Shown here: one piece after another, positions 1 through 51,226 of the stretch | Layout of the letters: each line of letters begins with the position of its first letter | Position numbering within the stretch: the first letter of the stretch is position 1 | Position numbers and translations under genes: made by a program | The notes under the pieces: model-generated | The model's database searches: none | Told to the model about the DNA's origin: nothing | Seen by the model: only the letters and a program-made list of their open reading frames with translations | Assembly (NCBI GenBank): GCA_002269645.1 | Contig: NIVC01001425.1 | Location: 1-51,226, forward strand | Length of the DNA stretch: 51,226 nucleotides | Origin: Macrostomum lignano | Taxonomy: Eukaryota | Direction of reading: 5' to 3'

Positions 1-1281
1 CTGAATGTGCGCTGCACCGCACGGCTGGCTGCAGCGGCAGCTTTTTCTGCTGTTTCGGGCAGCTCCGGCGTGGCGCCGCTTCGGCCGCACTCGGCCGTCG
101 AAACGGCGCTGCTGCCAGTTCGAGCGTCTTTGGAGTCGACGAACGCTCTGGCGAAGTACTTGGTCTCCACCGACTGCTGCGGCTTTTGTCGCTGCAGGGG
201 CTGCGGCGTTGTCGATCTGCGAGTCTTTTGCGTCGGCCGACCTCCCTGCAACCGCCTTCCAGCACTGCTGCTGCCGTTCGCATTCAGGACAGGGGCCGCT
301 CCCACGAGCTGTCTTCCTGAAGCGCCCGAGGCCTGGCCCGCAAGGCGAGGGCTCCGCCAGTCGCCGGTGTCGCCAGTGTCGCCTCTGTTGTCGTCTTCCA
401 ACTCGTCTGCGGTGACCACCGCGGCCGCAGCGGCGTTGTTCCGGTTTACCGTGTGCTGCACGCCACTGTGCCGCGTCAGAGCTGCCTGCTGCAGACAGTC
501 GAGCTGCTGCTGCTGCTGCTGGACAGTCTGCCGCGGCTGATCGCCCAAGGCGGGGCAGGGATCTGCTGGCTCCGGGCAGCGGCAGCCACAGCGGAGGTCC
601 TGCGTGTTGCGATACACCATGGCAGCCATGTGCAGCACGAAGTCGAATCTTGCAGGTCATGTAATTCGGCCGCCACGCACCGCCTGCCCGCTGCTGCATG
701 CTGAGCAGAGTTGGGTCCGGCAGGGCGTTGCGCAGCTCCTTCACTGCGCTGGGGCTGGCGCCGCACATGCTCAACGTGTCGGCGTAGATCTTCTCAAATA
801 GGCGCATCAGATTGCTGAGCAGGGCGTCCATGTTGGCCACGTACCAGCCGGCCATGGCCTGCCGGTTGTGACTGCCAGCTGAGGGGTAATTGTACGCCGG
901 TCCTTCGCGAACCTTTGCGGCCTGCTGCCCTGCAGCCTGCGGCCGTAGCGGCGTTGGCGGCTTGCATGGCTGGGGCACCGGGCCGCTGCAGACGGCAGCT
1001 CTGCGCTCAGGCACTGGCGGCTGCCGAGGCTGCTGCTGGCAAAACTGCGGCTGCTGCGGCTGCTGGCACTGATGCTGCTGTTGAGGCTGCTGCTGAGGCT
1101 GCCACTGCTGCTGCGGTGTCTGCCTGACATCGCCAGCTCTTGGCCACCGGCTGTTGTTGCCAGTAGTTCCACCGCAGCTGGCGCCGTTGCCACAGCAACC
1201 GAGTCCGCCTCCGTGCCGAGCAGTCGATCGCGGCGTCTGCCTGAGTCCCCTTTTGTGGTTGAGTCGGGAGAATGGGCGGCT
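1..1281 (-). CDS. Exon 2 (runs to or beyond the window edge) of an unknown gene; Q/S/A-rich low-complexity protein, reading frame ambiguous
   Basis: Acceptor TTTTTTCAAAG(AG) at about 1280-1290 followed by GC-rich sequence. One minus frame is open from 1281 to base 1 and includes a protein-like segment (AMAGWYVANMDALLSNLMRLFEKIYADTLSM) and a poly-Q tract. The ORF-track frame 807..1343 stops at 807. Confidence 0.4.
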
Positions 1282-1497
1282 CTTTGAAAAAAGATGTACA
1301 AAAAGTGGGATTTCGAGTGGGAATTACAGATTTTAAACTTCAAAAATATTTTGCTATGTCCTTGGAGCCATTACTAATGGCATTAGCTGTGCAAACTTTG
1401 ATATCAGTGCGTTCACACTTGCGATAGTCTCTGACGATACTTTTGACTGCTCTCCACCCTCTCGCAGGCACTCCACAGGTGCGCACAGCGAACTCAC

Positions 1498-1892
1498 TGC
1501 GAGTTGTTTGACTGGCCGTCCCAGCGCGCGTCGAAGTTCTCAACGCCGGCGTCGCCGCTCCGACTGGTGCCGCGACTTCGGCCAGGCGTCGCCGTCCGCG
1601 AAGACTCCGAGCTGGCGTACTTCGTCTCGCAGCTGCTGCCGACTGCGCCGTCGCCGAATCCGCCTTGGGCGCCGCTGGTGTCGCAGGCGAGCTCGCGCAG
1701 CCGGGCCGCATTGGCGCGGCTGAAAAGCAGCTGGACGGCCCGGCGGATGAGGCGGTAGTGAAGGTCGGCAACGGCCTCGTCAAACAGCTGGCTGCACAGC
1801 CGCAGGCCGCCCTTCCACTTCAGCGCGTTGGCAAGGCCGGGGCGCCGGGCGATCTCCGTCTGCAGGAACTGCTCGAACAGCTTCAGCGACAT
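1498..1892 (-). CDS. Exon 1 of an unknown gene (MSLKLFEQFLQTEIARR...)
   Basis: ATG at 1892. The ORF ends at a strong donor TCGCA|GTGAGT (1498/1497), phase 2. Protein-like amphipathic N-terminus; no family recognised. Confidence 0.55.
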
Positions 1893-2139
1893 GCCGCTGC
1901 GGGGCCGGCGGCCGCCCTCGCCTCCCTCAGCGCTGGGAGCCTCTGGCCATCAGTCGGGGATTGCCGGCCGGATGTGGCGCATGCTGGGAAGCTGGGGAAG
2001 GAAGTCTCTATAGGGGATGCGGATGGGCGGTTCCTCAGTGCGGAGGGTGTCTCGTCTAAAGTCCTCAGTTTGGGCCACAGACGAATAGCGACTGGCATGC
2101 GTGGACTGGCGATGACTTATTTGGTAACTTTTTGCTCTT

Positions 2140-2480
2140 TTTGAATCGTAGGTAGGAGCATGCTCTGATTCGCCAGAGTCCCAGGCTCGAATCCAAGTGC
2201 AGTTGCATTAATTTGGAGCTAAATTGGAATCTCGGCTTGGCTCTGCTCGCGCAATTAACGCCCTTGAAGGCCAACCTCCAAGGCACAGTGAAGTGTACAT
2301 ACCTGAGGTTAAATAAAGTTAGGGCCCCTGTACACTCCTGTGTGAGTGTGTGCCTGCGTACGTATCCGCGCGCTTGTGTGCCTGCTCAGGGGAGTCGGCG
2401 GAATGGGCAGTAATGCCTCTCGCCGGTTGTGTGCCTATGTCGCTTAAAGTCGCTTAAAGCCCCTGCCTCTAATGAAAAAT
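2140..2480 (+). mobile_element. tRNA-headed SINE, family 1 (degenerate head)
   Basis: Aligns by eye with the reverse complements of 8679-9041 and 19862-20202. Has B-box-like GGCTCGAATCC, shared body CTGTACACTCCTGTGTGAGTGTG...GGAATGGGCAGTAATGCC and an A-rich tail. Confidence 0.8.
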
Positions 2481-2889
2481 TGGGTAGTTACTGACAATTT
2501 ATTAATGTAATAATGCATTACCTGTATCAATAACGATAAAAGCAGGTAAGTTACCTGGTGAATAAATTTTATTGCTGAATAAATTATAGATTTTTGTGTC
2601 TGGCATACTAAAGGTGTTTAATTCTATTGTGCGTCTTTTCTTGCAGAGAAACCAAACAAAACTTCTGAAATATCGCTTTTTCGAGTTAAAATGGCATCAG
2701 CAGCAAAAACATAGCGAAAAAAACTGAGAAGTCGATGAGTTTAATATTTATCGGTGTTATTGGTGCACTCATTGCGAACCAGGAACTACTTCGATTAATA
2801 CGCTCTGAGATGGGTTGAGTTCCAGATAGGCTCAGCAATATTCTCTTGTTTGTTATTTAAGCGAAGCATCGAATCAGACTCTGGCGTGC

Positions 2890-5800
2890 TCACGCCTCAT
2901 CTGAGACGTGCAACACAGCGGATTTGCACCTTCCCACAATTTTATCCATTGTCGACGCAGCGGCCTGGCGACTTTGTCTGGACTCCGTCTCCGACGTTTT
3001 CAGCGAATCGCCCGTCGACCATGCCGTCGGTTTTGCTAGCGACGACGAGACAGCGGCAGTGGCGGCGGCGGCGGCGGTGACTGCAGCGGAGGCCGAGACG
3101 GCTGCTGAGTCGGCGTGCCCGCTGCACAGGTGAGCCTCGATGCGGTCCAGCCGCTGGCGCAACTCGCTTAGGGCTTCGAGCACGTCGCCGAATGCTGTCG
3201 CATTGACTGCACCGGCCCGATCGCCGCTGCCGCCTCGACCGAGCTCTGCCTGACGACCCTTGAGCGCGAAGATTTGGTAAATAAAAAAGTACAAGCAGTT
3301 CTTTGGACTAGAGCGCGGCTGAACGCGCTGAACCAGGCAACGATTGCAACTGTTGAAGATTGTCTTGCAGAGCAGCAGAGGAATGTCCAGCACATTCAAT
3401 GGGGGAGGAAACGGAGAGCGAGCCTTGAACTCGGCCACCAGGTCGTAGCGCTCGAACTGCCAGAGGGCGCGGGATTTATTGTGGATTTCGTCCACTGTCT
3501 TGCTAAACAGGGCGATTAACAGGTTCAGCAGCAGCACATTGGTGATGATGATGTACACGATGAGAAAGAAGTCCGGCACTACAACCTTTCCAATTTTGTG
3601 CGGAGCCGGGCAGTTCTCTTTACCGCAATGATTTTTGCCCATTATGTTCTCATTGGAGTACTCGCCCAGCATGGTGTAGAATGTGAACCGAAGCATGTTC
3701 TCCATAACCTGCAAGTTGAGTAGACAAACATCGTTATTATATTTTATTGTTTTTGAAGTACGAATTTAACAAAGCCTAGATCTTTTTTACTTACATCCAT
3801 CGAACTAGCGGACTGGTGCGACGCGTCAGTCCCGTTGCTGGAGAAGGGTGGATACAGCAGGGCTTGAAACGTGACGCCGAAACCCGCCATAAACACCAGT
3901 ACAATGGACAGGAAAGGAATCAGATCTTGCAGCACCATTTTAGATATCATTTTCAGCTGCGGTCCGAGGCTCTCCAAAACAGACAGCACGTACAGCATCC
4001 GCATATAGAAAGCCAGCAGAGCAACACAGTACATGATTCGCGTGTAGTACAAGTTTGTGTGCACCATCTGGGTAACTTGAGTTGCGGAGCAGCTGCACAG
4101 ATTGTGCTGATGATGATGGTCTGAGTCTGCTGATGAATAGCCGAAGCAGCAATAAAGGTGGGTCACCCATCTGATGACCAGTCCAACTGTTGCCGAGCCC
4201 AGTGACGCCATATCCAGCATATTCCACTTACTGGTGAAGTAGTGATGAAGACTTTTGCTGCGCAGGCTGATCAGAAATTCGCGAACCTCTTCCAGGAAGT
4301 AGCCGAAAAGAAAGATGTACAGAACGTACTCCCACAACGAGCAGCGTTCCTCAACGTCGAACAGAACGATGCGACTAAGAAGAAGTAGGAAGGCAACGTT
4401 GAAGACTGTGTGATACCAGAACTTTGTCGATGGTATTCCGTAGAAGTCTCGGATCAAAGAAAAATAATACAAACAAGGATTCCGCACCTTGTTGGGAATG
4501 ATTAGAGTTGCGAGATCATTGTTACAAGCATTGTCATCGGGATGATGGTCGACAGTCTTTGAGCCGATACCATCGCTGCTGACAGAAGCTGCCCCGACTC
4601 CGCTAGAGGCCGCACCTCCAGTGGCGGCAGCAGCAGCATCAGCGTTTCGACCGCGAAATATGGATGTTTTGCCGGTACGCTTAAAACCGGACTCAAAAGT
4701 CCTTATGCTATAAGATTTGTTGCCGAGACTGCGTTTTCGAATATTTCGAGTATAGTTGAAGAAAAATGGCAGCGTAATAAAAAATGGCGTCATGCCAGCA
4801 AAGAACAACAGAAGTTTCTTGGATCGACGAAACTGGTAGGTTGAAAGGTACCAGTCGAGGTCCAGGGCCGTCTGACAAACAGGAAGCTGCATAAAGCGCT
4901 CTGACTCACCGATGGCCGCCAGATCAATGCAAGAAAAGCCACCATACCTAGGAAGACCTTCGCGGATGAAGCGCAGCGTTACGGCACTCCTTGGCGACGT
5001 GTCCATGTTGCTGCTGACGGTCAGAGCATCAATTACGACGCTTTCACACCGGCTGGCGCACTGCAGGAACGGTTGCTCCTGTGTCACGTTAAGACGCGTG
5101 TTTTTCAACAATCCACGCAAGAGGACTACCGCAAACAGTCCCAGTGGAATGATATCCGTTGTTTCCATGCGGAGTAGCAGCTCTGTAAGCTGAAACTTCT
5201 CCATCAGAATGGACCAAACGACAAGCGAGCGCAGCGGATCCTTCAGCAGCTGATATTTGTCCTTGCTTCCATGCGCTAGATTCACCATAGTTAACTCGCG
5301 CAACCAATTGTTCATTTTGTCGAACATTACTTGCCCATCGTAGACAAACTGCTCCTTGATGAATGGTATGAAAGTTGTAGAGCATCGAGTTGGACACTGG
5401 ATGTACAGCTCTGCAATGTTTTCTTCGATAAGCGCCAGCATCCTCTGCCAGATGCTGCCGCACTCAGTGACGCAATTAACAATGCCGAGATCGTCGCGGT
5501 AAAGACCGAACTTCACCACAGCGCCTGTTAGCTGTTGCAAGCCGGCCTCATCTGAGCGGTTGTGAAGGCGCCGATGGAACCGTAGCAAGCACTGTCTGAG
5601 ATCGTCCGTATCCAAATTGACAGCGGTCAGAAGGGCACGTAGAACTGCAGCTTCTGCTTCGTCGTCGAGCTGTTCCGGCTGCAGCTGCTGACCTCCGCAG
5701 CCTGTCATACAGTCCCAGGCCAGTTCACTTCTCTTGCACAGGCTGTTAGACCGGCTAATTGTTTTAAGAACCAGCAGCAGCTCGTGATACTTGGGAATGA

Positions 5801-6949
5801 GCAGAGCGATAGGTCGGGAGTCCGATGAAACCTGTTTAGCAAAATAGAGACACAGTTCCCGCACCAATTGCTGGTTGTTGTTGAGCAACAGAAGGTCGAT
5901 TGGTGTCACACCGGATTTGTCGCAGAGCTCCAACCTGGCGCCGCGGTCGACCATGTAGGTAAGCAGCTCCATGTTTCCATTGATAGCCAGGATGTGCAGA
6001 CAGGTCCGACCATTCGGATCGGATGCGTTGGCATTTGTGAACTGCAGAAGGCAGTCGATGAGCTCCCGGCGCTCCTCCATAGCGGCGCGGTGCAGCGGCA
6101 AGCAGCCGAGCCTGTCACGAGCGTCTGGCCGGGCTCGGTAGTACAGAAAGATGGTGAGAAATTTTGTGTCCTTGATGGAACAGCAGCGGTGCAAGCAGTA
6201 GTCACCATTTGGATAGGGTATGTTTGGATCTACGCCCGATTCCAGCAAGTTCACCACTAGCCGGATATCCTCGTTGTTAAGCGCCAGATGCAGCGGAACC
6301 AGGCCGCGCTTATTCCGCAAGTTTAACTTTGCGCCTCGCTTTGCTAGAATCTTGAAAAAGTCTGAATCGTGGCGCTCTACACTTAGATGGACGACAGTGT
6401 TGCCAGTGTTTGTATCTTGCAAATCCAAAGCGCACGACCGCGCCATCAGAGCTTCTTGGTACCAGGATTCACCGTCGGTGTACACAGCGCTGATCAGCGG
6501 CACGCCGTCATTGTAGAACAGACAGCTGAGGCTGGCGCCGCGTTGGAGAAGCAAGCTGAACAGAGCCTTGTTGCGCAGCTTGTAGGCGAAAGCCAGCGGT
6601 CGCAAGTTGTTCGCCAGCTCTTCATTGAGCAGCTCGGGTTCTCGCAAAGTATAGCCTTAACTTCGGAAAGATTGCCAGCAGCCAGTGCCGCTGTCAGACG
6701 GTCGCCGAACGGAGAAATCTTAAAGAAGCGCTCCTTGGTGCGAGACAAGGCAGAGCCAAGACGGCTCTCCCAGTTGCTGGTGCTGCCTTCTGTACCGGCT
6801 GTTGTGGTTGCCGGCTCTGCTACTGAAATGGCTGGGTTGCCACCGCTGTGATGACGAGCCATTTCGATGTTGAACGACGAATGCTTCGCTCGATAGGATC
6901 TTAGCTTGGGAATACTATTCGCAGCGCTTCGCTGAGTTTCGCTGAGCAT
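2890..6949 (-). CDS. TRPM-type cation channel with N-terminal ankyrin repeats; exons 6949-3795 and 3708-2890; 1-nt frameshift near 6636-6648
   Basis: About 8-9 ankyrin repeats (e.g. GNTVVHLSVE, GLVPLHLAL, GRTCLHILAINGN), then TRPM-like MHR4 (DPLRSLVVWSIL; CIDLAA..SERFM..VCQTALDLDW), S2-S5 (WNMLDM; LGPQLKMISKM), pore (FYTMLGEY), S6/TRP box (NVLLLNLLIALFS...LWQFERYDLV...PPPLNVL) and a coiled coil. The 86-nt GTAAGT..TTGCAG intron is phase 0. Confidence 0.9.
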
Positions 6950-7481
6950 ACTCAATTTGATGACTGGCCTTATTTATCCGGCCGCTAATTGCAGGATGTT
7001 GGCAATTCCAGACTCTGCTTGATAAGCTTGGGAAAGTTTCCGGGATGCCTGCAACCAACCCTGTTTAGCTGGATGCGGCATGGAAACAATTATTTATTTG
7101 CGACACAATCATCGGTCAGTTTACTGCGAAATTGTTGAGGCCAGTTGAGACTGCCGCGTCAGCTGATGCAGATCCTCCCTGTTGAATCCAGTTTTCGTGA
7201 AAAAACAGGCTGCTGACAGAGGAAGCTCAGCAGCTGAGAATACTGAATTACTGGTTGGGAAAATATTTAGTGCGCGGATTTTTGCACCCAGACTGTGCCA
7301 TTGTGTATGGGTTATCATTTAGAAACTTACAGTCATGCTATAACTTTGTAATACAAAAAATATACTGCATGTTTGAATATGAAGCAAAGTTTCGCTAGTA
7401 GTTCAAGTATTGACTCGTTTGATTAGCATTATATTTATTATCAAACGACCTTCAAGATATTGCAATTGAGGTCTCATTTTT

Positions 7482-9490
7482 TCACTTCTGTTTGCCTTCC
7501 TTCGATTTTACGTCACGTTTTGTCGAGGACTTGTTTGGAGACCGAATTTTCGACTTGCGATCAGCTGCGGCTGAAGCCTGTGCTGCTTGTTGCGGCCCGT
7601 GGGCTGTGCCGTCCTCGCTGCCGCCATAGCGACCGCCGCTTGTTCGGACAGTTTCGTAGCTCCGCTTCGACCGGAACTGAGAGTCCAGCCCGCCCTCCCG
7701 ACGGCAGCAGTCGTGCAGGCGCTGATCGCAGCTGCACGAACGGGTCAACAGAACTTGTTCCAGCTGTTCGTTGCTGCGATCCAACTGGGCGGTCAGAGCC
7801 TCAACAGTCTCCTCCATGTCGCTGTTTCCAGCTGCCCCAGCACCTGCTGCAGATTGTTTCAGCTCGGCCAATTCAGCTTGCACTTTTGACAAATCGGCGC
7901 TGAGACGCGCACGCGCCGTCTGGCTCGCGTCCAGTTGGCGTCGAAAGCTGAGCAGCCGACGCCGCAGGTCGCGATTCTCCGCCTCGGCCGTCTCTCGCTG
8001 GCGCTGCGCTTCTTCTTGGACAGACTCTAGCTGGGCCGCCTGGGTCTCAAGACGAGCTGCCAGGGAATCGATCGTCTCCTGCAGCTCCTCCGCCAGGCGC
8101 CTCCAGTTAGTTGAAGTGTCGGGGCTTTCGGCCTGTGGGCCTGCCTTTGCATCGATGGATCTAAGAGGGGTAAGTTTTGCGATCACAGTTTTTTGCTATT
8201 CTTATGCTCATAGTTTGCCAGCAGTAAGTGATCTTTTTAGAGCCCGGTCATTATTCATTAAGCTGATGCAATCTCGTGGCTAGCCCCGATGTACATTTAT
8301 TCAGCTGTCCAGCGGCACAAAGATTGAACAGTGCTATTGGTGACCCAGCTACTGGTTGGTGATACTTTCCCACGTTGCTGAACTCTGTGCCGTCACGGAT
8401 ACTAAAATAACTAGATAGGCCACTCTGAACTGGCATAACTTAGCAAAACAGCTTTCTACTTTCAGTTCAGTAGCAAAGAAGAATACAAAAGCGATTTTAT
8501 AAAATAAAGGCAGCTGAAATGACTTTGATAAGTTTAGAAGCCCAAGCTTGCAGGCGTAAACAACTTGCTAATTGGTTCACCAATAATGTAGATTGGCCAG
8601 TTCAATGAAATGTACATGGCAGCTTTAGGCTGGAATTCCGAGAAAGGCAATAAAAATTGGGGTGGGGAGGGGCAGGGTTTTTTTATTTTATTAGAGGCAG
8701 GGGGTTGTGTGCACCCTGGCGCACTTTAGGCGACATAGGCACACAACCGGCGAGAGGCATTACTGCCCATTCCGCCGACTCCCCTGAGCAGGCATACAAG
8801 CGCGCGGATACGTTACGCAGACACACACTCACACAGGAGTGTACAGCGGCCCTAACTTTATCAATTGTTAGGCATGTACATTTCACTGCGCCTTGGGGGG
8901 TTGGCTCTCAAGGCCGTTAATTGCACAGGCGAGCCAAGCCGAAATTCCAATTCAGCCCCAAATTAATGTGGCTGCACTTGGAATCGAGCCTGGGTCGCTG
9001 GCACACCAGAGCAGCTGCGCTACCGCTGGGCTACGGCCCCCTATGGCGGGGGAGGGTTTAAGCTGGGGGGAGGAGTCAATAAATGAGCATTGGCTTTAAA
9101 AATACATTAAAATGCTTCAGTTTAACTTACTACTGAACTGAAAGTAGCTTACACGCAAATGTGCTGAGTGGGCCATTTAGTTATTCTAGTTAGTGTATCT
9201 GTGGCTAGACAGAGAAAGTAACGGGAGTTTTTCACTTGGCCAAATGGAAAGTGACCGACAAACAGCACTTACGACGCTGCTTTTCCAGCCAGTTGGTGAA
9301 TAATCTGATTAATTCCAGCTTCAATTCGATCCAACTTGGCATTAGCCGAGCTTTGAGGTTTCTTCTTGTTGCCGACAGAAGAAGCGGACGGCGATGCTTT
9401 GCTGTCGGAAATGTTCGAAGACTTTGCTGTAGCTGTCTCTGACAAACCGTCTGCCACGTGGCTGATTGAATCCGGACTACTCGTAGCCAT
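7482..9490 (-). CDS. Coiled-coil protein of unknown family, about 298 aa; exons 9490-9273 and 8160-7482
   Basis: ATG directly follows an acceptor-like ATTCAG. Donor GTC|GTAAGT at 9273 and acceptor CTCTTAG| at 8160 are both phase 2. Heptad-rich sequence (LAEELQETIDSLAARLETQAAQLESV). Confidence 0.75.
8679..9041 (-). mobile_element. tRNA-headed SINE, family 1 (most complete copy), intronic
   Basis: Minus strand begins GGGGCCGTAGCCCAGCGG (A box) ... GGCTCGATTCC (B box), followed by a body of about 280 nt and an AATAAAATAAAA tail. Two further copies occur in the window. Confidence 0.85.
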
Positions 9491-10280
9491 CTGAATCTCA
9501 GCTTGAAAGCAAATCTGTTGGATATTGGATACTAAACTACAGAATAATGTACCAGAGTATTAGCCGGTCCGAGCCTCTTAGACCAAGCAGAGGAGAGATT
9601 AATCGTTTTTCCAACGCGAATACTGCTTAGCAGAATTACGCACTGCCCCGAACAGTTGATAGGCAAGAATCGTTTTTAACGCGCCATAGCCCCCCCCCCA
9701 CAGCGAGATGTAAGCGATATTAAGAAACGAATTTTCAACACAGCCTCTAACCGCTTCGCAGCCTAACACCTGCGCAACCTTCAAAAAGTAAACAAATATG
9801 ACACGAACAACTTTAAGTCGCTTATGCATCCAAGCGCCATAATAGGCACTAATAGAAATCCAGTACGTGCGTACGTGTATATTTAAAATCAAAATACGAG
9901 CTAATGAAAAATTTAAATGGAAATGGCTAAAATTATTTAATAAAATGAATTCAGGAAATTAGAGAAAAAGTCCTGGTTTATCGGTTAAAATATTGGCACT
10001 GACAGATAAAAACAGATCGTTAAAAAGCTACCGGACATTTCACCTCTGCCTGTAAAGAACAAAGACCAAGAAAAAGGGGAACACTAGCGGGAAATTAAGG
10101 AGGGGAAACGCTAGAGCGGAAATTCCGGGGGGGAATTCCGGAGGGGAATTCCGGAGGGGAAACGTCAGAAAAAGAAATATCGGTAAGCCTGTCGAAACTA
10201 TAGTAGACAAAAAAGGAGCTATTCAAGACAATGATGTGCAAATTAAAACTCTAAACAAAATCGTTTCGGACACTTGCAGC

Positions 10281-12903
10281 TCAAAGCTTGGCCGAAGTCA
10301 CACCGTGTTTGAATCGGCCGGCCGACATGAAGGCCAAATCTTCGCTGGGTGGCTGGCCGGTTGCCATCTCGGACAGCAGCTGGCCAATCACTGGGCCGAG
10401 CTTGAAGCCGTGGCCTGCGGTAATCAATATAAATAACTTAGATATTAGTACAGTAGGTACTATAGGGGGCTGTAGCCTAGTAGTTAGAGCATCAGACTAA
10501 GGACTCAAAGGTTGGGGGTTCGATTCCCCGATCCCACTGGAACAATTTGTGTCCTTGAGCAAGACGCTTAACTCTGCATTTGCTTCAGTTCACCCAGCTG
10601 TAAAATGGGTGCCAGCATTAGCTGGGGTAATTAAGGGTGTGTGTGGTGACCCCCCAGTCCTTGGACTGAACAGCCATACGCAGCCTTCAGATGCGGTTCA
10701 AAACCTACCAGAGCAGCCGCAGACAAACAGGATGTTCCGATGCTTCGGGTGCCGATCGACAATGAGGCCGCGGTCTGGCGTCAGCTGGTGTTAGTAAGTA
10801 AATAGAATGTAAATTATAATTATATTAATAAACATTTTAAACCTTTTTGATAAAAGTAAAAGTATAAACATCCCTTAACTACAGCCAGGTCAATGACTCA
10901 CCGTGTAAATACACTTCTCAGTGACGGCAGGCTCCGGCACCAGATGAGGAAACCACCGCCTAACAAAGTCGGTCAGCTCTGGCAGGTAGTATGGCTCCCG
11001 CTGCTCCCGGGTCTCTCGGATGTCCGGGTCCAAGTCCGGCCCGTCGTGCATGCAGATCTGTTGAGTATTATTGCATTTAATTTTAGCATCCTTACTGCTC
11101 ATCCATATCAGTCACTTTGTGTAGTCGACAAGAACAAAATCACACAGAAGTGCATCCAAACAAAAGTACAAAAACCCCTCAAAGTGCAACTAAACTAAAG
11201 TGCGTGTGCACTAAATTACCACAAAATAAAAGTGCAACCGAACAAAATTGTATCAAAGGTGCCACTACCTAAAATTGCACCTACGTAAAAGTACAAAAGC
11301 ACTAAAGCGCCACCAAAAAAGGTACCCAAACAAAAGTGCAAACACTTGCCTTGACCATACCGGGGTACTCGAGCTCCGGCAGTCCGTACACGTGAAAATC
11401 TTCATCCTGATAGTCAAATGTTGGAAATTTTTCCGGCCCAAAATCGCCAGTCTCGGCAGCACCCTCCCCTCGACGCAGTCGCCAGTACATGGCGGTGACG
11501 CCGATGGGCCGCAGCGGGAGCTCCAGGCCGAGGCCCGACAGCAGCTGGCCCGCCCACGCACCAGCCGCCAGAACCACCGAGTCCGCCGTGAGCTCCTCTG
11601 CAGACGCCGCAGCCGCCGTCCCGCTGCCCGAAAGGCGAAGCCGGACGGAGCCGTCGGGCTGCGGCTCGATGGCCGTCACACGGACGCAATCGCGGAGGCG
11701 ACCACCAAGCTGGGCAACTCGAGAGCGCAGCGCTTGCAAGCACCTGGAGTGATCGGGCCATAGACAGGTGAAAAAGTTTCAAACATTTCGGTAACTTATA
11801 TTTGCGAACGCTATGAAGACTTAAGGGTTACCCCGCTTTTCCAATCACCCAGAAATTCAGCATACTCTGTACAGCATTGAAACGGATAATTATCCGTAGC
11901 CGACTTTATCTTGAAAATGACACTGGTGAGAATGACACTGGTGAGAATGACACTGACACCATGGTCACTGATCAATGCCACGGGTCATTCAGGACATTAC
12001 AGGTCATCCAGGACATCGCAAGTCATTCAGGACATTACGGGTCATCCAGGACATTGCAAGTCATTCAGGACATTACGGGTCATCCAGGACATCGCACGTC
12101 ATTCGACACCACGAGTCATCCGGGACATTACGGGTCATCCAGGACATTGCAAGTCATTCAGGACATTACAGGTCATCCAGGACATTGCAAGTCATTCAAG
12201 ACATTACGGGTCATCCAGGACATCGCAAGTCATTTAGGACATTACGGGTCATCCAGGACATCGCACGTCATTCGACACCACGAATTATCCGGGACATTAC
12301 GGGTCATTCAGGACACCCGAGTCATCCGGGACATTACGGGTCATTCAGGACACCCGAGTCATCCAGGACACCGCAGGTCATCCGGAACATTACAGGTCAT
12401 CAAGGAAACCCGGTAAGATTTCCCCGCATTGGCCTCCACGTGTCCCACCTGTCAGCCAGCAGAATCCCAGCACTGGGATCCAGAACGCAGTCGCGGAATC
12501 CCGCAAGCCGAGGAAACCGACTCGCCAGCGACTGTCCGGACAGCCGCTCGAGCGGCATCGAGTTCGACTCCAGCACCTCGCTGATGTTTCTCAAATACGC
12601 ACCCGACCCCAAGGACGCCATGCCGCAGTTGATGAAGAGTCGCTGGCCGCTGAGGCTCTCAAGGCGGCTCCACAGCGGGAACGCCCGCCTCATCAGTCGC
12701 GCATACTCAGCCTCCTTGTAGGCGTAGCGGGTGATGCGGCTGTGCCCGTGGCTGCTGCCTCTGCTGTGCGGCACCGGGAACTGCTCAAGCAGAGTCACTC
12801 GGTGTCCTCGCTCCAGCAGCTGCCAGGCTGTGCAGAGGCCGTTCACCCCGCAGCCAACCACCGCCACGTGCTGCTGGCGCTGCTGCTGCTGCGCTGCGGC
12901 CGC
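10281..12903 (-). CDS. PIPOX: Peroxisomal sarcosine oxidase / L-pipecolate oxidase, copy 1; exons 12903-12449, 11743-11350, 11057-10902, 10784-10709, 10414-10281
   Basis: FAD motif VAVVGCGVNG, SRGSSHGHSRITR, DPSAGILLADR, LAAGAW, YGLPELEYPG, CIYTLTPD, GCSGHGFKLGP, and C-terminal PTS1 AKL. All five exon phases close (1215 nt). Confidence 0.92.
10465..10670 (+). mobile_element. tRNA-headed CORE(MIR-like)-domain SINE in PIPOX copy 1 intron 4
   Basis: A box TAGCCTAGTAG and B box GGTTCGATTCC, then GTGTCCTTGAGCAAGACGCTTAAC...TTCAGTTCACCCAGCTGTAAAATGGG, which resembles the MIR/CORE consensus as I recall it (GTGACCTTGGGCAAGTTACTTAAC...CTCAGTTTCCTCATCTGTAAAATGGG). The 3' end is approximate. Confidence 0.75.
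11980..12400. repeat. Degenerate 19-nt minisatellite (CAGGACATTACGGGTCATC) in PIPOX copy 1 intron 1
   Basis: Alternating 19-nt variants; the 19-aa periodicity of the spurious ORFs agrees. Confidence 0.9.
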
Positions 12904-12962
12904 CTGAGGTGTTTCGCGTGCAATGTTGGAAACAGTACAAGCAGTACTATATCTGATAGTTA

Positions 12963-15870
12963 GGTGTCAGGTTTTGCAGCAATGTGTCAGGTTCTGCAGT
13001 GATATGACAGGTTCTGCAGCAATGTGTCAGGTTCTGCAGTGATATGACAGGTTCTGCAGTGATGTGTCAGGTTCTGCAGTCGTGTGTCAGGTTCTGCAGC
13101 AATGTGTCAGGTTCTGCAGTGATATGACAGGCTCTGCAGTGATGTGTCAGGTTCTGCAGTGATATGACAGGTTCTGCAGTGATGTGTCAGGTACTGCAGT
13201 CATGTGTCAGGTTCTGCAGCAATGTGTCAGGTTCTGCAGTGATATGACAGGTTCTGCAGTCATGTGTCAGGTTCTGCAGTCGTGTGTCAGGTTCTGCAGT
13301 CATGTGCCAGGTTCTGCAGTCATGTGTCAGGTTCTGCAGTCATGTGTCAGATTCTGCAGTCATGTGTCAGGTTCTGCTGTGATCTGTCAGGTTCTGCTGT
13401 GATCTGTCAGGTTCTGCTGTGATCTGTCAGGTTCTGCTGTGATCTGTCAGGTTCTGCAGTGATGTGTCAGGTTCTGCAGTCATGTGTCAGGTTCTGCAGT
13501 GGTGTGTCAGGTTCTGCAGTGATGTGTCAGGTTCTGCAGTGGTGTGTCAGGTTCTGCAGTCATGTGTCAGGTTCTGCTGTGATATGACGGGTTCTGCAGT
13601 GATGTGTCAGGTTCTTCTGTGATCTGTCAGGTTCTGCAGTGATGTGTCAGGTTCTGCTGTGATCTGTCAGGTTCTGCAGTGATGTGTCAGGTTCTGCTGT
13701 GATGTGTCAGGTTCTGCTGTGATGTTTCAGGTTCTGCAGTGATATGACAGGTGCTGCAGTGATGTGTCAGGTTTGTTGTGATGTGTCAGGCTCTGCAGTG
13801 ATGTGTCAGGTTCTGCAGTGATCTGTCAGGTTCTGTGGTGATGTGTCAGGTTCTGCAGTCATGTGTCAGGCTCTGCAGTGATCTGTCAGGTTCTGCAGTG
13901 ATGTGTCAGGTTCTGCAGTGGTGTGTCAGGTTCTGCAGTGGTGTGTCAGGTTCTGCAGTGGTGTGTCAGGTTCTGCAGTCATGTCTCATGTGTCAGGTTC
14001 TGCTGTGATATGACGGGTTCTGCAGTGATGTGTCAGGTTCTGCTGTGATATGACGGGTTCTGCAGTGATGTGTCAGGTTCTGCTGTGATCTGTCAGGTTC
14101 TGCAGTGATGTGTCAGGTTCTTCTGTGATCTGTCAGGTTCTGCAGTGATGTGTCAGGTTCTGTTGTGATCTGTCAGGTTCTGCAGTGATGTGTCAGGTTC
14201 TTCTGTGATCTGTCAGGTTCTGCAGTGATGTGTCAGGTTCTGTTATGATCTGTCAGGTTCTGCAGTGATGTGTCAGGTTCTGCAGTCATGTGTCAGGCTC
14301 TGCAGTGATGTGTCAGGTTCTGCAGTCATGTGTCAGGCTCTGCAGTGATGTGTCAGGTTCTGCAGTCATGTGTCAAGTACTGCAGTGATGTCTCAGGTTC
14401 TGCAGTCATGTGTCAAGTACTGCAGTGGTGTCAGGTTCTGCAGTCATGTGTCAAGTACTGCAGTGGTGTCAGGTTCTGCAGTCATGTGTCAAGTACTGCA
14501 GTGGTGTGTCAGGTTCTGCAGAGATGTGTCAGGTTCTGCTGTGATGTGTCAGGTTCTGCAGTGATATGACAGGTGCTGCAGTGATATGACAGGTGCTGCA
14601 GTGATATGACAGGTGCTGCAGTGATATGACAGGTGCTGCAGTGATATGACAGGTGCTGCAGTGATGTGTCAGGTTCTGCTGTGATGTGTCAGGTTCTGCT
14701 GTGATGTGTCAGGTTCTGCAGTGATATGACAGGTGCTGCAGTGATATGACAGGTGCTGCAGTGATATGACAGGTTCTGCAGTGATGTGTCAGGCTCTGCA
14801 GTGATGTGTCAGGTTCTGCTGTGATGTGTCAGGTTCTGCTGTGATGTGTCAGGTTCTGCAGTGATATGACAGGTGCTGCAGTGATATGACAGGTGCTGCA
14901 GTGATATGACAGGTTCTGCAGTGATGTGTCAGGCTCTGCAGTGATGTGTCAGGCTCTGCAGTCATGTGTCAGGTACTGCAGTCATGTGTCAGGTTCTGCA
15001 GTGATGTGTCAGGTTCTGCTGTGATGTGTCAGGTTCTGCTGTGATGTTTAAGGTTCTACAGTGATATGACAGGTGCTGCAGTGATGTGTCAGGTTCTGCT
15101 GTGATGTGTCAGGCTCTGCAGTGTTGTGTCAGGTTCTGCAGTGATATGACAGATGCTGCAGTGATATGACAGGTTCTGCAGTGATGTGTCAGGCTCTGCA
15201 GTGATGTGTCAGGTTTTGCAGTCATGTGTCAGGTACTGCAGTCATGTGTCAGGTTCTGCAGTGATGTGTCAGGTTCTGCTGTGATGTGTCAGGTTCTGCT
15301 GTGATGTGTCAGGTTCTGCAGTGATATGACAGGTGCTGCAGTGATATGACAGGTGCTGCAGTGATATGACAGGTTCTGCAGTGATGTGTCAGGCTCTGCA
15401 GTGATGTGTCAGGCTCTGCAGTCATGTGTCAGGTACTGCAGTCATGTGTCAGGTTCTGCAGTGATGTGTCAGGTTCTGCTGTGATGTGTCAGGTTCTGCT
15501 GTGATGTTTAAGGTTCTACAGTGATATGACAGGTGCTGCAGTGATGTGTCAGGTTCTGCTGTGATGTGTCAGGCTCTGCAGTGTTGTGTCAGGTTCTGCA
15601 GTGATATGACAGATGCTGCAGTGATATGACAGGTTCTGCAGTGATGTGTCAGGCTCTGCAGTGATGTGTCAGGTTTTGCAGTCATGTGTCAGGTACTGCA
15701 GTCATGTGTCAGGTTCTGCAGTGATGTGTCAGGTTCTGCTGTGATGTGTCAGGTTCTGCTGTGATGTGTCAGGTTCTGCAGTGATATGACAGGTGCTGCA
15801 GTGATATGACAGGTGCTGCAGTGATATGACAGGTGCTGCAGTGATATGTCAGGTGCTGCAGTGATGTGTC
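12963..15870. repeat. 20-nt minisatellite (TGTCAGGTTCTGCAGTGATG), about 145 copies, between the two PIPOX copies
   Basis: Directly visible tandem array with variant units. Confidence 0.97.
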
Positions 15871-16222
15871 AAAAGCCTATGAGTCTTAAAAGAACCTAGG
15901 TAGTTAAACGCAGATGTTTAAGCAAAAAAGCTAGGGTATTGGTAGTGAGGAGGGCTCTATTTCTTTAAAAATCAGGTAACCAAAAGTTAAGTCAATCAAC
16001 TTGCTAATAAGTATCAGTCAAAGAAATATAAATTTTGTGTATTTGTTGATAACAGGAGAAATCAATGAAAAATCAAGTAAATAAATTGTATTGAAAACTA
16101 AATAAAAATCGATCTCAAACCATATAGCAGTTTAAATAAAAACACAATTAGAAATACCAAAATTTTTATGCTAAAACATGCGAATTAAAACCATAAACAA
16201 AATCATTTCCGACACTTGCAGC

Positions 16223-19200
16223 TCAAAGCTTGGCCGAAGTGACACCGTGTTTAAATCGGCCGGCCGACATGAAGGCCAAATCCTGGCTGGGTGGCTGGCC
16301 GGTTGCCATCTCGGACAGCAGCTGGCCAATCGCAGGGCCGAGCTTGAAGCCGTGGCCTGAGAATTCGCGGGACAGAAACAGAGTTTGGTCAACAGGGAAT
16401 GCGCAACCAACCCGATGTACTAGTGTTGGGTAACCTTCATGTACTTTGAAGAAGTAGCGGTGACAGAAGCAGCGGTGACAAAAGCAGCGGTGACAGAAGC
16501 AGCGGTGACAAAAGCAGCGGTGACAGAAGCAACGGTGACAAAAGCAGCGGTGACAGAAGCAGCGGTGACAGAAGCAGCGGTGACAGAAGCAGCGGTGACA
16601 AAAGCAGCGGTGACAGAAGCAACGGTGACAGAAGCAGCAGTGACAAAAGCAGCGGTGACAGAAGCAGCGGTGACAGAAGCAGCGGTGACAAAAGCAGCGG
16701 TGACAGAAGCAGCGGTGACAGAAGCAGCGGTGACAGAAGCAGCGGTGACAGAAGCAGCGGTGACAAAAGCAGCGGTGACAGAAGCAGCGGTGACAGAAGC
16801 AGCGGTGACAGAAGCAACGGTGACAGAAGTAGCGGTAACAAAAGCAAAGGTGACAGAAGCAACGGTGACAGAACCAACTGTGACAGAAGCAACGGGACAG
16901 AAGTAGCAGTGACAAAAGCAACGGTGACAGAAGTAACTGTGACAGAAGCAACGGTGACAGAACCAACTGTGACAGAAGCAATGGTGACAGAAGCAACGGT
17001 GACAGAAGCAACTGTGACAGAAGTAACGGTGACAGAAGTAGCAGTGACAAAAGCAGCGGTGACAGAAGCAACTGTGACAGAAGCAACTGTGACAGAAGCA
17101 ACGGTGACAGAAGCAACTGTGACAGAAGTAACGGTGACAGAAGCAACGGTGACAGAAGCAACTGTGACAGAAGCAACTGTGACAGAAGCAACTGTGACAG
17201 AAGCAACGGTGACAGAAGCAACGGTGACAGAAGCAACGGTGACAGAAGCAACGGTGACAGAAGCAACGGTGACAGAAGCAACTGTGACATAAGCAACTGT
17301 GGCAGAAATAACGGTGACAGAAGTAACTGTGACAGAAGCAACTGTGACAGAAGCAACGGTGACAGAAGCAACGGTGACAGAAGCAACGGTGACAGAAGCA
17401 ACGGTGACAGAAGCAACGGTGACAGAAGCAACGGTGACAGAAGCAACGGTGACAGAAGCAACGGTGACAAGCAACGGTGACAGAAACAACGGTGACAGAA
17501 GCAACTGTGGCAGAAATAACGGTGACAGAAGTAAGGGTGACGGAAGCATTTTACAGTATTTTGACCTAGACTAAGCGTATAGTTTAATACATGTATAAAA
17601 TGTACATGCAGACACTAAATCATAGCTACATATAATATTATAGAGAAACTTGACCCAAATGAGCTCACCTGAGCAGCCGCACACAAATACAATGTTGCGA
17701 TGGCTCGGGTGCCGGTCCACAATCAGGCCGCTATCGGGTGTGAGCTGGGTGAGGAGAACATTTACTAGTTATAATTATTTGTTAGATAAAAGGGGATTTT
17801 CTCTGCCTACAATATGAATGACTCACCGTGTAAATACACTTCTCAGTGACGGCAGGCTCCGGCACCAGGTCTGGGAACCACCGCTTAACAAAATCGGCCA
17901 GCTCTGGCAGATAGTATGGCTCCCGCTGCTCCCGGGACTCCCGGATGTCCGGGTCCAAGTCCGGCCCGTCGTGCATGCAGATCTGGACAATAAGCGCGGG
18001 GCAAGCAAGTAAACTTAGGCGCAGGTAAAAAAATTAACAATAAACGTTAATAAATTTTATCCAAACTGGCTAGAGTACTAATGCACCAAAGTTCCATTAA
18101 AGTACAACAAAAAAGTGCAAACACTTGCCTTGACCATGTCGGGGTACTCGAGCTCCGGCAGTCCGTACACGTGCAGCTTCTCATCCTCGTACACAAAAGT
18201 TGGAAATTTTTCCGGCCTGAAGTCGCCGGTGACGGCAGCGCCGTCCGCTCGACGCAGTCGCCAGTACATGGCGGTGACGCCGATGGGCCGCAGCGGCAGG
18301 TCCAGGCCGAGGCCCGACAGCAGCTGGCCCGCCCACGCACCAGCCGCCAGAACCACCGAGTCCGCCGTGAGCTCCTCTGCAGACGCCGCAGCCGCCGTCC
18401 CGCTGCCCGAAAGGCGAAGCCGGACGGAGCCGTCGGGCTGCGGCTCGATGGCCGTCACGCGGACGCAATCGCGGAGGCGACCACCAAGCTGGGCAACTCG
18501 AGAGCGCAGCGTCTGCAAGCACCTGGAGTGATCGGGCCATAGACAGGTATTTCAAGAGGAATTTCTTAGACTGAACTTATTCAGAGCTAACGGACATTTG
18601 CTTTGTTCTCTGTACACTGTTAGAGTTAACCGGATAACCCGGATACTCCGGTAACCCGGATACTCCGGTAACCCGGATACTCCGGTAACCCGGATACTCC
18701 GGTAACCCGGATACTCCGGTAACCCGGATACTCCGGTAACCCGGATACTCCGGTAACCCGGATACTCCGGTAACCCGGATACTCCGGTAACCCGGATACT
18801 CCGGTAACCCGGATACTCCGGTAACCCGGATACTCCGGTAACCCGGATACTCCGGTAACCCGGATACTCCGGTAACCCGGATACTCCGGTAACCCGGATA
18901 CTCCGGTAACCCGGATACTCCGGTAACCCGGATACTCCGGTAACCCGGATACTCCGGTAACCCGGATACTCCGGTAACCCGGATACTCCGGTAACCCGGA
19001 TACTCCGGTAACCCGGATACTCCGGTAACCCGGATACTCCGGTAACCCGGATACTCCGGTAACCCGGATACTCCGGTAACCCGGATACTCCGGTAACCCG
19101 GATACTCCGGTAACCCGGATACTCCGGTAACCCGGATACTCCGGTAACCCGGATACTCCGGTAACCCGGATACTCCGGTAACCCGGATACTCCGGTAACC

Positions 19201-19767
19201 CGGATACTCCGGTAACCCGGATACTCCGGTAACCCGGATACTCCGGTAACCCGGATACTCCGGTAACCCGGATACTCCAGTAACCAGGATTTTTCAGTCA
19301 AAGTTGTCCTACCTGTCAGCCAGCAGAATCCCAGCACTGGGATCCAGAACGCAGTCGCGGAATCCCGCAAGCCGAGGAAACCGACTCGCCAGCGACTGTC
19401 CGGACAGCCGCTCGAGCGGCATCGAGTTCGACTCCAGCACCTCGCTGATGTTTCTCAAATACGCACCCGACCCCAAGGACGCCATGCCGCAGTTGATGAA
19501 GAGTCGCTGGCCGCTGAGGCTCTCAAGGCGGCTCCACAGCGGGAACGCCCGCCTCATCAGTCGCGCATACTCAGCCTCCTTGTAGGCGTAGCGGGTGATG
19601 CGGCTGTGCCCGTGGCTGCTGCCTCTGCTATGCGGCACCGGGAACTGCTCAAGCAGAGTCACTCGGTGTCCTCGCTCCAGCAGCTGCCAGGCTGTGCAGA
19701 GGCCGTTCACCCCGCAGCCAACCACCGCCACGTGCTGCTGGCGCTGCTGCTGCTGCGCTGCGGCCGC
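16223..19767 (-). CDS. PIPOX: Peroxisomal sarcosine oxidase / L-pipecolate oxidase, copy 2; exons 19767-19313, 18522-18129, 17982-17827, 17744-17669, 16356-16223
   Basis: Same motifs, identical exon lengths (455/394/156/76/134) and phases as copy 1; ends SAKL-stop. Confidence 0.92.
16455..17540. repeat. 15-nt minisatellite (GTGACAGAAGCAGCG / GTGACAGAAGCAACG), about 70 copies, in PIPOX copy 2 intron 4
   Basis: Tandem array lying between donor 17668 and acceptor 16357. Confidence 0.95.
18628..19285. repeat. Near-perfect 17-nt minisatellite (CCCGGATACTCCGGTAA), about 38 copies, in PIPOX copy 2 intron 1
   Basis: Essentially invariant units; the spurious ORF has a 17-aa period. Confidence 0.97.
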
Positions 19768-19861
19768 CTGAGGTGTTTCGCGTGCGACTTTCTAGGCCAT
19801 AGACAACGAGGCTTTTCTTGTGACTGTCTAATTAGGTCCCGAGCTATAGAAAGAGGATTTA

Positions 19862-20202
19862 GTTACAGCCAGAGGACTGTGTGCACCCTGGTGCACTTCA
19901 AGCGACATTGTCGCACAAACGGCGAGAGGCATTACTGCCCATTCCGCCGACTTCCCTGAGCAGGCACACAAGCGCGCGGATACGTACGCAGTCATACGCA
20001 CAGGCACACACTCACACAGGAGTGTACAGCGGCCCTAACTTTATTTATTATCAGGCATGTACACTTCACTGCGCCTTGGGGGTTGGGCCTCAAGGGCGTT
20101 GATTGCACGAGCAGAGCCAAGCCGAGATTCCAATTCAGCCCCAAAATAATGTGACTGAACTTGGAATCCAGCCTGGGACACTGGCTAGACCGCTAGGCTA
20201 TC
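19862..20202 (-). mobile_element. tRNA-headed SINE, family 1, with internally shortened head
   Basis: Matches 8679-9041 along the body. A box TAGCCTAGCGG and B-box-like GGCTGGATTCC on the minus strand. Confidence 0.8.
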
Positions 20203-20547
20203 TAATTGTGCCCTGAGCCATGGGTAGTGCTAATTCAATTGTTTTGCAACATTAAACAAATAACGAATTTAATGTCATGAACATAATGAAAATCATTATC
20301 AATTGTATATAATTAATTAATCTTTCTCAGCTGAAGTTGTATATTCTAGCTTGTTTATAGTTAAAAGAATAAATTTATTTGCAGCAAGAAAATAATTAAT
20401 TTAAAACAAACACGCGAATATACAACTACAAGTTTAAACGGGTTGAAAGACAAGGAAAGGCAAAGGACAATAAATTTATAAACACTGAAGACACAGCCTG
20501 GAGGGCCAGTGAGAACAAAATAGACAACCAGTACTGAAAGCTGGTAA

Positions 20548-21385
20548 GGACACAAGCTTAGATAACTGGTGAGGACACAAGCTTAGCTAATCGGTGAGGA
20601 CACAAGCTTAGCTAACCAGTGAGGACACAAGCTTTGAAAATCGGTGAGAACACAAGCTTTGAAAACCGGTGAGGACACAAGCTTAGATAACCGGTGAGGA
20701 CACAAGCTTAGCTAACCGGTGAGGACACAAGCTTAGCTAACCAGTGAGGACACAAGCTTTGAAAATCGGTGAGAACACAAGCTTTGAAAACCGGTGAGGA
20801 CACAAGCTTAGATAACCGGTGAGGACACAAGCTTAGATAACCGGTGAGGACACAAGCTTAGATAACCGGTGAGGACACAAGCTTAGATAACCGGTGAGGA
20901 CACAAGCTTAGATAACCGGTGAGGACACAAGCTTAGATAACTGGTGAGGACACAAGCTTTGAAAATCGGTGAGAACACAAGCTTTGAAAACCGGTGAGGA
21001 CACAAGCTTAGATAACCGGTGAGGACACAAGCTTAGATAACCGGTGAGGACACAAGCTTAGCTAACCGGTGAGGACACAAGCTTAGCTAACCGGTGAGGA
21101 CACAAGCTTAGCTAACCGGTGAGGACACAAGCTTAGCTAACCGGTGAGGACACAAGCTTTGAAAATCGGTGAGAACACAAGCTTTGAAAACCGGTGAGGA
21201 CACAAGCTTAGATAACCGGTGAGGACAAAAGCTTAGATAACCGGTGAGGACACAAGCTTAGCTAACCGGTGAGGACACAAGCTTAGATAACCGGTGAGGA
21301 CACAAGCTTAGCTAACCGGTGAGGACACAAGCTTAGATAACCGGTGAGGACACAAGCTTTGAAAATCGGTGAGGACACAAGCTTG
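20548..21385. repeat. 25-nt minisatellite (CCGGTGAGGACACAAGCTTAGATAA), about 33 copies, intergenic
   Basis: Tandem array with recurring TTTGAAAA variants. Confidence 0.95.
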
Positions 21386-21485
21386 GACGCAAACTACTGA
21401 ATAAGAACATGGAAAGCAAGCAGGATGACACTCAAACAGACAAAAAGAGAATCACATATCAAATTGAGGTTGAGAACCAAGGAAA

Positions 21486-23492
21486 CTAAATGCAACTATC
21501 GAGTCTAATCTCAGCGATGGCTTTCAACATTCGCTCCCGCTCAGTTGGGTCATTCACGCCCATGCCAATCAGGTCGTCTTCCGTTAGCAACAGGAATGCG
21601 TCGGCATCGATCTCCTGCTCGCGCAGAGTGGGCAGATAAGCGGACAATCCGAATTTGCCTAGCAACAAAGTCAGTTTGTCGTCGTCTGCGGTTGTAAATC
21701 GGAACAAAGGATTGCAAATCCCATTGCCAGGCCGGACTAGGAGACTGGGAGCGAACAGTTTGGCTTGATTCCCAGCTACAGACAGCGACTCTGTCTGGGG
21801 CAAACGCGCCAACATCTGGTGCACTTTTGTAAGCGCCTCGCGCCAATCCGGCGCCGCTTGAACTAGACGTTCGGCGCCAATCCAATGAGATTCAGCGTAG
21901 CCGGGATTGCCAAGCGTGTCGCGCCAGCGATCTGCGAATTGGTTGGCCATGCAAGAGAAGCGGACTGTCTTTTTGCTGGAGGCCACTTCGAGTGGCGGTG
22001 GCGGCCGTGGCGGCAGTGGCGGCGGCGAAGGGCCTGGCGGTGAGCGACAGCAAGAGAGAAGCAGGTCGCTTTTGCGCCTGGGGCGGAGCTCAGTGCTCAG
22101 CTGCTGTTGTTGCTTCGTGCAGTCTTCAAGTTCTCCGGCTGCTGCTGGTTGGAGAGGCCTTGATGCTTCTGTCCGAGTCTCCGTCTCGCTGTCCGAGTCT
22201 TCCTCGCCGTCGCTGCCGGCTGGAAGCAGCCTCGCCAGCTTGCAGTGGCCCAACAGTCTGGCTACCTGGCGCGGCGTCAGCCCGTTGATGTCGCGTCGGG
22301 AGCCCGAAGCTCCGGCCTGTTCAATCACCAGGCTGCACGCCTCGGCGCAACCACCCGCGGCAGCCGCGTGCAATGGCGAAGTCGCCGCGCTGTCGCCGGC
22401 ACCGTCAAACGGAAAGCCGCGCGCCAGCAAGTAGCGCATCGAGCCCATGGCGCCGCGAAATGCAGCCGGACAGAGCGGCGCGCCGAGTTGGCGAGCGACT
22501 CGAAAACCGCCGTCGGATTCTTCGACCGCAAACTTTGCGCCTTTGTAGCTTTCGTCTCTTGCCACACCTCCGCTTCCGCCTCTATCCACACCTCCGCTTC
22601 CGTCTCTATCCACACCTCCGCTTCCGTCTCTATCCACACCTCCGCTTCCGTCTCTATCCACACCTCCGCTTCCGTCTCTATCCACACCTCCGCTTCCGTC
22701 TCTATCCACACCTCCGCTGCCGTCTCTATCCACACCTCCGCTGCCGCCTCTATCCACACCTCCGCTTCCGTCTCTATCCACATCTCCGCTGCCGTCTCTA
22801 GCCACACCTCCGCTTCCGCCTCTATCCACACCTCCGCTTCCGTCTCTATCCACACCTCCGCTGCCGTCTCTATCCACACCTCCGCTGCCGTCTCTATCCA
22901 CACCTCCGCTTCCGTCTCTATCCACACCTCCGCTGCCGTCTCTAGCCACACCTCCGCTGCCGTCTCTAGCCACACCTCCGCTTCCGCCTCTAGCCACACC
23001 TCCGCTTCCGCCTCTAGCCACACCTCCGCTTCCGCCTCTATCCACACCTCCACTTCCGTCTCTATTAACGCCTCCATCGCTTCCACAATCGGTGGCCAGG
23101 GCCAGCCCGGCCAGGAACTCCATCAGCCTGACGTGATTGCCAGCAGCGGCCAACGTGAATCCATCGGCGCCATAGACGGTGACCCGGCGAGTGTCCGCCC
23201 GGCGTGCCAGGACACGCGCCGCGGCCAGATGGCCCAGACGGCAGGCGACAAGAAACGGACTCCAGCCAAGCAGATTAACGGCATCCGGGTCGAGCCCGTG
23301 CCGTTCAATCAGTTCGTTGATTGCGGCGGTACAGCCTCCGGCGGCCGCATAGTGCAGCGCGGTGTTGCCGTGGTTGTCAAGCCGGCGAAGATCCTCTGGA
23401 GTTGACGGAGCCGCCGACAATCGGGCCAATATTTCAGCCTCCTTGCCGGAGATTAGCAGCGAGAATAGAACAGTGCCGCTGTCGGAAGACAT
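21486..23492 (-). CDS. Ankyrin repeat and SAM domain protein (ANKS3-like), apparently single exon, 668 aa
   Basis: Ankyrin repeats ([49 protein letters not shown]) and a C-terminal SAM domain ([38 protein letters not shown]). The orthologue among ANKS genes is not certain. Confidence 0.8.
22560..23070. repeat. 24-nt minisatellite (CCTCCGCTTCCGTCTCTATCCACA), about 21 copies, inside the ANK-SAM ORF
   Basis: In frame on the minus strand, encoding (GGVDRDGS)n. Confidence 0.95.
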
Positions 23493-23587
23493 GGGAAAAG
23501 GCGAGGAGGATTTACTGATTTATCGAATGTTTCAAAGTTCATGACGAACTTTCTAAGATATGGCCATCTCGCTGATTTTTTAGCAGG

Positions 23588-23725
23588 AACACGCTCACGC
23601 AGGGTGTACAGCGGCTTTGACTTTCTCAGCGTTAAGCGTTGCACACACTCGGTGACTTGAGGGTGGCCCGGCCCTCATGGGCGTGAGTCGCACAAACGCG
23701 GAATCGAACCCGGGTGCTTTGGCAG
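23588..23725 (-). mobile_element. Truncated SINE related to family 1
   Basis: Minus strand has B box GGTTCGATTCC and the family core GCCGCTGTACACCCTGCGTGAGCGTG. The 5' end is lost next to the (GACA)n array. Confidence 0.55.
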
Positions 23726-23744
23726 GAGAGGATGCCAAACAGAG

Positions 23745-24335
23745 AGGCAGTCAGACGGACGGACAGACACTAAGACAGACAGAAAGACGGACAGAGAGAC
23801 ACAGACAGACAGACAGACAGACAGACACTAAGACAGACAGAGAGAGATACCAAGACAGACAGACAGACAGACATTAGGACAGGCAAACAGACAGACAAAC
23901 AAACAGACACAGACGGACACAGACAGTCAGACAGACACACAGACAGAAAGACAGACAAACAGACAGACACAGACGGACACAGACAGACACACAGACAGAA
24001 AGACAGACGGACAGTCAGAGAGACAGACAGGCGGACAGACAGACACAGAGAGATACTAAGACAGACAGACAGACAGAAAGACAAAGAGACACTAAGACAG
24101 ACAGACAGACGGACAGACAAACAGACAGACACAGACAGACAGTCAGACAGACACACAGACAAAAAGACGGACACAGACAGCCAGACAGACACACAGACAA
24201 AAAGACGGACACAGACAGTCAGACAGACACACAGACAGTCAGACAGACACACAGACAAAAAGACGGACACAGACAGTCAGACAGACACACAAACAGAAAG
24301 ACAGACCGTCAGACAGACAGTCAGAGAGACAGACA
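23745..24335. repeat. Degenerate (GACA)n microsatellite
   Basis: Directly visible. Confidence 0.95.
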
Positions 24336-25959
24336 AGCAAACCAATAAACGGATTGAGAGTCCAAGTCCCATACACAAGCGCTGAAAATACAATATCACC
24401 AAATCTAAGACTTCTTAGAATTCTCTGGTTCAAACTAAAAATTGAACAAATAAATAAGACATAAGACCGGTACTATTCACTGTTTTGTTGAACCAATTTA
24501 AATAACTATTTGGTGCACATTGTCGATTGTTATTTAATTTAATCACCGAATTTGATAATTAGCGGTTCATATGTACACATCTATTTCACTACTGATTGTA
24601 TCAGTTGATTTGATCTTTATTAAGCCGATTAAGTGGCCGGATAATCCCTATTAGCGGCAGTAGCAGTCACTGCCACAGAACTGCTATTGGCCATAGACAA
24701 TAAAGACAATCAAGCGGATAAAATGCAGTCCAATCTGCACTCCCAGTTTAATAAAATTGAAGCCCATTCCTAGTTAAATTTCTAGTTTAACTGTGAATAT
24801 TCAAGGTTGAACTAGGAATGAGAGAGAGAAAGATCGCGTCCTCGTTAAACTGACTATTTAATTTAATAGCACTTAAACAAAGCTATACTTCAATTGTTTA
24901 TTCCTTCTACTTCTAAGGCTATTTACATGTGTAACCAAAATAATCAACCATCTATTTGTGCCTATCTGAATCACTACTACTGAAAAAATCTTTGCGCGCT
25001 ACTAACCACAGTAGAAAAATTCGGATATAACTCCTAAATTTCTTAACCGACTTGATTACAGTTACATTGACAAAAGAAATACTAGTTACAGTTTTATACA
25101 TGTGGGCAAATAAAAGTTAAATTACAATATAAAATATCTAATCGCAGGCTACGGGCCATGAAGTTGAACAAAGTGATTGTTACGTGTACAAAAATGAAAG
25201 ATCAAAGCGTACATGCATAAAAACAATAGCGTAATACAAATAATATCTTACATAAGCATTCGTGACCATTTGAACTTGTAACACAGAACAGGGTTGGCCC
25301 TCGTGGCTCTGATTCGCACAACAATGACAACAGGAATACCAAGACTGTACTTACTGTATTAAGGAAAGTTTCATATTTTAATATTCACATACGAATTTAT
25401 TAAAATATCGCAGAGAGAAAGCAAAGCTTCAGATAATTATCTTAACATCGAATATAGCAAGGTGACCTTCTCAAAGGCACTTATTACAGCTAAAAGAATT
25501 GCTGAATACAATTTTACATTCCTGGAAAGCCTGGAAAGTCTTGCCGTAAACGTATGAGTTTCGAATAAATCACAGATACTATATATTAGAATAACTAGAC
25601 ACGTCACTCGCAAAAAATCCGCTTATCTACTCTTTTTTTCAGTAGCAAAACTAGCGTTTTTTATCTTTATAATATTATAAAGGTAAAAAAGTTTAAATAT
25701 ACCTTTATCAATAATTAATTCAAATTTTTGAAGCTGCAGAAATCGCCTCCGAGGCTCTGACTTTCCATTAAATTAGCATCTTCTTCCTGTTTTTTCCGTC
25801 TCCAAAATGTCTCAGATGAACAGAATTTAAAGAAGGGATTGTGGGGAAAAATTAAAAATTCAATCCAGTGCGCGAGCATAGCGAGCACGAGAGCTAAAAA
25901 GGGTGGTGCCCCAGCCCCAGCCAGACAGATTAATAGTTTGGCTTTTCTATTGTCCGCTT

Positions 25960-26987
25960 GTGTCAAACTTTGACCTCTCTCCTTACTGCTCTCTCATTAT
26001 CTGGGCTAGATTTGGCCTCTTCCCTAGACTGAGTTTCGTCCATTTGACTTTGACCTCTCTCCTAACTGCCATCTCATTGGCTGGGCTAGATTGGGCCTGC
26101 CCCCTAGACTTAATTTCGTCCATTTGACTTTGACCTCTCTCCTAACTGCCCTCTCATTGGCTGGGCTAGATTGGGCCTGCCCCCTAGACTTAATTTCGTC
26201 CATTTGACTTTGACCTCTCTCCCAACTGCCCTCTCATTGGCTGGGCTAGATTGGGCCTGCCCCTAGACTTAATTTCGTCCATTTGACTTTGACCTCTCTC
26301 CTAACTGCCCTCTCATTGGCTGGGCTAGATTGGGCCTGTCCCCTAGACTTAATTTCGTCCATTTGACTTTGACCTCTCTCCTAACTGCCCTCTCATTGGC
26401 TGGGCTAGATTGGGCCTGTCCCCTAGACTTAATTTCGTCCATTTGACTTTGACCTCTCTCCTAACTGCCCTCTCATTGGCTGGGCTAGATTGGGCCTGCC
26501 CCCTAGACTTAATTTCGTCCATTTGACTTTGACCTCTCTCCTAACTGCCCTCTCATTGGCTGGGCTAGATTGGGCCTGCCCCCTAGACTTAATTTCGTCC
26601 ATTTGACTTTGACCTCTCTCCTAACTGCCCTCTCATTGGCTGGGCTAGATTGGGCCTGCCCCCTAGACTTAATTTCGTCCATTTGACTTTGACCTCTCTC
26701 CTAACTGCCCTCTCATTGGCTGGGCTAGATTGGGCCTGCCCCCTAGACTTAATTTCGTCCATTTGACTTTGACCTCTCTCCTAACTGCCCTCTCATTGGC
26801 TGGGCTAGATTGGGCCTGCCCCCTAGACTTAATTTCGTCCATTTGACTTTGACCTCTCTCCTAACTGCCCTCTCATTGGCTGGGCTAGATTGGGCCTGCC
26901 CCCTAGACTTAATTTCGTCCATTTGACTTTGACCTCTCTCCTAACTGCCCTCTCATTGGCTGGGCTAGATTGGGCCTGCCCCCTAGA
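25960..26987. repeat. 79-80-nt tandem repeat, about 12 copies, intergenic
   Basis: Unit CATTTGACTTTGACCTCTCTCCTAACTGCCCTCTCATTGGCTGGGCTAGATTGGGCCTGCCCCCTAGACTTAATTTCGTC; period 80 between 26041 and 26121. Confidence 0.95.
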
Positions 26988-27172
26988 TGCTCCTGAAGCC
27001 GCAGACCCCGAAGGAAAGGAAATTTTGAGCTGCCACATTAAATTTAAGTGACACTGTGCAGACAAGCTACTGAATAAAAAAGTAGACGCTCTACTTTTTC
27101 ACGAACTTCATTGCAAGTGGACATATCTAGTTATTCTAGTATCTGTAGATTGAATTGGCTGAAGTCTCAGCG

Positions 27173-28578
27173 CTACCCGGCATTAGTCAGTTCGTTCACT
27201 TGGCGTCGAAGTCGATCTCGTTCAGCTTCGGCCAGGACGAGTCGCCGATCCCGATCGGCCAGCTGGGCCTCCATTTGGCGAAGTCGCTGGCACAGGCAGT
27301 CGATTTGCATTCGCAGATTTCTAATCGCCAATTTAGAATGAGGCGCCGCAAGCGACGGCAGGGACGGAGAAGGGGGAGACCTGCCCAGACTCGCTGACAG
27401 CTCGATGGATGGCGCTGAACGGGCCAGCAGCGGAGGCTCCTCCCGGTCTTGATGAGGCTGGCGCTGCCTGATAGACAGCAGCTGGCTACTCCAGAGTGCG
27501 CTCTCCTGTTCGTGCGCTCGCTTAGCCGCCTGTGCGTGTTACATTAGCAAGTTAATTAGTTCATTTTTCAGAAGGGCTTTCAGGCACTGGCGCAAACCAC
27601 CAAGGCGACAGTCAGACTGCAGCCAGCGAGGCCAGCAGTAATGCCACATTCCGCTGACCACTGAGCACGCACTCACACGGGTGTACAGCGGCCCCGGCAC
27701 AGTCGGGCATGCTTTTTGCACACTCTGTGCCTTGGAGACTGGCAATCACGGACTAGAACTCGTAATCCTTGCCATTCACAGGAAAACTGATCCAATTTTG
27801 CAAATCCAACTTCCACAATCCTCAAAAATTCACAGTCCTCTCCATTCACAGTCCTCACCATTCACAGTCCTCACCATTCACAATCCTCCTCATTTACAAT
27901 CCTCACCATTCACAGTCCTCACCATTCACAATCCTCACCATTCACAATCCTCCTCATTTACAATCCTCACCATTCACAGTCCTCACCATTCACAATCCTC
28001 ACCATTCACAGTCCTCACCATTCACAATCCTCACCATTCACAATCCTCACCATTCACAATCCTCACCATTCACAGTCCTCACCATTCACAATCCTCACTA
28101 TTCACAATCCTCACCATTCACAATCCTCACCATTCACAATCCTCACCATTCACAGTCCTCACCATTCACAGTCCTCACCATTCACAGTCCTCACCATTCA
28201 CAGTCCTCACCATTCACAGTTCTCACCATTCACAATCCTCACCATCATAACCCCAAGTTCTCTTACCTGCAGTTGGCGCTGCGCCTCCCGCGCCAGTTCC
28301 GTGTGCGCTTCTAAGCGGCGCTGGCAGTCCTCTTTAGCGGCGGCAAATTCCTTGGCCTGTTGCTCCTTCAAATGACTAAGAAATTGGCGCCAATTTGAAC
28401 TGTCGGAATCGGTACCAGGGGCAAAATTGTTGCCATAGCAACCATCCTCGCTCTGATCGTCTGAGTCGGCCGCAATCACTAGAAAATCATCATCATCGGC
28501 GGTTCTCTCCGATGAAGTACGCGAGGATGGACACTTTGAACTCCTAGTGGCTGGCGTGTTGGAACAGCTGGCAGCCAT
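27173..28578 (-). CDS. Small coiled-coil protein of unknown family, about 222 aa; exons 28578-28267 and 27529-27173
   Basis: ATG at 28578, donor CTGCAG|GTAAGA, acceptor ACGCACAG|, phase 0. Exon 2 is 357 nt, open to TAG, and ends in a coiled coil (IRNLRMQIDCLCQRLRQMEAQLADRDRR). Confidence 0.75.
27580..27700 (-). mobile_element. Diverged SINE 3' fragment related to family 1, intronic
   Basis: Minus strand GGGGCCGCTGTACACCCGTGTGAGTGCGTGCTCAG...GCGGAATGTGGCATTACTGC...TGTCGCCT...GCGCCAG parallels the family 1 body. Confidence 0.55.
27820..28245. repeat. 16-nt minisatellite (CATTCACAGTCCTCAC), about 26 copies, intronic
   Basis: Tandem array; the spurious ORFs have a 16-aa period. Confidence 0.95.
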
Positions 28579-28764
28579 GGAACAGATGATTGACAGGCTT
28601 AGCTTAGCATGAAAAACAGCAATAACAGAAGCTTAGCTTGACAATTGAAACAAATCAATTATACTACAGTCCTTACGATAATACTGGCTTTAAATAGCAG
28701 ATATTGAACCCTAACCTACTCTTCAAGCCCTACAGTAGACCTAGCAGATTTGACTAAAGGAGCT

Positions 28765-29805
28765 CTCATAGAGACAGCCCACAACAGCACACCTGATACT
28801 GATCAAGAAGCTCTCAAAGACAGAAACAGTCCACAACAGCACACCTGATACTGATCAAGGAGCTCTCATAGAGAGAGACAGTCCACTGCAGCACACCTGA
28901 TACTGATCAAGGAGCTCTCATAGAGAGAGACAGTCCACTGCAGCACACCTGATACTGATCAAGGAGCTCTCATAGAGAGAGACAGTCCACTACAGCACAC
29001 CTGATACTGATCAAGGAGCTCTCATAGAGAGAGACAGTCCACTGCAGCACACCTGATACTGATCAAGGAGCTCTCATAGAGAGAGATAGTCCACTGCAGC
29101 ACACCTGATACTGATCAAGGAGCTCTCATAGAGAGACAGTCCACTGCAGCACACCTGATACTGATCAAGGAGCTCTCATAGAGAGAGACAGTCCACTGCA
29201 GCACACCTGATACTGATCAAGGAGCTCTCATAGAGAGAGACAGTCCACTACAGCACACCTGATACTGATCAAGGAGCTCTCATAGAGAGAGACAGTCCAC
29301 TACAGCACACCTGATACTGATCAAGGAGCTCTCATAGAGAGAGACAGTCCACTGCAGCACACCTGATACTGATCAAGGAGCTCTCAAAGAGAGAGACAGT
29401 CCACTGCAGCACACCTGATACTGATCAAGGAGCTCTCATAGAGAGAGACAGTCCACTGCAGCACACCTGATACTGATCAAGGAGCTCTCATAGAGAGAGA
29501 CAGTCCACTACAGCACACCTGATACTGATCAAGGAGCTCTCATAGAGAGAGACAGTCCACTGCAGCACACCTGATACTGATCAAGGAGCTCTCATAGAGA
29601 GAGACAGTCCACTGCAGCACACCTGATACTGATCAAGGAGCTCCCATAGAGAGAGACAGTCCACTGCAGCACACCTGATACTGATCAAGGAGCTCTCATA
29701 GAGACAGCCCACTACAGCACACCTGATACTGATCAAGGAGCTCCCATAGAGAGAGACAGTCCACTGCAGCACACCTGATACTGATCAAGGAGCCCTCATA
29801 GAGAT
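28765..29805. repeat. 52-nt minisatellite, about 20 copies, upstream of the coiled-coil gene
   Basis: Unit GAGAGAGACAGTCCACTGCAGCACACCTGATACTGATCAAGGAGCTCTCATA; period 52 (28871 to 28923). Confidence 0.95.
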
Positions 29806-30564
29806 GACCCACAAAAATTACCCTAGTACTCATAAGCAACTTGAAAAAACCAGTGAAAGCAGAAAGTCCACAGACAAGCAGAGTTACCTTAGCAGTGAAT
29901 TTTTTTGTGTGAAACAATTTTGGGTTATTGCAAAACTGTTAGCTGCGATGTAAATGAATGAAACAATCGCGATTGGGGATGTTACAGAAGCAAACTAGGA
30001 AAAATAAAACGCTAAAGTTTGTACTTAGCGCAGCAACCTGATGCAGCGCCAGCATACTTGGGAGACTGACACAGCAGCGGTTAAATGCCATGTTTGTATT
30101 TATAGTGTATAACAATGCAAAGGTATGCCTATATATGCGTTCATTTTTTTTTTTCAACTTGAAATTGTACAGCAGGTATAAAAATATGACAAAAGTACCA
30201 GCATATTCTGATGGACATTTTCTTTGGTAAACTGATTATAAATAAGTAAACTTAGTCTAGCCTGGTCAATCATCAATGAGACAAAAAAAATGAAAATTGA
30301 TATTACATTACAGAGCTTTACGATAAGTTATTACAGCAGCAGATAGCCGAACAAATAAACAGAAGGCAGCCAAGGCGCAATTTTCGGCAAACTAATGTAC
30401 CGATAAAACAGAACTAAAGAAGTAAAATATTTTGATAGGTCAAATTATTATTAAATTACTGATTTCTAAGTCAGTAAACCTTAATCCTATTGAGCTGAGT
30501 TTCACTTTCTATTATAAGGTCTTCACATAAGGCGTTAATTTAGTAACTAAGCACCTGTTGAATA

Positions 30565-31678
30565 TTTCCGGTTGGCAATTCTTTTGAACCTAAGAGTACT
30601 CACTTCCGGTAGAATATGAAACTGTACACCCACTTCCGGTTGGCAATTCTCTAAACCTACGAGTACCCCTCTTAAGGTAGATTATGAAACTGTACACCCA
30701 CTTCCGGTTGGCAATTCTCTAAACCTACGAGTACCCCTCTTAAGGTAGATTATGAAACTGTACACTCACTTCCGGTTGGCAATTCTCTAAACCTACGAGT
30801 ACCCCTCTTCCGGTATATTATGAAACTGTACACCCACTTCCGGTTGGAAATTCTCTAAACCTACGAGTACCCCTCTTAAGGTAGATTATGAAACTGTACA
30901 CCCACTTCCGGTTGGCAATTCTCTAAACCTACGAGTACCCCTCTTAAGGTAGATTATGAAACTGTACACTCACTTCCGGTTGGCAATTCTCTAAACCTAC
31001 GAGTACCCCTCTTAAGGTAGATTATGAAACTGTACACCCACTTCCGGTTGGCAATTCTCTAAACCTACGAGTACCCCTCTTAAGGTAGATTATGAAACTG
31101 TACACTCACTTCCGGTGGGAAATTCTCTAAACCTACGAGTACCCCTCTTAAGGTAGATTATGAAACTGTACACTCACTTCCGGTTGGCAATTCTCTAAAC
31201 CTACGAGTACCCCTCTTAAGGTAGATTATGAAACTGTACACCCACTTCCGGTTGGCAATTCTCTAAACCTTCGAGTACCCCTCTTAAGGTAGATTATGAA
31301 ACTGTACACTCACTTCCGGTTGGCAATTCTCTAAACCTACAAGTACCCCTCTTAAGGTAGATTATGAAACTGTACACCCACTTCCGGTTGGCAATTCTCT
31401 AAACCTACGAGTACCCCTCTTAAGGTAGATTATGAAACTGTACACCCACTTCCGGTTGGCAATTCTCTAAACCTACGAGTACCCCTCTTAAGGTAGATTA
31501 TGAAACTGTACACTCACTTCCGGTTGGCAATTCTCTAAACCTACGAGTACCCCTCTTCCGGTATATTATGAAACTGTACACCCACTTCCGGTGGGAAATT
31601 CTCTAAACCTACGAGTACCCCTCTTAAGGTAGATTATGAAACTGTACACTCACTTCCGGTGGGAAATTCTCTAAACTA
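30565..31678. repeat. 68-nt tandem repeat, about 16 copies, just downstream of the USP48 stop
   Basis: Unit CACTTCCGGTTGGCAATTCTCTAAACCTACGAGTACCCCTCTTAAGGTAGATTATGAAACTGTACACC. Confidence 0.95.
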
Positions 31679-31819
31679 CAAAGCTTTTGTTAAACACAGA
31701 AAACAAAATACCTTGGAAATTTCGAGCGCTCAACTTTTTACGGACTATTTCTTATCCAGTTCGTAAAAAAATAGAACTCTAGAGTAACTATACAACGGGT
31801 TGCATGTACACTTAAGTTT

Positions 31820-34800
31820 CTAGCTTTCGAGAGTCTCCTGGGCTTCAGCGGCCACTGCCACCGGAGCAGCGGCAGCCGGCGGCGCCGCCTCGAACAGTCG
31901 AGTGCCGCTAAAGCCGATCTCAATTTCATTCGGCCCAGTTGCCGATGCCGCCTCTGTTAACGTTGAATCGTTGCCGCCGCCGCGCCTTAGCGACAAGCCG
32001 GCGCCGGTAACGGCTGCGGCATCTTCAGAGCCCGGCGGCAGGTCGAAAGCGGCGTCAACAACGGAGCCGGGGCCCAGGCCGAGATGGCGCAGCTGAGCCT
32101 TAGCCGGCTCGAGCTCGCGACCGTCAACCAGCAGGTGCTGATCGTACGGAGCGACACCGTAGGCTTCCATGAGTCGCAGCTTTAAATCTTGCACAGTGGC
32201 TTCCGAATCGATGTCGAATCGTTTGTCGGTTGGCTTGCGACGAATTCTGGACGACCTCCATGGCTGCGGTTGCTGCTGAGCAGATTTGGCGCACTTCGTC
32301 GGCGGTGACTTAATACCATTGCCGACGCCGCCCTCGTCAGCGGCGGCATCCGCGGTGGCCGACTGATCGGTCGAAGCCGCCGAGGTGGCCGCTCGCTTCC
32401 TGCCGGCGCTCGAACGCGTGCTAGCGGCGTACCCGCCGGGCCGCACAGATCCCCGGGCATCCTCGGCTACCCTCACGTAGATTGTCATTTTAAATCCGGC
32501 GCCAGCGTCGCCAACTTCCCCACCGGCCGCGTCGCCGGCGTCGCCTGCTGATGCGGCATCGGCCGCTGAGTCGAGGCATTCGTCGCAGACGGGCGGCTGG
32601 CAGGAGTCGTCCTCTAGGCGGCAGATTTCAACACCGTCGCTGGAATAGGCGTCGACTAAAGCCAGCCATTCGTCTTGGGTCAGGGCGACAAGGCCAGAGT
32701 CGGCCGAGTCTGGCCGGCAGAGCAGGCGGCCGTGCGGGCACAGGTGACCGGAGTTCGGCACCGGGCCGCCTGGTGGCTCAGTCAGCGGCGTCGCTGTCGA
32801 TTCCTCCTCGGCGGCGGCGACCGCAGCGGCAACCACAAAACGACGCCATTGGACAAGAAATTCTGCGTCGGCGTAATAAATCTTGCGGCCGGCGCAGTCG
32901 GCCAGGCTCAACAGGCGCTGAGGCCCGCTGCCAGTTGGCCGGTGGCGCTTCAGGTGTGCGGACAGGTGGAACAGCCGGTCGGTCTCGGCCTGAGCCCGAC
33001 TAGTCAGCCTGGCCCGCTGATCAGAGCACACCGGACAGGGCTTGGCATCGTGCCAATAAACCGGACAGTTCGGGAAGTAAGCAGCTAATCTGTGCCAGAT
33101 CTCCTCCGGTAGGAGGCGGCGCCGGCCAGTCTCGCAGCAGAGATTGCCGTGCTGGCAAAGCAGGTCTTCGTTGAAGGCGAAGCCAACTGTCGCCGGATGG
33201 CCGTTGCTGACCGCCTGCTGATTGGCTGTCAGGGTTAATTAAAAAAATTGATTTCATAGAAATCAAATCACTATTCTAACATCGCTTCTGACGATCTAAA
33301 TGGCAATTTGGACAATCAAAACGGGACGCCATAGACATTCAAGCCAGGCCGCAGATCTCACCCTAGTCATGGACTTTAGCAGTTTAGCAGAGTCTACTGA
33401 GGGAGGCTTGGCCATAGACTATTGGGAATCGGACTGAGATTTTCTAGCTCTCTGTCCCTCCCGATCCACTGTTTTCTCGTCTTTGACCTGAAGGGTGTCA
33501 GCAGATCGCCAGCGGCTGATTGATGCGATTGCACAAGGGTCATTCATCGAAGGAAGCTGCGCAAGAATCCTGCAAATCAAGAAAACAAGCGCATTCCGAA
33601 TCGCTGCCAGAGTAGAATCCCTTCTTCGCGGTGGTTGGAAAGAAGGATTTTGCAAGGAAATGAGAGAATTCTTGGTTGAGAAACTCGATGAAAATCCTTT
33701 CCTGAAGATCAGGGAGTTCTGAGTTACTTTTGTTTTGCTTCCGGTAACGAAGACTTTGTTCACTTTTAAATATTCTAGTGGCCTCGAGATATAAAACAAT
33801 ACATTAAATTGGGCGAATTACCGTTTTGAATGGCTTTTTCCCATTTTGAGTGTCCATTCCACATTATATGATTGTGCATTCCCAAGCAGCCCGAGTCTGC
33901 GGCCTGGCTCGAATGTCCATGGCGTCCCATTTTGAGTGTCCATTCCACATTATATGATTGTGCATTCCCAAGCAGCCCGAGTCTGCGGCCTGGCTTGAAC
34001 GTCCATGGCGTCCCGTTTTGATTGTCCAAATGCCCATCGAGGTGTCTCAAAAGTTCTCGGAATGTTTGCTCTAGCTCCTCAGTACCTTGACTTATTTTTA
34101 TATTTTACGTGTCAAACTAAAGATAATTTTTCAACGAAAAAAATTTGTCATTTGAGTTTATTTTTCATGCGGCTTCGTTTAAGATTTACAACAGGGACTT
34201 TAAAGGAAGGAAGGAAAGAAGAATAAAATAATAAAACCAAATCGAACGTCTGTGACATTTTAGTAGCGGAAATCCTTGGTTCTTAAAAGTTAAAAATATT
34301 TTTTAAATAGAAAGCCAGACTCACAACAGACACTGCCGCTCTGTTCTGTCGCAGCGGAACCGTCAGTATTATCCTGATCATCTTCAACAGCAGAAGCTGG
34401 CGCTGACTCTTCTTGGTGCTGCTGGCGGGCCAGGTTCTTCCAGGAGCGAAGAGACTTCACGCCAACCCAGGCTGATCGAGACGAAGCGCCGCTGTTGCTG
34501 CTACTAGAAGCTTGGCCGTTTTGCTGGCAAATTGATGGGTGGAGTCAAAGAATTACAAATTAAAACAGTCGATTTTAAAATGCCACAATGCATCTCGTTT
34601 CACTTAAGATGCTAATCCCAAGCATGCCCTTCAGGTGAGTGGCAGCTACTCTTAAACATTCCCTTCAGGTGAGGAGCTGATGGTCTCAAACATTCCCTTC
34701 AGGTGATCTCAAACATGCCCTTCAGGTGAGCAGCTGCTAATCCCAAACATGCCGTTCAGGTGAGCAGCAGCTACTCTTAAACATTCCCTTCAGGTGATCT

Positions 34801-37800
34801 CAAACATGCCCTTCAGGTGAGCAGCAGCAACTCTTAAACATTCCCTTCAGGTTATCTCAAACATGCCCTTCCGGTCAGGAGCTGATGGTCTCAAACATTC
34901 CCTTCAGGTGATCTCAAACATGCCCTTTAGGTGAGCAGCTGCTAATCCCAAACATGCCGTTCAGGTAAGCAGCAGCTACTCCTAAACATTCCCTTCAGGT
35001 GATCTCAAACATGGTCTTCAGGTGAGCAGCTGCTAATCTCAAACATGGTCTTCAGGTGAGCTGCTGTTGCTAATCTCAAACATGGTCTTCAGGTGAGCAG
35101 CTGCTAATCTCAAACATGGTCTTCAGGTGAGCTGCTGCTGCTAATCTCAAACATGGCCTTCAGGTGAGCTGCTGTTGCTAATCTCAAACATGGTCTTCAG
35201 GTGAGCAGCTGCTAATCTCAAACATGGTCTTCAGGTGAGCAGCTGCTAATCTCAAACATGGTCTTCAGGTGAGCAGCTGCTAATCTCAAACATGGTCTTC
35301 AGGTGAGCAGCTGCTAATCTCAAACATGGTCTTCAGGTGAGCTGCTGCTGCTAATCTCAAACATGGTCTTCAGGTGAGCTGCTGTTGCTAATCTCAAACA
35401 TGGCCTTCAGGTGAGCTGCTGCTGCTAATCTCAAACATGGTCTTCAGGTGAGCAGCTGTTGCTAATCTCAAACATGGTCTTCAGGTGAGCTGCTGTTGCT
35501 AATCTCAAACATGGCCTTCAGGTGAGCTGCTGTTGCTAATCTCAAACATGGTCTTCAGGTGAGCTGCTCTTGCTAATCTCAAACATGGTCTTCAGGTGAG
35601 CTGCTGCTGCTAATCTCAAACATGGTCTTCAGGTGAGCTGCTGTTGCTTATCTCAAACATGGTCTTCAGGTGAGCTGCTGTTGCTAATCTCAAACATGGT
35701 CTTCAGGTGAGCAGCTGTTGCTAATCTCAAACATGGTCTTCAGGTGAGCTGCTGTTGCTAATCTCAAACATGGCCTTCAGGTGAGCTGCTGTTGCTAATC
35801 TCAAACATGGTCTTCAGGTGAGCAGCTGCTAATCTCAAACATGGTCTTCAGGTGAGCAGCTGCTAATCTCAAACATGGTCTTCAGGTGAGCTGCTGTTGC
35901 TAATCTCAAACATGGCCTTCAGGTGAGCTGCTGTTGCTAATCTCAAACATGGTCTTCAGGTGAGCTGCTGTTGCTAATCTCAAACATGGTCTTCAGGTGA
36001 GCAGCTGCTAATCTCAAACATGGTCTTCAGGTGAGCAGCTGCTAATCTCAAACATGGTCTTCAGGTGAGCTGCTGTTGCTAATCTCAAACATGGCCTTCA
36101 GGTGAGCTGCTGTTGCTAATCTCAAACATGGCCTTCAGGTGAGCTGCTGTTGCTAATCTCAAACATGGTCTTCAGGTGAGCAGCTGCTAATCTCAAACAT
36201 GGTCTTCAGGTGAGCAGCTGCTAATCTCAAACATGGTCTTCAGGTGAGCTGCTGTTGCTAATCTCAAACATGGTCTTCAGGTGAGCTGCTGTTGCTAATC
36301 TCAAACATGGTCTTCAGGTGAGCTGCTGTTGCTAATCTCAAACATGGTCTTCAGGTGAGCTGCTGTTGCTAATCTCAAACATGGCCTTCAGGTGAGCTGC
36401 TGTTGCTAATCTCAAACATGGTCTTCAGGTGAGCTGCTGTTGCTAATCTCAAACATGGTCTTCAGGTGAGCAGCTGCTAATCTCAAACATGGTCTTCAGG
36501 TGAGCAGCTGCTAATCTCAAACATGGTCTTCAGGTGAGCTGCTGTTGCTAATCTCAAACATGGTCTTCAGGTGAGCTGCTGTTGCTAATCTCAAACATGG
36601 TCTTCAGGTGAGCTGCTGTTGCTAATCTCAAACATGGTCTTCAGGTGAGCTGCTGTTGCTAATCTCAAACATGGTCTTCAGGTGAGCTGCTGTTGCTAAT
36701 CTCAAACATGGTCTTCAGGTGAGCAGCTGCTAATCTCAAACATGGTCTTCAGGTGAGCTGCTGTTGCTAATCTCAAACATGGTCTTCAGGTGAGCTGCTG
36801 TTGCTAATCTCAAACATGGTCTTCAGGTGAGCTGCTGTTGCTAATCTCAAACATGGCCTTCAGATGAGCTGCTGTTGCTTATCTCATAAACATCGGTTTA
36901 GCGCGCATCCACCTGGACAGAAATATGGCAAACCCACCGGCAGGTGATGCTGGTACTCCGGCTTGCGCTTAGCCGCCTTGTCAATCAGTTTGGCATCGGT
37001 AGCCAGCCTCGAGTCCAGTCGAATCCTGGCGCATCGCTGCCGCACGCAGGCCAGACAGAGTGCCGACTCGCCGGCAAGAAACGGCGCTGGCACGGGTGTC
37101 ACTACGGAGTCAGTCGACATCGCGTCGTCGTCTTCAGCTGCTTTGCCGTCAGGCTCAGCGGCGCTGGCGCTGCTGCTCTGGTTATTGGAGAGAAAATCGA
37201 ACAGGTCCCGATTGACAGCTTTGACGTGCGGACCGACGCACTCGGGCAGCAGGCGGCCGTGCGGGCAGACGTACTGGGCGTAGGCACAGGAGTCCAGGGT
37301 GCGCAGGAAGAAGGCAACTTCGTCGCCGGATTCGCCAACGTCCTCTGGGCTGCTGTTGAATACTGTCTGCGCGAAATGTTTTGCTATGTTGCTTATAATA
37401 GGAGTAAAATTGGTCGCTTTTTCTACGAATACCGATAGGGGCATCACCAAACTGGCTCCCGTGACGCTAAATCGATCCCCTCATAGAGCGCCACATAGGG
37501 AACCCAAAACTACTCATGAGATGTTAAAGTGCTCATAAAAGCTAAAACTACTCACGAAAAGTTTCAACTGCTCATGAGAAGCTAAAACTGCTCATGAGAA
37601 GCTAAAACTGCTCATGAAAAGCTAAAACTGCTCATGAGAAGCTAAAACTGCTCATGAGAAGCTAAAACTGCTCATGAAAAGCTAAAACTGCTCATGAGAA
37701 GCTAAAACTGCTCATGAGAAGCTAAAACTGCTCATGAGAAGCTAAAAACTGCTCATGAGAAGCTAAAAACTGCTCATGAGAAGCTAAAAACTGCTCATGA

Positions 37801-40800
37801 GAAGCTAAAAACTGCTCATGAGAAGCTAAAAACTGCTCATGAGAAGCTAAAAACTGCTCATGAGAAGCTAAAAACTGCTCATGAGAAGCTAAAAACTGCT
37901 CATGAGAAGCTAAAAACTGCTCATGAGAAGCTAAAAACTCTCATGAGAAGCTAAAAACTGCTCATGAGAAGCTAAAAACTGCTCATGAGAAGCTAAAAAC
38001 TGCTCATGAGAAGCTAAAAACTGCTCATGAGAAGCTAAAATCTACTCATGAATCTAAAACTGCTCATGAGAGAAGCTGAAACTGCTCATGAGAGAAGCTG
38101 AAACTGCTCATGAGAGAAGCTGAAACTGCTCATGAGAGAAGCTGAAACTGCTCATGAGAGAAGCTGAAACTGCTCATGAGAGAAGTTAAAATCAGCTTAT
38201 GAAAAGCTAAAACTGTTCCTGGGAACCAAATCTGCTCATATGAAGCTAAAAACTGCTCATATGAAGCTAAAAAAACTGCTCATATGATGATCCAAATCTG
38301 CTCATGGAGAGCTAAAGACATTCTTAAGTAGCCGTAGCCAGATTCACTTTAACATATATCTATGACTACCCGACCAAGGGCCCAAAAAAGATGAAATTAA
38401 ATATGAAATACAGACAGGCACACAGATTGACAAATCAAGCTAACCTGCAACCAGGCAGACGGTACAAAAGCGTGACAATCAACTCGTTGAAGCAGCGGCA
38501 GCACCCGGCTAGCCAGCCTGCCCAGGAAGTCCCGATGCCGACGCTCGCGTCTAGCAACTGCGCTGGCCAGGCGAGCCCGGGCAACGTTCTCAGCGTTAAC
38601 CAGCTCGGCCAGTTTGTCCGGCACCGCGGCCAGATTAGGATTAGCCTTGTGCGCTTCGAATACGCTGCGCTTCTCGTACACTAGAATGTAGGCATTCTGC
38701 GACAGATGCCAGTCTTTCCCGGGCACAGCGGCCGAGGCTTTCTCAGTTGGCCGGCTGGCCGAGTACCCCATCGACTGCTCCAGCTTCTCTTCTTGTCGCT
38801 TTAATAGCTTGTGCTTCACTGGGTACACCTGGCTATCGTTGCACACCAGCCAGCCCCGGCTGTAGTCCCGAACTATGGCCACGTAGTGACCGCCTGTGGC
38901 CTGCGTGTGTTCAATATAACAGTGCAGTTATTGCTATTGGAAGGCTGGATGGAATAAGCTAGATAGGATTTACTCGCTTCAACATAATCCACAGAGACAG
39001 GATTAACTCGCCCCCATTATAATCTACCGACAGGATTAACACCCCACCATAATCTACAGACAGGATTAACACCCCACCATAATCTACAGACAGGATTAAC
39101 ACCCCCACTATAATCTACAGACAGGATTAACACCCCCATCATAATCTACAGACAGGATTAACACCCCCACCATAATCTACAGACAGGATTAACACCCCAC
39201 CATAATCTACAGACAGGATTAACACCCCCACCATAATCTACAGAGAGGATTAACACCCCACCATAATCTACAGACAGGATTAACACGCCCACCATAATCC
39301 ACAAAGACAGGGTTAACACCCCACCATAATCCACAAAGACAGGATTAACACCCCACCATAATCTACAGAGACAGGATTAACTCGCCCCATCAGAAGCTAC
39401 AGAGACAGGATTAACTCGCCCCATCATAAGCTACAGAGACAGGATTAACTCGCCCCATCATAAGCTACAGAGACAGGATTAACTCGCCCTATCATAAGCT
39501 ACAGAGACAGGATTAACTCGCCCCATCATAAGCTACAGAGACAGGATTAACTCGCCCCATCATAAGCTACAGAGACAGGATTAACTCGCCCTATCATAAG
39601 CTACAGAGACAGGATTAACTCGCCCTATCATAAGCTACAGAGACAGGATTAACTCGCCCCATCATAAGCTACAGAGACAGGATTAACTCGCCCCATCAGA
39701 AGCTACAGAGACAGGATTAACTCGCCCTATCATAAGCTACAGAGACAGGATTAACTCGCCCTATCATAAGCTACAGAGACAGGATTAACTCGCCCCATCA
39801 TAAGCTACAGAGACAGGATTAACTCGCCCCATCATAAGCTACAGAGACAGGATTAACTCGCCCCATCAGAAGCTACAGAGACAGGATTAACTCGCCCCAT
39901 CAGAAGCTACAGAGACAGGATTAACTCGCCCCATCATAAGCTACAGAGACAGGATTAACACTCCACCATAAGCTACAGAGACAGGATTAACACTCCACCA
40001 TAAGCTACAGAGACAGGATTAACACTCCACCATAAGCTACAGAGACAGGATTAACTCGCCCCATCATAAGCTACAGAGACAGGATTAACTCGCCCCATCA
40101 GAAGCTACAGAGACAGGATTAACTCGCCCCATCAGAAGCTACAGAGACAGGATTAACTCGCCCCATCAGAAGCTACAGAGACAGGATTAACTCGCCCCAT
40201 CATAAGCTACAGAGACAGGATTAACTCGCCCCATCATAAGCTACAGAGACAGGATTAACTCGCCCTATCATAAGCTACAGAGACAGGATTAACTCGCCCT
40301 ATCATAAGCTACAGAGACAGGATTAACTCGCCCCATCATAAGCTACAGAGACAGGATTAACTCGCCCCATCATAAGCTACAGAGACAGGATTAACTCGCC
40401 CTATCATAAGCTACAGAGACAGGATTAACTCGCCCCATCATAAGCTACAGAGACAGGATTAACTCGCCCCATCATAAGCTACAGAGACAGGATTAACTCG
40501 CCCTATCATAAGCTACAGAGACAGGATTAACTCGCCCCATCATAAGCTACAGAGACAGGATTAACTCGCCCCATCATAAGCTACAGAGACAGGATTAACT
40601 CGCCCTATCATAAGCTACAGAGACAGGATTAACTCGCCCTATCATAAGCTACAGAGACAGGATTAACTCGCCCCATCATAAGCTACAGAGACAGGATTAA
40701 CTCGCCCCATCAGAAGCTACAGAGACAGGATTAACTCGCCCCATCATAAGCTACAGAGACAGGATTAACTCGCCCCATCATAAGCTACAGAGACAGGATT

Positions 40801-43800
40801 AACTCGCCCCATCATAAGCTACAGAGACAGGATTAACTCGCCCTATCATAAGCTACAGAGACAGGATTAACTCGCCCTATCATAAGCTACAGAGACAGGA
40901 TTAACTCGCCCCATCATAAGCTACAGAGACAGGATTAACTCGCCCCATCAGAAGCTACAGAGACAGGATTAACTCGCCCTATCATAAGCTACAGAGACAG
41001 GATTAACTCGCCCTATCATAAGCTACAGAGACAGGATTAACTCGCCCCATCATAAGCTACAGAGACAGGATTAACTCGCCCCATCATAAGCTACAGAGAC
41101 AGGATTAACTCGCCCCATCAGAAGCTACAGAGACAGGATTAACTCGCCCCATCAGAAGCTACAGAGACAGGATTAACTCGCCCCATCATAAGCTACAGAG
41201 ACAGGATTAACACTCCACCATAAGCTACAGAGACAGGATTAACACTCCACCATAAGCTACAGAGACAGGATTAACACTCCACCATAAGCTACAGAGACAG
41301 GATTAACTCGCCCCATCATAAGCTACAGAGACAGGATTAACTCGCCCCATCATAAGCTACAGAGACAGGATTAACTCGCCCCATCAGAAGCTACAGAGAC
41401 AGGATTAACTCGCCCCATCAGAAGCTACAGAGACAGGATTAACTCGCCCCATCATAAGCTACAGAGACAGGATTAACTCGCCCCATCATAAGCTACAGAG
41501 ACAGGATTAACTCGCCCTATCATAAGCTACAGAGACAGGATTAACTCGCCCTATCATAAGCTACAGAGACAGGATTAACTCGCCCCATCATAAGCTACAG
41601 AGACAGGATTAACTCGCCCATCATAAGCTACAGAGACAGGATTAACTCGCCCTATCATAAGCTACAGAGACAGGATTAACTCGCCCCATCATAAGCTACA
41701 GAGACAGGATTAACTCGCCCCATCATAAGCTACAGAGACAGGATTAACTCGCCCTATCATAAGCTACAGAGACAGGATTAACTCACCCCATCATAAGCTA
41801 CAGAGACAGGATTAACTCGCCCCATCATAAGCTACAGAGACAGGATTAACTCGCCCTATCATAAGCTACAGAGACAGGATTAACTCGCCCTATCATAAGC
41901 TACAGAGACAGGATTAACTCGCCCTATCATAAGCTACAGAGACAGGATTAACTCGCCCTATCATAAGCTACAGAGACAGGATTAACTCGCCCCATCATAA
42001 GCTACAGAGACAGGATTAACTCGCCCCATCAGAAGCTACAGAGACAGGATTAACTCGCCCCATCATAAGCTACAGAGACAGGATTAACTCGCCCCATCAT
42101 AAGCTACAGAGACAGGATTAACTCGCCCCATCATAAGCTACAGAGACAGGATTAACACTCCACCATAAGCTACAGAGACAGGATTAACACTCCACCATAA
42201 GCTACAGAGACAGGATTAACACTCCACCATAAGCTACAGAGACAGGATTAACTCGCCCCATCATAAGCTACAGAGACAGGATTAACTCGCCCCATCAGAA
42301 GCTACAGAGACAGGATTAACTCGCCCCATCAGAAGCTACAGAGACAGGATTAACTCGCCCCATCAGAAGCTACAGAGACAGGATTAACTCGCCCCATCAG
42401 AAGCTACAGAGACAGGATTAACTCGCCCCATCAGAAGCTACAGAGACAGGATTAACTCGCCCCATCATAAGCTACAGAGACAGGATTAACTCGCCCCATC
42501 ATAAGCTACAGAGACAGGATTAACACTCCACCATAAGCTACAGAGACAGGATTAACACTCCACCATAAGCTACAGAGACAGGATTAACACTCCACCATAA
42601 GCTACAGAGACAGGATTAACACTCCACCATAAGCTACAGAGACAGGATTAACTCGCCCCATCATAAGCTACAGAGACAGGATTAACTCGCTCCATCATAA
42701 GCTACAGAGACAGGATTAACACTCCACCATAAGCTACAGAGACAGGATTAACTCGCCCCATCATAAGCTACAGAGACAGGATTAACTCGCCCCACCATAA
42801 TCTACAGACAGGATTAACTCGCTCCATCATATCTAAAATAGCAAAACAAGCATAATTTAGTTACCTGAGGTCCAATATGAATGAGCACAGCCTTGAGCAC
42901 GTAGGGCTCAGCTCCAGACAGGAATTCGGACATTTCAATGGTCTCAGGATAAGCAATCGGGGATTTCACTTTCTTCTTGCGCAGGGTGCGCATGTCGAAG
43001 TCAAATCGCATCAGCTGGAGGCACAGCTCGTCGGGCAGGGACACCAGTTCTACGCCTACGCTAGCGTCCCGTGGCGCCTGGCACACGGGGCAGTTGTACT
43101 GACTCTCCCCGGCCAGGTCCTGTCGGGCTAAGAACTCGCGAAGGCAGTCAGTCAGCAAAGTGCTGGTCAGGTTTAAGCAGAGCTCGTGAAAATTTGACTC
43201 GCGTTCCGACAGATAGGTGCAGGCGTGACAGCGGGTCACGTATCTAAGGGGATGAGTAGGATGGTGGTGGCTTGTGTTGAAATTGCTGTATGAGCACATT
43301 CTTCAGAATTTATCATTTTCAGGCACCTATAGGGGTAGTTTCTGTGGCAGATTAAAAACGGTCTGGTAGTTTCTGTGGCAGATTAAAAAAACGGTTTGGT
43401 AGTTTCTGTGGCAGATTAAAAACGGTTTGGTAGTTTCTGTGGCAGATTAAAAACGGTCTGGTAGTTTCTGTGGCAGATTAAAAACGGTCTGGTAGTTTCT
43501 GTGGCAGATTAAAAACGGTCTGGTAGTTTCTGTGGCAGATTAAAAACGGTTTGGTAGATTCTGTGGCAGATTCAGACAGGTGTGGGGTAGATTCTCTGGC
43601 AGATTTAGACAGGTGTGGGGTAGATTCTCTGGCAGATTTAGACAGGTGTGGGGTAGATTATCTGGCAGATTTAGACAGGTGTGGGGTAGATTTTCTGGTA
43701 GATTTAGACAGATGTGGGGTAGATTATCTGGCAGATTTAGACAGGTGTGGGGTAGATTATCTGGCAGATTTAGACAGGTGCGGGGTAGATTATCTGGCAG

Positions 43801-44787
43801 ATTCAGACAGGTGTGGGGTAGATTCTCTGGCAGATTTAGACAGGTGTGGGGTAGATTCTCTGGCAGATTTAGACAGGTGTGGGGTAGATTATCTGGCAGA
43901 TTTAGACAGGTGTGGGGTAGATTTTCTGGTAGATTTAGACAGATGTGGGGTAGATTATCTGGCAGATTTAGACAGGTGTGGGGTAGATTATCTGGCAGAT
44001 TTAGACAGGTGTGGGGCAGATTCTCTGGCAGATTTAGGCTGGGAAACTTGGAGAATAGATTCTCAATACGATTTCTTTCATTGGCTCACTTGTAAGATCC
44101 AGTGTAATGCTTCATAACATTGTCGTCAAACTCATCAAATCTTCGTTCCAACAATTGTCGGAATAGGATCCTGAACTCGCTGGCGTCCTGCTGGATGCCC
44201 TTGTCCAAATTGAGGGCCTCAATAAATGCCACGGGTTCGCAGACGCCGTCGCGTTGCAGATGCAGCCTGGCAAAGATGCTCTGCAGTTCGCGAATGATAG
44301 CGTCATCATCGGAGGGCAGCCGATAGACGGCCTGCACCAGATCCGGGCTGCGCAGGTACAACTGCAACAGCGAATTCAAATAGCACGTGTTGCCATAATT
44401 GGTGAGACCAATTGGACCGTCCGATGAGGAAACTGCGGCCGAATCATCCTGCTGACCGGTTGCGTCATCAGCGTCTGCTTCGGCGTCGCCGGGACAACAG
44501 GACGGCGGTTGCTTAGCGGCAGCGGCGGCCAGCGCCACCGGCCCGGCCATGGCGGCCAAAGACGTGGCAGCCTCGGCGGTCTCCGCAAATTTGTCCGGCC
44601 CGAGGCCGTTCAGGCAGCAGGGATTCTGGCGGCAGTTGCCGCGGCAGGCGCCCAGCGGACACGTGTCCGACAGCAGGTTGTAGGCCTTCATCAGCTGGTG
44701 CTCGGCGATGTCGCCAGGTTCGACGCTCTCAGTCCAGGACCAGCGTTCGTCAGCCTGTTTGGCGGCTTTCGACTTGGAGGTGGACAT
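31820..44787 (-). CDS. USP48: Ubiquitin carboxyl-terminal hydrolase 48; exons 44787-44090, 43243-42865, 38900-38445, 37366-36938, 34523-34325, 33225-31820 (3567 nt, 1188 aa)
   Basis: N-terminus WSWTESVEP...CRGNCRQNPCCLNGLG, Cys box GLTNYGNTCYLNSLLQ, QQDASEF, His box VLIHIGPQ/ATGGHY...CNDSQV, DUSP-type CPHG motifs, WVGVKSLRSWK, FNEDLLCQHG, UBL domain (TVQDLKLRLMEAYGVAPYDQHL) and terminal IGFSGTRL. All splice phases close. Exon 5 and the start of exon 6 are absent from the ORF track. Confidence 0.93.
33300..34037. mobile_element. Non-autonomous inverted-repeat DNA transposon remnant in USP48 intron 5
   Basis: 33300-33354 is the reverse complement of 33983-34037 (about 55 bp, few mismatches). 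There is an internal 86-nt direct duplication at 33840-34011 and a transposase-like fragment inside. Confidence 0.6.
33495..33722 (+). pseudogene. Degenerate N-terminal HTH fragment of an IS630/Tc1/mariner-type transposase
   Basis: SADRQRLIDAIAQG...ARILQIKKTSAFRI...RGG...EMREFLVEKLDENPFLKIRE resembles the S.EDR.R...A..LGI.RSTA..I...RGG...EM...ENP pattern I recall from this superfamily. No DDE domain follows. Confidence 0.5.
34610..36880. repeat. 34/37-nt minisatellite (AATCTCAAACATGGTCTTCAGGTGAGCTGCTGTTGCT), about 60 copies, in USP48 intron 4
   Basis: Tandem array, degenerate at the left edge. Confidence 0.95.
37510..38310. repeat. 20-21-nt minisatellite (AAAACTGCTCATGAGAAGCT), about 38 copies, in USP48 intron 3
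   Basis: Tandem array with degenerate edges. Confidence 0.95.
38990..42830. repeat. 34-nt minisatellite (AGCTACAGAGACAGGATTAACTCGCCCCATCATA), about 110 copies, in USP48 intron 2
   Basis: Fills about 3.8 kb of a 3964-nt intron. Confidence 0.97.
43333..44040. repeat. Compound 31-nt then 33-nt minisatellite in USP48 intron 1
   Basis: GGTAGTTTCTGTGGCAGATTAAAAACGGTCT grades into GGTAGATTATCTGGCAGATTTAGACAGGTGTGG. Confidence 0.93.
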
Positions 44788-45082
44788 GGCTAGGTTAGAC
44801 TGCCGAATGGCTGCGGGTTAGCATTTGTTAATTGGCTTAGTTTGACATTTTAGCTATAGATCTGCTCAGCGAATTCTGAGTGGGTAGGGCTTGGGGAGGA
44901 TATTCGAGACTGCAGAAGCATCAGGCTCTTATATTCATTGTTATCATCATACCTATGCTCTTCTGCTAAGCTACACTTTGAATTGACAGTTCGCTAATAG
45001 TTATTATGCAGGCAAGAATACATAGCCACACTGAAATACATGCTTTAATTATAGGAAAACTGCTTTAGTGTAATAGTGCATG

Positions 45083-45365
45083 ATGTCTATGGCAATAAAC
45101 ACCCGATAGTGCAAGCGTGTCTATAGCAATAAACACCCGATAGTGCAAGCGTGTCTATAGCAATAAACACCCGATAGTGCAAGCGTGTCTATAGCAATAA
45201 ACACCCGATAGTGCAAGCGTGTCTATAGCAATAAACACCCGATAGTGCAAGCGTGTCTATAGCAATAAACACCCGATTGTGCAAGCGTGTCTATAGCAAT
45301 AAACACCCGATAGTGCAAGCGTGTCTATGGCAATAAACACAAGTGAAGTGCAAGCGTGTCTACAA
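45083..45365. repeat. 34-nt repeat (GTGTCTATAGCAATAAACACCCGATAGTGCAAGC), about 8 copies, between NSRP1 and USP48
   Basis: Directly visible. Confidence 0.93.
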
Positions 45366-45576
45366 GATGGTCAAACCAAAACCTTGAATGGAAACCTAAA
45401 CAAATATTTTCTAATTAAACCACGGTAAAATTAAACTAACCACAAAGAAGTCGACTTCAACCCGATGAAATAGTTTAACACTATTTAATTATTTACAAAT
45501 GTCAATTTTAAATTGTTTACACATATAGTTAGAAGCACATAAATATACAAGATTTAATATCGCTGTTTCTATGCTT

Positions 45577-47057
45577 TCAATCGTCATCTTCTTGATCGCT
45601 ATCGGCCACAATTGGTGGCGCGGCCGCTGTCAAGCCTTTGCGCTGCAGGTAGCGCTCTCTGGCGCTGCTCACGGCGTCTTGGTTGTTACGCCTGCGAAGC
45701 TTTACTAATAGTAGCGGATCGAGCACCGGACCTGCCGAGCCGGCTGAAGCTTTTGCTGACTTGGCTGCGCCACCCGACGATGAGGCCGAACTTGACCTCG
45801 ATCTGGACCTTCTGGACCTTCGATGCTGATGTCGGTGAGGTTGCCTACGATCCCGGTCCCGATCCCGGACCGCCGCTGATGATGATGACGAAGACTGAGG
45901 CAGCTGAGGCGGCGGCGGCTCCTCGGATTGAGGCTTGCGGCCGCGGTCAAGCAGATTGCGATAGAATCCCGTCAGGTCCTGCTGCTTTGCGGCTGCTTGC
46001 CTGCAAATTCATTCACTGAATTATTGAATGCCAGCTAAATCAGGTCACTGATAGCCTCCGCTCCCTCAGTCCCTGAATCTGCCTCTCCGCTCCCTCAGTC
46101 CCTGAATCTGCCTCTCCGCTCCCTCAGTCCCTGAATCTGCCTCTCCGCTCTCTCAGTCCCTGAATCTGCCTCTCCGCTCCCTCAGTCCCTGAATCTGCCT
46201 CTCCGCTCCCTCAGTCCCTGAATCTGCCTCTCCGCTCCCTCAGTCCCTGAATCTGCCTCTCCGCTCCCTCAGTCCCTGAATCTGCCTCTCCGCTCCCCCA
46301 GTCCCTGAATTTGCCTCTCCACTCCCTCAGCCCTGAATCTGCCTCTCCACTCCCTCAGCCCCTGAATCTGCCTCTCCACTGACTCAGTCAGTCCCTGAAT
46401 CTGTCTCTCCACTCCATCAGTCAGTCCCTGAATCTGCCTCTCCGCTGTCCCAATCACTAAACCAGGCCAATGTGATTACCTGGCATCCTTGGCCTCCTGC
46501 AGCTTGTGCTGCCGCTCCAATTCGGAAAACTCGGCCAATTTCTTTTTATAAGCAGATGTTACAAAGGCCTCTTTATCGGCGTACAGTTCGCCTTCTGCCT
46601 CGCGCTCCGCTTGAATTTTCTTCTCTTTCTGATACTCGCGCTCCATCTTGCGCTCTCCAGCCGCTTGCATCAGGCCGCCAATGTACTTGGGCGCCCGGTC
46701 GCTCACAGTTTTAACAGTTTGCCGCTCGGGCTTCCGTTCGGTAATCTGATCGTAGATGGAATCGTATTCGAATATGCTGGGGTCCTCGGCCAGGCATTTG
46801 TCTATGTCCGCCCTGGTGGAGCTCTTCAACCGGCTATTGCCCGACGCTTCTAAAGCCGCTTTTTTAGCGTCGAATTTGGCAAATTTTGCGTCAAATTTAG
46901 CTTCGGCCTCGCCGTCTGAATCGCTGTCGTCGAATATCGACGGTCGAGACAGCTGCTGCTTCTGTTGCTGTTGTTGCTGCTGTTGCCGCTGCTTCGCCCT
47001 CTCCTCGCCCGGTATGATCAAGCCGTAAGATTTGTTTTTCTTCCCAGTCCGAGACAT
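45577..47057 (-). CDS. NSRP1: Nuclear speckle splicing regulatory protein 1 (CCDC55); exons 47057-46480 and 46000-45577
   Basis: YGLIIP, RPSIFDDSD, LAEDPSIFEYDSIYD, PKYIGGL, DKEAFVTSAYKKKL in exon 1. DLTGFYRNLL, an RD/RS-rich tract and AVSSARERYL in exon 2. Phase 2 junction closes. Confidence 0.9.
46055..46446. repeat. 29-nt minisatellite (GCCTCTCCGCTCCCTCAGTCCCTGAATCT), about 13 copies, in the NSRP1 intron
   Basis: Period 29 (46081 to 46110). Confidence 0.93.
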
Positions 47058-47369
47058 GGCAACGCTAACTGGAGTTGCAATTCGGATTTGCTAGCGAATT
47101 ATCTTAGTACGAATTAGTGAGAATACACTCTACTAACAGTAGCAAAGAGGGGACAGATTGCCTTGAAAATAAACATAAATAATAAAATAAAATAGCGAGA
47201 CAACAACAAATAAGAAAAAGAAATTGAATACCAAAAAACAAGTGAGACAAAATATCTCGAACCAAAAGTAGAATTTAAATGCATTATTTATTTTCAAAAA
47301 ATTGCAATAACAACTGCATCTCTGTGCTAAAACAAACTTAACAATATCGCTTGATTTCTATGTTGAATC

Positions 47370-47619
47370 GCCTGTGTCTGTCTGGTCTGCCTGTGTCTGT
47401 CCTTCAATCTGTCTCTGTCTGTCTGTCTGCCGGTCTGTCTGTTTTTCTATCTGTCTGTCTGTCTGTCTGTCTGTCCGTCAATCTGTCTCTGTCTGTCTGT
47501 CTGCCTGTCTATCTGTCTGTCTGTCTGTCTGTCCGTCAATCTGTCTCTGTCTGTCTGTCTGCCGGTCTGTCTGTTTTTCTATCTGTCTGTCTGTCTGTCT
47601 GTCCGTCAATCTGTCTCTG

Positions 47620-47663
<44 letters not shown>

Positions 47664-47716
47664 TTCTTTCTATCTGTCTGTCTGTCTGTCCCTCAATCTG
47701 TCTCTGTCTGTCTCTG

Positions 47717-47755
<39 letters not shown>

Positions 47756-47756
47756 G
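47370..47756. repeat. Degenerate (TCTG)n microsatellite
   Basis: Directly visible. Confidence 0.95.
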
Positions 47757-47907
47757 GTGTGCACCCTCAGGTACTTAATCCATCCAATTGATACGGTTTT
47801 AAATACAAAGTACACTTCGCCAGCTTACAGACAACAATTAAGCACCCGTAGATAGCACATTTAGTTTTTTTAAAATTAGGCGACTTCATAGTGCCAATAT
47901 AAAAGCA

Positions 47908-50468
47908 TCAATCAGCCAGTAAATCCCGAACGTGCTCCAGCCGCATGCCGTAAAGCGACCGGAAGGCCATGCCGGGCAGCGGGCCGTCAACAGAGTCAGC
48001 ATCGGCGTCGGCCTCGGCTCCTTCATTGTCCAAATATCGATCGGGCACCTCGCGAGAAGCCACCGCCCAGGCGCCGCCGGTGTCGGCCAACCGAAGCAGC
48101 AGTTTAGTGAGCGGGCCGATAGGCAGATCGGGCAGGCCGGTTACTAACCGTCTCCGCCCGCCGCTCCTACACCGATCAGCCAGCGGTAGGCGGGCGTGTC
48201 TCAGGCCGAACTGCTCGGCCCGAGCCACCGACAACCGGTTGGCAGCGTCGCCAGATGCGGTCACGCCGACAATTAGAGCGACGGAAGGCGATTGAAACGA
48301 TGATGAAGACGAAGTGTTGGGTTGGAATAGCCGTTCGGCATTGGGAGCCGCGTTGGGCGAAAATGCCGATAGATAGAGTAGCCGATCGCGGCCGAATCTA
48401 TAGATGGGGAATGACAGCGAAAGTTCTTGGTGTACTTTGTTAGATTCGGTTATTGCATGCTTCAAGCTTTTGGATCTGAGCTGGGGTGATCTATTGGACT
48501 GAACTGGGTGATCTATTGGACTGAGCTGGGTGATCTATTGGACTGAGCTGGGTGATCTATTGGACTGAGCTGGGTGATCTATTGGACTGAGCTGGGTGAT
48601 CTATTGGACTGAGCTGAACGATCTATTGGACTGAGCTGATGTGATCTATTAGATCGAGCTGGGTGATCTATTGGACTGAGCTGGGTGATCTATTGGACTG
48701 AGCTGGGTGATCTATTGGACTGAGCTGGGTGATCTATTGGACTGAGCTGGGTGATCTATTGGACTGAGCTGGGTGATCTATTGGACTGAGCTGAGTGATC
48801 TATTGGACTGAGCTGAGCGATCTATTGGACTGAGCTGAGCGATCTATTGGACTGAGCTGAGCGATCTATTGGACTGAGCTGGGTGATCTATTGGACTGAG
48901 CTGGGTGATCTATTGGACTGAGCTGGGTGATCTATTAGACTGAGCTGGGTGATCTATTGGACTGAGCTGGGTGATCTATTGGACTGAGCTGGGTGATCTA
49001 TTGGACTGAGCTGGGTGATCTATTGGACTGAGCTGGGTGATCTATTGGACTGAGCTGGGTGATCTATTGGACTGAGCTGAGCGATCTATTGGACTGAGCT
49101 GAGCGATCTATTGGACTGAGCTGAGCGATCTATTGGACTGAGCTGAGCGATCTATTGGACTGAGCTGAGCGATCTATTGGACTGAGCTGAGCGATCTATT
49201 GGACTGAGCTGAGCGATCTATTGGACTGAGCTGAGCGATCTATTGGACTGAGCTGAGCGATCTATTGGACTGAGCTGAGCGATCTATTGGACTGAGCTGA
49301 GCGATCTATTGGACTGAGCTGAGCGATCTATTGGACTGAGCTGAGCGATCTATTGGACTGAGCTGAGCGATCTATTGGACTGAGCTGGGTGATCTATTGG
49401 ACTGAGCTGGGTGATCTATTGGACTGAGCTGGGTGATCTATTGGACTGAGCTGGGATGATCTATTGGTCAGGGCTGGGATGATCTATTGGTCAGGGCTGG
49501 GATGATCTATTAGTCAGGGCTGGGATGATCTATTAGTCAGGGCTGGGATGATCTATTAGTCAGGGCTGGGATGATCTATTAGTCAGGGCTGGGATGATCT
49601 ATTGGTCAGGGCTGGGGTGATCTATTGGTCAGGGCTGGATGATCTATTGGTCAAGGCTGGGATGATCTATTAGTCAGGGCTGGGATGATCTATTGGTCAG
49701 GGCTGGGGATCTATTGGTCAGGGCTGGGGTGATCTATTAGTCAGGGCTGGGATGATCTATTGGTCAGGGCTGGGATGATCTATTGGTCAAGGCTGGGATG
49801 ATCTATTGGTCAGGGCTGGGATGATCTATTGGTCAGGGCTGGGATGATCTATTGGTCAAGGCTGGGATGATCTGTTGGATCAAGCTGGATGCTGATTTGA
49901 ATTACATTAAAATCATGGTCCTAATACCCTAAAAATGCAACGCATTCAATACCTGGCCACGGCTGACTCCAGACTATCAACAGAGTCCAACGGCAGCTCA
50001 TCGAAGCCCACGCCGCCAGTGGCGAGAGTAAAATACTGACGAAACACGCAGTCGGGATGCAGGCCGCAGGCGATTAGGTGAAACGGGCGATCAGCTGCAT
50101 AGTTAGCTTGCAGACAGAGCAGCACCTGGCGGGCCAGATGGCGCCACTCCAGATGGCCATTGCTGTAGCCGGAGAAGTCCAATAGCAACGGCTGCCGCTC
50201 CTCCGTTGGCAGTCCAGCCTCCAGGGCCAAGCCGGCCAAGCTGCGAGCCAGCTGGATGGCCTGGCCAGGCGGTCTGGCCAGCCAATCGTCTTGGCTTTGG
50301 TGCAGCGCCAGCCGGTACAGGCCTTGGTAAGCCAGCAGCCTGTCTGCCTGGGCGATTGGGCAAGGATTGGGGACATGCGAGCTTGGGATTTTTAGCTGAC
50401 ACCTCCCACATACTCATGGCTTGCGATGTCATCCAACGAAGTACCCAGATTGAGCGGGTAGCATTCTC
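47908..50468 (-). CDS. TRMT10C: TRM10-family SPOUT tRNA methyltransferase, most like TRMT10C/MRPP1, probably 5' partial; exons 50468-50414, 50381-49953, 48397-47908
   Basis: QPLLLDF...QVLLCLQANYAADRPFHLIACGL, DRLLYLSAFSPN, LIVG, SVARAEQFGLRHARLPL, LTKLLLRL..GGAW....VP follow the MRPP1 pattern (QPLVFD...N....PFH..C.L; YLTADSPN; AKAKRLNL..LPL; W..AL..VP). Phase 2 junction at 49953/48397 closes. Confidence 0.75.
48475..49890. repeat. Compound 22-nt (CTGGGTGATCTATTGGACTGAG) then 23-nt (CTGGGATGATCTATTGGTCAGGG) minisatellite in a TRMT10C intron
   Basis: The unit switches at about 49440. Confidence 0.95.
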
Positions 50469-50539
50469 CTAGATCCATAAGTTAAACAGTTACCAGGCCA
50501 ATTTCCTAGAGCTTTAGTGAAGTACCTGTGTACCTCAAG

Positions 50540-51226
50540 AATCCTCAGTTGCTGGACCACTGTCATGCTCCCAGATCCTCAGTTGCTGACCACCCTCCCA
50601 GATCCTCAGTTGCTGAGCCGCCCTCCCAGATCCCCAGTTGCTGGGTCACCGCCGCCCTCCCAGATCCCCAGTTGCTGGGTCACCGCCGCCCTCCCAGATC
50701 CTCAGTTGCTGGGCCACTGCCGCCCTCCAGATCCCTAGTTGCAGGCCACCCTTCCAGATCCTCAGTTGCTGAGCCGCCCTTCCAGATCCTCAGTTGCTGA
50801 GCCACCCTCCAGATCCTCAGTTGCTGAGCCGCCCTCCCAGATCCTCAGTTGCTGAGCCGCCCTCCAGATCCTCAGTTGCTGAGCCGCCCTCACAGATCCT
50901 CAGTTGCCTGAGCCGCCCTCCAGATCCTCAGTTGCTGAGCCGCCCTCTCCAGATCCTCAGTTGCTGAGCCGCCCTCCCAGATCCTCAGTTGCTGGGGTCA
51001 CCGCCGCCCTCCCAGATCCTCAGTTGCTGGACCACTGCTATGCTCCCAGATCCTCAGTTGCTGGACCACTGCTATGCTCCCAGATCCTCAGTTGCTGGAC
51101 CACTGCTATGCTCCCAGATCCTCAGTTGCTGAGCCACCCTCCCAGATCTCAGCTGCTGGGGTCACCGCCACACTCCCAGATCCTCAGTTGCTGGCCACTG
51201 CCGCTCTTAGATCCCCAGTTGCAGGG
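50540..51226. repeat. About 28-nt degenerate minisatellite (CCCTCCCAGATCCTCAGTTGCTGAGCCG), running off the window
   Basis: Directly visible; probably in an upstream TRMT10C intron. Confidence 0.9.

Follow-up and report, generated by a model that had tools for sequence, protein, structure and literature searches.

Gene structure and a break in the reading frame

The window, a stretch of 51,226 nt from Macrostomum lignano (contig NIVC01001425.1), carries on its minus strand at 6862..2890 a gene of two coding exons, giving a predicted protein of approximately 1295 aa. An intact sibling copy, 99.3% identical, is present elsewhere in the M. lignano genome, and the start codon was set at the ATG equivalent to its annotated start; a second ATG lies upstream in frame at 6949. 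The stop codon is the TGA at 2890-2892. The following features were assigned:

6640..6862, minus strand: CDS part 1, codons 1-74 (MARHHSGG...), beginning with the sibling-equivalent ATG at 6862
6637..6642, minus strand: frameshift site at codon 75, where a C-run has lost 1 nt (CCCC in the sibling locus L001, CCC here), from comparison with L001
3795..6639, minus strand: CDS part 2, the remainder of the first coding exon, an open frame with ankyrin repeats, MHR3/4 and S1-S5
5838..6706, minus strand: ankyrin-repeat array of about nine repeats (P0001 residues 53-342), from Pfam and AF2 helix pairs
5253..5837, minus strand: helical linker, weakly homologous to MHR3 (residues 343-537), from AF2 and a profile alignment of moderate confidence only at about 440-500
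4764..5252, minus strand: MHR4 / PF25508 "TRPM2-like" region (residues 538-700), from Pfam, PDB sequence matches and hhalign
4485..4721, minus strand: disordered low-complexity insert ahead of pre-S1 (residues 715-793), AF2 pLDDT <50
3978..4445, minus strand: S1-S4 voltage-sensor-like domain with pocket residues H818, N822, Y855, E859, R955 and Y958
3849..3968, minus strand: S4-S5 linker and S5
3709..3794, minus strand: intron of 86 nt, GT..AG, phase 0, separating S5 from the pore helix; the sibling gene span agrees
2890..3708, minus strand: last coding exon with pore helix, S6, TRP helix and C-terminal helices
3655..3705, minus strand: pore helix and selectivity filter (FYTMLGEY)
3502..3585, minus strand: S6
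3394..3477, minus strand: TRP helix with the TRP box WQFERY (residues 1106-1111) and a PPPLN motif
3127..3192, minus strand: C-terminal heptad (coiled-coil-like) helix FGDVLEALSELRQRLDRIEAHL, read from the sequence, which aligns weakly with the C-terminus of TRPMs in the profile comparison

The annotated sibling gene spans 3974 nt for 1295 aa, which fits a single 86-nt intron. Within CLYFFIYQIFALKG, in the C-terminal region, a third intron was considered but rejected since this span leaves room for only one intron of 86 nt; moreover, the stretch aligns with conserved coding sequence of the paralogues. The original prediction of a TRPM-type channel with an ankyrin front at 2890-6949 is borne out in its architecture, but it had overlooked both the intron and the frameshift.

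The frame of the window copy is broken at codon 75, near 6639. An intron near 6640 was considered instead and rejected: the sole GT..AG candidate is 21 nt long, keeps the frame and, hence, cannot stand in for the frameshift, and the comparison with L001 gives a 1-nt deletion. The deletion is the sole disabling change in 3.9 kb of the window copy, and the 13 other coding differences from L001 comprise 10 synonymous and 3 non-synonymous ones, which indicates purifying selection between the two copies. The frameshift reflects an assembly error in the homopolymer or else an inactivation of very recent date. In the latter case, the deletion is real, the window copy is a recently inactivated pseudogene whose translation from the normal start would end after approximately 120 residues, and the sibling copies alone are functional. 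The deletion relative to L001 is present in the window sequence, and most of these M. lignano genes have several near-identical copies, so that the loss of one would be tolerated. However, the lesion falls in a homopolymer (C4 to C3), where indel errors are frequent in long-read assemblies, and the excess of synonymous over non-synonymous differences points to constraint until very recently. We consider a pseudogene possible, though rather doubtful.

Ankyrin repeats in front of a TRPM-type channel domain

Pfam scans were performed on a long ORF (6647..3744) and on the annotated sibling protein P0001 (99% identical). Several ankyrin families were found in both (Ank_2, E 4e-23), and nine repeats were counted by eye in P0001. 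In the AlphaFold2 model, seven helix pairs are confident (pLDDT 85-93), the two N-terminal repeats being degenerate or of low confidence. Neither LSDAT/SLOG (MHR1/2, PF18139) nor a NUDIX or kinase domain was matched by Pfam in either sequence, while the identical scan readily recovered SLOG in the M. lignano TRPMs P0054, P0056 and P0061. When the ankyrin region was compared with SLOG by hhalign, homology was not detected. The PF25508 "TRPM2-like domain" scored 29.5-29.9 bits (cutoff, 27), covering profile positions 133-255 of 257 only. By these profiles, MHR4 is clear and MHR3 is partial.

The second half of the protein is that of a TRPM. Pfam recognized Ion_trans (E 2e-15), and when the non-ankyrin part was compared with PDB sequences, the best 60 matches were all TRPMs (E 9e-35 to 1.5e-18), headed by NvTRPM2 6co7 (E 9e-35) and followed by TRPM3/1/8/2/4/5/7. 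An hhalign comparison with a profile of SLOG-bearing TRPMs was confident for residues 538-1146, i.e., from MHR4 through the TRP helix, and weak at 440-500. In S2 and S3, E859, E862, N881 and D884 form E-E-N-D, against E-Q-N-D in the SLOG-bearing TRPMs compared; we take the aligned E-Q-N-D positions to be the Ca2+ site of TRPM2/4/5/8. The filter motif LGEY occupies residues 1037-1040. The roughly 170 residues after the TRP helix contain no Nudix or other enzyme domain. Among them is FGDVLEALSELRQRLDRIEAHL, 22 residues (1196-1217) with a hydrophobic spacing of 4-3-4-3-4, for which the hhalign alignment to the TRPM C-terminus is weak (confidence approx. 4.8).

Thus, most of what had been read from the DNA alone stands: about 8-9 canonical ankyrin repeats N-terminal to the channel, no recognizable MHR1/2 or Nudix, a TRPM-like MHR4, TM and TRP-box region with WQFERY, and a pore reading LGEY. 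The short coiled coil proposed as the end of the protein corresponds to the heptad helix, but approximately 75 low-complexity residues come after it.

Compared with canonical TRPMs (Nematostella TRPM2 6co7, TRPM3, TRPM8, TRPM4), the MHR4, pre-S1, S1-S6, TRP helix and PPPL motif are homologous, the Ca2+-site positions in S2/S3 are kept, and a heptad helix is found in the C-terminus on both sides. In contrast, the defining SLOG/MHR1-2 region is absent from the M. lignano protein, which has sequence-canonical ankyrin repeats instead, and MHR3 is weakly recognizable. In TRPS (C. elegans CED-11 type), a sister family of TRPM with a divergent TRP-domain sequence and patchy phyletic distribution, SLOG and Nudix domains are reported to occur without ankyrin repeats (PMC7306681); this pattern is reversed here, as ankyrin repeats are present whereas SLOG and Nudix are absent according to Pfam. 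TRPN/NOMPC, TRPA1, TRPC and TRPV likewise combine a six-TM TRP channel with an ankyrin array at the N-terminus. Among PDB sequences, NOMPC and TRPA1 were matched through the ankyrin repeats alone (query residues 135-334 and 151-277), without a match in the channel domain, and after removal of the ankyrin repeats no TRPA, TRPN, TRPC or TRPV was among the best 60 PDB matches. In a Foldseek search with the whole AF2 model, NOMPC was the top match because of its composite ankyrin and channel layout; the hits were mostly generic ankyrin proteins with low TM-scores, caused by uncertain domain packing, and confirmed the composite layout.

Word-indexed homolog searches were started from the full protein, the non-ankyrin part or a 15-sequence profile; their results were limited to ankyrin proteins or the cluster of the query itself. 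With the full protein, the candidate step was overrun by ankyrin words. An exhaustive search retrieved approximately 11 divergent M. lignano paralog groups as well as trematode and cestode proteins, all with the identical layout. Of its top matches that were scanned with Pfam, 14 have ankyrin repeats and no SLOG, 12 of which carry Ion_trans and 9 also PF25508; they originate from M. lignano, Opisthorchis, Dicrocoelium and Schistocephalus. Such an architecture could arise artificially, if prediction or assembly had fused a truncated TRPM gene to a gene for ankyrin repeats, and flatworm gene models do include fusions (e.g., P0065, in which a vinculin domain is joined to a TRPM). For the present gene, this explanation is next to negligible. 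Ankyrin repeats, MHR and S1-S5 share a single unbroken ORF of 967 codons (6647..3744, minus strand), the layout is repeated in the M. lignano paralog groups, trematodes and cestodes, and it occurs as one 3.2-kb ORF on an independent Logan contig (DRR639838, P0048). In addition, a schistosome cDNA is functional. Since this schistosome ortholog, TRPM_MCLZ, was amplified from cDNA and functions as one polypeptide (PMC10788528), and given the 967-codon ORF, it is also very unlikely that the ankyrin and TM halves belong to separate transcripts.

Probable placement in the flatworm TRPM_MCLZ clade

A group of ankyrin-bearing flatworm channels, TRPM_MCLZ or "TRPM-like", has been described already (PMC10788528; PMC11731825, section 3.1; PMC12861061, legend of Fig. 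1). TRPM_MCLZ lacks MHR1/2-SLOG and has ankyrin-like modules, while the other S. mansoni paralogs carry the TRPM/SLOG domain (PMC11731825). The locus very probably encodes an M. lignano member of this clade, with ankyrin repeats in place of SLOG. Membership was assessed using trematode and cestode proxies and published Sm residue numbers. In distance (NJ) trees of TRPM sequences, with these proxies standing for Smp_333650, the protein groups with those of Opisthorchis, Dicrocoelium and Schistocephalus at bootstrap values of 79% (Kimura) and 95.5% (scoredist). The M. lignano sequences all fall into a subclade of their own in these trees and are, therefore, co-orthologs or paralogs whose function may have diverged.

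Several observations identify the neodermatan proteins as TRPM_MCLZ. P0039, a gene model from Opisthorchis, contains a pair of channel domains; this agrees with the published duplication of exon 3 (3a/3b) in the TRPM_MCLZ gene of Opisthorchis and links the model to it. In Dicrocoelium P0052, the pocket residues of S1, S2 and S4 (H, H, Y, E, R, Y) show a constant offset of +18 from the published Sm numbering. The exon signature and the pocket numbering together mark these proteins as orthologs. Further, the S1 His is present in the TRPM_MCLZ clade and in none of 12 other TRPMs compared. UniRef lists the Schistocephalus member as "TRPM7", a name once used for TRPM_MCLZ in the literature. Hence, the suggestion of an undescribed domain-shuffled or deep-branching TRP subfamily has to be abandoned, as the TM domain nests in the described flatworm clade in the NJ trees, and this clade is not one of TRPA/N/V/C; the shuffled structure itself is real, with a true ankyrin array where SLOG/MHR1-2 sits and a channel half of TRPM type. 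The architecture is already known and not a discovery, but the presence and expansion of the family in a free-living, early-branching flatworm may be new.

Sm.TRPM_MCLZ (Smp_333650, 1380 aa) and its trematode, monogenean and cestode orthologs share with the M. lignano protein the N-terminal ankyrin repeats instead of SLOG/MHR1-2, the TRPM-type S1-S6 and TRP helix, the lack of a C-terminal enzyme domain, and the conserved residues H (S1), Y and E (S2), R (S4) and Y (TRP). Nevertheless, identity to the neodermatan members is only about 25-28% from the ankyrin array to the TRP helix. The TRP box is WQFERY in M. lignano and WLA(E/D)RY in neodermatans, and the filter is LGEY compared to the IFEVS type. 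Two exons with the intron after S5 stand against three in trematode TRPM_MCLZ, where exon 3 encodes the whole channel domain. The approximately 11 divergent paralog groups of free-living M. lignano contrast with the report of TRPM_MCLZ as one among seven TRPM paralogs in S. mansoni. A neighboring group, outside the TRPM_MCLZ clade, includes flatworm TRPMs in which a short ankyrin segment precedes SLOG (M. lignano P0061, Clonorchis "TRPM2" KAG5447154.1 = P0099, S. mekongi P0238). They share an indel state of the S4-S5 region with the clade, but differ by keeping SLOG and the full PF25508 and by having few ankyrin repeats.

The origin of the clade can be read in two ways. There is about an even chance that the family existed in the rhabditophoran ancestor, expanded to the M. 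lignano paralog groups, and was cut to one gene in parasites. Alternatively, the clade could represent an ancient lineage which predates the split of alpha and beta TRPMs or of TRPM and TRPS, retained ancestral ankyrin repeats, and survived in Platyhelminthes only, instead of a TRPM specific to flatworms in which ankyrin repeats were exchanged for SLOG at a late stage. The NJ trees leave room for this, as the clade, the flatworm SLOG-TRPMs and all other TRPMs form a trichotomy with 34-44% support, and the midpoint root, which falls on the branch leading to the flatworm SLOG-TRPMs, is uninformative. Rohr et al. placed TRPM_MCLZ beside and not within the other flatworm TRPMs and use the term "TRPM-like", and Platyhelminthes are absent from the sampling of the broad TRPM/TRPS surveys. 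However, all clade members of known source are flatworms, and MHR4, TRP box and the Ca2+-site positions in S2/S3 are of TRPM type. The one-residue indel state in the S4-S5 region is common to the clade (19/19) and the neighboring flatworm SLOG-TRPMs (15/15) but rare in other TRPMs (5/97). An ancient lineage would also require losses in every other phylum, and the long branch of the clade (stem 0.19, mean depth 1.04 compared to 0.71-0.87) favors attraction to the base. We regard such an old origin as highly improbable and an origin in the rhabditophoran ancestor as much likelier. Were the old origin true, the published "ankyrin-free, SLOG- and Nudix-linked" TRPM-TRPS ancestor would be overturned.

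Pocket residues, proposed function and significance

Schistosome TRPM_MCLZ is the target of meclonazepam, responds to (S)-meclonazepam by activation, and was cloned and expressed as a Ca2+-permeable, non-selective cation channel, with Ca2+ signals, a linear I-V relationship reversing near 0 mV, and a pore mutant, Y1038A. Five of the six residues of Sm.TRPM_MCLZ that reportedly contact meclonazepam (H827, H831, Y864, E868, R943, Y1117) are conserved in the M. lignano protein as H818, Y855, E859, R955 and Y1111. The exception is H831, which corresponds to N822, and the S4 determinant H946 corresponds to Y958. Meclonazepam sensitivity is predicted to be low, since the S4 determinant is Tyr as in orthologs of low sensitivity and Asn stands at the position of H831.

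Judging from its homology with solved TRPMs and with the schistosome channel that was expressed, the protein would assemble as a tetramer around a non-selective, Ca2+-permeable cation pore with LGEY as the filter. Ca2+ permeability owing to the acidic pore residue is plausible by analogy and fits the Ca2+ signals of the ortholog. Gating would probably proceed via the cavity between S1-S4 and the TRP helix, where the conserved contact residues are located. The ankyrin array would take the place of SLOG as the membrane-distal cytosolic layer, with a probable role in interactions or regulation.

In schistosomes, two TRPMs are validated drug targets, and TRPM_MCLZ is one of them; the papers on it cited here analyzed parasitic flatworms alone and name no natural activator or physiological role. 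Our results extend the architecture with ankyrin repeats for SLOG to a free-living, early-branching flatworm, in which it is strongly expanded. They also correct surveys of TRP evolution which omit flatworms, as the notion of TRPM-type channels without ankyrin repeats does not hold generally. M. lignano can be cultured and is open to RNAi and transgenesis. Its relatives of TRPM_MCLZ offer a route to what this type of channel senses and to the role of the ankyrin array, and if the family indeed dates to the rhabditophoran ancestor, M. lignano would be a tractable model for the natural stimulus of an anthelmintic target.

Gene structure and genomic surroundings

The window is a piece of the Macrostomum lignano genome. 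The spliced translation of the channel gene is ~100% identical to the NCBI entry "hypothetical protein BOX15_Mlig007500g6" (P0001, 1295 aa; residue numbers below follow this protein). P0001 is encoded by a sibling locus (L001, contig NIVC01002264.1), which has 99.25% identity to the window over 8.5 kb. The gene in the window consists of the following parts:

6862..6640, minus strand: N-terminal 74 codons, in a frame differing from that of the long ORF
6647..3744, minus strand: long ORF of 967 codons; ankyrin repeats, MHR region and S1-S5
3794..3709, minus strand: GT..AG intron of 86 nt, phase 0, between long ORF and last exon
3708..2890, minus strand: last exon; pore helix, S6, TRP helix and C-terminus

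Alignment of the window with L001 revealed 17 differences over the gene region, 16 of them inside the gene. A deletion of 1 nt in a C-run near 6639 (6637-6642, minus strand; CCCC in L001, CCC in the window) shifts the frame at codon 75 and is due either to an assembly error in the homopolymer or to very recent pseudogenisation. Of the remaining 13 coding differences, 10 are synonymous and three non-synonymous, which indicates that purifying selection acted on both copies until very recently. The original prediction described the architecture of the protein correctly, but overlooked both the frameshift and the 86-nt intron.

Most of the window outside genes is occupied by minisatellites, with about 25 large arrays between 11983 and 51193 (periods of 15-91 bp, up to 145 copies). 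Selected arrays and further ORFs are:

12964-15871: minisatellite array, period 20
35002-36886: minisatellite array, period 37
38961-42831: minisatellite array, period 34
21486-23492, minus strand: 668-codon ORF, N-terminal ankyrin repeats and C-terminal SAM domain
7482-8186, minus strand: 234-codon coiled-coil ORF, about 0.5 kb upstream of the channel gene

A 24-bp tandem repeat (22548-23065, about 22 copies, GSGGVDRD-like units), itself coding, interrupts the ankyrin/SAM ORF. Golgin-like or filament-like matches of the coiled-coil ORF were weak, every one under its cutoff. Two minus-strand ORFs (44086-44787 and 31820-33031) encode the Cys box at the start of a ubiquitin C-terminal hydrolase (UCH, E 2e-11) and, in addition, a ubiquitin-like domain, and probably represent exons of a single USP-type gene extending over >12 kb of repeat-rich introns. 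In window positions 1-2000, GC content is 64.6% vs. about 50% elsewhere, and long ORFs overlap on both strands, which is likely an effect of composition.

An ankyrin array joined to a TRPM-type channel

Pfam detected ankyrin families (Ank_2, E 4e-23), the "TRPM2-like domain" PF25508 (just over its cutoff and restricted to the C-terminal half of the profile) and Ion_trans in the channel protein, but neither a SLOG/LSDAT nor a Nudix domain. This bears out the predicted ankyrin array lacking SLOG and Nudix; nine repeat units were counted by eye (residues 53-342), and seven confident ankyrin helix pairs are present in an AlphaFold2 model with a mean pLDDT of 69.8, for which 14 family members were aligned, together with a helical MHR region and well-formed S1-S5. 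The pore motif LGEY, the TRP box WQFERY and a C-terminal heptad helix of 22 residues were all found in the sequence.

The assignment of the MHR4, TM and TRP-box region to the TRPM type is backed by PDB sequence matches and profile alignment. With an ankyrin-stripped query, all of the best 60 PDB sequence matches were TRPMs, headed by Nematostella TRPM2 (E 9e-35) and followed by TRPM3, 1, 8, 2, 4, 5 and 7; these alignments span MHR4, S1-S6 and the TRP helix. With the repeats in the query, matches to NOMPC and TRPA1 were confined to them. Profile-profile comparison of the family with 26 SLOG-bearing TRPMs was confident at residues 538-1146 (MHR4 to past the TRP helix) and moderate at about 440-500, a part of MHR3; no homology between ankyrin array and SLOG was found in this alignment. 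Foldseek with the model returned a mixture of ankyrin proteins, NOMPC and TRPM8/3/4/7/2, a result that fits a composite layout of the predicted structure.

Searched exhaustively with HMMER, a set of 1.84 billion representative proteins yielded 1789 hits, the best of which (30-41% identity) were scanned with Pfam. Ankyrin without SLOG was found in 14 of these, combined with Ion_trans in 12 of the 14 and, in nine of these 12, with PF25508 as well. Their sources are M. lignano, Opisthorchis viverrini, O. felineus, Dicrocoelium dendriticum, Schistocephalus solidus and a few others, and one clade member is contained in a single ORF of 3.2 kb from an independent Logan contig. Because the layout recurs in divergent flatworm proteins and in this single ORF, an erroneous gene-model fusion of an ankyrin gene and a TRPM gene is excluded.

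Relationship to TRPM_MCLZ and origin of the clade

In a neighbour-joining tree (131 sequences, 312 trimmed columns, S1 to TRP helix), the ankyrin-bearing proteins form one clade with a support of 79% (Kimura distances) or 95.5% (scoredist). It is divided into a M. lignano subclade (about 77-84%) and a neodermatan subclade plus some further sequences (92-99%).

This clade is one already described in the parasitology literature. Park et al. (PMC10788528) identified the meclonazepam target as TRPM_MCLZ of Schistosoma mansoni (Smp_333650, 1380 aa, three exons) and reported multiple ankyrin-like repeats in its long N-terminal domain; they amplified the channel from cDNA, and the recordings comprised Ca2+ signals and a linear I-V relation with reversal near 0 mV, with attenuation by the pore mutant Y1038A. 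According to a 2024 review (PMC11731825, section 3.1), the channel has ankyrin-repeat-like modules instead of an NH2-terminal MHR1/2 or SLOG and no C-terminal enzyme domain, whereas other S. mansoni TRPM paralogues do carry the TRPM/SLOG domain. Rohr et al. (2026, PMC12861061) analysed 63 orthologues from trematodes, monogeneans and cestodes and proposed the name "TRPM-like" for the group owing to the N-terminal ankyrin repeat domains.

We equate the two groups because of four independent links, the first being the shared absence of SLOG. Second, the Opisthorchis viverrini gene model P0039 (1906 aa) contains two consecutive channel domains (residues 676-1002 and 1355-1689); a duplication of exon 3, which codes for the whole channel domain, into 3a and 3b has been reported for Opisthorchis TRPM_MCLZ, and the double domain looks like a concatenation of these alternative exons. 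Third, the Dicrocoelium protein P0052 (1378 aa) has H, H, Y, E, R and Y in S1, S2 and S4 at a constant offset of +18 relative to the published S. mansoni residues H827, H831, Y864, E868, R943 and H946; the first S1 His occurs in the clade and is absent from all 12 other TRPMs compared. Fourth, the Schistocephalus member carries the UniRef name "TRPM7", mentioned by Park et al. (PMC10788528) as the old classification of TRPM_MCLZ. Thus, the suggested domain-shuffled TRPM-type channel stands, but not as an undescribed subfamily, as the protein falls within the known and functionally characterised TRPM_MCLZ clade.

Of the six residues proposed to contact meclonazepam, the M. lignano protein retains five; the equivalent of H831 is Asn, and the S4 determinant is Tyr as in TRPM_MCLZ orthologues of low sensitivity. 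Intron positions are not common to the M. lignano and trematode genes. The TRP box reads WQFERY in the M. lignano subclade vs. WLAERY or WLADRY in the neodermatan subclade, and the filter LGEY vs. an IFEVS type.

The nearest neighbours of the clade in the tree are flatworm SLOG-bearing TRPMs, including Clonorchis and Schistosoma proteins of roughly 2100-2300 aa, with a support of 34-44%; under midpoint rooting, the clade, these TRPMs and all others form a trichotomy. (One large SLOG-TRPM model, P0065 of Clonorchis sinensis with 2116 aa, has an N-terminal vinculin-family domain, E 4e-65, and is probably a gene-model fusion with an upstream gene.) In the S4-S5 region, 19/19 clade members and 15/15 neighbouring flatworm TRPMs have in common an indel state of one residue that is seen in only 5/97 others; this rare sequence character favours a link between the two groups. 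Furthermore, a few N-terminal ankyrin repeats precede an intact SLOG in M. lignano P0061/P0232/P0233, Clonorchis/Opisthorchis P0099/P0235 and S. mekongi P0238, a kind of TRPM conserved from Macrostomum to trematodes; thus, N-terminal ankyrin additions have occurred in the phylum. Most likely, the clade arose by a flatworm-specific swap of SLOG for ankyrin repeats. That it is instead an ancient lineage which retained its ankyrin repeats is unlikely in our view, the trees being distance-based and limited to TRPMs.

Predicted function and occurrence in Macrostomorpha

By homology with S. mansoni TRPM_MCLZ and solved TRPMs, a tetrameric, non-selective, Ca2+-permeable cation channel is expected, the gating of which is probably controlled by the S1-S4/TRP-helix cavity. 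The S2/S3 positions E859, E862, N881 and D884 align with E-Q-N-D of the SLOG-bearing TRPMs compared, which we take to be the Ca2+-site positions of TRPM2/4/5/8; on this assumption, intracellular Ca2+ may plausibly regulate the channel. The nucleotide-binding SLOG layer would be replaced by the ankyrin array and, therefore, ADP-ribose-type ligands are not expected to act as regulators.

M. lignano encodes about 11 divergent clusters of these channels (P0001, P0037, P0038, P0040-P0044, P0046, P0047, P0053; ≤50% identity), most of which comprise 2-4 near-identical gene copies. Full-length planarian homologues of Smp_333650 are listed in a supplementary BLAST table (S. mediterranea h1SMcT0013144.1, 32% over 1101 residues, and a Dendrocoelum transcript). 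The TRPM_MCLZ papers cited here concern parasitic flatworms and contain no mention of Macrostomum; two broad papers on TRPM/TRPS evolution, which did not sample Platyhelminthes, state that TRPM and TRPS are ankyrin-free and infer an ankyrin-free ancestor. Given this coverage, both the occurrence of the family in Macrostomorpha and its enlargement there to about 11 paralogue groups appear to be unreported so far. In S. mansoni, by comparison, TRPM_MCLZ is reported to be one of seven TRPM paralogues. The finding is a modest one.

What the first reader, a model, noticed from the sequence alone, without database searches (positions are those of the whole stretch)
12864..19800. Both PIPOX copies lack a usable genomic start codon; a phase-0 acceptor suggests the initiator AUG comes from a spliced leader
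Seen: in both copies the frame carrying the FAD-binding VAVVGCGVNG motif hits an upstream stop with no ATG (copy 1 TGA near 12965; copy 2 TAG near 19793). The first in-frame ATG lies after the Rossmann motif (RLMRR) and would give an inactive enzyme. Both copies share GCACGCGAAACACCTCAG|GCG GCC GCA, a YAG acceptor exactly in phase 0 (12903, 19767), and similarity stops 18 nt upstream of it. I see no shared upstream cis exon; copy 1 has only about 350 nt of unique DNA beyond a 2.9-kb repeat. Established: flatworm spliced leaders end in AUG, which can serve as the initiator. Inference: trans-splicing here gives M-AAAAQQQQRQQHVAVVGCG, a 405-aa protein.
Basis: partly seen in the sequence, partly recalled or inferred. 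Interest (0 to 1): 0.72.

Follow-up and report, generated by a model that had tools for sequence, protein, structure and literature searches.

The report
Flatworm genes borrowing a spliced-leader start codon
Two tandem sarcosine/pipecolate oxidase genes of the flatworm Macrostomum lignano have no start codon of their own and very probably get it from the ATG that ends the worm's trans-spliced leader, a mechanism already known in flatworms.

Summary
The window is the first 51 kb of Macrostomum lignano contig NIVC01001425.1. It carries two tandem five-exon peroxisomal sarcosine oxidase (PIPOX) genes on the minus strand.

In both genes the frame holding the FAD-binding motif meets a stop upstream of exon 1 with no ATG in between:
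- copy 1: TGA at 12969-12967
- copy 2: TAG at 19794-19792

The first in-frame ATG is codon 71, past the GxGxxG motif. Both genes share an 18-nt CAG acceptor that sits exactly in phase 0.

- The published 35-nt M. lignano spliced leader ends in ATG, and that is its only ATG.
- Four GenBank models and five UniProt models of this family start at exactly this acceptor, without Met.
- In an alignment, the Met of other animals' orthologues falls on the first Ala.
- dN/dS of 0.21 between the copies argues that both genes are functional.
- Repeat-adjusted distances to the upstream genes (412 and 877 nt) meet the published operon criterion.

I could not reach any read that shows the leader-exon junction. 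One of six paralogues, on another contig, keeps an open genomic ATG 33 nt upstream. Start codons donated by the leader were shown in Schistosoma in 2006, so this is a new member of a known kind and of modest interest.

The parts
12904..12921 (-). Copy 1: the 18-nt block GCACGCGAAACACCTCAG ending in the proposed trans-splice acceptor (CAG|G). All six paralogues share it.
12967..12969 (-). Copy 1: first upstream in-frame stop (TGA). There is no ATG between it and the acceptor.
12449..12903 (-). Copy 1, exon 1. It starts in phase 0 with GCG GCC GCA (AAAAQQQQRQQHVAVVGCG) and carries the GxGxxG FAD-binding motif.
12865..12867 (-). Copy 1: in-frame GTG (codon 13). This is the only plausible non-AUG start that would keep the Rossmann motif (rival explanation).
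12691..12693 (-). Copy 1: first in-frame genomic ATG (codon 71), downstream of the FAD-binding motif.
11350..11743 (-). Copy 1, exon 2. Its donor is GC (a GC-AG intron).
10902..11057 (-). Copy 1, exon 3.
10709..10784 (-). Copy 1, exon 4.
10281..10414 (-). Copy 1, exon 5 with the TGA stop. The protein ends in -AKL, which resembles a peroxisomal targeting signal (PTS1).
12964..15871 (.). Satellite of 20-nt units (145 copies) that fills most of the space between the 3' end of copy 2 and the acceptor of copy 1.
19768..19785 (-). Copy 2: the same 18-nt acceptor block.
19792..19800 (-). Copy 2: ATG GCC TAG in the coding frame just upstream of the acceptor. The ATG is closed by a stop after two codons. 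The paralogue in L002 reads ATG GCC ACG here and stays open.
19313..19767 (-). Copy 2, exon 1. It differs from copy 1 exon 1 at 1 of 455 nt.
19555..19557 (-). Copy 2: first in-frame genomic ATG (codon 71).
18129..18522 (-). Copy 2, exon 2 (GC donor).
17827..17982 (-). Copy 2, exon 3.
17669..17744 (-). Copy 2, exon 4.
16223..16356 (-). Copy 2, exon 5 with the TGA stop.
19786..21485 (-). The sequence that trans-splicing would discard (the outron), lying between the upstream Ank/SAM gene and copy 2. It holds a dispersed repeat of about 330 bp (19857-20185) and a satellite of 25-nt units (20543-21384).
21486..21488 (-). Stop codon of the upstream same-strand Ank/SAM-domain gene, the candidate first gene of the operon.

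Best explanation
Both window genes are functional Macrostomum lignano peroxisomal sarcosine/L-pipecolate oxidase genes that have no start codon of their own.

The proposed mechanism is as follows. Each gene is transcribed as part of a longer precursor, probably a polycistronic one running Ank/SAM gene -> PIPOX copy 2 -> PIPOX copy 1 -> downstream gene. The 35-nt spliced leader is trans-spliced onto the CAG acceptor at 12904/12903 and at 19768/19767. The leader's 3'-terminal AUG, which is its only AUG, then lies directly in phase with GCG GCC GCA. That gives M-AAAAQQQQRQQHVAVVGCG..., a 405-residue enzyme.

Shown here: the missing genomic ATG, the phase of the acceptor, the intact and constrained ORFs, the identity of the organism and its leader sequence, and the gene-model boundaries.

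Inferred: that the leader is actually joined at this site, and that ribosomes start at its AUG.
For: 1. Organism and leader. The window has the same coordinates as bases 1-51226 of M. lignano contig NIVC01001425.1. The species' single leader ends in ATG (PMC8629364), and the Macrostomum literature notes that ATG as a translation start (PMC10468722).
2. No genomic start. Upstream in-frame stops occur with no intervening ATG in both copies, and in 5 of 6 paralogues.
3. Splice signal. The acceptor is a CAG, like all eight cis acceptors of these genes. The 18 nt before it are the only upstream sequence that all six copies share.
4. Gene-model boundaries. Four GenBank models ('partial') and five UniProt models start at exactly the first base after the CAG. 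With in-frame stops 24 and 63 nt upstream, an ORF called from a transcript that began 3 nt or more upstream of the acceptor would carry extra N-terminal residues. In that annotation, 5' boundaries were cut at peaks of leader-containing reads (PMC5730564). The 5'-partial models of neighbouring genes, by contrast, start at ragged positions that are not acceptors.
5. Only the Met is missing. The Met of orthologues aligns with the first Ala. Pfam DAO covers residues 12-377 over the whole profile. Solved sarcosine oxidases align from residue 13.
6. The genes are under selection. dN/dS is 0.21 at dS 0.20 across exons 2-5 between the two copies.
7. Operon context. After subtracting tandem repeats, the intergenic distances are 412 nt (copy 2 to copy 1) and 877 nt (Ank/SAM to copy 2). 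Both are under the 1-kb criterion of PMC8629364.
8. No cis alternative found. No ATG-started, phase-0 mini-exon with a GT[AG]AG donor lies upstream of either copy.
9. Precedent. More than 40 Schistosoma mansoni cDNAs need the leader's AUG (Cheng et al. 2006, as cited in PMC9851317).
Against: - I could not obtain a read, EST or transcript contig that shows the leader-exon junction. The supplementary files I could search do not mention these genes, and PMC8629364 has none held as text.
- The acceptor CCTCAG departs at one position from the enriched trans-acceptor motif [T/C]TNCAG.
- '5'-partial' models are common in this annotation for unrelated reasons, so the boundary argument rests on nine models agreeing, not on the flag itself.
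- One paralogue (L002, exon 1 at 10001) has an open in-frame genomic ATG 33 nt upstream.
- An in-frame GTG at codon 13 would still leave a Rossmann N-terminus about as long as that of the solved enzyme 7exs.
- The context of the leader's AUG has U at position -3, which is not optimal.
Confidence: 0.8

Rival explanations
1. Translation starts at a non-AUG codon. The best candidate is the in-frame GUG at codon 13 (12867-12865 and 19731-19729), giving M-AVVGCGVNG.... This could happen whether or not the mRNA is trans-spliced.
For: The GTG is in frame in both copies. The solved sarcosine oxidase 7exs has only two residues before the equivalent VIVVGLG strand, so a protein starting there could still bind FAD. 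Non-AUG starts are documented in organisms that use spliced leaders (PMC9851317).
Against: The context is poor, with C at -3. If the mRNA is trans-spliced, scanning ribosomes meet an in-frame AUG 39 nt earlier. Orthologues carry 4-12 residues before the strand, which matches the longer N-terminus.
Confidence: 0.06
2. An unannotated upstream cis exon, ending in phase 0 and containing an ATG, is spliced onto the same acceptor.
For: With any GT accepted as donor, 15-16 ATG-started phase-0 mini-exons can be drawn upstream of each copy. Transcript 5' ends in this annotation are often incomplete.
Against: None of those candidates has the GT[AG]AG donor found at about 65% of M. lignano introns. The two copies share nothing beyond -18. 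Upstream of copy 1 lie only 60 unique nt, a 2.9-kb satellite and the 3' end of copy 2. None of the nine RNA-guided models has such an exon.
Confidence: 0.05
3. The ancestral start is the genomic ATG 33 nt upstream of the acceptor, still open in the L002 paralogue (MATKVARETPQAAAA...). On this view the two window genes, and three other copies, have lost it. They are then untranslated or give only a truncated product from Met71, and are young pseudogenes at the level of translation.
For: L002 reads ATG TCT ATG GCC ACG AAA... in frame and open, where copy 2 of the window has ATG GCC TAG. The family is recently and heavily duplicated, so redundancy could tolerate such losses.
Against: dN/dS of 0.21 between the copy 1 and copy 2 lineages shows long-term constraint on both, yet all three copy-1-type genes lack any upstream ATG. 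All splice sites and ORFs are intact. The GenBank model of the L002 gene also starts at the acceptor rather than at that ATG.
Confidence: 0.06
4. The missing ATG is an error of the PacBio-based assembly.
For: The older ML2-derived models of this family (P0004, P0005) are riddled with frameshifts.
Against: Six independently assembled copies agree base for base over the acceptor block and the start of exon 1, and five of them agree in lacking an open ATG. The rest of both genes translates without a single frameshift.
Confidence: 0.02

Closest known systems
ORFs started by the flatworm spliced leader's 3'-terminal AUG (Cheng, Cohen, Ndegwa & Davis 2006, J Biol Chem 281:733; called 'slORFs' in PMC9851317)
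   Same: A flatworm leader that ends in AUG. An acceptor in phase with the ORF. No usable genomic AUG upstream of an essential domain. The leader therefore has to supply the initiator Met.
   Different: Those cases were shown with Schistosoma mansoni cDNAs and translation assays. Here the organism is the free-living Macrostomum lignano, the gene is a peroxisomal sarcosine oxidase present in six paralogous copies, and the leader-exon junction is inferred from gene-model boundaries rather than seen in reads.
Trans-splicing that resolves operons in M. lignano (Ustyantsev & Berezikov 2021, PMC8629364; Wudarski et al. 2017, PMC5730564)
   Same: Same-strand neighbours lie less than 1 kb apart once repeats are subtracted. 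The intergenic spaces are filled with satellites. The downstream genes begin at a CAG acceptor.
   Different: Those papers treat trans-splicing as 5'-end processing and do not discuss genes that depend on the leader's AUG. Whether these particular genes are flagged as trans-spliced in their browser tracks could not be checked here.
Peroxisomal sarcosine oxidase / L-pipecolate oxidase (PIPOX) and bacterial monomeric sarcosine oxidase (PDB 1el5, 7exs)
   Same: A full-length DAO domain, the GxGxxG motif and the HGFK motif. 38-45% identity to the 13 animal PIPOX proteins in the alignment (35% to a 14th, from a brachiopod). A C-terminal -AKL.
   Different: The orthologues aligned all begin with Met; these two genes do not encode one.

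Membership tests
Flatworm ORFs started by the spliced leader's AUG (Cheng et al. 2006) | The organism has a spliced leader whose 3' end is AUG. | tested here: met
   The window matches M. lignano contig NIVC01001425.1. The published 35-nt leader ends in ATG and has no other ATG.
Flatworm ORFs started by the spliced leader's AUG (Cheng et al. 2006) | The acceptor is in phase 0 with the ORF, with no stop between the junction and the conserved domain. | tested here: met
   CAG|GCG GCC GCA... reads straight into VAVVGCG in both copies.
Flatworm ORFs started by the spliced leader's AUG (Cheng et al. 2006) | There is no usable genomic in-frame AUG upstream of the essential N-terminal domain. | tested here: met
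   Stops at 12969-12967 and 19794-19792 with no open ATG; the first in-frame ATG is codon 71. The same holds for 5 of 6 paralogues; the L002 copy is the exception.
Flatworm ORFs started by the spliced leader's AUG (Cheng et al. 2006) | The mature mRNA carries the leader joined at that acceptor. | not testable with these tools
   No reads or transcripts could be reached (no supplement held for PMC8629364). Indirect support: nine public gene models start at exactly this base, and the Mlig_3_7 pipeline cuts 5' ends at peaks of leader-containing reads.
Flatworm ORFs started by the spliced leader's AUG (Cheng et al. 2006) | Translation starts at the leader's AUG. | not testable with these tools
   This needs N-terminal proteomics, ribosome profiling or a reporter assay.
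M. lignano operons resolved by trans-splicing (PMC8629364 criterion) | The upstream gene is on the same strand and less than 1 kb away after repeats are subtracted. | tested here: met
   Copy 2 stop to copy 1 acceptor: 3,320 nt minus the 2,908-nt satellite = 412 nt. Ank/SAM stop to copy 2 acceptor: 1,719 nt minus the 842-nt satellite = 877 nt.
Peroxisomal sarcosine oxidase / PIPOX (Pfam DAO, PF01266) | Full-length DAO domain with the N-terminal GxGxxG dinucleotide-binding motif. | tested here: met
   DAO match at E = 3e-55 over residues 12-377, covering profile positions 1-353 of 353. Columns G17, G19 and G22 are invariant in the alignment.
Peroxisomal sarcosine oxidase / PIPOX (Pfam DAO, PF01266) | Closest relatives are animal PIPOX proteins and solved monomeric sarcosine oxidases. 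| tested here: met
   Among the hits listed from other animals, those that cover most of the query are 35-44% identical to it. Best solved-structure matches: 7exs at E = 1.5e-51 and 1el5 at 8.6e-47.
Peroxisomal sarcosine oxidase / PIPOX (Pfam DAO, PF01266) | C-terminal peroxisomal targeting signal of type 1. | tested here: inconclusive
   Both proteins end in -AKL. From my own knowledge this resembles the SKL-type signal. Import into peroxisomes was not tested.

The most novel reading that the evidence does not exclude
The whole six-copy PIPOX family of M. lignano depends on trans-splicing for translation, not merely for 5'-end processing. The paralogue on NIVC01002264.1, which still has an open genomic ATG 33 nt upstream in the discarded sequence, would then be a snapshot of a start codon being handed over from the gene to the spliced leader (or the reverse). 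The near-identity of exon 1 plus its 18-nt acceptor block among copies that have otherwise diverged would reflect gene conversion keeping this leader-dependent 5' module uniform.
Probability: 0.3. Interest if true: 0.45.

Novelty: new member of a known kind. Interest (0 to 1): 0.3.

Why it matters
If confirmed, this is a clean example in a free-living flatworm of a conserved metabolic enzyme whose reading frame is completed only at the RNA level.

It has a practical use. Some of the '5'-partial' proteins in the M. lignano GenBank and UniProt sets may be complete once the leader's Met is added, and a simple rule could flag them: the CDS starts in phase 0 right after a trans-splice acceptor, and there is an in-frame stop upstream.

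It also matters for transgene design in this model organism. A construct built from the genomic 5' region of such a gene would lack a start codon.

It does not change what is known about the mechanism, which was established in Schistosoma in 2006.

Tried and rejected
- Spliced-leader RNA gene in the window: no match to the 35-nt leader with up to 3 mismatches, and no Rfam family at gathering score anywhere in the window.
- Direct RNA evidence:
  - No transcript-derived M. lignano protein (for example from Logan assemblies) appeared among the close hits.
  - A second protein search with only the N-terminal 115 residues returned four unrelated short fragments. It did not even return the known M. 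lignano proteins, so I treat it as uninformative.
  - An exact search for the junction TTATTGCATG|GCGGCCGCAGCGCAG in metagenome contigs found nothing, as expected for that collection.
- Gene-level flags in the literature: no paper text holds the gene IDs Mlig009847, Mlig006639 or Mlig007500. The held supplements of PMC5730564 and PMC5816591 do not contain them, and PMC8629364 has no supplement held as text.
- The '5'-partial' flag as proof of trans-splicing: rejected. Neighbouring Ank/SAM and TRPM-like models are also partial, but they start at ragged positions that are not acceptors, 0-9 nt after a genomic ATG.
- Cis-exon hypothesis: enumerating candidates gave none with a consensus donor.
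- Pseudogene hypothesis: rejected on intact splice sites and ORFs and on dN/dS of 0.21.
Full report
**What is there**

The window carries two tandem copies of one gene on the minus strand. I rebuilt both as five-exon models with canonical splice sites: all acceptors are CAG, and intron 2 is a GC-AG intron.

| | Exon 1 | Exon 2 | Exon 3 | Exon 4 | Exon 5 | Stop |
|---|---|---|---|---|---|---|
| Copy 1 | 12903-12449 | 11743-11350 | 11057-10902 | 10784-10709 | 10414-10284 | TGA |
| Copy 2 | 19767-19313 | 18522-18129 | 17982-17827 | 17744-17669 | 16356-16226 | TGA |

The two translations are identical, residue for residue, to GenBank PAA68080.1 and PAA68081.1 of Macrostomum lignano. The contig look-up shows that the window has the same coordinates as bases 1-51226 of contig NIVC01001425.1 in assembly GCA_002269645.1.

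The protein is a peroxisomal sarcosine/L-pipecolate oxidase:
- The Pfam DAO domain covers residues 12-377 over the full profile.
- It is 38-45% identical to the 13 animal PIPOX proteins aligned with it, and 35% to a 14th from a brachiopod.
- The best solved relatives are monomeric sarcosine oxidases.
- The C-terminus is -AKL.

**Checking the observation**

On the minus strand both copies read ...GCACGCGAAACACCTCAG|GCG GCC GCA GCG CAG..., which translates to AAAAQQQQRQQHVAVVGCGVNG.

- In copy 1 the frame is closed upstream by TGA at 12969-12967.
- In copy 2 it is closed by TAG at 19794-19792.
- Neither copy has an ATG between that stop and the acceptor.
- Copy 2 has ATG GCC TAG immediately upstream, an ATG that is closed after two codons.
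- The first in-frame ATG is codon 71 (12693 and 19557), which is 59 residues into the DAO domain and past GxGxxG.
- The only earlier ATG in exon 1 is out of frame, at nt 200.
- The two copies stop being alignable exactly 18 nt upstream of the acceptor.

**The pattern is a property of the family**

The contig holds an inverted duplicate of the whole locus at 73.5-99.6 kb (L003). A second contig, NIVC01002264.1, holds a third version (L002). Each has the same order: Ank/SAM gene, then two PIPOX genes; a TRPM-like gene follows in the window and in L003, and the L002 locus ends before that point.

All six exon-1 copies share the 18-nt acceptor block:
- The three copy-1-type genes all have the TGA and no ATG.
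- Two of the three copy-2-type genes have ATG GCC TAG.
- The L002 copy reads ATG TCT ATG GCC ACG AAA GTC GCA CGC GAA ACA CCT CAG|GCG..., which is open and in frame.

Five of six genes therefore lack a genomic start, and one keeps a possible start in the sequence that trans-splicing would remove.

**The genes are functional**

Across exons 2-5 the two window copies differ by dS 0.20 and dN 0.042, so dN/dS is 0.21. All splice sites are intact.

In an alignment with 14 orthologues from molluscs, echinoderms, chordates and a brachiopod, the orthologues' initiator Met falls in the same column as the first Ala of the M. lignano proteins. The orthologues have 4-12 residues before the first beta strand. 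Nothing but the Met itself is missing.

**Where the Met most likely comes from**

M. lignano has one described spliced leader, CGGTCTCTTACTGCGAAGACTCAATTTATTGCATG. It is carried by about 30% of the species' genes (PMC8629364). Its only ATG is its last three bases. Joining it to either exon 1 gives ATG GCG GCC GCA..., that is MAAAAQQQQRQQHVAVVGCG and 405 codons.

The best evidence available here that the leader really is joined at this site is the behaviour of the public gene models. Four GenBank models (PAA59419.1, PAA68080.1, PAA68081.1, PAA68091.1, all flagged 'partial') and five UniProt models from the earlier assembly begin at exactly the first base after the CAG.

The in-frame stops lie only 24 and 63 nt upstream. 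An ORF called on a transcript that began 3 nt or more upstream of the acceptor would therefore carry extra residues (...ARETPQ). So the transcript models must begin at the acceptor, give or take 2 nt.

In the Mlig_3_7 pipeline, 5' boundaries of genes were set by cutting transcriptional units at peaks of reads from which the leader had been trimmed (PMC5730564).

The 'partial' flag alone is not diagnostic. The neighbouring Ank/SAM and TRPM-like models are also 5'-partial, but they start at ragged positions that are not acceptors. The weight lies in nine models agreeing on one CAG.

**Genomic context**

Both genes sit downstream of a same-strand gene, separated mostly by satellite DNA:

| Interval | Raw distance | Satellite subtracted | Adjusted distance |
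|---|---|---|---|
| Copy 2 stop to copy 1 acceptor | 3,320 nt | 2,908 nt (20-nt units) | 412 nt |
| Ank/SAM stop to copy 2 acceptor | 1,719 nt | 842 nt (25-nt units) | 877 nt |

Both adjusted distances fall under the 1-kb criterion used to call operons in this species. The same paper notes that repeats inflate intergenic distances within operons.

Two fused UniProt models also exist: PIPOX plus the downstream coiled-coil gene (P0002), and PIPOX plus PIPOX (P0124). They fit read-through precursors, but I do not know how those models were built, so I give them little weight.

**Rival explanations**

- **An upstream cis exon.** It would have to end in phase 0 and contain an ATG. Enumeration finds 15-16 such mini-exons per copy if any GT is accepted as donor. 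None has the GT[AG]AG donor, which PMC8629364 found in 122,399 of 187,627 regions around M. lignano cis donor sites. The two copies share no upstream sequence beyond -18.
- **Non-AUG initiation at the GTG of codon 13.** This cannot be excluded on structural grounds, because the solved enzyme 7exs has only two residues before the equivalent strand. However, the context is poor, and on a trans-spliced mRNA an in-frame AUG comes first.
- **Translational pseudogenes derived from an L002-type ancestor with a genomic ATG.** This is hard to square with the constraint between the copy 1 and copy 2 lineages, since all copy-1-type genes lack any such ATG.
- **Assembly error.** This is unlikely, given six concordant copies.

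**Comparison with what is known**

That flatworm leaders end in AUG, and that this AUG can be the initiator Met, was established for Schistosoma mansoni. [quoted passage not shown] 2006, as summarised in PMC9851317 and PMC12582326).

The Macrostomum literature also notes the terminal ATG as a translation start codon (PMC10468722).

I found no paper that names these genes or reports leader-dependent ORFs in M. lignano. I therefore class this as a new member of a known kind. It is a correct and neat inference from raw sequence, but it would not surprise a specialist.

**What could not be done**

No RNA reads, ESTs or transcript assemblies of M. lignano were reachable with these tools. The searchable supplements did not list the genes, and one paper had no supplement held. 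The junction itself therefore remains inferred. The decisive test is a simple search of the public RNA-seq runs for the leader-exon junction.

Noticed in passing
window 12449-12921 versus 19313-19785: Exon 1 plus the 18 nt before it differs at only 1 of 455 exon bases between the two copies (dS 0.009). Exons 2-5 have dS 0.20. The near-identical tract ends at the acceptor block on one side and about 2 nt past the donor on the other. This looks like gene conversion confined to the 5' module, which is flanked on both sides by unrelated satellites.
   Followed up: partly
L002 9960-10000 (contig NIVC01002264.1): The copy-2-type paralogue on this contig reads ATG TCT ATG GCC ACG AAA... in frame and open into exon 1. 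Window copy 2 and the L003 copy have ATG GCC TAG at the same place. It is the only one of six copies with a possible genomic start codon, and the direction of the change cannot be determined without an outgroup.
   Followed up: partly
window 1-23000; L003 (same contig, 73493-99559, opposite orientation); L002: The block Ank/SAM gene -> PIPOX x2 occurs three times in the assembly (a TRPM-like gene follows in the window and in L003; the L002 locus ends before that point): twice on this contig as an inverted pair and once on another contig. This fits the known duplicated large chromosome and hidden polyploidy of the DV1 line.
   Followed up: partly
window 11983-12406, 12964-15871, 16450-17548, 18630-19290, 20543-21384, 22548-23065: Six different tandem arrays, with units of 19, 20, 15, 17, 25 and 24 nt, fill the introns and intergenic spacers of this locus. 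Homologous introns of the two PIPOX copies hold unrelated satellites: intron 1 has 19-nt units in copy 1 and 17-nt units in copy 2. The 15-nt array in intron 4 of copy 2 creates spurious ORFs of 370-415 codons.
   Followed up: partly
window 19857-20185, 8685-9002 (same orientation), 2172-2450 (opposite orientation): A dispersed repeat of about 330 bp, 85-87% identical between copies, lies 90 nt upstream of the copy 2 acceptor and at two other places in the window. It was not classified.
   Followed up: no
window 11349-11344 and 18128-18123 (minus strand): Intron 2 of both PIPOX copies has a GC donor (GTCAAG|gcaagt), so it is a GC-AG intron conserved between the paralogues.
   Followed up: no
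L002 6111; L003 5521 and 20095: The GenBank CDS models of the neighbouring Ank/SAM and TRPM-like genes are 5'-partial and start 0, 6 or 9 nt after a genomic in-frame ATG, at positions that are not acceptors. These look like ragged transcript ends in the annotation that cost the proteins their real Met.
   Followed up: no
window 9490-9530 (minus strand): The next gene downstream starts MATSSPDSI at 9490 and encodes a coiled-coil-like protein, fused to PIPOX in UniProt model A0A1I8IG67. It is preceded by two acceptor-like sites, tttgctttcaag| and gattcag|ATG. The second would place the leader's ATG directly in front of the gene's own ATG.
   Followed up: no
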